Part shown: positions 1-64,000 of the stretch, piece by piece
How positions within the stretch are numbered: position 1 is the first letter of the stretch
How the letters are laid out: the number at the start of each line of letters is the position of its first letter
Assembly (NCBI GenBank): GCA_001662655.1
Contig: KV460207.1
Length of the DNA: 64,000 bases
DNA from: Pseudogymnoascus verrucosus
Taxonomy: Eukaryota
Strand: one strand, 5' to 3'
Notes under the pieces: model-generated
Seen by the model: the letters and a program-made list of their open reading frames with translations, nothing else
Databases searched by the model: none
What the model was told of the DNA's origin: nothing
Translations under genes and position numbers: made by a program

Positions 1-3000
1 CTCCTGAAGAAGTAGATGCGTCAGCCTGGAATAATGTCACTTCGCGCTTAAATGTCATCTCTAGCAGCCCTCCGACAGACACCAGGACTTACGGGAAGAT
101 GGACTACAAAGATGCAATTGAGGGAGACGGAAGTTTGAACATGTTCTGGACAGACTATACCGAAGTGCATGGCAGCCTCTGCCTTTTCGGAAAAGTCAAA
201 AACAAGAAGACTGGCGAGTATGTCAGCTGCTTTCTCAAAGTTGACAATATTCTACGGAAGGTATTCTTTCTGCCGCGAGACAACCTGTATAAGCATGGCA
301 GGGAAACCTCCGAGGAAGTGAGCATGGAGGACGTCTACAAAGAGGTTGACTCTATTATGACACGGATGAAGGTTGGTATGCACAAGATCAAGCCTTGCTC
401 AAGGAAGTACGCCTTCGAACTCGAAGATGTACCGAAAGAGGGCGAATATCTCAAACTGCTTTATCCTTACAATAAGCCTGCCCTGCCAATCGACCTGACT
501 GGCGATACCTTCTCACATACTTTCGGGACCAACACTTCGATATTCGAACAGTTCGTATTGTGGAAGAATGTTATGGGTCCATGTTGGTTGAAGATTGAAG
601 ACGCCGACTTCACCTTCCTCAACAATGCCTCTCACTGCAAGCTTGAAGTCCAAGTGACCACACCTAATCTTATCACCCCTCTGACGGAGTCGGACAGCAT
701 GGAGCCTCCTCCATTGACCCTTATGAGTCTTGCCATGAGAACAACCTTGAATGCCAAGGACAACAAGCAAGAGATTTTAGCCATCAGCGCGCGTATTTAC
801 GAAAACATCTCTCTTAACGACACAACGCCAGCGGAGCAGATCCCCTCCCGAACCATCACAATAATTCGACCTGTTGGCTCTTCTTTCCCTCTGGGATTCG
901 AAGATCTCATCAAGAAGAAGAGCCGGGGCCTGGTCAAACTGTGCAGACAAGAACCGGAGATTCTCAGTTTCTTCTTGGCACAGCTTGATAGGGTCGACCC
1001 TGATGTCATTCTTGGCCACCAGCTCGAAGGTGTCGACTACAGCATTCTGCTCAGTCGCCTTCAGACTAGAAAGACGCCCGGATGGTCTAGGATCGGAAGA
1101 TTTAAGCGCAGCGACTGGCCAGGCTCTATGGGCAAGATTGGAGGAAACTTCTTCGCTGAACGCTCGTTGATTTCTGGACGTTTGCTTTGCGATCTTGCTA
1201 ACGATGCTGGTAAATCGACAATGACAAAGTGTCAGTCCTGGAGTCTCACTGAAATGTGCAACCTCTACCTTAGTAGTGGCAACAACGTCCGCAGAGAGGT
1301 CGATAACGAAGTGGCGTTGAAGACATGGGCCTGCACCAGGGATGGTTTGGTAGACTATATCGGCCACTGCGAGGCAGACACATATTTCATTGCCGCATTG
1401 GCTCTGAAAGTGCAGATGCTGCCACTCACAAAGGTCCTCACAAATTTGGCTGGAAACTCTTGGGCAAGGACACTTACGGGTACCCGTGCGGAGAGAAACG
1501 AGTACATTTTACTACACGAATTCCACCGCAATAAGTACATTGTTCCTGACAAGGCTCCATTCAAGGGTAGACCCAAGACAGAGCAACAAGACCAGGACGA
1601 GGAGGGCGGAGACGCGAAAAAGAAGGACAAATATAAGGGTGGTTTAGTCTTTGAGCCCGAAAAGGGGCTTTACGACAAATTTGTGCTGGTCATGGATTTC
1701 AACTCCCTCTATCCTAGTATCATTCAAGAGTACAACATCTGCTTCACAACAGTCGACCGAACAACAATTTCAGATGATGAAGATAAGGTGCCAGAAGTCC
1801 CTGTCGACCAGGACCAAGGTATCCTTCCAAAGCTGATCGCAACTCTTGTTGGTCGCCGTCGCCAAGTCAAGAGCCTGATGAAGGACAAGTCCGCAACCTC
1901 GGAGCAGCTGGCGACGTGGGATATCAAGCAGTTGGCTCTGAAGCTCACAGCTAATTCTATGTACGGTTGTCTTGGATACACCAAGTCGCGCTTCTATGCC
2001 CGCCCTCTAGCTGTTTTGACGACCTACAAGGGTCGTGAGATTCTCCGCAGCACCAAAGAGTTGGCAGAGAGCAAGTCGTTACAGGTCATCTACGGAGATA
2101 CAGATTCGGTCATGATCAATGCAAACGTGGACAATGTCGCCGACGCCCTCAAGGTCGGCCACGAGTTCAAGCGCGCTGTCAATGACAGGTACAAGCTCCT
2201 TGAGATCGACATTGATAACGTATTCCGCCGCATTCTCCTCCAAGCCAAGAAGAAGTATGCAGCAATCAACCTTCTCGAGGTCGACGGCAAGTTTGTCGAG
2301 AAGATGGAAGTCAAGGGTCTCGACATGAAGCGCAGAGAATACTGCGCCCTCTCCAAAGAAGTCTCCTCCAAACTCCTGAACGAGATTCTCTCCGGCGAAG
2401 AGACGGAGATCGTCATAACACGCATCCACGACTACCTCCGCGAGATCTCAGGCAAAATGAGGGAAGACCTCATCCCCCTGCAGAAATACACCATCTACAC
2501 CAAGCTCGGAAAGGACCCCAAGGACTACCCCAACGCCGACTCCATGCCCCAAGTCCAAGTCGCTCTCCGCGAGCTCGCCCGCGGCAAGACCATCCGCAAA
2601 GACGACGTCATCGCCTACATCGTCACCGGCGACGGCAAATCCGCCAACGAACCCGCAGCGAAACGCTCCTACACCCCCGCAGACGTCATGAAAGCCGACT
2701 CAGACCTTAAGGCGGACGCAGAGTGGTACCTTTACAAGCAGATCTTCCCCCCCGTCGAGCGTCTCTGCGCGAACATCGTAGGCACGGATTCCATGCGCCT
2801 AGCCGACTGTCTGGGCCTCGACGTGCGTAAATACAGCATCAACAATAACGTTTCCAGCGGCGGCACCGAGACAGAAATCCACCCGCTTGAATCCCAGATC
2901 GAAGACGAAGTCCGCTTCAAAGACGCAGCGCGACTGCAACTCAGCTGCCGAGTATGCAAAGGCACCTTCGACTTCGAGGGACTCCTTGGCAGCCTGGACA

Positions 3001-3522
3001 GCGTGTCGCCGAACGGGATTACGTGTCGTTGCGGGGCGACGCTGCGGAATCTGGCGGTGCTGGCGCAGCTGGAGCATCGGATTCGGCTGGAGACGGCGAG
3101 GTATTATGAGGGCTGGTTGGTGTGTGATGATCAGGCTTGTGGTGCGAGGACGAGGCAGATGAGTGTTTATGGGCATAGGTGTTTGGGGCCGAGGGGGCTG
3201 GGACAGGGGTGTTTGGGGAGGATGGGGTATGAGTATTCGGAGAAGGCGATGTATAATCAGTTGCTTTATTTTTCGAGCTTGTTTGATGTGGAGAAGGCGA
3301 AGGAGAAGTGTGGGGGGACTGATAGGGGTGAGTTATTCTGGTTTTGGAGTGGCGCGACTTTGTGGACTTTACTAACTGGCTTTGATAGATCAAGTACTGG
3401 CGCTGGGAGAACATAACAGGGCGAGGTTTGATACGCTGAAGGGCGTGGTGGAGAGGTATCTGGATAAGTGTGGGAGACAGTGGGTTGCGATGGATAGCTT
3501 GTTTGGGAAGCTGGGGTGTTGA
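1..3522 (+). CDS. POL1: DNA polymerase alpha catalytic subunit (5' end outside window)
   Basis: B-family motifs DFNSLYPSII, KLTANSMYGCLG and YGDTDS, plus C-terminal CxxC zinc modules. Intron 3328-3388 (GTGAGT..CTAAC..TAG) joins a last exon ending ...GRQWVAMDSLFGKLGC* at 3522. Confidence 0.97.
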
Positions 3523-4092
3523 CCGTGAGAGTTATAATGAGGGTGGGGTTTTATGATTGAAACATGCATTTTGTATTTCCTGGGCGTTGGAGGAGCGATG
3601 GGATGTGGGTTTTTAATGCCCTGTCTGGATAGGCAAATATGAGTATGATGTTTTACAGATTTGTACGGGGGTTACCATTGAGAGTGTGTGTCTCGTAGAT
3701 AGGTGGTGCGAGAGAGGCGTTGGTATTTGTTGTGAGCTGGCAATATTATCTTACCATCGCTCTATTTATCATTCTATATCCTTTTAACTATGATTGCCAA
3801 TACTTGCAGAAGTCCAAGGGAAACCCAAAACCTAACGTGATTATCAACGATAACTACCCAACTGGCCATTTTTGTGGAGCCACCTCAGGAGTACCTCCCA
3901 TACTGCCACCCCCGACCGCCCCCATCACAACCAAATCAGGCATAACCCCCCTTCCAAAGTTACCGCAATGTGGCATGAGTAGAAATAAATAACCTCCCAC
4001 CACACCACCCATTGAAAATCCGCCCATACCCCCTCCCCCCTCCTCCCTTCCCTCAATTCCTCTTTAGATTCCGCCCTCAACACACACCCACA

Positions 4093-5479
4093 ATGGCGCG
4101 CCACAAACAAGCAACACCCCTCCGCCGCGAGGTCTCTTCCGAATACACGAGCAGCGCAGACCGCGTCGGCACACCTACCAAGATATCTCGAACACTCGAT
4201 TCTCCTGCCGCTGCTGCGGCGCCGATGAAAGTGAATGGGCGTGTTAATGGCGCTGTCGTCGCCCCGGCGGTGGCAGTGAAGGTGGAGAAGAAGAAACAGG
4301 CTGGGTTGGTGGAATTGGTTATTGGAGTTGCGGGGATTTATGCTTCTTTGTACGTTCCCCCTCACTCACCCCATCTCACAACAGAAGAAGTGGGAAGAGA
4401 AGAAGAAGAGGAAGAAGAGAGACTAATGTTATTATCACAGCCTAACCTGGGCACTCCTCCAAGAACGCCTAACAACAACCCCCTACGGGCCCCCCACCGC
4501 CCCCGAAGTCTTCAAATTCCCCATCGTCCTAAACACAATCCAATCCCTCTTCGCCGTCCTCACCGGGCTCCTCTACCTCCACCTCTCGCGCCCCGCCGGT
4601 CAGCCCACCCCCGCCATCTTCCCCACGCGCGCCATCACTCTCCCCCTCGCCGCCGTGGCCCTGACGGCGTCTCTGGCGAGTCCGTTTGGGTATGCGAGTT
4701 TGGCGCATATCGATTATATTACCTTCATCTTGGCTAAATCGTGTAAATTGCTACCGGTGATGTTTCTCCACGTTACGCTGTTTGGGAGAAGGTATCCCTG
4801 GTATAAATACCTCGTCGTTTTCACCGTCACAGCCGGCGTCGCGGTATTCACTCTCCACGCCTCGTCTGCAAAGAAACACGCCTCGAAAGCCGGCGCGGAG
4901 GAGAAGAATAGGGCATGGGGACTGCTGATGTTGGGTGTCAACCTGCTCCTTGACGGATTGACGAATACGACACAAGATTATATTTTTAAGACTTTCCAGC
5001 CCTACTCCGGTCCGCAAATGATGTGCGCAACAAACATCCTCGCCTCCGCCCTCACCATCTCCTACTTATTGATCTCCCCCCTCATCGCCACCACACCCCT
5101 AGGGATCTATCTGGGCCTCGACCTCACCAGCGCCGCCACCGGCGGAGAAGTCCTCACCGCGCTCTCCTTCCTCAACCGCAACCCGGCAGCCTGGGTCGAC
5201 GTACTTGGTTTCGCGGCGTGTGGAGCGGTGGGGCAGTTGTTTATTTTCTACACGCTGAGTGTGTTTGATAGTGTGCTCCTGGTTACGGTCACGGTGACGA
5301 GGAAGATGTGTACGATGGTGTTGAGTGTGCTTTGGTTTGGACATCGGTTGAGTGCGGGGCAGTGGGTGGGGGTGGGGTTGGTGTTTGGGGGGGTGGGAGG
5401 GGAGGGGTGGATGGCGAGGAGGGAGAAGAGGATGAAGTTTGAGGGGGCAAAGGAGGGGGAGGGGAAGAAGGAGTTGTAG
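4093..5479 (+). CDS. HUT1: UDP-galactose transporter homolog (UAA/SLC35B family)
   Basis: ATG at 4093; intron 4350-4440 (GTACGT..CTAAT..CAG). Motifs GIYASFLTWALLQER, LAKSCKLLPVM, DGLTNTTQD and VTVTRKM; C-terminal KKEL dilysine-type end. Confidence 0.92.
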
Positions 5480-8400
5480 AGGAGGGGTGTTGTGCTGGAG
5501 TTTTGAGGAGGGGGCCCGAGGAGAGAGAGAAAAGGGGAGGGGGGGATGAGGGGTGGGAAAAGGAAAAAGGGGTGAAAAGGGATGATTGTATATACCGTGC
5601 CATTTCCGCATTATAAGGAGTTTAGCAGACAGAAGGACAGACAGATAGACGGAACAGAGAACGATAGAGCACACATTTCTCTCCTATCAGCGAATACGTA
5701 GTGTCTTTTCATTAGCATGCATGGGATCCGAGTCTGTCTGTTTATTTACGCTTGAGGGAGGTCACGGGATTGGCACCTCAGATTACAAAGTTGAACGTTG
5801 GCAGTAGTTCCTCCTCGTATCGCGCATGTGCCACCCTCCTCTCTCCATCATTTCTATCATTCCTCGTACAACTAACTACCTTCGTAAAATACAGTAAGAC
5901 ACCCACTCGTATACTAAACACATCGTGACAGTGGAGATCACAAACCACACTCACGCGCGCTCTACAGGGGCGTGTCTCTCCAGCGATACCGCCGTAGAAG
6001 CCACCTACCTGCCACCTCCATCGCCGCCGCACGAATCTTGCCCGCCACGCTAACACGATAAACTATACTTCTTCTTCCAGAAGCAAGGCAAGTAAGCAAA
6101 GCCCGTCCCGTCCCTTGGAAATGACGTGCGCTGTTCGCGTTGTGTAGTAAAGAACGAAGGAAGGAAGGGAAGCGGGAAAGTGTGAAGCCGAAATGAGATT
6201 AGGATCGCCTACCTCCCACGTTGAAATCCTGTGTGTTCTCTGGTGGTGGCGCTGATCATACGGGTTTGGTGGGCGATCGGCGAGGGGGCGGACGCAGGTA
6301 CGGAACGCCACGCTATGGTGGAGGGAAGATGGATTGGTGTTGGGGGTTTGGGGGGTTTGGGGAGTTTGGCTTGTGATTATGGTCACGGTAGAGTAGGATG
6401 ATTACTCTGGTGTTGTGATTATGGAGTTCTATAATTATGGAGTCTGGAGTATGGAGAAAGGGACGCGCAAATCGACGACGCGGTAATCCAGGCGTAGTAG
6501 TCGCGTGCGTTGCGTTGCGTGTGCTGCGTGGCGTCATCACCTCTATTTTTCTACCTTATACCGTGCTCTTGTCTCTGCTAAAAATATGCTACAGTTTCAT
6601 CCCCCCCTAGACTGTAATTTTAGATAAAAAATACTGCGCGTTTCAGATTTTTGCGGTGAGGACTGGGAATGGTAATATGTGTAATTTCGGGACATTAATA
6701 TTCAGCGGCGGTGACGGAGTGAGGCGGTTTTTTTTATTAGGGTAGGTAGGGTAGGATTTCTAGGGTGTTCTTGTTTCGGTGCTTTTTTTACGCTTTGGCG
6801 CTTTGGCGGCGGTGGGGATGGCATGGGGGATTGTCTTCGCGTGGTGAGCGTGATGAGGGACCAGAGTTCACGGTTCACGTGGAGGATCAATCACCCTTCC
6901 CTTCCCTTACCATGCTCCTACTATGATGATAGCGTACGTAGCAGTAAGGATGCTGAGAAAGTCATAACAAGCATGTGACGAAAAACCATCTGATCGTTTG
7001 CAGCGTCCCCCTCCTGAAACATCGCCATGGCAATTTTGAGTAGACACACACGGACATGGAAATTAAGAAGGGGAGGAGATAAGACCCGACTTGGGAATTC
7101 CCTGGTTCCGTCTGTCTGTGCTTGTGTGTTTTGTGCCGGTCCGGTTACGGTAGAGTTATATGGGTAGGGTTATATTTTTATACTTTCTTCCGGCGGGTAG
7201 TCCCGTGGGGAGAGGCGTTTGTGTTGTGTTGGTTATGCGAGATGGGAGATGTGAGGGAGATGTGGCTTTTGAGATAGGGTGCTGTGATGAGATGTGATTG
7301 ATGTGATAGAAGTGTGAGGCTGGCTGCAGGTGACGGGCCAAGATACTGTATTGAGGATTTGTTGTGAAGGGGTTTGGCTGGAGAGAGATAGCGTATGGTA
7401 AGGGTTTGTTTGTGTAGGCTGTCCAGTGGGTTCGTTCGTAAGTACCTTTCCGCTTGCCGCAGTGCGGGAGTATACATAACCGTTTTCATCCCCCCATCCT
7501 CCTCCAGCACCCACTCACTCCTAAATCCCTTCTTCCCCATCCGTCTCCCTCTACCCACTCTCCACTCACTCCTTCGGCCTATCGTCACCCCGTCCTTCAC
7601 CCTCCACCCACCCACTGTCCCTCCCCCCTTCCCATTCGCCACCCTAACCGCCCATCCCCCATCCCCCCTCCCCTGCATCCATCCATCTTTCCCTTTCCCT
7701 TACCCCCACCCCCCTGCGCTCCCGCCCGCTCACCCAGCTCCTAACTGGCCGCCTCCTACGGCTGTCCACATACGCTCCGTCCGCACCCTCCCCTGCTTTT
7801 GATGTAGTGGGGGGTTACGATTGGAGGGAGGGGATGGGGGGCTTGGGAGGCTAGGGGGTTAGCGCGGAGGTTGTGACACTGGGCTGTTTATATTTAGAAA
7901 CCCCAGCTAGGATGACCTGCCGGGGTCTGTTCGTTATTTTGCCTTCGGTGGGTAGGGGTGCACGGATCCATCTTCTGTTTCTGGAGTAGCCCGTGGCCTC
8001 TTTGTGAAGGAGGAAGCTGAGGATTAGCAGGATCAGCAGGATTGACAGTGTTAAGTGGCTTCTACTGTACTCACTAAACTTCCTTTCGCTACTGATGTAC
8101 GGATCTTCCCTCACTACGGCGTTTGAACACACGCTATTTGTCGTTCTCTCTGTACATCTAGCAGTCCTAGTAGGTGTTCGGTGGAGCACAGAAACCCACC
8201 ATGACGCTGATACTGCGACGGACAGCTGATTGAGGATACCGTAGGGTATGATTGACGGGCCTGTGTGTGTGTGTTTCTAAACGCTGCTTGCTTTCTCTGA
8301 CGTTTGATCGCTTGCGGATGGTGAGGTGGGCGGGATGTTGTCGGGGGGACGGACTGGAGTTAGGGTAGGGTAGTACTCGAGAGCCTTGAATAGCTGTGCT

Positions 8401-10105
8401 TAGGGTAAGGGAAGGAGAAGGGAAGGGTATGGGAAGGGTACACTCCGTAGGAAGGGAAAGAGAGGGTCGAAGCGGTGGATCCCTACGGTTTTTGTCTACG
8501 GAGAGTGCAGCGCGGTAGGCGACAGTTTTTGTAGGGTTGGAGGATTGAGGGATGAGTACATCTAGGCATCTAGGCATCTCATCTACTGTCTAGTAGGAAT
8601 GCTGTCATCTCTTCCCTGCTGCCTTTCTCGTACCCTGTGTATGTGTCTGTGTCTATTATGTTATGTACTGTTGCTGTAAATAAATATCCTCGTACACCCT
8701 CAGCGTGTGTGAGTACATACATACATATACTGTACTGTGCTATTCTTATCCTTCTGGCCGTTCTCGCCCTTCTCCCCCGTCCTCGTCCTGGTCCCTCCCT
8801 TGGTCCCTCTTGGTCCCTGGTTGCTGTTGGCTGTAGTAGACCGGTGGTTGGCTGTAGTCCTTGTAATCCTCCCATCCGCCTTTCTGCCTTCTGGTCATTC
8901 TGCGCGCGGCTGCTTGATGTTAGCCATACATATACTTAGAAATCCCATACATAGAAGACATACGTAGAGTACATACTAGCATACATATACCTAAACCGAT
9001 ATACCTTGTAATTACCCTACATACCCTACTGCACCAAGTACCCTGACCCTGTCTGTCTATGTACTCCGTAATGTGTGTATGTGTATGTGCGTGCGTGTGT
9101 GCCTTGACGGTCCCCGACGAATCGACGAAGGAGCGCCAAAACCTCGAACGAACGAACGGACCACCCACCACCCACCAACCACTGCCCGCCTCTCCAAACA
9201 CCACCTCCGCCTCCACCACCACCACAACTCTCTCTCTCTCGCTCTCACACACATACCACCTACAACACACTTCCACACCCACCACCAACCACCCGCCGCC
9301 TGCCTTGCCGACCCTCCTACTCGACAAGAAACGCCGAATGTCATTCCTTCTTCCTTCTCTCTAATTCTCTCCTCTAATTCCCTTCATCGCCGTCACCGAG
9401 GATATACTACTTCCACCACGACTCTCAACTATACACTACCACTACCACTAAACACACCGACACTCTGCGATCCTCGCTCACCCGCTCCAACAACCCACGG
9501 CCCTTTCATCCCTTCAGCAACAGCAATTAGAAGCGTCTCTTCGCGCGCGCATTCACGTCCCTCCTTCAACAACTAGACGCCCTCTCGACGGACGGCGCTT
9601 GTTACAAAAACTTGCCTTTCTTGTTTTCGCATCTTGTTCGTCGGTCTTACTTGCGCTGTGCGTAATTCTACCCTCGAACCCAACCTTTTGTCAACTTCAA
9701 CTTCTCTACGAAGAATTCCAACTCGTGTCAGACCAGACGAGACGGATACTGCTGGGACTTAATTGGACCCCGAATCGTGCTGTTGCTTCGAATCTTATTA
9801 ATATCGCCCTTCACACAACCGCAATCGGATTGCGCACCCGACACGACTCTACCTACACGACCCTACAACAACATCTTCCATACCTGCTGCTGCGCGACCC
9901 AGTACTTGCCATTTTGCACACATCACTCCGCGGCTGCGCGCTGCTGTAATCATACCCGGAGGACCCCTTGCTTCATTTCATCCACGTTTGCTTCGCCTTC
10001 CCAAACGCGCCTGCTTCACCCCCAAGCAACAGCCGGGGCGCATCAACACCCGCTCCCGTTTGAGCACCACGCCCGCGCCCGTCGCAGCCACTCTGTTTGC
10101 CGAGC

Positions 10106-13087
10106 ATGCCCGTTGCAGCTGGTCCGCAGGCATACCACAGCCAACAACTGCCCTCCTTCATGTCCGTCTACAGCTGCAATGCCCCTAACATGGACAGCAC
10201 CGTCTTCGTGGATTCCCCGCAGCAGCAATCACAGGTAGCAGACGCTGCCGCATCACCACAATCACCGCGGGAAGACGACAGCGCGACTGCGAGCCCCGCC
10301 GCGCTAGAACCGGAATTACAGCATAAGCACCGCGACAGCACGTCGACGCAGGCTTCTGAGTCGACGGATTCTTCGCCTACTACTACTATTTCCACCGCCG
10401 ACTCGTCGGCCCTCACAGACCCGTCGCCCAGCTCGTCGCCGGAGTCACCAGTCATCATCCTCCCCCTCTCCTCCTTCTCCTCCAAGGGCTTCGGAATCCA
10501 CTCCCTCGACGACCTAACCATGTCCGACAACCCCATAATAATCCGCGACCCCTTCGACCGCCCCATGACCTCTCCTTCGCCCCGGAAACCACGAAACGCA
10601 AAGGGCCTAGCATTGAAGCTCGGCTCGCTCGATCCGCTCGTCCAGGTATCCGCCCCAGCATCACCTATGGCCTTCGTCAAGCCGCCGCTGCCGAAACCGA
10701 GGAAGAAGCCGAGCAACCTCAGCTTGCAGACGTCGTCGAATTTCGCGGGGAATACACTGGCCCTACCTTCGCTCTCCCTGGAGCCGCCGCCGACGCCCGC
10801 GGGACTGAGGGTGACGACGCTGCATCACGCGGCGTCGACGTCGGATATGGGTATGTTCAGCCCGGATCTGAGGAGTAGCATGGCTGGGCCCCAGGGCGGG
10901 ATGAGGTTACCTGGCTTTGAGCGCTCGCAGATTTCGGGGCTGTCAAATGCATTCCGCAAACCGACGCCGATTCTAGAATCGAGGGCCACTGGGGGGCAGC
11001 AGCACAAGATCGAGGAGATCTCGCCGATCCGGACGCAGCTTGCGACGAGGTCGGGGGGGGATATTGGGGGGGATACTTTTGATTGTGCCGCGAATGAGGA
11101 TGTCAAGTCGCCGGGTTATCCGGATGGGCCGATTGCGATTTATGAGCCGTATGTCTTCCTCTACCTCGAGCCGAGCGCGGAGGAGGCGGCGGAGTTTGAT
11201 GTGGTCATGAATGTGGCGTCTGAAGTCAAGAATCCGTTTAAAGCCAAGCAGGCGTTGGAAGAAGCTAAGAGTCAGGTTGCTGCGGAGCCGTTGAAGTCGT
11301 TCGACGCAATGGACATCGATCGCGACAGTCCTCCCATGACGGGGGCATCAATGGCCACCTTCACCACCGCCTTTGAAGTCCAACCCCTCGACTCCTCAAC
11401 CCCAACCGAGACATCCCCGACAACGCCCAAACCATTATCCAAAGAACCGGAATACATCCACATCCCCTGGGAGCACAACACCGACATCTCCAAAGACCTG
11501 CTCGCCCTGTGCGAAACCATCGACAACCGCGTCACCCACGGCAAGAAGGTGCTCATCCACTGCCAGCAGGGCGCCAGCCGCTCCGCTTCCCTCATTATCG
11601 CGTACGGCATGTATCGCAACCCCTCTCTCACCGTCGACGCGGCGTACAACGCTGCCCAGGCGAAGAGTAAATACGTCAGCCCCAACATCAGCCTCATGTA
11701 CGCCCTCCAAGACTTCCGCAAAACCCTGCAAGCGCGACAGAACTCCAAGATGGGCAGAAGTCCAAATAAACACCGCATGGCCCTATCCGTCGACGAGATC
11801 GACTTCAACGGCGGGGGAAGCAATAAGGAGAGCCCGAGAACGGCGCCACTGCCGTCGGATCCGAGTAGTCGCAGTTCCCCAACCATCGGGACGCCGCCGC
11901 ACGTGAGGGGGAACTCGACGCCGGATCTGAGGGGCTTGTCGCCGGGGCCGTCGTCGGCGCCGTCGTTTACGTGGCCCGAGGGAGACCCGAAGAGTATGTT
12001 ACCGGCTGGTCCGTTATCTGATTCGGGGGCGAGACCAAGGGTTTTTGGGTTTGGGGATTATAGGGGGGGGAGTCTTGCACCGCCTACGCTTGCGCCTCCG
12101 CCGGCAGTGGTGGCGAAGATTGCTCCTCCAGTTGTAGCCGCTCCACCTCAACCAGCGATGGTGGAGGAATCGGTGGTGAAGCAAACACAACAGCACCACT
12201 CCACCCCCTCCGACCTCCCGGCGCCCACCTTCCCAACCCGCTACTCCAGCATCCCACACCACCCACAAACTCCCCTCGATACACCACCCAACTCCCAACC
12301 CGCCTCCCCGCCAACACTAAAAGGCTTCGCAGCCCACCGCGACGAACACACCGCTAAGCGCAAGGCTGCGCCGTCACTTACCTTCAAGCCCGCCCATCCG
12401 CTGCGCGCAGCACCTTCTCTTCCAAACTTTGGCAGGGTAGCGCAGCCAACCTATCCGCCCCCCGCCATCCCATCGCCGACGCTGTGGTCGCCGCGTCTAC
12501 CGGAGGCGCCGGTGGTGGAGGCGGCGCTTTGGTCGCCGAGGTTACCTGCTTCGAGCTTCCAACTCCCCACCCTGTCTGCTGCTGCTCCGTTGCCGAGTTT
12601 CTTCGAACCCCAACAATTACAACCGCAGCCATTCTCCTTCACCGCGCACCAACGACCTAAAACCGCTATCGCGAACAATATCACAGCCGTGCCTCCACCC
12701 TTCCACCACACTCTCCCCACCCTCCACACAATCCAAACAGACAACACCACCCCACCACCACCCACCCTCATGTCCCCCACAGTAGGAGACTTCGGCATCC
12801 AACCCTTCGCGGAGGTGTATGAGGCGGACCCCGGGATGGAGAGGTTGCAGCGGGAACCGGGGTTTAGGAAGAAGAAGAGTGCGGTTTTTGTTAAGGGGGG
12901 GATGGGGGAGAAAGGGTTACCGCCGATACCGGGGATGGTGAATGTGGGGGGGTTTGGGAGTTTGGGGGGGATGTTGGGGGGAGGGAGGGAGGAAAAGGAG
13001 AGGGAAGAGGTGATTGTGGATCCGAGGAGTCCGGGGGTGGGGAGCTGGGGGGAGGGGGTGGTGAGGAGTATTGATGATATTCTTTAA
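10106..13087 (+). CDS. MSG5: Dual-specificity MAPK phosphatase (Msg5/Pmp1 type) with long Pro/Ser-rich extensions
   Basis: PTP signature VLIHCQQGASRSASL, the YPDGPIAIYEPYVFLY motif, SPNISLM and the docking-like RNAKGLAL motif. First in-frame ATG at 10106. Confidence 0.85.
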   Translation: MPVAAGPQAYHSQQLPSFMSVYSCNAPNMDSTVFVDSPQQQSQVADAAASPQSPREDDSATASPAALEPELQHKHRDSTSTQASESTDSSPTTTISTADSSALTDPSPSSSPESPVIILPLSSFSSKGFGIHSLDDLTMSDNPIIIRDPFDRPMTSPSPRKPRNAKGLALKLGSLDPLVQVSAPASPMAFVKPPLPKPRKKPSNLSLQTSSNFAGNTLALPSLSLEPPPTPAGLRVTTLHHAASTSDMGMFSPDLRSSMAGPQGGMRLPGFERSQISGLSNAFRKPTPILESRATGGQQHKIEEISPIRTQLATRSGGDIGGDTFDCAANEDVKSPGYPDGPIAIYEPYVFLYLEPSAEEAAEFDVVMNVASEVKNPFKAKQALEEAKSQVAAEPLKSFDAMDIDRDSPPMTGASMATFTTAFEVQPLDSSTPTETSPTTPKPLSKEPEYIHIPWEHNTDISKDLLALCETIDNRVTHGKKVLIHCQQGASRSASLIIAYGMYRNPSLTVDAAYNAAQAKSKYVSPNISLMYALQDFRKTLQARQNSKMGRSPNKHRMALSVDEIDFNGGGSNKESPRTAPLPSDPSSRSSPTIGTPPHVRGNSTPDLRGLSPGPSSAPSFTWPEGDPKSMLPAGPLSDSGARPRVFGFGDYRGGSLAPPTLAPPPAVVAKIAPPVVAAPPQPAMVEESVVKQTQQHHSTPSDLPAPTFPTRYSSIPHHPQTPLDTPPNSQPASPPTLKGFAAHRDEHTAKRKAAPSLTFKPAHPLRAAPSLPNFGRVAQPTYPPPAIPSPTLWSPRLPEAPVVEAALWSPRLPASSFQLPTLSAAAPLPSFFEPQQLQPQPFSFTAHQRPKTAIANNITAVPPPFHHTLPTLHTIQTDNTTPPPPTLMSPTVGDFGIQPFAEVYEADPGMERLQREPGFRKKKSAVFVKGGMGEKGLPPIPGMVNVGGFGSLGGMLGGGREEKEREEVIVDPRSPGVGSWGEGVVRSIDDIL

Positions 13088-13627
13088 CCACCTTTCCCTC
13101 TCTCCCCTTCTCCCTACCTCCTCCCTCTTTTCCCGCACCTTGAGGTCTGGGGAGATAAGACGGGATATACCGCCCTGACAAAACGGTCACGGCGGTGCAA
13201 CAACAAAAAGGGGGATGGTGAGAATAGTGCTATCCCCCCAGGTCTTTTGAGGGGGTAGTGGATTTGGATTGGAAATTCCGTCTACTACCACACCCCCCGT
13301 TAAAAGAGATTTAAAGGCGAAAATCTTGTTCGGCGTTGCGTGTGTGAACGCAGGCGGCTCAAGGGTGGATCCATTCGTTTTTTTAGCATGAGCGCGGCGT
13401 TTTTTCTCTTTTTTTGTTTCATTTGTTATTGGGTGTGTGTGGGAAATAAGGAATGGATAGGGGTATTGGGTATTGGTTATTGGTTATTCGGAAAGAGGAG
13501 GGGGGAGGGAAAAGGGGGTTGTATATTTTTAGGAGTGTGTGGAAAGGGAGGTGGGATGGGGGGGAAGGGGGGTAACATATACCATATTTTTCGCTATTTA
13601 GGGGGAGCCGTAAATGGCCATGGTGGG

Positions 13628-13657
13628 GTAGGATAGGAATAGGAATAGGAATAGGAA
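13628..13657 (+). repeat. (TAGGAA)n hexamer microsatellite at the left edge of the accessory island
   Basis: taggataggaataggaataggaataggaaa seen directly. Confidence 0.7.
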
Positions 13658-13689
13658 AAATCATAACACAAGTCCAGACTACTACTCCT

Positions 13690-14758
13690 TGATCAGAAAG
13701 TTGCATGTTGCTTGGTGCATGACGCACACTTACCAAGGAAGAAACGAGAGCAGCTATGCTTGTGGAGGAAAATTCAGAAGGTCCAGGAAGGATGTACCTC
13801 CGGACACCACCATATTATACCAGAGGCCAAGAAGTTACCATCAGAGGGAGGCAGTCTTTTGTGCCACAGAGGCGGAGAATCTTCTATAGAGCTATAGAAT
13901 TTTCTGGTTAAGTATAAGTGAAAGCCGGCATGGCATGAACCGGAGGCAACGTAGCTAACAAAGGCCCGGGATAGGCATGTCAGGGGATTGTTCAATTCCA
14001 CAGCTACGACGTTGTTGCTAGTACTGAGGACCTTCGAAGAGGCCTAATTTTTAGTCCGTCGCAACAGTTTAAGGATACAGAAGCTGTAGAACAGACTGCA
14101 GAACCAAACGAGTGAGCGCAGCAGTCATCGGTGCGAACGCTCTGCTTGAATCACTTGAAGAAAACCGACCTAACCTCCTTAAAAGCACTGGGTTCCGCGG
14201 TACGATTTTCAGCTGCCTGATTATTTCACCCCCAGGTCTTTCAATCTTCAAATACACTGACCTATACCAGCTTCTAAAGGTCTTTAGCTATGCCACCAAA
14301 GGCCACACTAGTTGATGTCGACATGGCCTAGGATACCGCTCGCAGTCCAACTCCTTAAGGCTCTATGGTAGGAACTTCGCCCTTCATGGCCATCGGCGCT
14401 CTCGAAGCATACATTCAGAATAACCCACGCACCTACCCCCATGACCTCAAGTCCTTCTTCTACGTTTGTCTCTTCATCGCCATCTGCCCACGCAAAGAAG
14501 ACGGCACCAAAACCGCTCGACACAAGCCGGCTCTCGCAGTGGAGGCAGGAAGGATTTGAGGCTATCTTGGAGGAAATTTCGCTGGGGTTTTCGTGTTTGA
14601 AAGAGTTAGCAAGGACATTGAGGGAAGTTTTGTTTCCACTGAGGGATGGCAAAATTTGGACGTGGACTGACATGTCTCCAGAAGGGACGGATAATCTTTA
14701 TGACGATATGATGGGGGCGTTTAAGGATGGACTTGATTGTATTCCTGTTTCCGCATAG
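13690..14758 (+). pseudogene. FunK1 (fungal-type protein kinase) relic
   Basis: Collinear fragments split by stops and frameshifts: LVKYK*KP..EAT*LTKARD, STEDLRRGL, FSCLIISPPGLSI..LLKV..ATKGH, GTSPFMAIGAL..RTYPHDLKSFFYV (compare GTxPFMA..HTYRHDLESFFYV) and LKELARTLREVLFP..LYDDMMGAF. Confidence 0.8.
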
Positions 14759-15432
14759 CCTCGATACCCAACAACATCTTTGATTGCTGAAACAAAAGCG
14801 TCAGGCTCTATCTTTCCCTTTTTGTCGTGGTGGGCGCCGAAAAAAAAATGACATCTCAGTTGTCGCATTATTAATATATTGTTTACAGAGGGAGGGGAGT
14901 TGATATATATATATTTCAACATCAGTGAATAAATGAACGTGGAAATCTGACGGAGGAGATAGCTAGGTTTCTAGGGCCAAAAACTCGGTGTTTCTCCAAT
15001 CTCCAACCGGGTTTCCCAACAGATCGCCCCATAGAGCTTGTTGGTTGTATAGATCCTATCCTAACATACAGAAACTCTAAAATAAGCGCTGCTAAGGGTA
15101 GATGATACCAAAGATATGAAAAGCACCGCGGGGAAATACAGCAATTCTGTGGTGTGGTAGGCTGGCGCAAGATCATCTACTCTGACTCCGCTAACAGTTG
15201 CCCCGACCCGCCTAGCGCTAGTAGCCGTGCGGGGTTTGGTTTGGCTAGCAGGGTCCGGGCACCGCTTGGGCGGTAGGTGGTAGGTGGGGTAGCAATGAGA
15301 TGAAAAGCAGCGCGGAATGCACTCGAACTGCGTTACCCTCCACCTTCGCCCAAACCCAAACACACCTCTTTCCAAATCTCCGTTAGGCAAAAGTGAGACG
15401 GTCTCCACTAAGAGCAGAACAAAACAACACTC

Positions 15433-17167
15433 ATGGCCCTTCCTAGTAGAGCATGTGACCCTTGCAAGCGTCGGAAAGTCAAATGCGACACAGAGAAGCC
15501 CTGTGCCAACTGCCGCATCTCTCGACTCAGCTGCGAATATAGGATTCCGACCAAGAGGCGTGGCCGCAGACCCAATAAGACACTGTATCTACTAATGGAT
15601 GGTGACGGGAATGACAAGGTGCACTCTTCCCCACGAACTCCACAACACTTCCCTGAGCCTCATAGTCCACTCTTAAGTCCCACATCTACCGTTTGCAGCA
15701 TTTGTACGCCTAGCCTACTTTCGATTGACATCTCCCACGATGTCAGCAGAATCAACACTAACTTAGTTAGCGTGGTGAACGGCATTATAGCTCCTACGGC
15801 CATCTCTGAACTAGTCTATGACTGCATCAACCTGTTCATGCAATACCTGTTCCCAAACATGCCCATTGCTCATGAACCTACCCTACGAGCTGCTGTTTCA
15901 CTACTCTCCTACGGCAGTCATGCAGACTTCATTAGCCAGTCGACCTTCTTAGACATGAAGCTACAACTTGCATACCTGCGACCGTTCACACTTATCACCG
16001 CTCTCTACGCGTTCGTCACGTCTACGATGCTAGAGTCGCTAGTTCCGCTATAAGCTCAATTAGTAGCACCCTTCCTGCAGTTGTCCCTAGCTATGTTGAG
16101 ACTATACAAGAGCTATGACCTAGGGAACCTAGATTCAACTTCCTTAACCATTCGAATATGGCACTCTACAGCTTTATAGAACATGACGGGTAAGCTCGGT
16201 ACGACACATCATTATTATAGAGAGGCAGCGCTCCTTAGCCTCAGACTTAATTTGCACAACGAGACGGCTGTCTAGAGCAACTCCGCAGTAGAATTACAAT
16301 TACTACGACTAAACTTCTAGCAGCTATACTACGTAGATAAGTCTACAGTAGCTTTAGAAACCTAGAACCCCGTCTTAAACGACTTCACCCTTAGTAGCGA
16401 CTTTAGCCTGCTAGAACATAGCAGCTATAAAGTGTCCCTTCTTACTAAGAACTAGAAGTATTATAAAGGCCCTTTAGAATAACGTCTCTTAATTAGTTTC
16501 TACCTTAGGCATTACATTTAGTCGTTAACATCTAACTTAGTCGTTAGTATTAAGTCCTATGCACATTGTAAGAAATGGCCTATAAATAAGGATACTAAAT
16601 TACTTGAATTAACATAGCTAGCTAATGTATACATAGTTTTTATAGGAATAGTAGATGAAATTCTAGCCTAGCTATAGTATCTTCACGCTCCTAGTAAGCT
16701 TACTAACGACAATGTCGCTAAATACTATAGAACTTACTTTTAGACGCAAAGGAGTAACATTATAACGGTTTTTCATTACTTAAAAATTGTCATCTTAGAA
16801 AAATATATTAGGTATAACATCCCTTCCATTATAGGGCTAGATAAAAATCAACCGTTATAGGTAATTAGAACGCTAGAAATTGCACGAGACTTTCTATACG
16901 AGCTTAAGGTTGTGCCTTTTATATACCTTAAAGTGCTTAGTAAAGCAATAGTAAGTACCTAGTTATTATTCACATCATTTTAGCAAGATCTAAACTATGT
17001 AGGTAGAACGCATCTACTACGTTAGGAGTATCCTCCTATAGCTAGCTCATAACGCTATTAACAGAACTATTAAGGTATAAGTAGATTCTATTTTTATATA
17101 GATCTTAGAAATACTAACGAAACTAGATTCTAAGGCATCTAATGAGCTTAACGAAGAGAAAGCATAA
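15433..17167 (+). pseudogene. Zn(II)2Cys6 transcription factor inactivated by RIP-like mutation
   Basis: Intact cluster CDPCKRRKVKCDTEKPCANCRISRLSC. The same frame continues past 16053 through the middle homology region (..QLLRLNF*QLYYVDKS), with TAA/TAG where Gln or Trp is expected. Confidence 0.9.
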
Positions 17168-17719
17168 TGCCTACACTTACTAAACCCATCTATTGACGAG
17201 CACCTAGTAGGAGCAGTCTCTCCTTAGACAATTAGCTAAAGATTCAAATCACTTTCATTAGACTTACTCTTTAGAACCCCCTATATTAGAATAAGTTAGT
17301 AAATGACACTTAGGTAGCAGGGCTAATATTAGGCTTCATAAGATCAGAATCTTCTATAGGTAAAGTAGGTATCTACAGATACTTTAGCAAGTAGGCGAGC
17401 CTTAATTCATAAAGCTTTAATAATTACTATAGACGAGATAAATAAGTTAGGTATAACCAAAAGGTAACAACATATGACCTCTATATAATACATAGGGACT
17501 GTTGTTGCAAATTCCCTAAACGACAGTCGTAATATATGTTAATCTACTCGCGCACAGTTTTCAAATCCAGCTATATTTCAGGCACCGTTTCCGTCACCCT
17601 AGGGACTTAAATAGCCGTTTTAATATCTTTTCTTGCTATGGTCTAAGGCTAGAGTAGAGGCTAAGGGAAGAAAAGAAGGTAATGTCTGACTAGGTTGGAT
17701 CAAGAGTCCTTATGGTCCC

Positions 17720-19651
17720 CTACGCGTTGTTCTTTGGCTGATAGTAGGTCTTGCCATCAAGTGTCGTTGTTAGGGTGCCATTGGCCTCCAATAAATTCTT
17801 TCGGAGGTTCATTTGAATTTGAAATCCACCAGGGCTAGTTTCCTTAACGCCTTTGACTTTTCCCCGCTGAACAATGTTGGAACGCCAGTCGTTGAGAACG
17901 GTCCAAGTATCGAGGTACTCCAGTGATATGTCCTCAAATCCATTTAGAATGTTCTCTCCGTCTTCAGAGAGGTTGTGGAGATCAACCCTGACTCGGTTGA
18001 AACGGGTTGAATTGGCGTTGGCATAGATGGCCACGTCAGCGTAGCCACAGTGCTTGCCTTTGTAGGTGTACTTGCCCGGCGAAATGGACTGTCGTACCGG
18101 CAGTTCCATGCCAGGAACATAGGGTATTGCCCAAGGAATAACATCGGGACCGATGTCGAACTTGGGCACCGGATACGGCTTGCGACTGGTAAATGTTGCA
18201 ATCATGATACGCGTAGTGCGTCCGTCGGGCTCGGTTGATACAGGGCACGGAAGTGGATTCTCACCACCACAGGCGGGTGTCTTGACGAGCGTCTCGTAGT
18301 ACATCAGGCGAGTGCCATCAAGAGAGAACTGCGGGTCCGCCCTGGCGTTCCAGTTAGGATCGTTTATGGATCCGGGACTACCATCACCACCAGCGTTGAT
18401 CGTCTGGCCAAAGTAGTCACCTCGGTCGCCATACTTATCAATCAGTATCGGCCGGAAGAAGCGGCGCATGCCATTGTTTCGAACCGAAGCGCAGATACCG
18501 GATGTAACAAGGTCAGATAGCGGTGGGATCCCCCGCATGCCTGACATGAACATTTGACGATCCGTTCCACGCGTATCCAGGACTGCTGTCCACTCATCAT
18601 CAGCCGAGATGTCCATTGGATCGACGTACTCTGGGTGCGAAGTCAAGCGGCGGACAGCACCAGTCAACAAGTTCACAGCAAAACCATCGAAGTTGCACGC
18701 CTCCATAGGGTAGCCAATATAGGTGAACTCCTTGCCGCTACCGCTAAAACCGCGCAGCTCGCCAATCTCGGGGACTGATTGATTAATCTTTAACTCGTTG
18801 CCCTCGGCATAGAGGACCCCATTTCCCGTGGCCGGCTGGAGAATGCTAACGTTAGATAGGTCGTACCGCGGCACCCGCGGTTCCCCTGTCGTAGGCACAG
18901 GATTGAACGTGAGCCGACCGTAGAAGCTGTTCTGTCCATTGCCGTCGAAGCTGCTCCAGGACAAGTGGTGGTCGCCTGGGTGGAGGCGTAGTTCACGCAT
19001 AGCTCCTGTACTGCCCGATCCGTCACCAGTCACCGGCCAGTAGATAGGATAGATGTAAGTGTTGTTGGGCGTGACTAATTCGCTGTCTACCGGGTAGCCA
19101 CCTGTCTCGACAATGTTGGTTCCCACAAGAAACCTCTTGCCGTCCTTGAAGACTCGAGGGTAATCCAATAAATCTTTATTGCGGCCGAGCTGGCTCGCCG
19201 CAGGGACGCCGCAAGTGATGCACTTCCATGGGTCTCCACTGGAAAACGTTGTGTTATCTGTCTTGAGAAGAATGATGTGCTCGCCGCTATATATACTGGC
19301 AGGGTCAGGCTGGGCTGGGGCGCCTGTGAAGTTGACAGTGACAACTATGGCCGTACCATCTGGGGTGAAGGTACCTCCCTGGGGAAGTGAATCGTCTCCT
19401 GTTAATACAATCCGGAGACAACCAGTGCCATTGGGGTTGATATCCTTAGTACACGCGCCAACCTCATCGCTAACGATTGAAGGTGGTAAGGGCAGCTTGA
19501 TAATAGATATCGGCTCTGGGACTGGAGGCGGAGGATATGTTTCAACGTTATGAAGTTGGCAGCTAGAAGACGCGCTGGAACTTTTGCTAGCCTCCGATAT
19601 GCTGGCCAGAAGGCAACCAGCAATGGTCAGCGAAGTGCCGGAGAAGCGCAT
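17720..19651 (-). CDS. Secreted saponin-hydrolase-like glycosidase (643 aa, intronless)
   Basis: Signal peptide followed by PPPPVPEPISIIKLPLPP..GACTKDINPNGTGC, FSSGDPWKCITCG and VRRLTSHPEYVDP. These recall fungal proteins annotated as saponin hydrolase precursors. Family call is from memory. Confidence 0.75.
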   Translation of the reverse strand: MRFSGTSLTIAGCLLASISEASKSSSASSSCQLHNVETYPPPPVPEPISIIKLPLPPSIVSDEVGACTKDINPNGTGCLRIVLTGDDSLPQGGTFTPDGTAIVVTVNFTGAPAQPDPASIYSGEHIILLKTDNTTFSSGDPWKCITCGVPAASQLGRNKDLLDYPRVFKDGKRFLVGTNIVETGGYPVDSELVTPNNTYIYPIYWPVTGDGSGSTGAMRELRLHPGDHHLSWSSFDGNGQNSFYGRLTFNPVPTTGEPRVPRYDLSNVSILQPATGNGVLYAEGNELKINQSVPEIGELRGFSGSGKEFTYIGYPMEACNFDGFAVNLLTGAVRRLTSHPEYVDPMDISADDEWTAVLDTRGTDRQMFMSGMRGIPPLSDLVTSGICASVRNNGMRRFFRPILIDKYGDRGDYFGQTINAGGDGSPGSINDPNWNARADPQFSLDGTRLMYYETLVKTPACGGENPLPCPVSTEPDGRTTRIMIATFTSRKPYPVPKFDIGPDVIPWAIPYVPGMELPVRQSISPGKYTYKGKHCGYADVAIYANANSTRFNRVRVDLHNLSEDGENILNGFEDISLEYLDTWTVLNDWRSNIVQRGKVKGVKETSPGGFQIQMNLRKNLLEANGTLTTTLDGKTYYQPKNNA

Positions 19652-20038
19652 GGTCTGACAACGGACTCGGAAATGAGGACGTCTTTAAGATGAGATAGTA
19701 AAAGTTGCTGGTTGCTCTATCTATCATGCCATAAACCGGGGGTCCTGTCATTGGGGTTTATATATTCCAACTCCTAGTCAAAGCTGTTTGCGGACTAATC
19801 TGTTTGCACCTTCTTGGCTTTTTCACGGCACAAGAGGCATTATCGTTGCTCTCTATACTCTCGATTGGTTCGGTTTCTTCAGCATACGAGACCCATCATT
19901 TAGTTCACAAGATTGTTCACAAGTGTATGGACTTCACGACATAGAAAATCTGGGGTCCCCAGACCCCAGATTTTCCAGGGGTACTCCAAACTTTGAAATA
20001 GCGATGATTCGCTCCCTTGCCTCCTACCATGTCTGCTA

Positions 20039-20072
20039 AACGCGTATAGGTGCTGAACGCGTATAGGTGCTG
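20039..20072 (+). repeat. Perfect 17-bp tandem duplication (AACGCGTATAGGTGCTG x2), possible DNA-transposon end relic
   Basis: Seen directly. A 17-bp tandem unit also occurs inside the pogo TIRs at 35105. Confidence 0.6.
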
Positions 20073-20469
20073 GAGACTAGTGTTCCGACGCGTCTAAAAA
20101 AAACTCCGTGGAGAAAACATAGGATGGTAAAACTCCGTGGGCCCTTGTCTCCATCCGTTTTAAGGTTAGCCTGCCTTACTAAAGAGAAACGACTAACACA
20201 TTATAACTGATATTGGGGTTCAATTCAATGGTGAACCTTGTCAACATCTTGAACTCCGCGGAATATTAGTTTTAGTCGACTAATAAGATCTCAACTGTCT
20301 ATAAGCCCGCTTTTATGCCCTCTAAATAGCAAATCAACTTGCAGGGGGACGGATCATACAGCTGAGATGCTAGTGTATTTCCACCCCTAAACATTTCGAG
20401 ATGTCACATGCGCCTTGGTTCAGTAAGCATCGGTAAAAGCTAACGCGAGCTAAATGGTCTGCAAAATGG

Positions 20470-21183
20470 TTTTCGGCATGCGACGAGACTCTCGACCCTT
20501 GCGCCTGGACATTGTGCTGCAACCGGCACTGACACTAAGACTAAACTGCAACGAGTTGGACATACCATTAGTATATCGCATGCTGCTGTGATCCAAATGT
20601 GTGAAAATGATTTTCGGCCTTCCTAGCGTGGTTCAATATCCATTGTTCTCAACGATCATATTTACGAGCCATGTTATGGGACAATAACCGCCGACATGGA
20701 GGCTGCTCAGCGCCGCATGGAATTGATATTGCCTGGTTTGGAGACCCTATTTTCTTAGGAGGAGATTATTCGGCCGCAATGCGGAATCAACTTGGATCAC
20801 GCCTTCCAGAATTTACGCCCTCAGAAAGAGAATACCTTCGTCAGTCTACGTCTATCGATGTATTTTATAGGGTGAATCATTGTTCCACAAAATACACTCG
20901 TGGGCTAGCAGGCCCGTCAGCAGATGATGATTGGACACAAAACATTGAAGAATACCCTATTAATAGTCAGAGTAGGGAGACTGGGCCGCCGTTGGGTTTG
21001 GACTGGCTACGAGTAGCTCTAGAGGGTCTTCGGAAGCTCCTGGACTGGGTATCGAATCGCTATCACTTACCGATTATGATAACGGAGAACGGATGTCTAT
21101 GCCCTAGTGAGACAGATCTTGATACTGCAGTGCATGATACCTTTCGCCAAAGTTACTTCGGACTATGTCTAGATGCCACTTAG
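20470..21183 (+). pseudogene. Glycoside hydrolase family 1 beta-glucosidase fragment
   Basis: LAPGHC..VGHTISISHAA..S*RGSISIVLNDHIYEP..AAQRRME, then a frameshift, then WFGDPIFLGGDY..LGSRLPEFT..WLRV..GLRKLLDW..IMITENG (GH1 nucleophile motif). No N-terminal half is visible and the C-terminus is truncated. Confidence 0.88.
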
Positions 21184-21841
21184 TTTTAATTATATCCCAG
21201 AGTCTTTAAATATACTAGCAATAGGAGGTTTAAGGTTTAGTTTTTTAGAGGATGAATGGGGCCATAACGCTACTGTTTGCCAAATGAAACACAATAGCAG
21301 GGTTGAGACGAGTATAACTTTGCATGAAATAATTTAACTGATCTGAAATATAAATATAAATACCTTCTAACGCGCCCTCATCACAAGACGTATTGTATTG
21401 CAACATTAGCTCAGATGGCTCGGCTACTTAATGGCCCACTGTACAAGGGCACTCCTCGAGTCCTATATTTGTAGAGGCTTCTTACTGCGATCTAGGTCAC
21501 AATTCGAATATTGTTTTTTAGAGAAATGAAGAGTCGGGGAAGTATAAGTGATAGGTCAATGGGACCGCCGTAGTAGAACACTTGCGTGGATATAAAGGAC
21601 TATATAGTATTAAGTGGCCTTTCTTCGTACCTTTCTTCGATTTTCTAACATTGTAACGCCGATAACCACGAATTCGATCGGACACTAGAAACCATCAACA
21701 CGTAAGATAAGCGGTCCAAGTGACCTTTCAATTTTGATAGTACAGCTAAGTATATCTATTACGGCCCAACCGTGAGCTGTGCCCGCTCATGAGCGCGTTT
21801 AACTCACGATCGGGCGGAACATATTCTTTCATTGTCTGCAA

Positions 21842-23951
21842 CTAGGGCTTTACGACAATAATCATCGTCCTAATGATTTGCTTGGACCATTTGCTGGACA
21901 CTCGTGACATATTTCTGCATTCCCCAGGCCGGCACATGCTTCTCGTACATCTCGTCAATTTCCGCAGCATTGCGTTGGGAGCAGTCAGGAAGGTAGAATA
22001 CGAGTCCAGCAAACGCAAACAAACCGGTGCCGAAGAAGAGCCACGCGGACTTGTAGCCCTAGTTGGCGCCATTGACATCGACTATGAACTATTAGATTCT
22101 TTCCTCTGCGAAGCATACCATCGTCGTTGAAAGAACTTACGCATAAGCGGGACTGTAGTATTGAAAATGAGACCGATAACAACAGACATGGCCATTGCAA
22201 CACCAGCCGTTCTGGCACGAAGCCTCTGGGAAGCAACTTCACCAATGAACGCACCTCCCAGACTCCCGGCTGTAGTCAATATTAGTCATTTGCGCTACAT
22301 GCTATGGCTTATTGGAGAACTTACTAATGCTGTTGAAGAACGACCAGACACATGCAACAAAAATGAGGAAGTTCATTAAAGGCTGCATTTGATGAACGAG
22401 TCCAAGGATCCCGACGATGAACAATGTGATCATGCAAAAAGCAAGAGCGACCAAGGTCAGCCGTCGGCGGCCGATAATGTCAGAACCTAGTACTAGACAA
22501 ATAGCAGCAAGCAGTTGAATACAGCCTTCGACCCAGACAAGATAGTTAGCAACGTAGTTCTCATAGAAAACAAAGGCACTCTGAGGACAACTTACAAAGA
22601 ATGGTTGTAATGAGGAAAGCATTTTTGAAACCACTCTGCTTAAAGAAAAGGCTGGCATAGGTGTTAAGAAACGACAATCCAGAGAGCTGTTGGGCAAACG
22701 AGGGCATGGCGGCGCCAAAAGTGCGGCGAAGATTTGTTCCCTTGAAGCATTCGACATAAGAGTATAGTATTCGCTTCTAGCTTATTCTTGCGCCTCCTAT
22801 TTCTTCATCGATCGCGCGCTCATGCAGGATGGTATTCTTGATAATAGCATACTCGGCGTCGACATCATAGCCCTCTACATTGCCATTCACGCGACGAAGG
22901 GTCGCTTTGCCTTTCTCGTCTTGGCCTCTGGCAGCAAAGTATGCTGTAGAAGTATCAGTAACGAAGAGAAATGGCAATGGGCATCAAGCTGACTCACCAG
23001 CAGTCTCGGGAAGATAGATAAAGATGGGAAGCATGATACCCAAGAGCGCCCACTGTGTCAAAATCGGCAGTTTGTAGTCCATGGGGTTGTTCTTCTGAAC
23101 CAGCACGAGAACTAGGTTTGCGAGGAATTTCCCAATCGTATTCCAGAAACCGTATGTGACAGTCATAGCGCCTCTAATGTTGGCTGGTGCCCATTCCATG
23201 ATATAAACAGGGAGTGTTGCTTGAATGGCGCCGACACCAGCACCCGCAAGAATCTTGGCGCCAGTCCAATCGCTCCAGTCGCGAACGAGGGTTTCAATGA
23301 CGAGAGACTGTATGCACATAGTATTCCAGTTAGACATTGTTTTTTTCCCTTCACGGTTGACAGTAGAGGTGGTCACTTACGCCAGCCAGTATGACCCATA
23401 ACACGTACAAGGTCATCTTTCGGCCGATCCTGTCCGAGATGGGGTTTAGGAGGAGCTGGCCAAGCAGTTGACCGAGAGATTGCATAGCTCCCCACAGGGA
23501 AGTATACTGGGCCTTCAGCGCATATACGCCTTCACTGTTTGGAAATCCGAGTTTTTGAGTGAATCCCTGATTGGCGATGATGCCACCTGCAAACCCATTG
23601 TTAGCACATCTAAGAATGAGAAGGCGTATAAGTGAACTTGAGATGACCATTTAAGTTGATTTGGTATCCATCTGCTGCTGCTGCAATACACATGAGGTTG
23701 CAGATGAGTACGGCCTGCTAAAGTCAGCCATTATAATGTTGCAGCAAGCCAAGGGGATTTAGGGTGTCGATGATCTCCTCTACCTTTCGAAATTTCCAAG
23801 CCGTCTGCCATTGACTAAGTTTATCCTGCTCTGACTTCAGGACCAAAGTAGGCTTTTCGTTGGACATTTCGAGTGAGTTGTGGTCGTCCTCGATATGCTG
23901 GACCTCGTCTGTAACTGTGTGCTCTGTCTTGTTGTCCATTGGTGCATTCAT
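21842..23951 (-). pseudogene. MFS sugar porter (maltose/alpha-glucoside permease-like), multi-exon, with one in-frame stop
   Basis: Sugar-porter motifs SDRIGRK, YIMEWAPANIRG, YLPET, ECFKGTNLRRT and GEVASQRLRART. In-frame TAG at 22779-22777 in ..ARIS*KRILYSYVECF. Confidence 0.82.
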
Positions 23952-24413
23952 CCTGTCTGCCTTGTAGATCAGTGGTTGTGCGAGAATGGGATTCTCATAA
24001 CCCTTTTATTCCTTTTGGCGAGGGTCTATCGCAGGTAGATCGACCGAGTTGGAAGTGTCACCATTGACTTCTCCACGCGGGGTCCCGCTGATTGAATCCA
24101 GAACCTTTTGCAAGGAAATCTCTCAAAATACGATGATCTGGAGCTTGTGGTTTGCGTCAGCGTTTTGGCGTTTTGGGCACTCAGCTATTTTGGAAAAAGG
24201 ATGTCACATGACAAGACAAAAGGATTTAATCATATTGTTGCACCGAACTTAAAGGGTTGGTTGGGAATATAAGAACATGTACGTACCCCATACTCGGACC
24301 GGGTCAGTCAACCACTTTTATGGAATCTAAATTGGACTAGCAAGTCATCAATAATATTACTACTATAATCTCCCAAGACTCCGCGTCCTGCTGATTAATT
24401 ACCAAGGCTATTT

Positions 24414-26591
24414 CTATAAATGAACATTTTGCCAGTCCTCTGCCGCGGAAAGCCAACAGTTAGGTAGCAGCATAAAATCCTCTAAATGATCTGTTCCATT
24501 CGCATCAAACGCTGCGTTCCAGTCGAACGAGGGTATAAAAGTATTAAGTTGGTCTGTCAACGGCAGATGCACGGTTTCAGTAGCTGCGGTACACGAAACG
24601 GTCGGAAGCTCATCGTTGACATCGATTCCCTGCCGACTCACTCTATTCTGCGTGTCGCCTGTGCTGATGCTGGAGCTCGACAGAAGAAACTCAAAGATCC
24701 GCATGGCCCAATTCCATGGATCCCAGGATTCACGGGCCTCATTCAGCACAATCTGGCAATTGTCAAGAGACGCTTGCCCTACTTCTGCGACGGCCGGATC
24801 GGGTTGCCGTGTTTGTCTGTAAAGAATAATCCCTGCAAGGAAGAACGCGGGGAAAAGTTCGTGCGGTAGTGCAAATATGACGGACTTGGTCATGATTGTG
24901 ACTGCAGTTGATGCTATAGCAGATGCCGCGGATTCTGCAACTAGAGAAGACTGAATCTTGTCGAGTGCTGTTTGAGAGGTAGAATACACCGGTTGCTTGG
25001 GTTCCGCCATATGTAGGAGAATGAGGTGATAGTTATACAGGATCTTGAGAATGACGGCGAATGTGGGGAGTGGTCCGTTATGTTGAGACCAATTTACTGC
25101 TGGTTGGAGTTCTGATTGCCAATTCTTTAATTGACTTTGTAGATCATCCAACGTCGTTAGGCCACGTACTGGACCTATACGGTAATAGACAACATTTCGT
25201 AAGAGGAGAGAGAGTTTGGCCGTTTGAATTTGATAGTAGATTGAATGCTTGCAGCTACAATCAGAGTCTTGGTGGGAGCAGGCTGTGTCATCGTCGAAGT
25301 CAGCGCATGACAATGGTTCTGTGTCACACAGCGACATGTTAAGTCGGAAGGATCGGCCAAGCAGCGTACACAAATATGCGTCTCGAACTGAAAGAGTCCA
25401 CCACAAGCGTCGTAGTAAACCCTTGTCATTGGAGTGTGCGTTTGCAGACACAGCAGACCTGTGCATACCGAGAGACACCGCGATTGTCACTCCAAACCCA
25501 ATCCAGCTACACGGGTTCCAATAGTGCTTTAACTGAGGCCCAATGAAGCTGAGCATAATGGCTGCTTGGAGCAAAATGATTTTGTCTTTCTCATAGCCCA
25601 CGGTAAACAGAACCTTTGCCCTTTCATAGTACAAAGACCGCACTTCGGCTCTTGATTTGAACCCTAATTGGTGTATCGAGGAGGAATCACAAAAGGTTGC
25701 GCCGATAAAGTGAACTGCATGAAGCAATAGCCATGGGAGCTTTCGTTCGCGGTACGCTGTTTGGAACTCGGACTTTTTTACTATAGCGTAAAGTGGGTGG
25801 AATCTTTCAAGATATGAGCTCAGAAAGGTATCCGCTGTGTCGTTTTTGGGATATTCGAATGCGCCCTTTGCCTTCAGATACGTGATATCGTTTATATCCA
25901 AGTGGGGTGGATGGACATCTTGCATAATCACAGTCATGGATGCACTCTCGCCGATATGGTCGTGCACATCATACAGCCTTTGGTTCTTTCCACGTTGAAA
26001 CTCCTCGAGTGCGAATGTCAATGGTGACGGTTCGCCAGGGAGTACTATTCCGTGCCTTTCCAGCGTGCTTTCGTTCTGTTGTTTCAGGAATTCTTCGAAC
26101 ATCTCTGTCAATGAGCTAGCCTTCGAATTTGTGAGTATCCTCGGTGCGCGGCTAGAGGCTTCCTCTGCGCCGGGGCTCTCTGAAGGCGTAGAGTCGTTCA
26201 CCTGAATCGAATTTGGAGATACATGGGATGAGAAACCAGAAAAGTTCTCTGGTTGGGGATCGCCACGCAAACGGTTACGTGCCCTTATGGGTGTGTCCCT
26301 GGTACTAGTTATAGTTCCAAAATTCGCTTGGGGCATGTCCTGAGGGTCGGTTGGTGGGGTAGATCTACCCACTGCTGATGGGTGGTCAAAGGATTGATGA
26401 CGGTTTTGCGCATTCTTTCTATCATAGATTCCACGCTTGGAAACAATCAACGTGCAGTCATTGACATGATCCATTTGGCAGCGACTGCAAGGCACACCGA
26501 TCTGCGCCGCATCGCATTTAACCTTGCGCTGATTGCATCTGCTGCAGGCTTTAGACGCTCTGAGACGAGCTCTGTTGGTTCTATCCTGCAT
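24414..26591 (-). CDS. Zn(II)2Cys6 transcription factor, CTF1/FarA-like (725 aa, intact)
   Basis: ACSRCNQRKVKCDAAQIGVPCSRCQMDHVNDC cluster, followed by YLKAKGAFEYP, FHPLYAIV and LLRRLWWTLSVRD (Fungal_trans domain). Confidence 0.92.
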   Translation of the reverse strand: MQDRTNRARLRASKACSRCNQRKVKCDAAQIGVPCSRCQMDHVNDCTLIVSKRGIYDRKNAQNRHQSFDHPSAVGRSTPPTDPQDMPQANFGTITSTRDTPIRARNRLRGDPQPENFSGFSSHVSPNSIQVNDSTPSESPGAEEASSRAPRILTNSKASSLTEMFEEFLKQQNESTLERHGIVLPGEPSPLTFALEEFQRGKNQRLYDVHDHIGESASMTVIMQDVHPPHLDINDITYLKAKGAFEYPKNDTADTFLSSYLERFHPLYAIVKKSEFQTAYRERKLPWLLLHAVHFIGATFCDSSSIHQLGFKSRAEVRSLYYERAKVLFTVGYEKDKIILLQAAIMLSFIGPQLKHYWNPCSWIGFGVTIAVSLGMHRSAVSANAHSNDKGLLRRLWWTLSVRDAYLCTLLGRSFRLNMSLCDTEPLSCADFDDDTACSHQDSDCSCKHSIYYQIQTAKLSLLLRNVVYYRIGPVRGLTTLDDLQSQLKNWQSELQPAVNWSQHNGPLPTFAVILKILYNYHLILLHMAEPKQPVYSTSQTALDKIQSSLVAESAASAIASTAVTIMTKSVIFALPHELFPAFFLAGIILYRQTRQPDPAVAEVGQASLDNCQIVLNEARESWDPWNWAMRIFEFLLSSSSISTGDTQNRVSRQGIDVNDELPTVSCTAATETVHLPLTDQLNTFIPSFDWNAAFDANGTDHLEDFMLLPNCWLSAAEDWQNVHL

Positions 26592-28084
26592 ATTGCCCCG
26601 ATCAGTACTTACGAAGTCGTCCGTACTTGTTTTACCACAAGGTCTTGTAGTCCCGGTAGATCAACGAGGAGTTAGACTTTTGCGTTGTTGTTCCTTTCCA
26701 CTAGCCGGGTATCCCTTCATTAGCAACCTGCTCCCAATGAAATACGGTCAATCACAGGGCGTCAAGATATTGTTCATCGTAATACCTTTGTGAAATGCTA
26801 ACTTGGGCGTGTGGTAAGTGGAATCTCATGTGGAACGTCGTTGTTGGGAAGTGCTTGCAGCGGGGTAGGTGTCACGTGCAGGACGTAAAGGATTAATCAT
26901 ACGTTCAAGATAGGGCCATACCTGCTTTTGAGCTATAAAGTGGGAAGGCTAACCTCGGGAGGAGGGTCAGCGTTCAGTTTGAATAGAATGCGAAGAGTCT
27001 TACTGAACAACCTCGTGACTGTTACTGCCCTGTTAATGCCAAGGCCGGCTTTGCAGTACGTACTGTAGGCATTTTTTTGTTGAAATATTGCCTCGGGCCA
27101 AAATCCTTGGCTCGTATATAGTATAGCAACCCAAATCTGGGCGGATTGGTTACAATGTATTGCAACTGTTCTTTACGCACGCCTCCACCCTTCTTCACCA
27201 AGACATTTTGCCACTAACTCACAAAACCCATTTCGCAAGAGAGTTTTGTGCACGCTACTCAATCTAGTGGAGATAGGCTAGCAAATTCAAATGATAAAGT
27301 CTATATTAATTGTTTAATCATGCACGCTTGGTTCGTAGGGATGTAACTTACAGAAGCTAGCTTAGGATATTGAATAAAGAGCAGAACAGTTTTAAGGCGG
27401 GTTAGTGGCGACCTATCGAATATTCCTCCATCCCTCTGGTATAATTATCTATAATGTCTTCGACGAGGTCTATATACTTTTAACTATTTCTTCTAGTGGG
27501 TAACATGTCAATAATAGTCGCAATCTCAGAAACCTACCATCGGGCATTTGACTTTCGAATAGCGTGTGAATAACAACCACTTCTGAGCCCATTTTGAGAA
27601 AAACTGCGGTGTTATATTTCTCGAAACTTATAGTTATTGATGGCTACAGATCAGATTTTGAAAGGAATGGCACCAGATAGCCATATGGGCCACTTAGCTC
27701 GCGACATCATATAGCCGATGCGGGGGCTCACCTCCGTTTGCCAGGTCGTTGCCCGCGGCTACTTCAATTTTGGAGTAGCCGGGCCAGCTCGCGTGGTTGC
27801 TTCCATCAGGACATCACAACCAAACCAAAGTCTATCGGCATCATAGCCTCAGGCTACGTGATCGATCGGAAAATGACCGAAGGCAGCCCAATCGGTCTAA
27901 CAATTGTTATTCTAGCTCTCTCCATGGGGATGCGGGGAAACATAACTTACTTAAACCTCGACCTTAGCTGAATTTAATACAATTAACTGCACTGAGCTGA
28001 ACGTCCTTTTTACCAGTGAACACGCCACTCGCTTGTAGCAAGACTTTTAACAGGCACAATTTAAGATCAGTCGGAAATCAGAGG

Positions 28085-29745
28085 ATGGAGAAAGATTTCG
28101 ATGCAATTGTTGTTGGTGCAGGCTTCGGAGGGATTTATATGAGCAAGAAATTAATCGACCAAGGCCTATCAGTCAAAGTGATAGAGGCAGCCTCCGATGT
28201 TGGAGGAACTTGGTATTGGAACCGGTACCCTGGGGCTATGAGCGAGTACGATGAACCATTTCCTCCACAGTTTCCCCGTCGCTGACGAACAATAGCACCG
28301 GCTCCCACCTGTATCGCTATTCGTGGGATTTGGATGACCTCCGCCAATACCCATGGGAGCGTACCTATGTGCGTCAGGCGGAAGTATTGGCGTATCTACA
28401 GCACGTTGTTACGCGCCATCGACTTCGACAGTACATGGAGTTTGACACGGAAGTCATATCAGCTGACTGGGATGACAGCTCCGACCTGTGGGTGATTCAA
28501 ACCAGTACAGGTCAAAAGCTAGCAGCCAAATACCTCGTCACTGCAGTCGGCCTTCTTTCTAGACAAAACTTCCCGAACTACCCTGGCATCGGCCAATTTA
28601 AAGGCGAGCTCTACCATACTGGATCGTGGCCCAAAACGCATGATTTCAAAGGAAAGCGAGTTGGAGTTATTGGGAGTGGCTCAACTGGCGTGCAGGTCAT
28701 CACTGCATTGGCGGATGAAGTCAAGCACTTACTGTGCTTCCAAAGAACGCCTCAATACGTTGTGCCATCCGGAGACGTTGTCGCGACGCCGGAATATCGC
28801 AAAGAGATCAACGACTCGTACGAAGATATCTGGAAGCAAGCCAAGAACAGCCAATTCGCTTTTGGTTTCGAGGAGAGTAAAAACCCTACGATGAGTGTCA
28901 GCAGCGAAGAACGTGAGAAGATTTTTGAGGAGGCATGGCAGCAAGGCAATGGTTTCCGATTTATGTTTGGCACGTTCTGTGACATTTCATACGACGAAGA
29001 AGCGAATAAGGAAGCTGCAGACTTTATTAGAAGGAAAATACGTGCCACAGTCAGAGATCCGGTAAAGGCGAGCAAATTAATACCTACCGACTACTATGCA
29101 AGACGACCCCTATGCGACACAGGCTACTATCAGAAATTTAACCGGGACAATGTCGACATCGTGGACATTAAAGAAGTGCCTATAACTCATTTCACAGAGA
29201 AAGGGATTGTAACCAGTGATGGCACTGAGCATGAACTGGATGTGGTAATATGCGCAACAGGGTTTGAAGCCGTTGATGGCAACTACACCCGCATTCCAAT
29301 CAGGGGTCGCAAAGGGGTGACACTCAAGGAGCGGTGGGCAGGAGGTCCAAGCTCATATCTAGGTGTTTCGGTTCCCGACTACCCCAATCTCTTCATGATA
29401 TTAGGTCCGAACGGACCGTTCACCAATCTACCACCGACCATTGAAACACAGGTGGAATTTATCTCTGATCTGATTTCACATGCGAATAATCAAGCTCCAG
29501 CTCTCATTAACGGAACCAAAAGACCCGTGGTGGAGGCAACAGTTGAAGCGGAAGAGAAATGGACTGACCTTTGCGACAAAATGAGTGCAAATAGCCTCTT
29601 TCGGAAGGGTGATTCATGGATCTTTGGTGCCAATGTACCAGGTAAAAAACACTCGGTTCTTTTCTACTTTGGAGGTTTAGGAAACTACCGCATGGTTCTT
29701 GATGATGTGATCAGAGCAGGATACAAGGGCTTTTTGGGTTACTAG
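28085..29745 (+). CDS. Type I Baeyer-Villiger monooxygenase, cyclohexanone/cycloalkanone monooxygenase clade
   Basis: Motifs GAGFGG, GGTWYWNRYPG, the BVMO fingerprint FKGELYHTGSWP, GSGSTG and ATGF. CHMO-like stretches GFRFMF, RPLCDTGYY, GPNGPFTNLPP and SWIFGANVPGK. Intron 28246-28295. Confidence 0.95.
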
Positions 29746-30363
29746 ACTGCCATATGATTTCTTACAGCGCTCGAAGATTGCTGATTGCCCTACCCTGAAT
29801 TCTTCTGTGTAACAAGCGTATTTGTTAACATTTCTCTAAATGAACAATTCAATCAGTATTCTCTCCGAAAACATTTTATTTATGCTCAAATGCGCCTTGT
29901 AAGTCGTTGATTTCTCCAGGAGCGTCAATTAGACTTGGATGGTTTGCAGAGAGGTTTGAACATTAAAAACGATACGACTAGAACCATTGTACGTTCGCAA
30001 CCACCCATAGCTGCAAGCAGATAGTACACAAGCGCATCGAAACCTATTGATGTACCAATCAATTGATTCTTATATTAATCTGGAGGAGGTATTGAATTTG
30101 CTCTAATTAGTCTGCCTAGCGCATAGTTTGGCTATCAATAAGATAAATTGTAGGATTTATAATCTCTCAGGTGTCGGACGATTTAATTTATGGGCGCAAA
30201 ATTAATGGCATGTTGCGAACGCCTATAACCCACATCACTAACTTAAAGTTAAACTCTTCACTGCATTTCGTATAGCCTTGCAGGCTTCTATGATAGAGAA
30301 GACCTATAATGTACGCTAAGCTATAATAATGGTTCCTTTCCCGGCTACAACAGCGAAATCTTC

Positions 30364-32351
30364 TTAAATCCGGCCCCTCTCCAAAAACTTGTTTGGAATC
30401 TCGACGTGTTTACTTCTAAGGTATTCGGCTAAATTCTTCCCTAGTACATCATATGTTGAGCTTGAAGATACGCCACGATCCAGATGGTCCTTCAGGAGAA
30501 AATGTACCGCTGGAAAAGACATACTTTAGCAAATTTTGCATGTATGAATTGGAGAATAACTTGGCCTTACCTTGAATATGTGGCAACTCAAATCGATCGA
30601 TGGGTTTACCCTCATAATCATTTTCAAGGAGATTTTTGATTTTTTCTAATGTTAAGATTGATCGAAGCCAGTCCCATTCGTCAGTATTTCGGACGAAGAA
30701 CCCTACATTAGCATCGGAACCTTTGTCGCCGGAACGTGAATGAACAACATATCCGAGAGGAGCAAGAGTTGTAGGGCCCCAGCTTCCAAATGGCAGAGGA
30801 TTCTCGGTTTCGTAGCTGGGCTGCTGATAGAGGAAGTCTTCAGTGTCTGTCGGCGGCGGGATTGCAACGGATTTATTGGCGAATGGCATATGGGCCACAT
30901 GTCTGATGGCGCTTTGCGGGAGTAATGCAACCCAGTACTCATAATATGGCTTTGGTAATGCTTGTCGGTTATCAACAGCGAAAGTCGCGCCTGGATAACT
31001 TTCCATGATCACATCGGTACATGGACGTAAAAAGTTCTCTATAGAGAGCGCGGATTCGTCTTTTGATTGTGCAAAGATGCGGAAGTCAACAGTCGCTGAA
31101 TCTTGACTGGAAGGGTTGGAAGGGCAGCGTCCATTGACTCGGAATTTGAGGGTGTGATAGCTAGATTCGTTCAGGTGATGGCGAATCTGCCGTTCTAGGA
31201 GTGCCGCCTTTTCTTCAATGTCAAGGCCGCAGCCGAAGTAATGTACTTCAGCCTGGAAGCCACCTTTGGCAGTGATTCCAACTTTGGTGGTTGGTGGGGC
31301 TTTCTTAAAACCAACGTTGGTAACACGGCTATAATTATCACCTGTATCAGTACTATACATCCTTGGAAGCATATTTTAGAGACCTACACCCTGTTTTCAC
31401 CCGCATGCTCGATCTTGATATTGCTCAGCTCGGCAACAACATCAGAGTTGTAGTAGAACGGGCCTTGGATCTCATAGAGTAGTTGCGCTTTGCAGGTGTC
31501 GACGCTTACGATGCCATCGCCTTTCAACTGTTTTGTAACGATGAATGTGCCATCGGCGTCAATTTCAACTACCGGGAATGAAAGGTTGAGAGATTTCCCT
31601 GGAAGACTTTTAAATCCCGTGAAGTTGCCTCCTGTAACGTAAGTACTACATTCAATGAAATGACCTGCAACGAAAGCGTGTGCAAGCTGGCTCAGATCTT
31701 CCCTGCCCCACTGATAAGTGTAAGCAGCACAAGCAATGGTGGGACAAGCATCTGCAACTCGACCACAAAGCACGATATCAGCTCCCTCTTTGAAAGCCTC
31801 GACAATACCCCATGAGCCAAGATAGCACTGTGCATAGATAGGCTCAAAGGCCCAGTCTGAAATGCCTTTGCCTATTCATATAGTTTAGTCTAGCGTTCGA
31901 TATCCAAAAACTTAGCTTACATACCTGTCGTCAAGCTTTGAAAGGAATCGCCAGATTCTAAGCCCTGTTGTACGAGGTCGGATACCTCATCTCCCTCAAC
32001 CCAGGCAATTTTGAGTTTAAGGCCTTTCTCTTGAACAATCTTATATAGAGTATCATAGAGTTTCTTTGTATCACTGGCGCCAGCATTAACAGCCACTTTA
32101 ATTCCCCTTCTCTCTAGATCCGGAAGTGCTGGCGTTATGGACTCCAAGAAGCACTCTTCGAATTCAGCGGATGATGCCGCTCCGCTGACTTTTGCGGCCC
32201 CTCTTGTTGTCATATTATATTCAGACATCCAATCGCCGACAATGAATGACACAACTTCTTCTTTTGCAAGAGCAGCAAAGCCATGCCTGCGGTCCGTCAC
32301 AGAGCCCGAGGCAGATGCAATTCGCAGTATCTTACTAGGAGCGGATGCCAT
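30364..32351 (-). CDS. AtuA/DUF1446 (acyclic terpene utilisation) family protein, four exons
   Basis: LRIASASGSVTDR, GDWMSEYNM, NAGASD, AQCYLG, GADIVLCGRVADA, AGHFIEC, QLLYEIQG and HSRSGDKGSDANVG. Three GT-AG introns restore the frame, ending ..KFLERGRI*. Confidence 0.92.
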
Positions 32352-33414
32352 GTTTTCGTCTTTGAAACGTCCCTCTTCTTTTGAGCAAGGCAAAATAGGA
32401 AAACTACAATACCAGTTACGGCAAGAGAATTCAGAAATGATGGCTCGGAGGTGTGCAGACAATGCTATTTTTATATCTGCCAAACCTATCAGAATTAGCT
32501 AGGAATTTCGGCCAAAGTGGTAAAGCCGTCGGCAGTGAATCCACTATTCTACTCTTCCAATACCCCGCTCTTCCACTCTTCCATGAATTATGGCTATTCG
32601 TTGGAGGTTGTGGGCTCCAGGGAATTCGTCACCCGGATAGAACTTGGATAGAATTTAGATGATAACGTACGTCGGTCCTTCCGATTATCGTGTGATGTGC
32701 CCTAGGTTTGATGTCCCGCGGGATTTGGTCCGAATGGTGGGTCCTTGACTTCAACCCCACATTCTCCAAGTGAGGGGAAACGGATCTCCAACTTCTTCGT
32801 TGTCCCGGCTTGGCTCCTAGCTCACACACCTCGGACAGCCGACTGGCAAATCAGCAACTTCGGAGTTTATGCTACTTGGCATATTACGCTCTAAGGATCA
32901 TCAAGTTTAATCCCATATACAGTTGGGTATTTCCTCACACAATCAGACAGGAGTTGCTCTCACAGTGCATTATACAGCCGCATCCCCGTCGCGGCCACTA
33001 AGCTACCAAAGATCTATCGCATTCCGCAATTTTATTATTTGGAGTCGTCTGCACTGTCGGATTGGAACAATGCCTCCCGAATCTGAACACCGACATCGAA
33101 CCTCAGCCAATATGCAGCCCCACAGTCAACATGTAAGCCGGGCAAGCCACATATAGCCGAGCAAGGAGCATTAGGGGTTAAGGACGGCTATATAGAAAGA
33201 ACATCGAGGTTGCCCCACACCCTACCAACCCCACAACGCCTGCATCAAGGGACGAGTTCCCAGCAACATGTGAATCAATCACTCTCACACATACATTGTA
33301 AAGATTCGGGAAGTTTAGTGATCTATTATTGATTCCCTCTCCGAGTGTGCAAAATCTGTTTGCTTGCTTCGTCGTTAATATTCACGCCTCCACTCTGTCG
33401 TCTCAATTTCTACC

Positions 33415-34415
33415 ATGGCATCCCAAACCGACCTTGCCGCCTTACTAGTGCATGCGTCTGTTCCGGCATTTAAGTGCCCAGTTGGAACGAAAATGCACAT
33501 TTTGGACCTTGGAACGTTGCAAGCTGACGAGTCATGGTGTGTTTATGAGAGTTAACAAGTCAGGACAATTTACTGAAACAGAAAACCAAGGTTGCTGCGA
33601 GGCGCTAATGCTGCCACACTAACTAATAAGAACCCGCAGAACAAATGTCGCGATTTAATCCTTCTCTCAGCGCTTATTGAGTACCCTGGTGTAGGACTCA
33701 TTCTCTTCGAAACCGGGTGTGCAGAGGATATCGATGTGGTTCGTGAGAAGCTATATTCTGCGGTTCAACTCGCTTCCCATAACTTATTGCTAACACTGGG
33801 AGATAGGAATGGGGTCCTCCGTTGACTGATGTGTTTCCTCGCACAGAGTATTCAGAAAAACAGAAACTACCAGCCGCCATTAAAGCTACGGGAAACGATA
33901 TCAAGGATGTAAAGGCAATCATTATGGGTCATCTCCACCTAGACCATGCTGGTGGTCTAGAACACTTTGTGGGCACTGATGTTCCCATTTACGTCCACGA
34001 AGAAGAGTTCAAGCATGCTTGCTGGGCTGTCGCCACTGGCGCTGATTTAGGTGTATACCTTGGACATTATATGCTCCTAGAGAAGTTAAACTGGAGCACC
34101 TTCACTGAATCGCAACTTGATCTCTTCCAAGGAATCACACTGCACCATGCTCCAGGGCATACCCCGGGGTTGTGCATTATGCAAGTCAACCTGGAACAGG
34201 ATGGTACGTTTATCTGGACCACCGACCAGTTCCACATTGTAGAGAACTACGAACTAGGACATCCTCATGGAGGACTAGCTAGGGACCACAACGCATGGTA
34301 TCGGAGCCTCAACATGATACGCAGGTTGCAGAGGTTGTACAACGCCAAGTTGATTTTTGGGCACGACAAGGTTGTCGCAATGAAGTACATCAAGGAAAAG
34401 GAATTCTACATATAG
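33415..34415 (+). CDS. Metallo-beta-lactamase-fold lactonase/lactamase (AHL-lactonase AiiA/AttM-like)
   Basis: HLHLDH di-metal motif, PGHTPG, TTDQFH and IFGHD. ATG at 33415; introns at 33537-33590 and about 33739-33806. Confidence 0.9.
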
Positions 34416-34628
34416 CAGTGTCGAGTAACGCCGCTCAATGGGCCCAGTCCCAGAATGTCTGCCTAAAAAAAAATATACAATAGGAACCACTTAAACCCAA
34501 AGACTCACCTGAAGCCTAAATGACCTCTACAAACCCCTTTACGTATAGATTTAGAGTGTTTATGTAGTGCTTCATAGAATTCCTAGTACGATTATTTTGC
34601 AACGTTTTCTGGACTTATCGATCTTATG

Positions 34629-35102
34629 TAACGTACATGTATAGCGAACCGGCCAAAATATCACGACCACCTCACAAGGATTGAGATAAATCTACCACAA
34701 CACTAGAAATTAATTGAAACTACTCAGAGTACTCTTTCTTAGACGTGTCTACTATAATCTAACAAGTGCGCGCATTATGTCCTGTCTTACTACACTTTCT
34801 ATAGCGTCGTGCACGCGTTTCTTCCCTTAGCTTCCAACTACTACTCACCCTAATTTCCTACTCTACCTACTGTATAACATCCCTCTCGTCCTATAGCTCC
34901 TGCGCTCCTTCTTAACTAATTATTTCTCCTTGCTATAGCTGTGTTTTTTTAGCTCTCCTACGCTTGCTTAGCACTTTATTTGCCTATTATAGGTATTAGT
35001 TCTCTGCTTTTAGTAACGTACATGTATAGCAAGCAGCGCATCTAAGCGAGCGGCGCACTTTATTATACTCTACCTATGCAATAGTACATAATTATATACC
35101 TA
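34629..35102 (-). mobile_element. RIP-degraded 3' ends of two older pogo/Fot1-type elements
   Basis: TA+ACGTACATGTATAGC termini at 34629 and 35014. The minus strand reads LKAEN*YL**ANKVLSKRRRAKKTQL*QG..RRYRKCSKTGHNARTC*, a decayed transposase C-terminus with zinc knuckle. Confidence 0.8.
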
Positions 35103-35104
35103 TA

Positions 35105-36943
35105 ACGTATTTCACAAGCGAGTGGCCCACACAAGCGAGTGGCCCACGAAAACACCAAAACGCGTCAACTTAACAGAAGTCAATATGACACAACCAACAC
35201 AAACCCAATCCTCTAATCAGGAGGGTAGAATACTATTGGCTATTAGTGCAATTAAACAAGGCCAGTTTCGTAGTGTTCGAGTAGCTGCAGCATCGTACGA
35301 TATACCTCGAACGACACTACGTCGACGAATTGAAGGAATGACTTCTAGACGCGACTCTACCCCTAGTTCGCAGAATTTGACTCCGTACGAAGAGTCAGCT
35401 CTCGTTCAATATATCCTCGACCTAGATTCACGTGGATTTCCGCCCCGGCCGCAAGCTGTACAAGAAATGGCTGACCTTCTACTCTCCGAACGAGGTGAGA
35501 GCCCTGTTGGGAAGAACTGGACTAGCAACTTCATTAAGCGTCGTACGGAAATCAAAGCAAAGTTTAGTCGGAAGTACGATTATAAACGAGCAAAATGTGA
35601 AGATCCAAAGATAATTGAAGGGTGGTTCTCCCTCGTACGAAACACAGTTGCAAAATACGGAATCTTAGAGCAGGATATCTATAACTTTGATGAAGCAGGT
35701 TTCGCAATGGGAGTTATTGCTACTGCAAAGGTAGTCACAAGCTTAGAAGCAAAGAGCCGTCCGAAGACTATACAGCCAGGGAATAGAGAGTGGGTGTCAA
35801 TTATCCAAGGTGTCAATTCGTACGGATGGGCACTCCCGCCGTTCATTATTTTTAAGGCGCAGAATCACCTCTCTACTTGGTACGAGGACTCAGAATTACC
35901 AGACGATTGGGTGATTACACTAAGTGAGAATGGGTGGACTTCAAATTCAATTGGGTACGAGTGGATTCAACACTTCGATCGATATACAAGCACTCGTACG
36001 ATCGGAACCTATCGCCTTCTTATTCTCGACGGACATGAGAGCCACCTCTCAGCTCAATTTCAGCACTACTGCACAGAACAGAAGATAATCACCCTCTGTA
36101 TGCTACCACACTCCTCACACATTCTTCAGCCGCTTGACGTGAGCTGCTTTGCTCCACTAAAGCTTTCGTACGGACGTCAGATTGAAACCTTCGTACGGAA
36201 CAGGCTCAACCATATTACGAAGCTTGAGTTTCTCTCTGCATTTAAAGAAGCATTCAAAGCTACATTTACAGAACAGAACATTAAGAGCGGATTCCGAGCT
36301 ACAGGGCTAGTTCCGTACGAGCCACAGAGTGTTCTCTCTTACTTAAATCTACGCTTAAGGACTCCAACCCCTCCGATAGTTAGGAGTGACAATTGGACTT
36401 CAAAGACTCCCCAAACTATAAGGGAGCTTAACTTTCAAACAGAGCACATTAAGAACCGCATCGTACGACATCAGAACAGCTCTCCTAGCTCAATTAATGA
36501 TGCTATTAGCTGCCTTGTTAAAGGGGCAGAAATAATGATGCATTCTGCTGTTCTACTAAAGGCAGAAGTTAAGGCTCTACAAGTAGCAAATGAACAGAAA
36601 AAGAGGAAGGAAAGGAAGCGTAAGAGACGTATAATGCAAGGGGGAAGCCTCTCCGTACGAGATGCAGAGGATATACTTCAGAGTGCTGAGGTTGATGCTC
36701 AAGTCCGAACGGAGGTGGCAAGTGAGAGTAGTCGGCAGGTGGGCTCTAAAGGCCGACAGAAGCGCTGTGGCCGATGTGAGAAAATAGGACATAATACCCG
36801 TACGTGCGAGAGGCGCCAGGAATCAATTACGATCGAATAATGGTTATTATGTAGGGTGGTAGTGTAGTAGTAGGTAGTAATAGTCAATTTTGGTGTTTTT
36901 GTGGGCCACTCGCTTGTGTGGGCCACTCGCTTGTGAAATACGT
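35105..36943 (+). mobile_element. Intact pogo/Fot1-like Tc1-mariner DNA transposon (1839 bp)
   Basis: 56-bp TIRs at 35105-35160 and 36888-36943 with one mismatch, each holding a 17-bp tandem CACAAGCGAGTGGCCCA. TA target duplication at 35103-35104 and 36944-36945. Confidence 0.97.
35185..36840 (+). CDS. pogo-family transposase (HTH_psq, CENP-B HTH, DDE_1, CCHC knuckle)
   Basis: Uninterrupted ORF with IPRTTLRRR, YNFDEAGF, LILDGHESH, QPLDVSCF and CGRCEKIGHNTRTC. Confidence 0.96.
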   Translation: MTQPTQTQSSNQEGRILLAISAIKQGQFRSVRVAAASYDIPRTTLRRRIEGMTSRRDSTPSSQNLTPYEESALVQYILDLDSRGFPPRPQAVQEMADLLLSERGESPVGKNWTSNFIKRRTEIKAKFSRKYDYKRAKCEDPKIIEGWFSLVRNTVAKYGILEQDIYNFDEAGFAMGVIATAKVVTSLEAKSRPKTIQPGNREWVSIIQGVNSYGWALPPFIIFKAQNHLSTWYEDSELPDDWVITLSENGWTSNSIGYEWIQHFDRYTSTRTIGTYRLLILDGHESHLSAQFQHYCTEQKIITLCMLPHSSHILQPLDVSCFAPLKLSYGRQIETFVRNRLNHITKLEFLSAFKEAFKATFTEQNIKSGFRATGLVPYEPQSVLSYLNLRLRTPTPPIVRSDNWTSKTPQTIRELNFQTEHIKNRIVRHQNSSPSSINDAISCLVKGAEIMMHSAVLLKAEVKALQVANEQKKRKERKRKRRIMQGGSLSVRDAEDILQSAEVDAQVRTEVASESSRQVGSKGRQKRCGRCEKIGHNTRTCERRQESITIE

Positions 36944-36945
36944 TA

Positions 36946-37080
36946 ATAAAAATCAATTAAAGCTCTTTAGGATCCTCTTTAGGAGAGGTCTCTACTATAA
37001 TCTAACATGTCTGTACATTATGCTTAGTCCTACTACACTTACTATAGCAACGTGTATAGGTTTCTTCCCTTAGCTTATAG
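36946..37080 (-). mobile_element. Continuation of the RIP-degraded pogo relic interrupted by the intact element
   Basis: Homologous to 34710-34832 (tctactataatctaaca..cattatg..tactacact..tttcttcccttagct). Confidence 0.75.
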
Positions 37081-37227
37081 AATTAGGGTAGAATACAAGA
37101 GGCTGATAGCGACAGCAATAATGCTAACGATGAAGCACCTGAATAGGGGCTCGCAGAAAGGGGGCTCGTGGAAAGGGATTTACTACTATCAAAAGCTTCA
37201 TTTTATATACTCTATTCAGCCTCATGC

Positions 37228-37307
37228 ATCCGGATATATACCCTACTCTACCCGTTAGATCGTCGCTGGGTATATACCCTACCCAGATATGTATCCGTCA
37301 AACACTG
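37228..37307. mobile_element. Solitary hAT-like transposon end
   Basis: Reads CAGTGTTTGACGGATAC on the minus strand from 37307, with a subterminal repeat TATATACCCTAC present twice. No partner end seen. Confidence 0.45.
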
Positions 37308-37623
37308 CGACTGGGGCCAACAGGAATAGGGGCTACACCCGAACAGGGGCTTGGCACCACCAGGGCGGCAGTGCCAATTTTACACCTTTTCCGAGTGGCC
37401 TAGGCCATTTACCAATGCATACATTAATAGGTGGACTAGGCTATTGGCGAATAGCGTAGACCATTCATGAATGTGATTCATTGGCGACTGGACCAGAACA
37501 TATAATTGACATTGTTTCATGTTGTAATTAACTATAGTCGTGAATATTTAAATATTCATGATTAACTCGATTTCTTGTGCTAAACCTTGATATGAAGGGT
37601 TTAGATGTGATTACAAAACCAAT

Positions 37624-39390
37624 TTACAAAGTATATCGAAATAGGGGACTATAGTCACCCATATCTAGCAGCTCTTGCTCTGAATATTTGGCTCTGATAT
37701 CGTCGATACTCATGCTGTCACGTTTCTTGTTGATGCGGTTTAAAGTAACTTTGAGGATAACTGCCGAAGCCAGCCCAGTGAGGATAATTGCCAGAGAAAA
37801 GCCGTAACCGGTCCAGTAATGCGGGGCTTCCTTCGCTAGGTAAATGTTGGAGCCGATGGCTCCACCCAAATTTCCAATGGATATCTGAATAGCCATGCCA
37901 ACTGATCGTTTCCATGTTCCTGCAAGATTGTTTGCTGGTGAATTTGGTTAGTGTAGGAGCACCAATTTGGGATTGTTGGGCATTGCTTACCATTCCATGA
38001 GATAACGCCACAGATTGTTGGGTATAGTCCCCCGGCTACGACAAAAAGCATGCCATATGTCGCACCAGGCCACCCAGGATGTGGGAGAGCCAAAAGGCCA
38101 ATATAACCAATTGCTGCAATAATGAATGGGTATATGATGAAGTTTGACCGGTTTTTATACCGATCAGACAGGAAAGCAGCAGAAACGGTGGCAATGAGAG
38201 CGAAAGCGTAGACTGGAATCGTTAGAAGTTGTGCATTTGATGCGCTGTAGCCCAATTCCTTAATAACTGATGGAAGAGTGTATATGAATCTATAAAATTG
38301 TCAGAATGTTTCCGAAATACAAATAAAAAGCAAAAGAACTATCGCACCCATAAGTACATATTGAATTTCCCCAGTAGATCAGGACTGAAAGATATATTTT
38401 CCAGTCCGTCAACGCCGCTATTACGTATCTCATCTGGAATGTCTCCGCAGTTTGCAAACGGCCGCTGCCTCCGCTATCATTTTCGAGCCTCTGAGATAGG
38501 AATGTTTTTTCTTCCATGGACAAAAACTTGGCACTGGCAGGTCCATTTGGTAGAAGGAAAGGGCATGCCATGCCAACAATCACAGTGCACAGGCCCTCAA
38601 GGATGAGAATCCTGTAAAACGTTAGCATTTAGTTATGGTTAGCAAATTCAAACTTACCATCGCCAACCTGCGAGGTTGCCGACGCCGTCCATCTTCTGTA
38701 TTGCGAAGGCCAAGAGACCAGAGAAAGCCCCTGCCATAGAACCAGCAGAGAAGAAGATGGCAAGCCTTCCTTGCATCTCATATCTGCGGTACCAGCAGGT
38801 GAGAAGGTAAGTCGCGGCAGGGAAAAAGCCAGCCTGGCAACTTGTCAGTTACGCTTGAGGTAGAAGGTATCTATAAATACCTCAGTCACACCAAGAAAGA
38901 ACCTTGCAGCAAGCAGCCCACTATAATTTTGAACCAGACCCATCAAAGTCATTGTCGTTCCCCAAGCGAGGATAAGTATTGTAAGCCAAAGATTTGGTCG
39001 GAGCATTTTGAGCACAATATTGCTAGGAACCTCAAAGGCAGCATAAGGAAAAAAGAATATTGTTAAGCACATATTCCACTGAGCATTGCTCAGCCCCACA
39101 TCTGTTTGCATGCCTAGAGTTCGTGCATTTCCAACTGGTGTCATGTTAGCTAGAGAAGTTTAGAGCCTGTAGCTTGCATGGAGAGGCGAACCATTGCCTC
39201 TATCAAGAAAGGACAAGAGATACAACAAAGTCAAAACTGGAAGGAGCCGCTTGTCCACTTTTCTCAAGATCAATTTGGTTTCAGCTTCGTCGTGAACAAT
39301 GGGAGGCAGGACATCGCTGCCTCCTTTTTCCTTGTCAACTTGGCCGCATTCGAGACTGTCAACTGCCGTAGATTTTCTTTCATCGTCCAT
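37624..39390 (-). CDS. MFS anion:cation symporter (Dal5/Tna1 family), six exons
   Basis: LSFLDRGNVGNA, FEVPSN, RFFLGVTEAGFFP, AFSGLLAFAI, LAGWRWILILEG, AQLLTIP, GNLGG and D.SPLFRYTL. The frame is intact after splicing. Confidence 0.93.
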
Positions 39391-42300
39391 GTTAGCTGTG
39401 ATAAAGGAAACCGGTAGAGGAGGTGGTTCCAGCGCATGAAATTCTTCTTGCAGAATATCCTTTTGTAATTTTTAAAGGCACTGATTGTCTTTTTATATTC
39501 TGATTTCAGACCAGCTGTAGGTCTCTTCAAGTTAGCCAGTAGCATCCCTAGGCCGAGTACGAACCCCGCATTCCCAGTTCCGTGGGAGAAACCTAGCGAT
39601 CATTATTGGCCGCGGCTACATTACCCCAAAGTGCTACATAATGCGGGGAAACAGGGGAAAGGCGGAGAGAAAAGTGGGTCAAATTACCAACGATATAATT
39701 AAGTTACCGACAGTCCAATCACCACTGGAAAGCAGGAGATCAGCACATGGCTGCATCCTACCCTGTGATTACCACAGAGCCGGAGCTACCAGAGGAGTGG
39801 TCACGGCAGGATTAGAATCCTGTGCCGATGTAAGTTACTTGAACAAACCTCTAGGATGAGGGTGGTAGTCATGATCAATATTCAGCAGACATCTTGCTTG
39901 GTATCGCTCTTAGTTGAGAAGATAATTCCACAAAAACTAGAAGTAACTTAACGTATAGCCACATAAGCGAAGCTACGGAGCTCGCTTTATGGTGCACTTT
40001 CATAGTGCCACATTGAATTGTCAATAATGATCGCATCCCCGCTCTCCCGAAGAATTTGGGGTTGTGGAGAAAATCGGTTGTATGAGCATTAAGCTTGCCC
40101 CACCTTCTAGGTGATGAAAGCAGGCATGTTCCGAACTTTGCGGGTATAAACGGCTATATGGAATGTCGAGGTTTCCCAGCATTCTGTCAACCCCACAATG
40201 TGGACATTGCCATGAACCGCTGGTAAGTTAGTGTTGAACATTGCTTTCAGAGATTAGCAGTCGTGGCTTCCGTTCGAGTTACGGAGCACAATATTATGAA
40301 CTGCCCTGCGCATCACGTCCAACGAAGCTGCGAGGGGGGCAACGAAGTACATTTCTACCAGTGGTACATTGTGTCGCAATCGAAAAGTGAATTCAAGGCC
40401 ACAACTATGAAACTATTTGTAGATTGTGTCTTGCGATGTCGCATCTACTGACAACCCGACATTTTGTTTAGTGCGACGGGCAAGATCCCTCATGCTCCAA
40501 CTGCATGCTTTACAAATAAGAGCCTAAATATAGCAGGCTAAGGGCCGCGCTTGGGAATATTCCACGCTATGCCTATTAGCACGATTGAGAGCATCAATCC
40601 ACTGAATTACAAGCTTGTGTATGGCAGAGCGGACGGGATGCCCAATTGTCTTGAGTCTATGGTCGTATGTAATTGTTATGCATGTGTCGAGGACTAAATA
40701 CTGCCATGCTTGCTGTGCTGTGTTGTTATCGGATGGGAGGATGATGGGGGTTGGCGTGAGAGGAAGTGGACTGCGCTTTGTTTCGATGTGGAAAGGGAGG
40801 GTGGGAGAGGAGGAGGGAGATGCAGTGGGTTGAAGGGAGGAAAAGGAGGGTAGGGAGGGGTTATATATTAAACCTGCCCCAGCAGAACGCTAATAGAGAA
40901 GCGAACAAGACACTAGGATAGGTACATTTGCAGGTTAGTTAGGCGCGTGGTGCTATGTTAGACTAGCGGGGGTAAGTGCGGTTGTAGATTAACCTATGTT
41001 TAGCTATAGAAGGAGGGAAGGGGAGTGCTATCATAGTGTTGTTGTCGTTAATACTACTCCTGTAGTCACTAGGCTGTTGTCGTTGTGATATACTCCTATC
41101 ACCACGCTACTGTCATCATAGTATACTCCTCTCACCACTACCATCTACATACCATCGAGCGAGCTTGCAGTTTCTATAGAACCAAGTGGCTCTAACGAGG
41201 AGATTAAGGACTGTCACCGGGTTCAGCCTGTTTTTAGAGTTAGACATCATATTTAATTTTGTCTCTCCGACTCAGCGACGGACTGTGTGGGTTGTATTTA
41301 TAGAATCCTGATACGTGAAGTTTAGCGGGGGGGAAAGAGATGGTTTTGTCAGCACCCGGTAGCTCGCTGATGAGTGGGTGAAGGGCGGTATGTTTGGTTG
41401 GGTTGGATGGGGGTTATATAAAACTCAAGCCGCGCAGAGAATTGACGTAGCAGCGCATCGATGCTGGAACATACAATCCCAAGTGGTTCTGTGGTGACTT
41501 CGTGAGGTGCTGTGTTGGACAGAGGGTGATGGGGGATGTGGTGGATAGGGGTTTGTTCGGGTTCAGGGGCTGAAGACGCAGTCACTACTGCTATTGTCTT
41601 GAATGGCATCGAACGTGCTCGCTGTTTCTATGAAACGAAGGGGTTGCTAGGAATAGCTTGAGGACCGTTCCCGGGTCCAGTCTTTTTTTTTGGCGCATGT
41701 TAGGTGGCTTTGACTGGGCTCCTGGCTATGTGAGGGTGATATATATACCATTTTTCCATGCATAGTTGGGGCTGCTATGTTTATCTCTCATCCCTTACCG
41801 AAAGAGGTCGGCGACGGGGAAGAAAGGGAAGAAACATCTCCTCCTCCTTCCCCTTCTTCTCCCTCCAGTAGGCACAAGGGAGAGGTTTAGTTTACAGTAG
41901 CTCATCTGCGTAGCCTCGTCGCAATAAGGAACCAGACACCCGAAGTCCGCCCAGCTCGTCTTGTATGTACGCCTTGGCAAACCGAGATGGCGGTGCTAGA
42001 TCGAACCCATTCTTTTATTTTATTTTAAAAAAAGGCAGACGGTGACGACAATAATTACAAATTCCAGCTGAACTCACCCCCAGCCTCGTCGCAGCCGGTC
42101 TCGCACTTGGAATGCAGAGGACAACAGCCCTGACCTCGGTCTTCCCGATAACCATCCCCGTACCAGGATAAAACCAACACGAACCCACCCAAAGGGGTCC
42201 AACACATCTTTTAAAACATCGACTTGCATAACCCAACCCAGCGCATCGCCGCGCCACCCCAACCACGCCATAAGTCAACGAATCATATGTTCATATTCTA

Positions 42301-42738
42301 TAGGACACTTCTCGGCCTAGGGGATGTATGCGAATCCGGCCAACAGCACCGAGTCGACTGAACGTCGCCCGCCAGATTACCGCCGGCTAGGACTAATTAG
42401 GAGCTCCCCGCACAGGAGCGCTTCAGCAGAAGCACGCATACTCCCGCACGGAAGCGGTCTCGTGTTGCACACCCAGGGGATGTATGCAGCGGCAGGGTGA
42501 TTGTAGCAGGCATTACTTCCTTTTTGTTGGACTCGATGATCATGGCTGGGGGTCTGAGGGCGTGCAGACACCCCACCATTCCGTCATGGGCTGTCCATCG
42601 TGTGGAGGAGCAGGTATAGAAGGGGGCCTTATACCCTGAGATTGACTGCAATGTTAATTGTCTCGTCGAGAACTGCGCGAAGCCTGTGGAGTGTAGATTA
42701 CCCAGTTCCTACGATTGTCCGATATCCCATCCGTCGAT

Positions 42739-45286
42739 ATGGTTAACCCACCTCTATCCGGTACGGGTGGCATCTATCTCGGGAACCAGATCCTCTCTCC
42801 CTTCGACCAACCCGGCCCCGTAACTCGTTCTAGGTCTCGGTCGCGCAATGAGACTTTACTCACTGGAACCGACGACAAAACCCCCCATCGTCTACCTTTC
42901 AGCTCAATTGATTCAAACTCCTGCGCCTCTAGCTCTAGCACCACCTCCTCGGCCCGCTCCGACACATCCGGTTACAACCAGGGCCGCGAGGGGACACCGA
43001 TTACGCCCCCATCAGATTATGGTGAGGATGTGAAAGGTCTTGAAGCACCGTCATATGCTGCCGATTCGAGGGGGGTTCCGACATTCTTGTTGCCCCGCAG
43101 AGGCTTGATTTGGGATAGCTCTGGCGACTCCAATCGTTCGAGAGAGGTCCCGCGCCCTTCGACGCCGCAGTCTACAGAAGAGGATGAGGATCCATGGTAT
43201 ATTGGATCTACGAGCGCTGTTACCCAAGGACTTGGTTTTGTGGAGAAACACGACGAATCGCCGACCGTACGGAGAGTGAGGACGTTTAATCTCAAGAAGC
43301 TAGCCGACGCAGCTAAGGCGGCTAAATCTGCCGAAGCTGCCGAAGCAGCTGAAGAAGCCGGAGAAATTGACGAAGATGAACGCATTGCTGGTATTTCCGA
43401 GGCTCTCGGAGCGTTATGTTTAGATAGCGAGAACAACAACACGGAATCCACAGAAGAACCCGAAGGAATCGATGAGGCGGTCCAAGAACCCAAGGAAACC
43501 GAGGAAGCCGTAGTCAGTGGCGCTTCCCACGGACCCCAGCCGGAACAGCAACAGCAAACATCCTTTGTCGCGGTAGACTCTTCTTCTTCATCAGGGGAGG
43601 ATAGGGTGTCCAGCTTTCCTAATTCCGAAACAGCAGTGCTTCCTAGAGAAGTTGACGAGCAATTAGATATTGCTATCACGCTAACTACTAGGTCCCTAAT
43701 GCCTACTTTGATTCCTAATAACACTATAGAGTTAGCTTTAGACGATGGGCTAGATGCTATAGCTAGCTTAGACGTTAATTAACAGGCTGATCTTAACGAG
43801 GGGTTAGGCTCTATGTCCGTTAAGGCTATAACGCTACTGTAGGATCCGTAGAATAGGGAGTCTAGGAGATCCCTAAAAGTAAAAGAGAATGTAGTAGTAA
43901 ATGAACTAGCGGTAGAGAAAGCAGTAGTGAAAGAAGCAAGAGAGAAGGAAATAGCAGCAAGGAAGGAAGCAAGAGAGAAAGCAGTAGCAGCGAAAAAGGA
44001 AGCAAAAGAGAAAGAAGTAGCAGCGAAGAAGGAGGAAAGAGAGAAGGTAGTAGCGGCGAATAAGGAGGAAAGAGAGAAGGTAGCAGTAGCGAAGAAGGAA
44101 GCAATAGAGAAAGTAGTAGCAGTAAAGAAGGAAGAAAAGAGAAGGCAGCAGCAGCAAATAAAGAGGAAAGAGAGAATGTAGCAGAGGCGAATAAGGAAGC
44201 AAGAGAGAAGGAAACAGCAGCTAATAAGGAAGTAACATTAATTAAAACTACTGCTACAACTGCTATAGGGGTAGATCCTACCTCTACTAGCAAGTCGTTA
44301 TAGAGTTTGCGAAAGAAGAAAGAAGTAACGTAGAAGGCATTAAGAGCGAATGCTCTTAGTACGCTAGATGTAGAGGAGGGTTCTACTTCTACTAGCGAGA
44401 CTACATCGTCGTAGAGTTTACAGAAGGGGCAAGAAGCGGAATAGGAGGCACTGACGGTGCTAGCACTAACCTTCTTTGCCTATAATGAGTGAAAACTCAC
44501 TAGGGGAGAAATACGTGAAAGCATAATGGAGATTGTTAAAAATAACAAAACGAAATCCTAAGATGAGGGCTACTTGTACATCTACAGGTCCCCAAAGTGC
44601 CCTAATTATGTTAAGATTAGCAGGACAAAAAAACGCCCCTCGAGCGAATAGACTAATGGGGAAAGTGCAAGCTCCCAATCGCACGCGTACAAGACGACAA
44701 GAGTATTTCCTTCTAGCACGCCCGACTGGCCGAGAACCTGATTAAGAAGGAATTGCATAACGTCCGTCGCAAATACACCTGCCACAAGTGCGAGAGGCCA
44801 AAACCAAGCCCTCCCCGACAGGGAGAGGAAGCAACTGCGAAGATGGTGGATCACGAAGAATGGTATCAGATTAGCGAGGAGAGGGCGTTGACCATAGTAC
44901 ACAGATGGAGAGACTGTCTTGTAAGCGATAGCCCTTATGATGAGGACAGCAGTTTACGTCCGAGCTAGAAATTAAAGCTTGACCACATCTCAAAACAGAT
45001 TATAGCAGATGAAGAAAAGTTCGTAGCAGCATTAACTCGGTCATTACAGGCAAAGGAGAAAATACTATACTTCTGTAGGCACAGCGAAAAGAAGGTAAAT
45101 GACGAGTTGCTGAAGATTCGAGCTTTCATATTGGCCCTCCTAGAGACCGCTAAGATAGGTGTTGACCTATATTGCAGCGTTATTCTGTTCGTCGCAGCCT
45201 TTTTTATATGGTCCTGGATGAACGCAAATTATGCCGCTTCCTTTCTCATTTTGAGTATTTCGCGTTGGTTGTATAAATCCTCTTAG
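42739..45286 (+). pseudogene. T5orf172/DUF1766 (GIY-YIG-like, Mug113-type) domain gene, RIP-damaged
   Basis: Low-complexity N-terminus and 11-aa repeats, then GYLYIY..YVKI(S)RT..RID*WGKC..AENLIKKELHNVR..CHKC..HEEWYQI..RWRD..PYD..LRPS*, then a hydrophobic C-terminus. TAG/TAA stops begin at 43780 and there is a frameshift near 44635. Confidence 0.85.
43900..44235 (+). repeat. 33-bp coding minisatellite (KEAREKEIAAR-type 11-aa units, at least six copies)
   Basis: KEAREKEIAAR KEAREKAVAAK KEAKEKEVAAK KEEREKVVAAN KEEREKVAVAK KEAIEKVVAVK. Confidence 0.85.
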
Positions 45287-46027
45287 AACAATACGACATA
45301 ACGAATTATATACTTTGTTCACATTGGGTGCGCTCTTAGTCGTAACGAGGGATTTGGACGGGGTTAGTCGCAGTAAAGAAAGCAGCGGCGAAGGAAGCAG
45401 CGGCGGAGAAAGTATCGCTCGGCGTTTTGTATGAATTTAGGGTTTTCTACTTGGGTGGCACCAACATCACGGACCACAATCACGTGGTGCTGGTCATGGA
45501 GCCATTAATGTTGGGGAAAACGGACATTCCCGTGGGATACGGTGGGTTTTTACACCCAAAATGACGGTTTATCCCCGTGGGACCGTCCAGCTCCTTGGTT
45601 GGTTTACGGGTGAACTAGTGGCGCCATACTATTGCCACTGATCCAACACCAGCTGAAGCCCGGAAAGCTCTGCTTGTCAGGGCTTTGGGGGTTCCCCCGA
45701 GGTCTACAAATAGCGTACGTAGGCCCGTAGATTAGGTAGTAATTCGTTTGATCTATATACTCTATTTTACTGTATTCTACTGTGAAGCTTCTGCTCCGTT
45801 GCCCGAAGGATTTGATTACGGTTGTCGGAGATTATCACACAAAATTGTGTGTGGTTCCCCGTATTCCGGAATTACCTCCAACAATTATTGCATCAGCTCT
45901 TCCAGTAACACCCGCAGTTATCTATCTGGATACATACCACGGTAATTTGTTCATCTTTCATTCCAAAGCCCAGTTTACATACTGCCGGACCGTCTTGATA
46001 ACAAGTAGAGCTTCGCAGCCCTACTTC

Positions 46028-46785
46028 ATGTCGTCATCACTAGAATCTGGGCCCCTTCAGCCCTTAGTAGGCGAAAGACGTGACCATAGGAATTCACATC
46101 ACCCAGAACAGCAGTCCGCATTTGATAGTTGGCGACGTCTCACCCGAGCCTTGCTCTCTTCTCGATGGGGCCATTACATCGTGCTTTTACTGGTCTCGGT
46201 GGATGTCGGCTGCATTTTTGCAGGTGATCTAATTGAACTTCATGTCTGTGAGCTGAAGCTGAAATATCATCACGTTGATCCGGGCTGGGGAGTTGCTCGG
46301 AATGTCTTGGATTTGGTTGGCCTAGTTTTTTCGTGTCTGTTCATGGTTGAATTAGTTACGTCGATCATAAGCTTTGGGACTAGGTACGTTTTTCTTCTAC
46401 TCCTTTATTTTGATAACTACTTCGTTCCATAACTGCCATCCATAAACCATGTCACAGAATCTAAGCACATACCCTAATTTATTTTTCCCATCTTAAATCA
46501 CTTAGCTTTTGAAGTCCGGCTAGTTCTAACGCTGATAGTTACTTTTTATCCAAATTCCGCATTTTCGATTCTCTAGTGATTCTAGTGGCCTTCATTATTG
46601 ACGTCTTCCTCCATGGACGCCTAGAGGAACTAGGATCTATCGTCATTGTCCTCCGTCTGTGGCGTGTGTTCCAGATTATCGAAGAATTGAGGTCTGTTGT
46701 TGAAGACAACCTAGAAAAATGCGAAAATGAAATATACAGGCTACGACAGGAAAATATCAGTCTGAGGCAGAGGCTGAATCTTTGA
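46028..46785 (+). CDS. Voltage-gated proton channel Hv1-like protein
   Basis: Four TM segments: S1 HYIVLLLVSVDV with the filter Asp, S2 FMVEL, S3 FD..D and S4 LRLWRVFQII, followed by a C-terminal coiled coil. Intron 46384-46538. Confidence 0.88.
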
Positions 46786-46796
46786 TTTTGAATCAG

Positions 46797-46945
46797 GGAG
46801 GGAGGGTACGAGGCGGTGGTGAAGCTGCTCGCGGAGCGAGATGACGTTGTGGCCGACTCGAAGAGTAACAGCGGTCAGACGCCGCTGTCGAGGGCGGCGA
46901 CGAGCGGGCACGAGACGGTTGTGAAGCTGCTTGTCTAGCGGGACC
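46797..46945 (+). pseudogene. Orphan ankyrin-repeat fragment of fungal NLR type
   Basis: GYEAVVKLLAERDDVVADSKSNSGQTPLSRAATSGHETVVKLLV*RD, with no start codon or flanking domains. Confidence 0.85.
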
Positions 46946-47917
46946 CTTCTAAAGCTAGTCTTAGGTCTGTTAACCCCTCTCCAGCGCATCTGCGAGCAAG
47001 GTGTTGACCTACTACCTCCTGTTAGGCTCGTTGTTTTTGTTTTAATTGCAGCCTATTTTATACTAATCTATATAACCCCACTCTGTGCCTTTTTGTTTGT
47101 CCTTTTCATGTGTTTATTGCGGTTGTGGATAGAGTGTTAAAACAATAGGATATAGCGAATTATATGTTTTGCCACACATATGCTCTCTCAGATTCAGCCA
47201 GCAAATTAGACAGGGGAGAGCTTTTAGAATCCCAATATGATCGGCTCGATCAACACCACGTATTCAGATGGAGGGATTATTTGCGGATGGTTCTTCTCTG
47301 GTCCACTCGTGAGTTTTCTCCAACGACAGCCTAGGATGCACTCATCGAAATGGCCTGACATGGGGATGTGGTGAAGATGAGCGACGAATCCCGTCGCTTA
47401 TCGGGTATGAGGCTGTGAGGGAGGTTTCGTTCGAGTGGGTGGATGTGGATTGGGGAGGAGATTGAGCGCGGGTTGGCGCTAATACTAACGTAAGACCGCC
47501 CAAGGGAGCAGATCCGTATCCTTGCAAAGAATGCACAGCATGGAGGTGGTAATATGTTGCAACTATCGCTGATATCTTTAGTCTCAAAACTCTCATTGAG
47601 GCTACCGTTGAGCTAGTTGAGCTTCTTTCGCCTTGACCCGGTGGGGGCGGGGTTCGGCAGTTAGTGGAAGGCTTAAATCCATGGCCGGTGAGATCCACCT
47701 CAGACCCTAACCTGAGCTGGCTCTCCGGTGGGGCCTGTTCCCCACGACAAACATAGCATCATTTCATTTGCGGGAAAGCCTCGATTTCTCTAAATGGGGT
47801 TCTCTAATCTGCTTTGTAAGTAGTATAAAGGGAGGGGGCGGGTTCTTTTGTACTGATTCTTCTCCTAGATGTGCTACTTATCAGAGACTCTTAATATTGA
47901 TTCACTTGCCTAAAACA

Positions 47918-49748
47918 ATGTTAGACCAAATCTTCTCAATGTACGCCTTTTGCAAAGTTTCCACTATCGCTTTAGTACTTGCTGCTGCATTACCCTGCGC
48001 TGCACACCCTCAGAATACCCACTATACCAATCCAATAATACCTGGGTGGCATTCAGACCCAAGTTGTATTTACGTGCGAAAGGAGAGCACATATTTCTGT
48101 ACAACGTCAACATTTCTCTTATACCCAGGCATCCCAATTTACGCAAGCAAGGACCTCGTGAGCTGGAAATTGGTTAGCAATGTTCTCAATCGTCCCAGTC
48201 AGGTACCTGAACTCAACAACGTCGCTTGGCAACAGGGTGGAATGTATGCGGCAACTCTCCGCTATCGTGAAGATAAATTCCACCTCGTTGTTGCTGACTT
48301 AGGAGGGGTCGGTTCCAACTATCTTTTCACTTCTTCGGATCCCTACAACGATAAAGCGTGGAATGACCCCGTGAAGTTCGCTCTGGACCCTGGTAGCGAC
48401 GCTGACCTTTTCTGGGACGACGATGGTACGGCATACATTACCGTGGCTAGGAATGGTCTCATAAACCAATTTGCTTTCGATATGGAGACAGGTGCAATGG
48501 GTCCATTAAGTGAACTGTGGAATGGTACTGGAGGAGTTTATCCTGAAGGTCCTCATATGTACAAGAAAGACGGGTATTACTATCTCATGATTGCTGAGGG
48601 AGGCACCGAGCAAAACCACACGGAAACAATTGCACGATCTCGAAACCGCCTTGGGCCGTGGGAAGCGTACCCTCGCAATCCACTCCTAACGAATCGCGAT
48701 ACAGACCAATACTTTCAAACTGTAGGCCATGCAGACTTGTTCCAGGATGAAGACTATAACTGGTGGGCTGTTGCATTGAGCACCCGTTCAGGAAAGGAAT
48801 GGCTGAACTATCCTATGGGTCGAGAAACGGTTCTTGTGCCGGCTACTTGGGGCAAAGGCGAATGGCCTGTCTTACAGCCAGTTCGCGGTACAATGCAAGG
48901 TCCACTTCCAAGAGTAAACAAGAATGTTGCTGGGGATGGTGCCTTTGTGAACGAACCCGACAAATTCAACTTTCGGCCGGGCTCCTCCATCCCTAAGCAT
49001 CTTTCGTTCTGGCGGTTCCCTAATACCTATTCGTATACAGTCTCCCCACGGGGACATCCAAATACGCTTCGTTTAACGCCATCTTCTATGAACATTACTG
49101 GTACTGCAGATATTCAGCCCAGCGACCCGATAACTCTAATTATGCGTCGTCAAACTGATACCTTATTTACCTACGGTGTCGATTTCTCATTCGACCCGAA
49201 GTTAGAGAATGAGGAGACTGGTGTAACCCTTTTTTTAACCCAACTTCAACATATTGATCTTGGTATAGTCAATCTATCGTCCCCAAATTCTAAGGAGTCA
49301 TCAATATCACTGCGATTCCGTGTCGAAGGTGTCGGAAATTATGTTGGGCCTGCCATAGAGCCAACGACTGTCCCAGTTCCAAAGGCTTGGCATGGAAAGT
49401 CTATCCGATTAGAGATTAAGGCTGTGAATACAACCCACTATTCTTTCTCAGCTGCTCTTTCAGCCAAGCCATCTCAAAGTCAAATAATTGCCTACGCTAA
49501 GGCACTACTTGTGAGTGGGGGTACCGGCATTTTCACTGGTAAGTCATTGGTGTTTCGCAATTTATTCTAATTCATATGGAGCTCGGATTGCTAATCTAGT
49601 TGTCTTGCTACTAGGTGCGCTTGTCGGCGCTTATGCTACAAGTAATGGAGGCAACGGCACCACAAATAGCTATCTTAGTAATTGGAGATACGAAGGTCAG
49701 GGTCAAGAGATTGATTATGATACAATCGTCTCTAGCAATTTCTTTTAG
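47918..49748 (+). CDS. Secreted GH43 xylosidase/arabinofuranosidase with C-terminal beta-sandwich
   Basis: YTNPIIPGWHSDPSC, DADLFWDDDG, PEGPHMYKKDGYYYLMIAEGGT, VGHADL and MGRET. Intron 49539-49614. An alternative ATG lies at 47939. Confidence 0.93.
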
Positions 49749-50191
49749 TGAATGTAGTCACTGAATTTCTAGCATATAAAACCGGATAAGATATTTTCCA
49801 TCTCAAACAACTTCAACTTTCACCAGCCTGTCAAACAAACCGGATAAGAGATTTTCTATCCAAGCAAGGTTGATATCAACGTTTTCCATTCTCCCGCCCT
49901 TCGTTATTGTTTCTTACTTCCGACTATGGACAAGGTTGGCATATACAAATACGGGGAAATGACAGGGATACAATGGCCGGTTCATGCGCGATTATGTGCC
50001 GATGGCACTGTCAAAGAGGAGATGATGAGCACGGCGACTAGGATGCTAGACACGCGTTCTTGTTTGTTTTCTTCCGAAACTGTTCTTCTTCGGAGGTGTT
50101 TCTAGATGTGGAATTGGGATAGCGGGAAGATAAGTTAAATGGACTTGACATCCAGTTTATTTTTTCGTGTCTGGTAGTCCAAAGTCTCAAC

Positions 50192-50572
50192 ATGCAGCTT
50201 CTCAAATATTTTTTCGTTCTCCTCCCGAGTCTGCTTTCCATCTCTGGTGCAACTGATCTTGACTACACGAAAAGAGATTTTATCTTCAGCGATCCCGAAG
50301 TAGCATGCAGCCAACTGGGTTCCTCGCTCGCTATCGAGAATGTAACAGTCAACTTCGCCAACTTCGTCCCAGCAGGAACAAATCTCTCTTTTACGCAAGA
50401 CTTTAATCTCAGTTCTTGCGGATACCTGAGCGCTGTGGTCACGACTGACATGTGTCGTGTTGCAATGTATGATGCAACCAGTTATCGCAGTGGGATTACA
50501 CTCGAGGCATGGCTACCTATGAATTGGACGGGCAGGTTTTTGAGTACGGGGAATGGGGCGTTAGTGGATGTC
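50192..50572 (+). pseudogene. Tannase/feruloyl esterase (FaeB-type) 5' fragment
   Basis: Signal peptide and CRVAM..SGITLEAWLPMNWTGRFLSTGNG. The frame is then lost at the GNGG motif and no GCSTGG catalytic region follows. Confidence 0.85.
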
Positions 50573-51427
50573 AGTCTAGTTCATCTGCTCTGCGTTCTTA
50601 TAATACACAAGATGACCCGGAAAATAATCAGACTGAGCTGCAGACACGCAACGGATAGCTGTCGATGCAGTGGCCTTCGGCTATCTGAGCTGGTTGGTAT
50701 CATCGGATACTTTGCCCGTCGTCTGTGCATGGACTGTCTTGCTCGGTGACTAGGGCCACACTACAAATTGTGGCTGCTCATAGATATACCCAGAACGAGG
50801 AGGATCCAGTAGGGTGTGGTAATAATAGTCAAGACGAAAGGTTTTTTTCTATCTGTCTGAAGCAGAAAGGGTGGAAGCTTGATATGGGAATGAGAAATAA
50901 AGGGTTAGATTTTGGGTCGGGATTTTATGGACATCACCCATCATAGTGTAGCAATTCACATCCAAGCTAATCTTCGTATCTCCAAGCGTCACCAAGATCA
51001 GCCTATAAATCGAAGCTTAAAGATGTCATGGCCGAATCGAACCACAGCAGCACCAGCACCAGCGCCAGCACCAGTCCAGACTGCGGAATGCGTTCTGGGC
51101 GGATTGGAAAACACGTCCCGAAAGATGTGGAGAAATATTTCGGTCAAGGTTTGCCAGACATATCTTTGAAAAAGCTGCGGTGGCATGTAATTGTGGTGAC
51201 AATAAGATGCAGTGACAGGAATATGTGATCAGCGATGAGAATATGCGGCAACAGGAGGCCGCAAAGCAGGAAGATGAGGTGGCAGCTCCCTATTTCGAGG
51301 TTGAATCTGATCTTTCAAAGCTCGGGGCGAGCATCCGTAATACAAATAAAAGTATAGATAGTGTATGTGGTGATAAATCAAACGCAGATGGGTCTCGCCT
51401 CTTCCTTAAATACCAAAACTACTCAGA

Positions 51428-52486
51428 CTACAGCTTCTTCCTCATCGCAAGGATCCTCTCAGTCCCCTTGCTAAAATCATAAGGAGATAGCTTCCCATTC
51501 GCCAACGCTACAACAAGCGCATTCACAATCGCCTCACCCTGCGTCGCATTCCTCCCAGATGCAAGAATAATATCCATCCCCGCCACAGCCGCCAGAACCC
51601 CACGCTCCGCATCATTTCCAAACGCCTTCAAGCTCCCAGCCTCAATCGCATCCGTGATCGTCACCCCCTTAAACCCAAGCCTCTGTCTCAGCTCCCCCTG
51701 CACCCACGGGATACTCAACCCCGCCGGCAGCTTCGCATCAAGGGCCGGGTAAAGTGCCCAAGACGTCATCACCATGTCGACACCCGCCGCAATTGCACCC
51801 TTATACGGCGCTTCATCCACATTGCGTAGCTCATCCAGCGTCAGCGTGATCGTAACTGGCTTAACATCCGTATTCGCGTCCTTCGCCGCCGAGCCCAGGC
51901 CAGGGAAATGCTTCGCCGCAGCAAGCACGCCAGCAGCTTGCTGAGAGGCAATAAACGCCGAACCGCACGTGTTAACCAGCGCAGGCGTATTTCCGAATGA
52001 CCGCCCATACGCATCGGTGAAATCCCCTGCCACACGGAAAACATCCAGCACCGGTGCCAGATTGCCGTTCGCACCGCTCGCCTTCAGCGCGCTCGCTGCG
52101 TCCTTCCCTGCCTGCGTAGCGGCGGCAGCTGGGTTAGCTGACGCCCCGATCTGCTTCGCGGATGATACGGGGCCGCCGGGGAGACGGCGGACTTGACCGC
52201 CCTCCTGGTCCGTGACGATGAGGAGGGGGTGGCCGTCGTAGGCAGGGCTCTGGGCGAAGGCGGTTTGGAAGCTAGCAACGACGGTGGGGAGGTTGGCGTC
52301 GACGTTCTCGCCGAAGAGGATGATGCCGCCGACTTTGCCTTGGCGCGTGAGAGTGAGGAGGGAGGCGGGAGGGGTGAGGCCGGGGTAGGAGTGGATGACG
52401 TGGCGGGCGGCGAGGAGGGTGTCTGAGGCGGTGTCTGCTGTGACGAGGAGGGCTGTTGCCAGGAGGGTAAATATGGAGGACTTCAT
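51428..52486 (-). CDS. Secreted single-domain GH3 (NagZ/beta-N-acetylglucosaminidase-like), intronless
   Basis: GGIILFGEN, DQEGGQVRR, NLAPVLDV, RSFG, KHFPGLG and LGFKGVTITD, preceded by a signal peptide. Confidence 0.9.
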   Translation of the reverse strand: MKSSIFTLLATALLVTADTASDTLLAARHVIHSYPGLTPPASLLTLTRQGKVGGIILFGENVDANLPTVVASFQTAFAQSPAYDGHPLLIVTDQEGGQVRRLPGGPVSSAKQIGASANPAAAATQAGKDAASALKASGANGNLAPVLDVFRVAGDFTDAYGRSFGNTPALVNTCGSAFIASQQAAGVLAAAKHFPGLGSAAKDANTDVKPVTITLTLDELRNVDEAPYKGAIAAGVDMVMTSWALYPALDAKLPAGLSIPWVQGELRQRLGFKGVTITDAIEAGSLKAFGNDAERGVLAAVAGMDIILASGRNATQGEAIVNALVVALANGKLSPYDFSKGTERILAMRKKL

Positions 52487-53777
52487 ATTGAAATCGGGGT
52501 AGGATGGAATGAGAGACTAATTTTCAAAGTAACAAGGAAAGAGAAAGAAGCAATCAGTTTCGTGACCTCAAATAATAACTTCCTTTGGGTATTTAAACAA
52601 AAGCTTGTTTTCGGTGCTTAAGTAACAGCGCTTTCGGCGATTTAAAACAAGGTAAATTGACAGCAAAAGAAAATAGTTATTACTTGTAGCTAATCAGGGG
52701 AACCTCTCTCGCACGTTCATTAACTAAGAGGCAGAGCGCGAGGTTGAAGGATTCTCTTCCAAGCTCATAAATAGCGGCCGTCGCACAACCATTAACACTG
52801 GTTGCTAACGAGGGGTAGGCAATTCCAGGCATTGATCGGCATGCGAGCATCAGGAACGGAAGGTGCGAAATATCCCACCAACTTTATAAAATAGGAGCAA
52901 CCATCACCAAGTAAAAGTGAAGGGCAATCGACTTCAGAAATAACTCTTTGGTAGAAAATACGACTTACCCCTATTTCACTGACACTTGACATTCTGACAA
53001 CACGGGGCGTGCCGGAAAGGAGAAAAATAGTGCACGAGAAAGCGCCCAACTAAAAGCGGGCGGGACAAGCTAACGGGATGCCAGAGTTGAACCAACCAAT
53101 ATTTCCATGACTCGGGCCGTGTGCTTTAACTCACCAAAACCCGCTCAGGGCAACAAACCTCAGTCCACTTGGTATTGAGTTCGCCACTGGATATTCGCTG
53201 TCATCGAATGAGGCCGTTTCCCAGGGCGGTAGGTTTCACGTGGGGGGCGACGCCCAAATTCTCGCCACGTGAAAACTGCAGGGGTAAGGCGGAGATGCTT
53301 CTTCTCCTGGGTAGTCCTTTTATCCGGGAGTGGAGTGGAGATCGTGTCTGCCGCGTTCGTCCCCAATACCCAGAGACCGAGTTGACGGAGATCTGCTGGG
53401 ACGTGCTGTATGCAGAGTCGTGAGACAAAATAAACAATAGATCGTGACGGGGGACGGGCTGATGAGAAAGGCGCGTGCTTGCGATTGCTTGGGTGGCCTT
53501 GCGTGCATCATGATTGCCCTCCTTGGCACATGAGATCTGAAAACGCTTGTTATACGGCAGTTCCGAAAAGCTCTTACATTTTTGGTAAGCAAGCTTCCCT
53601 ATTGCGTATACAAGACCAGGCTACTCGTTCGAAGTACGCCAGAACCCCTTGCGCCAGCCACCGTGGTGGAATCATAAATGACCCAGGGCAAGCCTAAATA
53701 GGGGATTCAGCGGGCCCTGACAAGAACGTGAAACTTGGCGGGGTCGTTGGCCTCGTTGTTGGCTTCACTGAATTATG

Positions 53778-53822
53778 GGCGATGTGGATGGCGATGTGGA
53801 TGGCGATGTGGATGACGATGGC
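53778..53822 (+). repeat. 12-bp tandem repeat (GGCGATGTGGAT), three full copies plus a partial
   Basis: Seen directly. Confidence 0.8.
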
Positions 53823-54474
53823 CGCACTTGCATCGGAGCGGCAGTTTTTGACGATAGTCTTTCCCTCTCTAGTTTGGGAGCGGAGCAGAAATGCGGATCC
53901 AGCACGTTTACGGGTATCACTGGAGACATTTATCTAATTCCGATAGCCATCTCCGGGTCGGCACTAACCTATATTCGTGCCCTCCGTCCCCATTGTCGCG
54001 CGTTCAACGGCCAATTTATATTCAATGAGGGGGTTCTGGAGCGAAATAGCACTGCCGAGGCATCCACATCGGGCGACAAGATGGCTTTCGGACTGAGAGT
54101 ATCACCATCGATATACGCGTTCCCAACGAACGTTAATCGTATCCGTTGAACATTTATTGGATTATATCATGCCCGACAGTGGGCCTGCCGTGTCTTACCA
54201 CAGTTACGTCTGTTGCCCTCTTAGAATTGCCCATAGAATCATTCTCCCGCCCCTTCATGCAAGTCTCGACTCGGGCATCACTTCCGTCTCCATATAACTT
54301 TGCTGATCTCCGCTGCAAACTGAGTAGTGTCCCAATGATTGCCATCAACGGCCGGGCGTTGCAAGACACTAGCCGTGATGTCAGAAAGCGACAGATGGGA
54401 CAAAGACTTTATATCAGACCCCCATTCCATCTCACCGGTAAATCCGGACAATCCACACTTGCTATCTTTCAACA

Positions 54475-55775
54475 ATGACGGTGACGCCAGCTGATCGAGG
54501 GCCTCAAGTGAGTGCTGTGGCTGGTTTATTCTTCGCTCTAAGCACCATTGGGATTATTCTACGATGCTACTGTAGAGCCGTCGTTGTCAGGGCCTTTGGC
54601 ATGGACGATTGGTTCGCTGTTATTGCCTGGGTAAGTCATACTTCTACTGATTTACCTTTATGAGTCGAAATACTAACCATAAGCTCTAGATATTCTTCAC
54701 TTTCTTTTGCGCATTTGCTATTACTGGCGTGCACTACGGAACCGGACAACATGCTGCAGACCTCCCACCTGAAGACATCCCAGTTGGGTTGAAAGTAAGA
54801 ACCCCTTATCTCAAGCCAGCTTGAGCAGAACTGATTGCATTCAGTGGTGGTGGGCATGCGAACCCGTCTACGTCCTGTCCAATATGGCTCTCAAGCTCAG
54901 CATCAGCATTTTCTTACTACGACTCGCCGTCACCCGGGCTTCCCGGATAATCATCTACGTTATCATAGGTGTAGTCGAAGCCTACAGCGCCTTTTACTTT
55001 TTCCTATTCGTCCTGCAGTGCCGCCCTTCCTCATACTTCTGGACGCAGTACACCGGAGGCACGGGGACCTGTGTCAATCCGAAAATCACCGTTGATGCTA
55101 CCTACGCCTATTCCGCCATCTCTTGTGTCGCAGATTGGGGATTGGGTCTCATGCCCATCTTCCTGATCTGGCACATTCAAATGGACATGCGCACCAAGAT
55201 GTCTGTTGCTGCTATTCTCTCCGTCGGCGCTATGTATGTCCCCTATAACCCACCACCCCCTACCCCTTAAAATTACAACCCACTAACCCTCTCGCAGCGC
55301 CTCGACCGCAACAATCGTCCGCATCCCCTTCGTCAAGGACCTCGCCAACGTCCAAGACTTCCTCTACGCCACCACGGATGTCGCCATCTGGTCCACCGTT
55401 GAAACCGGCATCGGCATCGCCGCCTCTGCTGCCGCGACCCTACGCCCGCTCTTCAAGGCCTACTTCGGCAGCAGCCACCTAGCCGGTAACACGTCATCGA
55501 ACAACTGGCCGCGCTCGGGCAACTCAGGGTATGTCCAGAATAAGGCGTCGGGAGGGGAGGAGTTTGGGATGCGGAATAATGCGGGTAGGGCGCCGGGTAC
55601 GGGAGTGACGACGCTGATTGAGGCGGATGCAGATGAGAGGGGCGAGGCGGGGAGGGTGAAGTTTGAGGGGGGTGGGTGGGATAGTCAGAGTAAGTTGAGG
55701 GGAGGGAGTGATGATGAGGCGGAGTGGAGGTCGGGGATTATGAAGACGACTGGGACGACGCGGACGGAGCTTTAA
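54475..55775 (+). CDS. PTH11-like (fungal rhodopsin-domain) integral membrane protein without CFEM, four exons
   Basis: LRCYCR..FGMDDW, KLSISIFLLRL, FVLQCRP..W, DWGLGLMPI, ASTATIVR and WSTVETGIGI..TLRPL. Three GT-AG introns. Confidence 0.9.
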
Positions 55776-56898
55776 ATGGGGTTTGTTTGGGCACCACTGT
55801 ATTACCTCTTAATCGGAGTGTTGATTTCGGGGTGTTTTAGGGGATGGTGGGAATTGGGACGATACACAAGCATCGAATGATGTGCGGAGGATTTTTTGAT
55901 TTTGGGATATACCTTTGTTGCGGGCTAGATCGAATGAATGCAAATAGGAGTTAAGGATATAAATTCAAATATATATATGAATATAAGAACAACACCCCGT
56001 TTCGGACAGTCAACCACTATCCCGAGGCTACGCAGAGTTTGCACGTCTGCACCCTCTTCACCCCACGTCTTGAGCTACCGTAGCGACAACATCAATGAAT
56101 TGACATCAGCAATTTCACTTTTCTTAGGTTAGATACTGGAATGGTGGCTGCTTATTCTAATGGCAACCGCAAGATGCGCGGCGTGCTCAGAGACCTGTGG
56201 GGTGTGGGCAACCCACCCTTACCGACATAATGGATAATAACAAGTTTTAAAATTATGTATAGTTAATTGGGCGTGGAATCTTGAGCGCCAAAATAATGAT
56301 GGTGAAATAGGAGCGACAATGGTTCATGGCGGCGACAAGAAGGTGACATTGACGAGAGAGCAACAGTGGAGTGAATGAAATCTGTACAATAAAGTACCGA
56401 TCTAAACGTCCTTCTCGATCGACAATATTGTCTGTCTTCGATATCTCTTTGATATCCTGTAACATCCATTCCATGAGAGTAATATGAGTGATCTCTAATC
56501 TAAACGGCAACCCTGTTTCTGCTTCTACATCTACTTTAATTTCAACTGTCTACATCTATAATTGTTAGTCGCAGCCGCATATTAAATATGTAATCCGAGA
56601 AAAAATATAAATTTTAAGTGCTCTAAATCCACCTGGCCGTCTAATGCGGAACCAAGGCATAACTGACCACTTCTACGTCTGTACGTGTGCAAATGCCCCC
56701 TATAGGACCCAGCGCGTGGCGCAGGCATTTTTATGCCTTTTCCGCCCCCATCCCCGTCCTTGGCTTCGACACTATCTTTCGACTACCCCCTCTAGTCGTA
56801 GCCAGCCCGATGTCCCCCGTACATTTAATCCTTCAACGCCAACTCCTCATTTACAACCGCGGCTCCTTATCGTTTTCTGTCCTTTAGGTGGTCTGGTC

Positions 56899-58208
56899 TC
56901 AGCGCTTGACGATGGTGATAATATCCTCATCCCCGAGCTCGTGGCTCAGACCGACACGCTGGGGTTGATGCTTGACGGACTTGCCGTAAACGATCGCAGA
57001 GCGGAAGTCGTCGACGATAGTTTTGTGGATGGCGTTACACTGGGTGGAACGTTAGTGGCGTGTGTAGGGTGGAAAGCTGAGTGAAAGGGGTAGCAGGAAA
57101 GGGGAGGGTAAAAAGGAGGGAGGAAGGGAACTCACGAAATCTTCGACGGTGCAGCGTGTGGAGCGCAGAACGACTGGAGATGAGTAATCGGGCAGCTTGC
57201 CCTTTGGCTTGGTGTATACGCGGACTAGCTTTAGCTTCTCCCACATCTGCTCCATGAGCTCGTCGACATTCCAGCCGTGCTCGGAACTAATCGGGCAAGC
57301 GTTTGGAATCCGGTACAGCAAGTCTAGCTCCTCGATACTAATGGCATCGATTTTGTTCAGTGCGTAGATAACAGGGATGTAACTCCGGCTCTTCGCCTCG
57401 AGCACATCAATCAAGTCGTCGATGGTGGCGTCGCAGCGAATGGCGATATCTGCGCTGCTAATCTTGTACTCCTGCATGACGGCACGGATCTCATCGTGGT
57501 CGATGTGCGACAGCGGGACGGTGTTGGTGATGCTCAGTCCACCCTTATCCTTCTTCTTGAAGACGATATTCGGCGGCGACTTGTTGACACGGATCCCGAA
57601 GCCCTCCAGTTCCGCCTCGATGACCTTCTTGTCAGTCAACGGCTTATTCACGTCCAGCACGATAAAAATCAAATGACACGTCTTCGCCACGGCGATAACC
57701 TGTCGTCCACGACCCTTTCCGTCCTTCGCTCCCTCAATAATACCGGGTAAATCCAGCATCTGGATCTTCGCACCGTTGTACTCCACCTGACCAGGAACCG
57801 TTGTGAGCGTTGTGAACTCGTATGCCGCAGCCTCGGAATGTTGACCAGTCAGTCGACTCATCAGGGTACTCTTTCCTACGGAAGGGAAGCCGATGAAGCC
57901 CACGGAGGCGACACCTGTGCGCGCAACGTCGAAGCCTGCCCCGCCACCACCACCGCTAGATGAAGGAGTGAGGAGCTCGCGCTTGAGTTTCGCAAGTTTG
58001 GCTTTAAGTTGACCAAGATGGAAGGAGGTGTTCTTGTTCTTTTGGGTCTTGGCCATCTGCGGAGTTTGTTAGATTTTGCCATTGGGGGATTGTGGGTGGG
58101 GGTTTGCGGACCTCCTCCTCGATGTGCTTGATCTGTTCCACTGTGTTAGCTGTGTTCGTCTATGAGGGCGGCAATGGCGGCGCATACCTTATCTACTGTG
58201 GTCGACAT
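56899..58208 (-). CDS. RBG1: Ribosome-binding DRG-family GTPase
   Basis: Spliced N-terminus [38 protein letters not shown], then [21 protein letters not shown] and a TGS domain. Three introns. Confidence 0.96.
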
Positions 58209-58463
58209 GATTGCGGTTGTATTTCTTGTCTAATGCCCCCTTGCTAAAGTTGTTTCGTGGGTTCCCACGGTGTTGTCGTTGCGCAAACTGGTATCAAATG
58301 CAGATATGGCAGTTTGGGTTGTGGCGGGGAAATAAATTCAAGAATGGATACGGAACAAATTTGTGCCGCTCCGGCCGTGAATATATATAAGGCTGTCCGC
58401 CATGTTTATCAAACACGACTGAACAAAGTGGTGATTGCGCCAAAGTTGATCTAACGCGCAAAG

Positions 58464-59441
58464 ATGGATCCAGTACAAGTTTTGCGAAATTTCTATCTTC
58501 TTGCGTCTACACTCCTTGTGTCATTCAATGTGGTGCCCTCTTTGCAACAGCGATTCTTGAAATATGGTGCCAGAGCCACCAAAGTGAAAGACGAGCATGG
58601 CAAGCCTATCCAGGAGCCCGAGTCCAACAGTCGATTGTCAAAGTTGATGGACTTGGTGGCATCATTTGGTGTACCCCACTCGTGGTTTACTCACTTCTAC
58701 ATAGCCTCAGTGGCGTCGTCCGTATTCTGGGCGATACAGGTTGCCCGCAAGGGACTGTTCTTCAGATTTCTAGCAGAGCTGCACTTAGACAACTCTGTCA
58801 ATGAGCCATCAATGACAATCGATCAGGTGGTTCTAGTTTGGACACTCATGGCCATCCAAGGCTGCCGCAGATTGTACGAATGCATTACCCTCACTAAGCC
58901 GACTACATCCAAAATGGGCGCTGTGGCATATTTACTTGGACTTGTGTTTTATTTGGCTATGGGAGTGGTTGTCTGGGTAGAAGGAATACGTAAGATAGAC
59001 GCCTGTCTGCCCCATCATATTTCTTTGCTGATTGTAAAAGCTTCTATACTTGCCAATGACATCTCATTCCAATCCTTGGCCACCATGATTCAGCCTTCCG
59101 TCAAGACTGCCATCGGCGTGCCTCTCTTCCTCCTCGGCTCAATAGCCCAGAACACGTGCCACACCTATCTCGGAAGTCTCAAAAAGTACTCTCTGCCGGA
59201 GGAAGGATTGTTTCGTGGCATCATCTCGCCGCATTATACGAGCGAGTGTGTGATATACCTTGGACTCGCAATCGCTGGAGCACCCCCAGGTCAACCTTTG
59301 AATAAAACCATTGCTACCGTAGTCTTCTTCGAGGCTATTAACCTGGGCATTACCGCGGAGTCCACTAGAGCATGGTACAGCGAGAAGTTTGGTGCGAAGA
59401 GCATAGAAGGTAGATGGAGAATCTTCCCGTACGCTTATTGA
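58464..59441 (+). CDS. DFG10: Polyprenol/polyprenal reductase (steroid 5-alpha-reductase family)
   Basis: VPHSWFTHFY, QGCRRLYEC, CHTYLGSLKKY, SPHYTSEC and NLGITA..WY.EKF. A probable short intron lies near 58990-59040. Confidence 0.88.
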   Translation: MDPVQVLRNFYLLASTLLVSFNVVPSLQQRFLKYGARATKVKDEHGKPIQEPESNSRLSKLMDLVASFGVPHSWFTHFYIASVASSVFWAIQVARKGLFFRFLAELHLDNSVNEPSMTIDQVVLVWTLMAIQGCRRLYECITLTKPTTSKMGAVAYLLGLVFYLAMGVVVWVEGIRKIDACLPHHISLLIVKASILANDISFQSLATMIQPSVKTAIGVPLFLLGSIAQNTCHTYLGSLKKYSLPEEGLFRGIISPHYTSECVIYLGLAIAGAPPGQPLNKTIATVVFFEAINLGITAESTRAWYSEKFGAKSIEGRWRIFPYAY

Positions 59442-59542
59442 GTGCACGACATATAGGCAATGACTTCGGATGCCGTATACACACACAAGAGACCTGGATG
59501 GAGGGATATGCTGCTCAGTCGCGAAACTGATACCTAAAGAGA

Positions 59543-60351
59543 TCAAGCCTTTGTGCCAAACAACCTACGGCCCAGCTTTGACACTTTCAGCACATCTCGA
59601 TATGTGAGGCTCGTACGACTTTGTCGTTCGTTTACGCCGTCTTTCAAAAGCTCTGGATGCCCTAGCAAATCCCAGTTCGCAACCGTCTCAGAATTAAGAT
59701 TTGTGTCCGCTGTCACATCGGCAATTCCGTGCAGATAATTTGTGTACATCTCCCCCGTTGTGATCAACAAACTCCTTGGCTCCTGTAGGATCTTCCACCG
59801 TGGCCCGCTCTCAGTACCGCCATGCTCATTGCTGCCGTAGATGTCAAGACAGAGACTTGCGCCCAGGCTAACAGTGCAAACAACGGGATGGTAGGCAGAG
59901 CCGTCTTTATGTGGCATGATGCCTTGTCCTGGAAGGTATTCGTTGATTAATACGTGATTCGGTGCTTTGTGAGGGCTATCGGAGAACATATTCAGGCTTG
60001 GATCATCGGCATTCACTGGTAAAGAGAGGATTCGTGGAATTATCGGGTTGATGAGCCACGGTGGCAGGGGGGACTCCAGTAGAGTGTTGTTTGCCAGATC
60101 GGACGGCCATGTCTGCAGTCTTCGATGAGTGAGCGTCTTCCATCGAGGCTTCGGAGCTGTTGCTATCTTCGAATGATCAGTGGTGGCCTTGGGGTGACTC
60201 TTAATATCATACTCACTTTCTCAAGAATGGCAGCTTCTTCTGCTTTGGTTATGAAATCAGTAACATAGCAAACTGTGCCGGGTAGAGACTTGACTGTTGC
60301 CTCTTCAAGGCTGATGGGGAGACCGGTTAGTGGAGAGTTGAGTGAGCTCAT
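59543..60351 (-). CDS. ALKBH6: ALKBH6-like 2OG-Fe(II) dioxygenase
   Basis: Y..DFIT..EE, PRWKTLTHRRLQTW, NHVLINEYLPGQGIMPHKDG..Y.P.V.TVSLG, YLHGI and RTSLTYR. One intron near 60165-60217. Confidence 0.88.
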
Positions 60352-61164
60352 AGCAAAAAGGTGATAGATCAAGCAAGGAGAGATCTGTAGCGTGGGGAAG
60401 AAGTGATAGATTGACACAACGCAAGCCACATCAGCGGAGCTAGTTTATTGGGAAGCTAGCACAAAGAGCGATGCCGATGATTCTGAATCTGTTACTGGTT
60501 GAAGCTAATGTGGCCAACAGACGATAAGGTTTGCGTCAAGCGTCAAGCTTTAGGCCGCCACGCCAGCGCGGGTTCGTTTGAACGCCTAGCAATTATTTCG
60601 TACTAAAAATCAACAGACCATAACGTCAATATTGCGTCTGTATATAGTATATTCATGTGCCGTGAGGGAGTGTTGTCTCTGAGCCAGCACAATATGGCCA
60701 TGCATGAATTGTGATTTGCGACGACGGAATTGGTGATGTAGAGCAGCAAATAATGTGCCATAATACACGAAACAGGTCACCGTACTCCAACTGCCGCCGC
60801 CAATCACAGGCCTCGAAGCCAATCGCCTCCAATGTCTTCAATGAGGAGCTTCCAATGAGTCGACGACCTACAACGGAGGCCTCTTGTATTCGATTATTAT
60901 AGAAGCGCACAAACTCCAAGGGCCTTCAGCGATCACATTGTCTGTGTTTCGGCATCCATCGTGGTGGCCGACGACGCTTGCGACACTGGGACGACCCCCA
61001 AACACCAAACGACCACGAAGCCTTGGTTGTTGATCGAGGGTCCTGCCTCGGTCTCAAGCATTGGCCCAAACGTCGAAGTGACGGGCACCAAAGATGCAGA
61101 GGGGGAGACGGGGGCCGACAATATAAATCAGATCCATACTGCGACAGATCCAGATGTGGCGACG

Positions 61165-64000
61165 ATGGAGCCCGCCGAACCCACCAAGTCGCCTCCAGGA
61201 GTCGATGCGCCAGACACGACAGAAAGCGCAACTCCAATAGGGATCAAATCATCACCTCCTCCTCTGCCAGTACCAGCGCAGGCGCAAGTGTCGACTCCGA
61301 ATGTAGAAAACGAGGGCGACGCAACTCCTGCTTCGGGGAGCGACTCGGAAGCGGAGACGGTGGTGCTGCCTGGAGCTGATGGCTACTCGCCATCGAAGAT
61401 TCGAAAGAAGCGAAAGATCAAGCTCGAAGACAAGACAAACGAAAATGGTGGCGACATCAATATGGATATTGATGTTGACATTGACAAAGGTACTCACATC
61501 GCCCAAGTAGACGTGAAAGCTGAGGAAGGTCAAACCTGGAATGAAGGCGCAGCTTCCCTTTTGGGAAAGAGAAAACGGTCGAAACATGGCAGCGCTACTA
61601 GACCTGATGATAACCATACGGGGAATTCCAGCGGATTAAGCTCTGTGCCGACGTCACCTGCTGCTCGATCATTGCCAGGTCCACCCAAGAGAACCGGCTC
61701 TGAGCCAGCAAGGTCCAGGTCCCCGTCACCAAGCGCGCCTCGAAAGGAGAAGCGACACCTAGAGCAGGTAAACAATGAGTCGGGATCTGAACGTGATAAG
61801 GACAATTGTCGCTCACATAAGAGGCGAAACTCCAACGCGAATAATTCTGGTAAACACAGCAAAAATTCCGCCACAGACGGTACACCTCAGCATCACCGAA
61901 CGGAGTCTCCTTCGCCCACAAGGCATAACAACACATCTGCTGCGAATGGCTTAAGCCATAAAAAGAAAGCTATCCCAGCTCCACTGCGCACAACCAAGGA
62001 CCATTCCATCGACTATCAATCTGACGCATCATCAACTGGCGAGTCGCCATACACCCGACGCTCGAGAACACGCAATCTTGGGACACCTCCAACCGGGGAT
62101 CTAGCTCACTCCGCAAAGATGCCCCCGCATCGTAGAAGGCCAGATAGATATGGACGTACGCCACTCACGGATGCATGCGAAGATGGGGACTATGATAAGG
62201 CGAAGCACCTGCTTGCAGAGTATCCAGAGGACCTCGACCAACCAGACGCAGCTAGGAACACGCCTTTGCAATGTGCAAGCTTGAACGGCCACGAAGACAT
62301 TGTCCAAATGTTACTTCAGAATGGCTGCAACGTTCATTGCAAGAATGACCTTGGAGACTCGCCTCTTTTGGATGCTGTAGAGAATGGCCACTTGCAAGTA
62401 ATCAGACTTCTTCTTGGTGCGGGTGTGGATCCCCGTGCACGAAATAAGTTGGGTGAGGAACCTATCACGAAAATCAATGAAGACGATGAGGATGCCGATG
62501 CAATACGGGAAGCTCTTTTAGCGGCCCGCTTGACATATGCACAAGCCCGCCCCTCAGCCACTAGCCAGACTCCGCAAGCCGAAACCAGTGACTCTAGGAA
62601 TCGAAGGACCATGAGCCACGGCAGATCGAATAGGACTGGCCAGCACCAGCTTTACACACCACTCACTGTCACCACTCTCAGAACTGCGGCAGCCAAGGGC
62701 GACCTTCAAACGGTGGGCTTGGTAGCTTCAGTTCTCGAAGAAGGCCTCGATGATGCTGAATCTTTGATCGCAGCAGCCAAGGGCGGCCACGATGAAGTCC
62801 TGCAGATCCTACTGGCAGTCGGCAATGCGAACCCTGATCCATCTCCTATCCCTGGGTCCTGGGAGTACTCCACGCCAATCCTTGCGGCAATTGGCGGCGA
62901 GAACATGAAGGTCATTGAGCTGCTTCTTGCAAATATCGATGACGGTAGATTCGACCCGACAAAAACTTACCGTGGCCGAACCTACTATGAGATTGCCAAG
63001 GAACGTGCTGGGCCCCTTTGGGAGGATGAGGAGAAGCTCCTGAAAGGTGCCTTTGATAACTACAAATCGTCAGCACGATCTGGTCGCTCTGGTCACTCCT
63101 CCAACAATCAACCAACTAGGTCTCACAGGAAGAAGCCATCGGATGCCTCCGACAGACCAAACGGAAGCAAGGAAAAGCATCAGGCCGGGGACAATGGAGT
63201 TGACCACAGACGGGATCGATTGGGTTCTCCAGGTAGAAAAGGCGTGAGTCGTTCTAAGGAAGGTGGTGAGGCTCTTGACCGAGAATCAGTCCCGTCACCT
63301 TCTCAGGAGAGAAAGAGATCAGAGCTCGATCGAACTGTTAGCCCGTCTGAATCGGAACCAACCAAACCTAGGCGCAAGTTAATATCTGGGAGAGATTTGA
63401 AGGGTGGACGCGAGAAGCAAAAATCAAATACCTCTATCACGTCTCCGCCTGGGGCAACCTCGGCTGGCGCTGATGACGATAAGTTAGATGCTGCTGGGAG
63501 AAAGAAAAACCTACAGCGTTCTGACTCTAAGGCTGCCTCTGATTCTGTGACTGAGCGGTCGAGGTCCGCTAAGCGAGAAAAGTCGTCAGACCGCATGTCA
63601 ACAATCAGAGCTCAGTCACCAACAAAGAGACCGAGGACAAGCTCAACACCTCCATCTGAATCGCAAGAAGCTTCAAATAAACGCAGACGTCTCGAATCGG
63701 AATCAAAGGGGCTACGCCGTTCCGAGAGTGTACGAGACACATCTCCTAATCATCGCAAGCCAATGCCACCTAGGTCAGACTCATCAACGCAAAAACCTAG
63801 CTCCTCAAAGGAACAAAGGCTTGAACCTGGCCGTAAAGAAAACCAGAAGCTGTCCAGCAAGCCAACGCTTTCTGGCGAAAAATCATCTTCTCACAAAGAG
63901 GCCAGACCTCGTCCCACTGAGGGTGTGCCAAGCGCCAGATCAAGCCAAGAGGCCGATCAGAAGACCAATTCCGCCGAAGAGGCTGCAGCACTCATTAAGA
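61165..64000 (+). CDS. Hos4-like ankyrin-repeat protein (putative Set3 complex subunit); runs off the window end and is absent from the ORF track
   Basis: Frame +1 is open from ATG 61165 to 64000. It has DSEAETVVLPG..GYSP, then ankyrins GRTPLTDAC, NTPLQCASLNGHEDIVQMLL, DSPLLDAVENGHLQVIRLLL and TPILAAIG. Confidence 0.8.
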   Translation, partial: MEPAEPTKSPPGVDAPDTTESATPIGIKSSPPPLPVPAQAQVSTPNVENEGDATPASGSDSEAETVVLPGADGYSPSKIRKKRKIKLEDKTNENGGDINMDIDVDIDKGTHIAQVDVKAEEGQTWNEGAASLLGKRKRSKHGSATRPDDNHTGNSSGLSSVPTSPAARSLPGPPKRTGSEPARSRSPSPSAPRKEKRHLEQVNNESGSERDKDNCRSHKRRNSNANNSGKHSKNSATDGTPQHHRTESPSPTRHNNTSAANGLSHKKKAIPAPLRTTKDHSIDYQSDASSTGESPYTRRSRTRNLGTPPTGDLAHSAKMPPHRRRPDRYGRTPLTDACEDGDYDKAKHLLAEYPEDLDQPDAARNTPLQCASLNGHEDIVQMLLQNGCNVHCKNDLGDSPLLDAVENGHLQVIRLLLGAGVDPRARNKLGEEPITKINEDDEDADAIREALLAARLTYAQARPSATSQTPQAETSDSRNRRTMSHGRSNRTGQHQLYTPLTVTTLRTAAAKGDLQTVGLVASVLEEGLDDAESLIAAAKGGHDEVLQILLAVGNANPDPSPIPGSWEYSTPILAAIGGENMKVIELLLANIDDGRFDPTKTYRGRTYYEIAKERAGPLWEDEEKLLKGAFDNYKSSARSGRSGHSSNNQPTRSHRKKPSDASDRPNGSKEKHQAGDNGVDHRRDRLGSPGRKGVSRSKEGGEALDRESVPSPSQERKRSELDRTVSPSESEPTKPRRKLISGRDLKGGREKQKSNTSITSPPGATSAGADDDKLDAAGRKKNLQRSDSKAASDSVTERSRSAKREKSSDRMSTIRAQSPTKRPRTSSTPPSESQEASNKRRRLESESKGLRRSESVRDTSPNHRKPMPPRSDSSTQKPSSSKEQRLEPGRKENQKLSSKPTLSGEKSSSHKEARPRPTEGVPSARSSQEADQKTNSAEEAAALIK

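Follow-up and report, generated by a model that had tools for sequence, protein, structure and literature searches.

Five intact genes lie together in a 64-kb window (the whole 64,000-nt stretch of Pseudogymnoascus verrucosus contig KV460207.1 that was analysed). They encode a Zn2Cys6 transcription factor (TF), a Baeyer-Villiger monooxygenase (BVMO) of type I and of the CHMO clade, a DUF1446/AtuA protein, an MBL-fold lactonase and an MFS carrier. The locus raises the question of whether these genes serve one catabolic route, and what an AtuA-family protein would do beside a monooxygenase and a lactonase.

Organization of the gene cluster

An earlier note made from the letters alone had claimed five intact genes here, four of them in divergent pairs. 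ORF, splice-model and domain checks found all five in place, and the geometry bore out the two pairs (TF/BVMO and AtuA/MBL), to which the MFS carrier is added. The BVMO and AtuA proteins were identical to the annotated P. verrucosus proteins VE01_00844/45. The same note had described many neighbours as pseudogenes. A check of part of these showed one GH1 remnant, spanning profile positions 244-383 of 453, with no further GH1 pieces, and a sugar-transporter gene in five pieces that may equally be exons. The G+C content of the region was lower than that of the left flank. A search of RNA runs found none that contained the locus.

Regulator and Baeyer-Villiger monooxygenase

The TF gene (24414..26591, minus strand) is a single exon encoding 725 aa with Zn_clus and Fungal_trans domains. 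Its sequence was found exactly in the protein collection, clustered with VE04_05430. The intergenic region between TF and BVMO (26592..28084) is, from its geometry, presumed to be a shared promoter. The same divergent TF/BVMO layout was found again in L002, a locus from the metagenome scan described below, where the TF shares 61% identity with that of the window. A search of the intergenic region for a shared motif found nothing convincing.

The BVMO gene (28085..29745, plus strand) has two exons (28085-28245 and 28296-29745) and encodes 536 aa; the spliced product matched P0371 (VE01_00844 / V499_04651) letter for letter. Type I BVMOs carry the fingerprint FxGxxxHxxxW[P/D]. The translation bears the fingerprint FKGELYHTGSWP and two GxGxxG motifs (GAGFGG and GSGSTG). 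Its best solved relatives were cyclohexanone monooxygenases, with an E of 5.9e-180 for CHMO 3gwd, and other BVMO clades scored lower (PAMO ~1e-108, STMO 1e-103 and OTEMO 5e-85). The enzyme is of the CHMO/CAMO clade, and the earlier placement in the CHMO clade stands, with E 6e-180 for CHMOs against ~1e-108 for phenylacetone monooxygenase. A BVMO of Ilyonectria robusta is 61% identical to that of the window.

The MBL-fold lactonase

The lactonase gene (33415..34415, plus strand) has three exons (33415-33536, 33591-33738 and 33807-34415) with canonical splice sites and encodes 292 aa. The protein aligned colinearly with fungal homologues over its whole length, and all of its metal-binding motifs (HLHLDH, HHAPGH, TTDQ and FGHD) were kept in the alignment with them. 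The MLL metal-binding motif is defined as HxHxDH~H~D~H in the available text of PMC13413597. The best PDB matches were the lactonases AaL and GcL, and the best NCBIfam matches were the AhlS, AiiA and pyridoxolactonase models, all under cut-off. For the close homologue P0246, no named lactonase equivalog (AhlS, AiiA, AttM or 4-pyridoxolactonase) matched above cut-off; the top match was AhlS, which scored 121.5 bits where the cut-off is 475. In PDB matches, NCBIfam matches and motif alignment, the protein groups with MBL-fold lactonases, which agrees with its earlier description as a putative lactonase.

The AtuA-family protein

The AtuA/DUF1446 gene (30364..32351, minus strand) encodes 604 aa, including a fused ferredoxin-like C-terminal domain, in four exons (32351-31925, 31871-31388, 31328-30571 and 30509-30364). 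The end near 30449 implied by the earlier note was an intron read-through, the true last exon being 30509-30364(-). The spliced product equals P0005 (VE01_00845) exactly and matched both Pfam models in full (PF07287, 541 bits, profile 1-437; PF23544, 65 bits). AtuA/DUF1446 is widespread in Pezizomycotina, with 654 proteins at E <= 0.001.

The AF2 model of AtuA (pLDDT 89) matched the citramalate lyase subunit CmlA (9evf_A) with a Z of 30.0 and an rmsd of 4.0 A over 413/456 aligned residues (VIA), and with an E of 2e-21 in Foldseek. The PDB title of 9erq/9evf reads 'AtuA family protein / citramalate lyase subunit A'. In the alignment, GR..D and LYE motifs were common to AtuA and CmlA, and sequence similarity was marginal (profile E 0.029, identity 16%). 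The fungal protein is a single chain and not separate A and B subunits, and its closest bacterial relatives are likewise fused. To judge by the model, the most likely function of AtuA is that of a carbon-carbon lyase like CmlA. Because of the structural match (Z 30), cleavage of C-C bonds suits it better as a role than "terpene utilisation".

A literature search found no report of an enzymatic function for fungal AtuA/DUF1446. The available text of a Verticillium study reports a mitochondrial phenotype only (PMC13399572).

Recurrence of the module in other fungi

A metagenome scan with the MBL exon returned 39 loci, and the 21 longer than 3.1 kb formed the informative set. A CHMO-clade BVMO lay within 5.5 kb of MBL in five of these 21 (L001, L002, L003, L019 and L036), with L002 and L003 near-identical to each other. 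Judging by locus tags, BVMO and MBL are three genes apart in Penicillium sp. IBT 18751x (N7523_003430/003427) and four genes apart in P. angulare (N7456_007265/007269). The usual partners of BVMO and MBL were a zinc ADH and an ALDH (L001, L002/L003 and L027), mutual orthologues with identities of 71% and 67-77%, respectively. The MBL, highly conserved with identities of 74-94%, was also found without BVMO, in L004, L007, L008, L009, L012/L013/L024, L029, L033 and L037.

Thus, the module of BVMO, lactonase and dedicated Zn2Cys6 regulator recurs in other fungal DNA. The five-gene composition proposed earlier did not emerge as a conserved unit: the recurrent partners of BVMO and MBL elsewhere, zinc ADH and ALDH, are both missing from the window (no match at E <= 1e-3). 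The grouping of BVMO, MBL and TF, which are found together again elsewhere, is more than chance; that of AtuA is less certain.

Replacement of the ADH and ALDH cassette

Comparison of the window with L001 by blastn showed where AtuA sits. Positions 181-447 of L001 correspond to window positions 29523-29790, and 5064-6318 to 33237-34487. Between these matching flanks, L001 carries ADH and ALDH (4.6 kb), whereas the window carries AtuA (3.45 kb). The AtuA slot adjoins the lactonase promoter, and AtuA stands head-to-head with MBL. Only the MBL-proximal 178 bp (33237-33414) of the AtuA/MBL intergenic region (32352..33414) is common to L001. As read from these alignments, P. verrucosus and its close relatives have had the ADH and ALDH cassette replaced by an AtuA-family gene, with the flanks conserved. 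Three Pseudogymnoascus genomes have TF, BVMO and AtuA side by side (VE01_00844/45, VE04_05430-32 and V499_04651/52); they count as one observation because they are near-identical.

The earlier tie between AtuA and ketone/lactone genes gained support from one independent locus, L027/L028, with the order BVMO-AtuA-SDR-MBL-MFS-ADH-ALDH and a weak TF-like match (25% identity). Its BVMO is a divergent type I enzyme with the fingerprint FQGDIIHTARWDP, of a clade other than that of the window BVMO, and its MBL is only 51% identical to that of the window. Additionally, merged gene models in three other fungi place AtuA beside carboxylesterase, ADH and MFS.

In at least eight named fungi, AtuA was unlinked to MBL or far from BVMO. 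AtuA and MBL homologues were on separate contigs in Bisporella sp. PMI_857, Xylogone sp. PMI_703, Ilyonectria sp. MPI-CAGE-AT-0026, Dactylonectria estremocensis and Aspergillus pseudoustus. In Exophiala bonariae, 387 gene numbers separate the AtuA and BVMO homologues, and in A. nanangensis and Halenospora varia the two are on separate contigs; these homologues may be paralogues and not orthologues. No AtuA was found in the available flanks of L001, L002/L003, L019 and L036. Among 80 bacterial fused-AtuA loci, one had a BVMO nearby and none an MBL; the conserved neighbour there was a family III CoA-transferase (at least 32 of the 80).

Comparison with known systems

The bacterial cyclohexanone and cyclopentanone clusters are of the chnBCDE / cpn type, and their lactone hydrolase is an alpha/beta hydrolase. 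These clusters run from BVMO through lactone hydrolase and hydroxy-acid dehydrogenase to oxo-acid dehydrogenase, under a regulator of their own. The fungal loci resemble them in that the window BVMO is nearest to solved CHMOs and the sister loci L001, L002/L003 and L027 have ADH and ALDH. Unlike them, the fungal cluster is eukaryotic, with introns and a Zn2Cys6 regulator, its lactone hydrolase is MBL-fold, and the window has AtuA in place of ADH/ALDH.

CmlAB of Raoultella planticola (PDB 9erq/9evf) splits a tertiary hydroxy-acid, independently of CoA, to give a keto-acid and acetate; it shares its Pfam family and its fold with fungal AtuA. However, it consists of two subunits (cmlAB), whereas the fungal protein is a single chain to which the ferredoxin-like domain is fused. 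Identity between them is only 16%, and their substrates certainly differ. AtuA of the Pseudomonas atuABCDEFGH cluster and ThnQ/ThnS, the 'AtuA-like lyases' of anaerobic naphthalene degradation, are also of this family. According to the available text of PMC13689101 and PMC12016498, AtuA-like lyases are expected to cut a C-C bond at a tertiary carbinol with release of acetate. The Atu and Thn proteins work on CoA esters, in pathways that also include carboxylases, hydratases and CoA-transferases, whereas the window has no such genes; no Pfam family of Atu-type neighbours (geranyl-CoA carboxylase subunits, acyl-CoA dehydrogenase or hydratase) was found among the ORFs of the 64-kb window.

Characterized fungal enzymes of the same classes include the BVMO CAMO of Cylindrocarpon radicicola (PMC4498894, PMC5225235) and the MBL-like lactonase AsPLa of Aspergillus pseudonomiae (PMC13413597), both likened here by enzyme class. 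Neither is presented as a member of a gene cluster in the available text of these papers.

Proposed pathway and alternative explanations

Considering family membership and gene order, we infer the following steps. The Zn2Cys6 factor would control the divergently transcribed CHMO-clade BVMO, which would insert oxygen beside the ring carbonyl to give a lactone, and the MBL-fold lactonase would open the lactone to a hydroxy-acid. Where the cluster takes its common form (L001, L002/L003 and L027), zinc ADH and ALDH would oxidize the hydroxy-acid to a dicarboxylate. In the window, AtuA, which since the replacement would have a divergent promoter region in common with the lactonase, might instead cleave the hydroxy-acid after ring opening and release a small acid. 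Its likeliest substrate would be a hydroxy-acid whose carbinol is tertiary or branched and so not open to oxidation by dehydrogenases. The neighbouring MFS protein may import the substrate or export the acid. From sequence comparison, there is about an even chance that the locus is such a cluster, an accessory one for the catabolism of alicyclic ketones that would parallel, in fungi, the cyclohexanone/cyclopentanone route of bacteria.

A bolder version, which we consider rather unlikely, is that fungal Baeyer-Villiger clusters have two interchangeable 'back ends': ADH and ALDH for the primary hydroxy-acids of plain cycloalkanones, and AtuA as a CoA-independent C-C lyase. AtuA would then split hydroxy-acids with tertiary or branched carbinols, for example, from alpha-substituted or terpenoid ring ketones, which for that reason cannot be dehydrogenated. 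If this were true, the difference between L001 and the window would be a natural experiment in non-orthologous displacement, and fungal DUF1446 would gain its first enzymatic role.

Somewhat doubtful, although a serious possibility, is that AtuA is a passenger and the real unit is TF, BVMO and lactonase, a truncated ring-ketone module after loss of its ADH/ALDH cassette. AtuA, perhaps with MFS, would have come by rearrangement and serve unrelated acid catabolism, while unlinked dehydrogenases would carry out the downstream oxidation. The sister flanks free of AtuA, its separation from MBL or BVMO homologues in the eight or more fungi and its rare company with them in bacteria all favour this explanation. 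A mobile element and the lowered G+C content in the region point the same way, and in Verticillium longisporum AtuA lies beside an MFS protein 51-54% identical to that of the window, which hints at a separate AtuA and MFS pair. Against it, L027/L028 independently unites AtuA with BVMO, SDR, MBL, MFS, ADH and ALDH, the replacement is precise between conserved flanks with the head-to-head arrangement kept, and the block is not visibly decaying, because all of its genes are intact.

It is improbable that the locus is a lactone-interference or detoxification unit and not a carbon-source pathway. The lactonase would then mainly hydrolyse signalling or toxic lactones (acyl-homoserine lactones or patulin-type mycotoxins), and the BVMO would extend its range by turning toxic ketones into hydrolysable lactones. 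Quorum-quenching lactonases are indeed the nearest named families, AsPLa, alike in enzyme class, hydrolyses AHLs and patulin according to the available text (PMC13413597), and the highly conserved MBL occurs without BVMO in many loci. However, the NCBIfam lactonase matches were all far under the equivalog cut-offs, and BVMO-linked MBL in sister clusters is accompanied by ADH, ALDH, MFS and TF, which points to full oxidation to a dicarboxylate. Highly improbable is a cluster for acyclic terpenes (citronellol/geraniol) of the Pseudomonas Atu type, or one for secondary-metabolite tailoring. For this speak only the Pfam family name of AtuA and, in partly available sources, the occurrence of BVMOs in biosynthetic clusters too. 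A domain scan of the ORFs found no carboxylase, acyl-CoA dehydrogenase, enoyl-CoA hydratase, PKS, NRPS or terpene synthase in the 64-kb window, and the Verticillium AtuA3 deletion strain grows on citronellol unimpaired according to the available text of PMC13399572. The Pseudomonas terpene link suggested earlier is weakened by this lack of a citronellol phenotype and of any other atu-type gene in the window.

The natural substrates of fungal BVMOs are described as largely unknown in the available text of PMC4498894. Our literature search, which covered some papers in part, found no description of a fungal catabolic cluster of BVMO, MBL-lactonase, ADH and ALDH. The cassette swap beside the lactonase offers a handle open to genetic and biochemical tests, and it bears on the natural role of fungal CHMO-type enzymes as well as on AtuA-family chemistry.

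The MFS carrier and an inserted transposon

Cluster membership of the MFS carrier is the weakest link in the accessory-cluster reading. The gene (37624..39390, minus strand) has six exons separated by five GT..AG introns of 46-58 nt and encodes 500 aa. The earlier note had named it a Dal5-type transporter; MFS_1 matches on single exons were sub-threshold, and an Atlas look-up gave generic MFS clusters. With only about 27% identity to the MFS proteins of L002 and L027, it is not an orthologue of the sister-cluster carrier. The V. longisporum relative mentioned above is the MFS part of a merged AtuA+MFS model (P0118).

Between MBL and MFS sits an intact pogo/Tc5-type DDE transposon of 1,843 bp (35103..36945, plus strand) that the earlier note had not recorded. 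It has DDE_1, HTH_Tnp_Tc5 and HTH_psq domains, an open transposase ORF (35092-36840) and 58-nt terminal inverted repeats (35103-35160 and 36888-36945). Its presence is polymorphic, as positions 35098-36945 are missing from contigs of two related strains (runs X4 and X7); the read depth over it was 50-80x that of the flanks.

Gene models and layout of the cluster

The window was fungal, and the five genes listed in the earlier note, together with their two divergent pairs (TF/BVMO and AtuA/MBL), were all confirmed by stop-to-stop ORFs, Pfam searches and rebuilt exon models, with the gene models based on homology and splice consensus only. The Zn2Cys6 transcription factor gene (TF; 24414-26591, minus strand) comprised one 725-aa ORF with Zn_clus and Fungal_trans domains, and an identical sequence was present in the protein collection. 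The BVMO gene (plus strand; exons 28085-28245 and 28296-29745) and the AtuA gene (minus strand; exons 32351-31925, 31871-31388, 31328-30571 and 30509-30364) had two and four exons, respectively. Their spliced products were letter for letter the collection proteins P0371 (VE01_00844 of Pseudogymnoascus verrucosus; also V499_04651) and P0005 (VE01_00845). The MBL-fold lactonase gene (MBL; plus strand; exons 33415-33536, 33591-33738 and 33807-34415) contained canonical GT..AG introns and encoded 292 aa. The MFS gene (39390-37624, minus strand) was rebuilt from six exons encoding 500 aa; its five introns measured 46-58 nt and carried CTAAC/CTGAC-type branch sites. A Protein Atlas look-up with its exon 2 returned generic MFS clusters only.

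An 11,045-nt contig of X4, a sequencing run of a related strain, spanned 24302-35010 at approximately 99% identity; therefore, TF, BVMO, AtuA and MBL are collinear in X4 too. Contigs of two other runs (X3 and X5) covered the MFS side (37069-40500) and none lay over 24067-34839, a missing cover that does not mean the four-gene block is absent. Annotations also show the TF-BVMO-AtuA order in Pseudogymnoascus sp. 24MN13 (VE04_05430-32) and the BVMO-AtuA order in VKM F-103 (V499_04651/52); these two strains and P. verrucosus are close kin and were counted as one observation. A k-mer and CGG-Nx-CCG search of the intergenic regions of the window and of the metagenome loci L001, L002 and L019 found no convincing common promoter site: a single 9-mer was shared by 4 of 8 regions, and several CGGAA... 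half-sites were present but unrelated.

BVMO and lactonase

A characterised fungal cycloalkanone monooxygenase, CAMO of Cylindrocarpon radicicola, is described in passages of one paper (PMC4498894). The translated BVMO carried the motifs GAGFGG, GSGSTG and FKGELYHTGSWP, and among solved structures it matched cyclohexanone monooxygenases (E 6e-180), phenylacetone monooxygenase (E ~1e-108) and OTEMO (E 5e-85). These features place it in the CHMO clade of type I BVMOs. Fungal relatives included an Ilyonectria robusta protein with 61% identity. W97_00263, a Coniosporium apollinis protein placed in the same 90% cluster, shared 88-90% identity with the BVMO (28085-29745), and the next named fungi reached only ~68%. 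C. apollinis is a rock-inhabiting fungus of another class, and this likeness suggests either transfer between distant fungi or contamination.

The MBL protein aligned with fungal homologues over its full length (81% identity to P0246, a protein in the collection) and retained a complete set of metal ligands (HLHLDH, H, D, H). Its best solved relatives were the lactonases AaL (6cgy) and GcL, and the NCBIfam models for AhlS, AiiA, 4-pyridoxolactonase and AttM ranked first, all scoring far below their equivalog cut-offs; together, these results place it in the MBL-like lactonase group but in no named subfamily. AsPLa, a fungal MBL-like lactonase, is reported to hydrolyse AHLs and patulin (PMC13413597). 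Among the matches listed, the closest named relatives were Talaromyces and Penicillium proteins (80-87% identity), and no Pseudogymnoascus protein was found among the 120 best matches. The gene looks intact and is probably unannotated in public proteomes and genomes.

Recurrence of the cluster in other fungi

Scanning metagenome contigs with the MBL exon yielded 39 loci, of which 18 (3.1 kb or shorter) had little or no neighbouring sequence; the 21 informative loci were screened by tblastn and by Pfam searches on ORFs. L001 (MBL 94% identical) contained BVMO(+), ADH_zinc(-), ALDH(-) and MBL(+), and the near-identical pair L002/L003 (MBL 92%) contained ALDH(-), MBL(+), MFS(-), BVMO(-, 81%) and TF(+, 61%). 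BVMO(-) and MBL(+) were adjacent and divergent in L019, and L036 carried ALDH, a sugar transporter, MBL(+) and BVMO(+, 55%). The pair L027/L028, with an MBL only 51% identical, contained BVMO, AtuA(-, 58-64%), SDR(-), MBL(+), MFS(-), ADH_zinc(-), ALDH(+) and a weak TF-like match; its BVMO is type I of another clade, with the fingerprint FQGDIIHTARWDP. L027 (1-20669) was the fullest version of the cluster. The ADH and ALDH genes were orthologous among L001, L002/L003 and L027 (71% and 67-77% identity, respectively). Neither BVMO nor AtuA accompanied MBL in the flanking sequence available for L004, L007, L008, L009, L012/L013/L024, L029, L033 and L037.

The co-occurrence expected in the earlier note thus held in part. 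Of the 21 loci, 5 had a CHMO-clade BVMO close to MBL, and, judged by locus tags, the two genes were also linked in Penicillium sp. IBT 18751x (N7523_003430 and N7523_003427, for BVMO and MBL, respectively) and P. angulare (N7456_007265 and N7456_007269). AtuA, however, was near MBL in only two loci, both from one lineage (L027/L028), and was unlinked in at least eight species: AtuA and MBL homologues were on different contigs in five fungal species, and in three further species AtuA and BVMO homologues were either widely separated or split between contigs. Some of these unlinked homologues may be paralogues.

The best-supported conclusion is that TF, BVMO and MBL form a real recurring module, in which BVMO would convert a ring ketone to a lactone and MBL would convert the lactone to a hydroxy-acid. 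This module is the part of the ketone-to-hydroxy-acid route in the earlier note that found support; we infer the substrate and the activities. The common fungal form resembles the bacterial cyclohexanone route and adds ADH, ALDH, MFS and TF. The literature searches, which covered paper listings, turned up no account of a fungal cluster combining BVMO, MBL-lactonase, ADH and ALDH.

Replacement of the dehydrogenase cassette by AtuA

Exactly two segments matched between L001 and the window by blastn: L001 181-447 corresponded to 29523-29790 (the BVMO 3' end) and L001 5064-6318 to 33237-34487 (MBL plus 178 bp upstream). Between these flanks, L001 contained ADH and ALDH (4.6 kb), whereas the window contained AtuA (3.45 kb). 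Thus, AtuA occupies the slot and the divergent promoter held by ALDH in L001 and L002/L003. No ADH or ALDH remnants were detected anywhere in the window at E <= 1e-3. On this alignment, an AtuA-family gene has taken the place of the dehydrogenase cassette in P. verrucosus and its close kin.

AtuA matched the whole PF07287 profile as well as PF23544. Its AlphaFold model (pLDDT 89, built on 64 homologues) had a sole strong structural match, 9evf_A of the 'Citramalate lyase - ADP - pyruvate complex' (Foldseek E 2e-21; VIA Z 30.0, rmsd 4.0 Å, 413 residues aligned), named 'AtuA family protein / citramalate lyase subunit A (cmlA)' in the PDB. Sequence similarity to CmlA was marginal (profile E 0.029), with the GR..D and LYE motifs aligned; PDB sequence searches with the AtuA middle exon and P0005 returned nothing significant, and CmlA was found only via profile and fold searches. 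According to a 2026 paper (PMC13689101), AtuA of the Atu pathway was expected to perform C-C cleavage releasing acetate, and in the table of a review (PMC12016498) ThnQ and ThnS are classed as AtuA-like lyases. VdAtuA3, the only fungal AtuA studied, was reported to be mitochondrial, and its deletion caused no defect on citronellol, according to passages of that report (PMC13399572). The literature search found no enzymatic role for fungal AtuA, the DUF1446 passages retrieved reported no function, and nothing in the literature searched joined citramalate lyase with ADP or AtuA.

Scanning prokaryote genomes with the AtuA alignment and clustering neighbouring ORFs gave 80 loci, mostly from Actinomycetota, with full-length fused homologues (35-39% identity). 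In at least 32 of the 80, the gene immediately downstream encoded a family III CoA-transferase, and an AMP-binding ligase was nearby in 19. SDR, acyl-CoA dehydrogenase, enoyl-CoA hydratase and P450 each occurred in 8-9 loci, ADH in 4, ALDH in 7, BVMO in one and MBL in none. In merged fungal gene models, AtuA adjoined a carboxylesterase (P0045), a zinc ADH (P0076, from Paramyrothecium) and an MFS (P0118). Compared with the cluster ADHs in L001 and L027, the ADH of P0076 gave no match scoring more than 70 bits. The window MFS shared 51-54% identity with the MFS part of P0118 and only ~27% with the MFS proteins in L002 and L027.

The many cases in which AtuA is unlinked to MBL or BVMO make it a serious possibility that AtuA is a passenger in the cluster. 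Nevertheless, a functional link is favoured because L027 brings AtuA together with the same families, because the slot replacement is precise and because the only solved member of the family is a C-C lyase. As a functional member, AtuA would be a putative lyase cutting a hydroxy-acid that dehydrogenases cannot process. The absence of PKS, NRPS, terpene synthase and other atu-type genes from the 64-kb window argues against a biosynthetic reading, and the lack of other atu-type genes also speaks against terpene utilisation of the Pseudomonas type.

Transposon and surroundings of the cluster

An intact pogo/Tc5 transposon that had escaped the earlier note was located between MBL and MFS (35103-36945; 1,843 bp). 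Its inverted ends measured 58 nt, and its transposase frame was open, with DDE_1, HTH_Tnp_Tc5 and HTH_psq domains. In two related strains (X4 and X7), contigs skipped 35098-36945, and read depth over the element was 50-80 times that of the flanks; therefore, the insertion is high-copy and polymorphic. C>T and G>A changes prevailed among the differences between its copies (about 100-120 each; every other type 4-71), a RIP-like pattern.

Many neighbours had previously been read as pseudogenes. At 20611-21180 and 22085-23650, GH1 was present only as a remnant (profile positions 244-383 of 453), and a minus-strand sugar-transporter gene lay in five pieces that may be exons, as either decay or introns could account for them. 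G+C content over ~20-50 kb was 0.44-0.49 (0.52 in one 2-kb bin), below that of the left flank (up to 0.61). Upstream of the cluster were a 654-aa open frame without a Pfam family (17723-19684) and a second Zn2Cys6 DNA-binding domain (15412-16050).

Follow-up and report, generated by a model that had tools for sequence, protein, structure and literature searches.

A recurrent CGTACG palindrome in the transposase gene of a Fot1/pogo transposon of Pseudogymnoascus verrucosus points to a DNA-level signal superimposed on the coding sequence

The transposase open reading frame (ORF) of a Fot1/pogo-type transposon contains twelve copies of the palindromic hexamer CGTACG, a signal which acts at the level of DNA, is confined to the element, recurs in separate lineages of its family, is conserved at synonymous sites and is evenly spaced. 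Compared across the family, the array suggests that the protein code is overlaid by a DNA signal which has not been described before. The explanation favoured here, in which about even confidence is placed, is that the array consists of sites on the DNA double strand at which a dimeric protein, probably one of the host, binds, and that it has been kept by selection on the transposon. If the signal is read, a compact eukaryotic DNA transposon would carry a second, DNA-level code in its sole gene, strong enough to alter amino acids and evolved repeatedly.

The carrier element and its mobility

The window, i.e. the whole stretch of 64,000 nucleotides that was analysed, contains an intact Fot1/pogo-type DNA transposon of 1839 bp (35105-36943, plus strand; 35103-36945 with the duplicated TA), the single intron-less ORF of which encodes the transposase. 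The inverted-repeat arms (35103-35160 and 36888-36945) are 58 nt long and 98% complementary, with TA at both outer ends. The left terminal inverted repeat (35105-35160, plus strand) begins with ACGTA and comprises two direct copies of CACAAGCGAGTGGCCCA, CGTACG being absent from it; the right one (36888-36943, minus strand) is given by the inverted-repeat pairing. The ORF (35185-36840, plus strand) codes for 551 amino acids with the Pfam matches HTH_psq (residues 13-53, E=3.9e-07), HTH_Tnp_Tc5 (66-125, E=7.8e-10) and DDE_1 (201-370, E=1.6e-30), and ends in a C-terminal CCHC knuckle (C528, C531, H536, C541) that is invariant across 28 relatives. Both the domains and the inverted ends of 56-58 nt with a TA duplication are those of Fot1/pogo. 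Within Fot1/pogo, a group of the Tc1/mariner superfamily found in filamentous ascomycetes, the carrier is an ordinary member with DDE_1, CENP-B-type HTH, TIRs, TA duplication and a length of 1.84 kb. Apart from the ORF and the inverted ends it has 24 + 47 nt of non-coding DNA.

The insertion is recent, as a related organism has an empty site: a 21-kb contig of run X2 links position 35102 to 36944 with exactly 1841 bp missing, and its flanks show 0-1 differences to the window. The element is therefore polymorphic in presence between organisms whose flanks are near-identical. In run X1, 159 of the 1140 contig pieces matched to the element were at least 99% alike, and the summed contig depth of the element, which is not a copy number, reached 28-100x that of the flanks. 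Since the element is young and the family multi-copy, selection for activity is plausible.

Distribution of CGTACG in the ORF

No hexamer is more frequent in the ORF than CGTACG with its twelve copies (7.25/kb); the unrelated words that follow have 6 copies each. All twelve start positions given by the sequence-only reading were exact, and a recount agreed with it on the peptides, on the fit of 11 of the 12 sites to YCGTACGR, and on the phases: five sites are read as xCG-TAC-G, four as xxC-GTA-CG and three as CGT-ACG. The letter before the word is Y in 12/12 and the letter after it R in 11/12, the exception being the site at 36799 (CCGTACGT).

The five sites of phase 1 (xCG-TAC-G) are found at 35294-35299 (S-Y-D, context TCGTACGA), 35384-35389 (P-Y-E), 35819-35824 (S-Y-G), 36167-36172 (S-Y-G) and 36314-36319 (P-Y-E). 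At the second of these the relatives have DLE, ELE or PKE, hence this site was made by amino-acid change; at the third they have AAG, ALG or AEG. The fourth is common to 14 and the fifth to 5 of 51 ORFs of the family, and the alternatives to the fourth in relatives include CATATG, CGTACA, CGTATG and CATACG, all of them CpG transitions. Sites of phase 2 lie at 35634-35639 (L-V-R, common to five distant relatives), 36192-36197 (F-V-R; LMR or LIR in relatives), 36462-36467 (I-V-R) and 36654-36659 (S-V-R). In phase 0, with the peptide R-T, are the sites at 35542-35547 (Q-P in most relatives), 35995-36000 (common to 8/51 ORFs) and 36799-36804, the last being situated within the CCHC knuckle. There are also three partial sites GTACGA, at 35574-35579 (K-Y-D, where the upstream codon is unable to give the C), 35880-35885 (W-Y-E) and 35955-35960 (G-Y-E). 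A preference for the half-site is seen in the tyrosine codons of the ORF, which are TAC in 9/9 cases before G and in 2/7 otherwise (Fisher P=0.005).

The sites are spread over the whole element. Seven of the eleven gaps measure 145-192 bp, as had been noticed from the sequence, the largest gap with the element ends included is 192 bp (P=0.0001), and the coefficient of variation (CV) of the gaps is 0.35 (P=0.0004).

Chance and protein constraint

Chance as the source of the twelve copies is excluded. The shuffles that preserve codons or dinucleotides, proposed with the sequence-only reading as a check, did not reproduce the count: 5000 synonymous-codon shuffles gave a mean of 1.33 (sd 1.06, maximum 6), 5000 codon-order shuffles of the ORF a mean of 0.35 (maximum 4) and 2000 dinucleotide shuffles a mean of 0.23 (maximum 3), and in 500 further ORF shuffles the maximum for any hexamer was 7 copies. 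Shuffle controls on nine reading frames of the host within the window gave nothing comparable, the top-listed excesses there being GGGGGG (17 vs 9.7) and GAAGAT (7 vs 1.9). In the rest of the window there are, in line with the few copies noticed at first, 9 CGTACG in 62,158 nt (0.145/kb), which is close to chance, about 7.7 being expected for the whole window; without an excess in these other 62 kb there is no sign within the window that the host uses CGTACG.

As the origin of the array, next to no credit can be given to chance or codon usage, to a need for the amino acids or to a repeat within the gene, even taken together. It is true that CGTACG requires R-T, x-V-R and S/P-Y-x peptides, and nothing else favours chance or codon usage, which the shuffles and the use of all three phases refute. 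The transposase is colinear with ordinary DDE transposases in alignment, which speaks against an internal repeat. Amino-acid need had been dismissed from the sequence on the ground of the three phases, and rightly so: the word fills 12 of the 17 positions permitted by the amino-acid sequence, and it recurs at other positions in relatives.

Recurrence and conservation in relatives

The relatives comprise 79 metagenomic loci with 47-74% protein identity, and hexamers of the family were counted over 51 ORFs. CGTACG is the first or joint-first hexamer in 5 of the 79 loci, and the 51 ORFs hold 99 copies vs 27.9 expected. Of the palindromic hexamers, 64 in all, two are set apart from the others, CGTACG and ACGCGT, with z of about 14.5 (the next being 4.5), these scores being inflated by the shared ancestry of the ORFs. 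Most of the other one-letter neighbours of the word are depleted, for instance CGTTCG (3 vs 13.0 expected), CTTACG (7 vs 23.9) and CGAACG (18 vs 29.8). A second word enriched in the family, GACGCG(A/T), is strand-oriented. A class effect of Z-DNA or alternating purine-pyrimidine sequence was considered and rejected, as CGCGCG reaches 1.4x, CGTGCG 0.52x and CGCGTG 1.1x, and the non-alternating GACGCG 4.0x. The excess is confined to the elements: in 40 complete relatives 61 CGTACG were counted in 74,495 nt inside (0.82/kb) and 4 in 14,672 nt of flanks (0.27/kb). Within 41 complete elements none lies in the first 100 nt and one in the last 200 nt.

The 99 copies occupy 34 distinct column/phase sites, and high counts occur in at least five clades whose sisters have 0-1, so the window copy has 12 and L003 has 7 vs none in L001 and L002, and L016 has 8 vs none in L034 and one in L047. 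From this pattern the gains in separate clades look independent. Many of the sites in the family arose by amino-acid replacement and multi-base change, an example being CCAAAGGA or TCCGAAGA in relatives vs CCGTACGA in the window copy. Nevertheless, L001 and L002 are intact, with perfect ends and no CGTACG, which shows that membership of the family does not in itself require the word.

Where amino acids are identical, the codons under the motifs of the window copy are the same in four motif-bearing relatives in 56/80 cases vs 538/1145 elsewhere (Fisher P=7e-5), the four relatives of this comparison being hand-picked, not independent, and pooled. Conservation at synonymous sites of diverged copies, the other check proposed from the sequence, was thus found, and with it conservation beyond coding need of the sort that binding-site arrays display in general. 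Among the 35 best-supported variants within the element from four runs (403 further variants exist) none falls in the 72 motif letters, but with about 1.4 expected (P=0.25) the numbers are too small to be informative. Even spacing is seen also in L003, L014 and L016 (P 0.01-0.05); by CV it is not found in the other 5 of the 8 loci tested (L010, L048, L050, L064, L066). The view that a DNA-level signal overlies the code, put forward in the sequence-only reading, gains from the 34 column/phase sites, from the gains that change amino acids and from a spacing more even than random.

Mutation and repair as a source

It could be argued that the array is an end state of mutation or repair, in which RIP-type mutation, 5mC-linked mutation or methylation-dependent short-patch repair would drive near-cognate words to CGTACG in methylated repeats. 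We regard this as improbable. The setting would suit it: DNA polymerase alpha is 97% identical to a named Pseudogymnoascus protein, in keeping with this host genus, and a review (PMC7862722) reports high CG methylation in P. destructans with DNMT1 or DNMT5, RID and Dim-2. Among the differences of the copies in run X1 from the window copy, C>T (92) and G>A (77) prevail over T>C (33) and A>G (42). The RIP-like indices, 1.14 in the element vs 0.85 in host DNA for TpA/ApT and 0.94 vs 1.16 for (CpA+TpG)/(ApC+GpT), indicate that mutation shaped the element to some degree, and the step from CGCACG to CGTACG, a CpA-to-TpA change, is found between sisters. Most of the sites, however, lie beyond what RIP can make. 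If made by C>T or G>A the five sites of phase 1 need an amino-acid change, and TAT>TAC is opposite in direction; many gains require transversions and 3-4 base changes, which is not what RIP, a C>T/G>A process in a fixed dinucleotide context, yields. CpG transitions, moreover, destroy the word, as seen in the closest relatives (85-93% protein identity, compared as peptides only), where I-V-R has become IIQ and S-V-R has become SIQ. On these grounds the end state of context-specific mutation, one of the possibilities named in the sequence-only reading, is disfavoured. A word without CpA or TpG would in turn resist RIP of the CpA type, and the ORF is intact, unlike a RIP product.

The repair version has been proposed by Elhai for the cyanobacterial palindrome HIP1 (GCGATCGC; Elhai 2015, PMC4390886), and the one-letter deviants of CGTACG, in which it is preferentially an outer letter that differs (TGTACG 28 vs 10.0, CGTACA 38 vs 25.3), match the HIP1 pattern reported there. 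HIP1 is likewise a GC-rich palindrome over-represented in genes in all frames, with loss or replacement in lineages. Should the array be a by-product of repair, the iterated palindromes of cyanobacteria would have their equivalent in a eukaryote. The precursor words are rare, though, with an expectation of about 0.5 per ORF, mutation does not predict an even spacing, and sister elements of similar divergence have no copies. HIP1 differs also in its extent. DNA uptake sequences and Chi of bacteria are further oligomers over-represented in genes. All three are genome-wide in prokaryotes and tied to orphan methyltransferases, uptake or RecBCD, whereas the CGTACG array is confined to one eukaryotic transposon family, the 62 kb of host DNA having 9 copies, with the low density in the flanks of relatives given above.

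Possible readers of the palindrome

The protein nearest at hand is the transposase of the element, for which CGTACG might provide internal sites serving as a transpositional enhancer or an aid to synapsis. The subterminal hexamers of Ac and the internal enhancer of phage Mu are analogues. The proposal is judged unlikely. Most of the 51 family loci with detected TIRs end in TA followed by ACGT(A/G), and 11 among the loci listed end in ACGTAC, sharing CGTAC with the word, which, split as CGT and ACG, equals two element tips abutted; the conservation of the transposase in all lineages would also explain why the same word was gained again. The tip sequence is, however, present irrespective of the internal motif count, ACGTAC ends being found equally in elements with no internal copies (L013, L019, L032, L053). 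No context is less favoured than the full tip-to-tip form ACGTACGT, with A at -1 in 27/156 and T at +6 in 17/156 (0/12 and 1/12 in the window copy). CGTACG is missing from the inverted ends, to which the transposase has to bind by way of the two CACAAGCGAGTGGCCCA repeats, and the array is not subterminal in the manner of Ac or En/Spm, having no copy in either inverted end nor in the first 100 nt of the 41 complete elements. Transposase residues show no convergent change in five high/low clade contrasts: no column exceeds 3/5, and the columns at 3 have differing residues, which is weak evidence against binding by the transposase. Besides, because eukaryotes make the transposase in the cytoplasm, it would not be directed preferentially to the copy that encodes it. 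Co-variation of the internal word with the element tip was rejected on the loci with detected TIRs, and so was the word as the insertion target of the family, the listed flanks showing no CG-TA-CG context.

A signal in RNA, in which CGUACG of the transposase mRNA would be recognised by an RNA-binding protein or would pair with other copies of itself, would have a parallel in the hexamer clusters which mark some yeast meiotic mRNAs (Mmi1 DSR). All copies lie within the transcribed ORF and the extremities of the complete elements are nearly free of them; since the inverted ends are constrained and hardly any other non-coding DNA exists in the element, this absence says little. The strand orientation of GACGCG(A/T) is what an RNA or promoter signal would show. 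The exact palindrome with its symmetric Y...R flanks, on the other hand, is a better fit to a reader of the double strand, although for an RNA signal the palindromic form could be a coincidence, 64 of the 4096 hexamers being palindromic. Overall, a signal in RNA has little probability.

The explanation favoured here treats the twelve CGTACG as cis-acting sites on double-stranded DNA, the putative reader being a sequence-specific protein of two-fold symmetry (dimeric), most likely of the host and not the transposase. To our knowledge no fungal factor with CGTACG specificity has been described. The array would have accumulated and been maintained through selection on the transposon lineage, and because the element has almost no non-coding DNA the sites must be written into the transposase ORF, by synonymous choices and, where the protein tolerates them, by amino-acid changes. 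The whole element is in this way covered, with a site at least every 200 bp. Occupancy by the factor may keep the chromatin of the element open or unmethylated, or may otherwise raise transposition or survival, in a genus of hosts for which heavy CG methylation has been reported. A bolder form of this explanation, conceivable although the balance is against it, is that several pogo lineages convergently wrote into their transposase gene a CpG-bearing palindrome at even intervals, so that each stretch of nucleosome size has its site; the array would recruit a host DNA-binding protein against CG methylation, heterochromatin or RIP and would thus be an anti-silencing device placed atop the protein code. 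More generally, if the array is a signal that is read, it would help to explain how activity of DNA transposons persists in fungi where repeats are methylated and mutated.

Comparison with known arrays

Arrays of binding sites in mobile elements include the Su(Hw) array of gypsy, the subterminal transposase hexamers of Ac and the 12-mers of En/Spm, and in Ty1 transcription-factor sites lie within the TYA ORF, so such sites can occupy coding sequence. The CGTACG array resembles them in having many copies of a short word in a mobile element, read by protein there and, putatively, here. There, however, the sites either cluster in non-coding or subterminal stretches or are single, whereas here a palindrome of 6 bp is distributed evenly over a whole ORF in three phases.

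CENP-B is a domesticated pogo transposase, and its box, 17 bp long and non-palindromic, is found in alpha-satellite DNA. The likeness lies in a short CpG-containing word at about the nucleosome-repeat distance, and the HTH domains of CENP-B are the same as those of this ORF. The CENP-B box, however, resembles neither CGTACG nor the end repeats of the element, and the scan for convergent residues links no transposase residue to the word.

In a full-text literature search no Fot1/pogo ORF with an iterated palindrome came to light, the terminal repeats of the family being without CGTACG, and the matches to CGTACG itself were primers and unrelated uses, with no description of such an array. Some oligomers in the SELEX table for ZCF32 of C. 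albicans begin with CGTACG, which is incidental. In practice, the CGTACG count separates sub-lineages of this Fot1/pogo family and can be used as a marker for them.

CGTACG array in the transposase ORF

From sequence alone it had been claimed that the palindrome CGTACG is written into the transposase ORF of the window's element (35185..36840, plus strand) as a signal overlaid on the code. A recount confirmed all twelve start coordinates, the list of gaps, the fit of 11 of the 12 copies to YCGTACGR, and the distribution over the codon phases xCG-TAC-G (phase 1, five sites), xxC-GTA-CG (phase 2, four) and CGT-ACG (phase 0, three) with their peptides. The window holds 21 copies, 12 of them within 35294-36799; the word is rare elsewhere, as claimed, with nine copies in the remaining 62,158 nt, which is about the level given by window shuffles (0.145/kb against 7.25/kb in the ORF). 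CGTACG is the top hexamer of the ORF, followed by the overlapping GTACGA (10) and TCGTAC (8), and hexamers unrelated to it reach 6 copies. Synonymous-codon permutations, in which protein and codon usage were preserved, gave a mean of 1.33 copies against the 12 observed (sd 1.06, maximum 6, 5000 permutations), codon-order shuffles 0.35 (maximum 4, n=5000) and dinucleotide shuffles 0.23 (maximum 3, n=2000), and across 500 extra synonymous shuffles all hexamers stayed at or below 7 copies. Among the top-listed excesses of nine host frames read from the window nothing was comparable, the largest listed being GGGGGG (17 vs 9.7) and GAAGAT (7 vs 1.9). Chance or codon usage as the source of the array is excluded by the shuffle controls.

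The word is present at 12 of the 17 places allowed by the protein sequence, and its flanks are symmetric, with Y before it in 12 of 12 copies and R after it in 11 of 12. Tyrosine is encoded by TAC in 9/9 cases before G vs 2/7 otherwise (P=0.005), the nine including three codons where the preceding codon cannot supply the full CGTACG.

Carrier element and its locus

In every membership feature tested the carrier is an ordinary Fot1/pogo element. The complete element (35105-36943) has inverted ends of 56-58 nt, 98% complementary and each bearing a 17-nt repeat twice, a TA duplication at both outer ends, and a 551-aa transposase with HTH_psq, HTH_Tnp_Tc5 and DDE_1 domains. Apart from ORF and inverted ends the element has only 24 + 47 nt, which leaves the ORF as the place for any array. 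The transposase C-terminus carries a CCHC zinc knuckle, C-x2-C-x4-H-x4-C (36769-36810, residues 528-541), an unusual-looking feature for a pogo transposase; its four ligands are invariant across 28 relatives, and CGTACG site 12 falls within it.

The neighbouring genes are ordinary fungal ones (DNA polymerase alpha, 97% identical to a Pseudogymnoascus sp. protein, a Zn2Cys6 factor, GH43, GH3, an ankyrin protein and others). The polymerase match marks the host as a Pseudogymnoascus-like Leotiomycete. Two public sequencing runs, X1 and X2, were compared with the locus. The X1 organism has flanks identical to those of the window, and a 21-kb contig of X2, which comes from another organism, with 0-1 differences in its flanks, joins 35102 straight to 36944, exactly 1841 bp being absent. 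The insertion is thus polymorphic between organisms and recent, since X2 has the locus in its unoccupied state. In X1 the summed contig depth over the element was 28-100 times that of the flanks, a ratio that does not equal copy number, and 1140 contig pieces matched the element at a likeness of at least 85%, so the family is multi-copy. Differences between these copies and the window's element are mainly C>T, at 92 places, and G>A, at 77; the reverse changes are fewer, with T>C at 33 and A>G at 42. The empty X2 site, the multi-copy state in X1 and this bias therefore mark the window's element as recently inserted, close to the unmutated form and part of an active family.

The insertion region is flanked by a 130-nt direct repeat of 75% identity (34704-34833 and 36947-37076), which belongs to the host locus because the empty-site contig has it too; its copies show 29 differences, leaning to C>T (7) and G>A (6). 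X1 depth, about 220 in the flanks, is also raised in short stretches at 34642-34755 (530) and 37150-37377 (3729), which are probably other small repeats.

CGTACG across relatives

Homologues of the transposase number in the thousands (the best 90, 87 and 86% identical), most being metagenome proteins on contigs of about the element's size. One metagenome scan, for which 28 close proteins had been aligned as the query, gave 79 loci (L001-L079) at 47-74% protein identity, over which the per-locus CGTACG counts sum to 145; 13 loci hold 5-8 copies and 32 none, and CGTACG leads the hexamer ranking, alone or tied, in L003, L010, L014, L016 and L055. Confinement to the element was borne out, with 0.82/kb inside 40 complete relatives vs 0.27/kb in their flanks (4 in 14,672 nt).

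Fifty loci with frames of at least 420 aa were joined with the window's ORF into a set of 51, the 29 loci with shorter frames being omitted, and expected counts were taken from 100 synonymous shuffles per ORF. CGTACG occurred 99 times, the expectation being 27.9. Of all 64 hexamers that are palindromes, CGTACG and ACGCGT alone were outliers (z about 14.5, the next 4.5, values inflated by shared ancestry), and despite this inflation the gap between the CGTACG excess and all other words is large. One-letter neighbours were mostly depleted (CGTTCG 3 vs 13.0, CTTACG 7 vs 23.9, CGAACG 18 vs 29.8 expected), the enriched exceptions being outer-letter transitions (TGTACG 28 vs 10.0, CGTACA 38 vs 25.3).

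Gain, loss and conservation of sites

The 99 copies occupy 34 distinct alignment-column/phase positions, of which one is common to 14 ORFs, two to 8, and many are private. A FastTree phylogeny of the 51 translated ORFs places the high counts in five or more separate clades with sisters at 0-1: the window's element with 12 and L003 with 7 against none in L001 and L002, L016 with 8 against L034 with 0 and L047 with 1, L014 with 8 and L048 with 5, L010 with 7 against L018 with 2, and L050 with 5 against L042 with 1. Compared site by site, many of these words prove to have been created by amino-acid replacement with several base changes, for example PYE where relatives have PKE, SQE or SEE (CCAAAGGA in relatives vs CCGTACGA), RT for QP, SYG for AAG/ALG and FVR for LMR/LIR; in L016, PPD became PYD and KTP became RTP. 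Where sites were lost, the replacing words are mostly CpG transitions (CATATG, CGTATG, CATACG and CGTACA are among the alternatives at the 36167 site), and in close relatives IVR became IIQ and SVR became SIQ.

It is unlikely that RIP or repair bias made these words: the five sites in phase 1 and the gains rich in transversions are beyond either process, and CGTACG is destroyed by CpG transitions, which also disfavours the end state of context-specific mutation that the sequence-only reading had offered as an option. Such an origin would agree with the composition of the element (35105-36943), which is mildly RIP-like despite the intact ORF, TpA/ApT being 1.14 and (CpA+TpG)/(ApC+GpT) 0.94 against 0.85 and 1.16 in the rest of the window. 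The outer-letter bias of CGTACG deviants also resembles Elhai's finding for HIP1, the highly iterated palindrome of cyanobacteria, for which a methylation-dependent repair model has been proposed (PMC4390886).

Relatives of 85-93% identity, compared at the peptide level, retain CGTACG-permitting peptides at most of the 12 places. Conservation extends to synonymous sites: at identical amino acids of four hand-picked, non-independent relatives the same codon was used at 56/80 motif codons vs 538/1145 elsewhere (P=7e-5). The same-codon share at motif codons was 17/22 in L003, 15/23 in L005, 12/17 in L010 and 12/18 in L050, against 35-55% outside them, and in hand-picked relatives without shared sites it was 3/15, 4/17 and 3/16.

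Spacing

All 13 intervals between the element tips and sites are at most 192 bp. If 12 points are placed at random in the ORF, their largest gap stays within 192 with P=0.0001 and their CV within 0.35 with P=0.0004. Spacing is likewise evener than random in L003, L014 and L016 (P 0.008-0.05); the CV test gave no even spacing in L010, L048, L050, L064 and L066. The usual gaps, 145-192 bp, are close to the fungal nucleosome repeat length.

Possible reader of the word

A DNA-level signal in the transposase ORF, as the sequence-only reading proposed, is well supported by the shuffles, the use of three phases and the recurrent gains. Taken together, the use of all three phases, the exact palindrome with its symmetric Y...R flanks, the confinement to the element, the repeated gains costing amino acids, the synonymous conservation and the even coverage fit a word that a two-fold-symmetric protein would recognise on double-stranded DNA and that selection on the transposon would favour. 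A signal acting at the level of RNA is rather improbable.

A host protein is a likelier candidate for the putative reader than the transposase is, because CGTACG is absent from the inverted ends, the tips common to the family, TA|ACGT(A/G), show no co-variation with the internal count, the context used least is the tip-to-tip form ACGTACGT, and no convergent transposase residue was found in five high/low clade contrasts, a weak test. Internal binding sites for the element's own transposase are accordingly considered a doubtful explanation. The favoured reading of the host protein is a putative methylation-sensitive factor which would hold the element open or unmethylated, since element copies decay through C>T and G>A changes in these genomes, and since P. 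destructans, according to a review (PMC7862722), has high CG methylation with DNMT1 or DNMT5, RID and Dim-2.

The likeness of the array to binding-site arrays of other mobile elements and to prokaryotic iterated palindromes is partial. So is that to CENP-B boxes. Full-text literature searching, from whose coverage most subscription journals are absent, gave no account of a fungal transposase with an iterated palindrome in its ORF, and the array is placed among the cis-site arrays of mobile elements.

Other words in the family

A second embedded word, GACGCG(A/T) / ACGCGT, equals CGTACG in enrichment among relatives (GACGCG 109 vs 27.3 and ACGCGT 67 vs 14.8 expected). It differs from CGTACG in having a strand orientation (GACGCG 101 vs CGCGTC 24, ACGCGA 79 vs TCGCGT 12). 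In 41 complete elements 212/318 matches fall in the first 500 nt; the word occupies 83 distinct sites in all three phases, and resembles the MluI cell-cycle box or StuA-type CGCG elements. The window's element has only two copies (35160-35165 and 35348-35354), one in the 5' leader. CCGCGG is nearly missing from the 51 ORFs (1 vs 15.4 expected from synonymous shuffles), which looks like DNA-level word avoidance, and TCCGCG is also low (5 vs 21.2). The tip TA|ACGT(A/G) is carried by almost all family members whose ends were compared, with AAGCGAG about 10 nt further in, and is very conserved over 47-74% protein identity.
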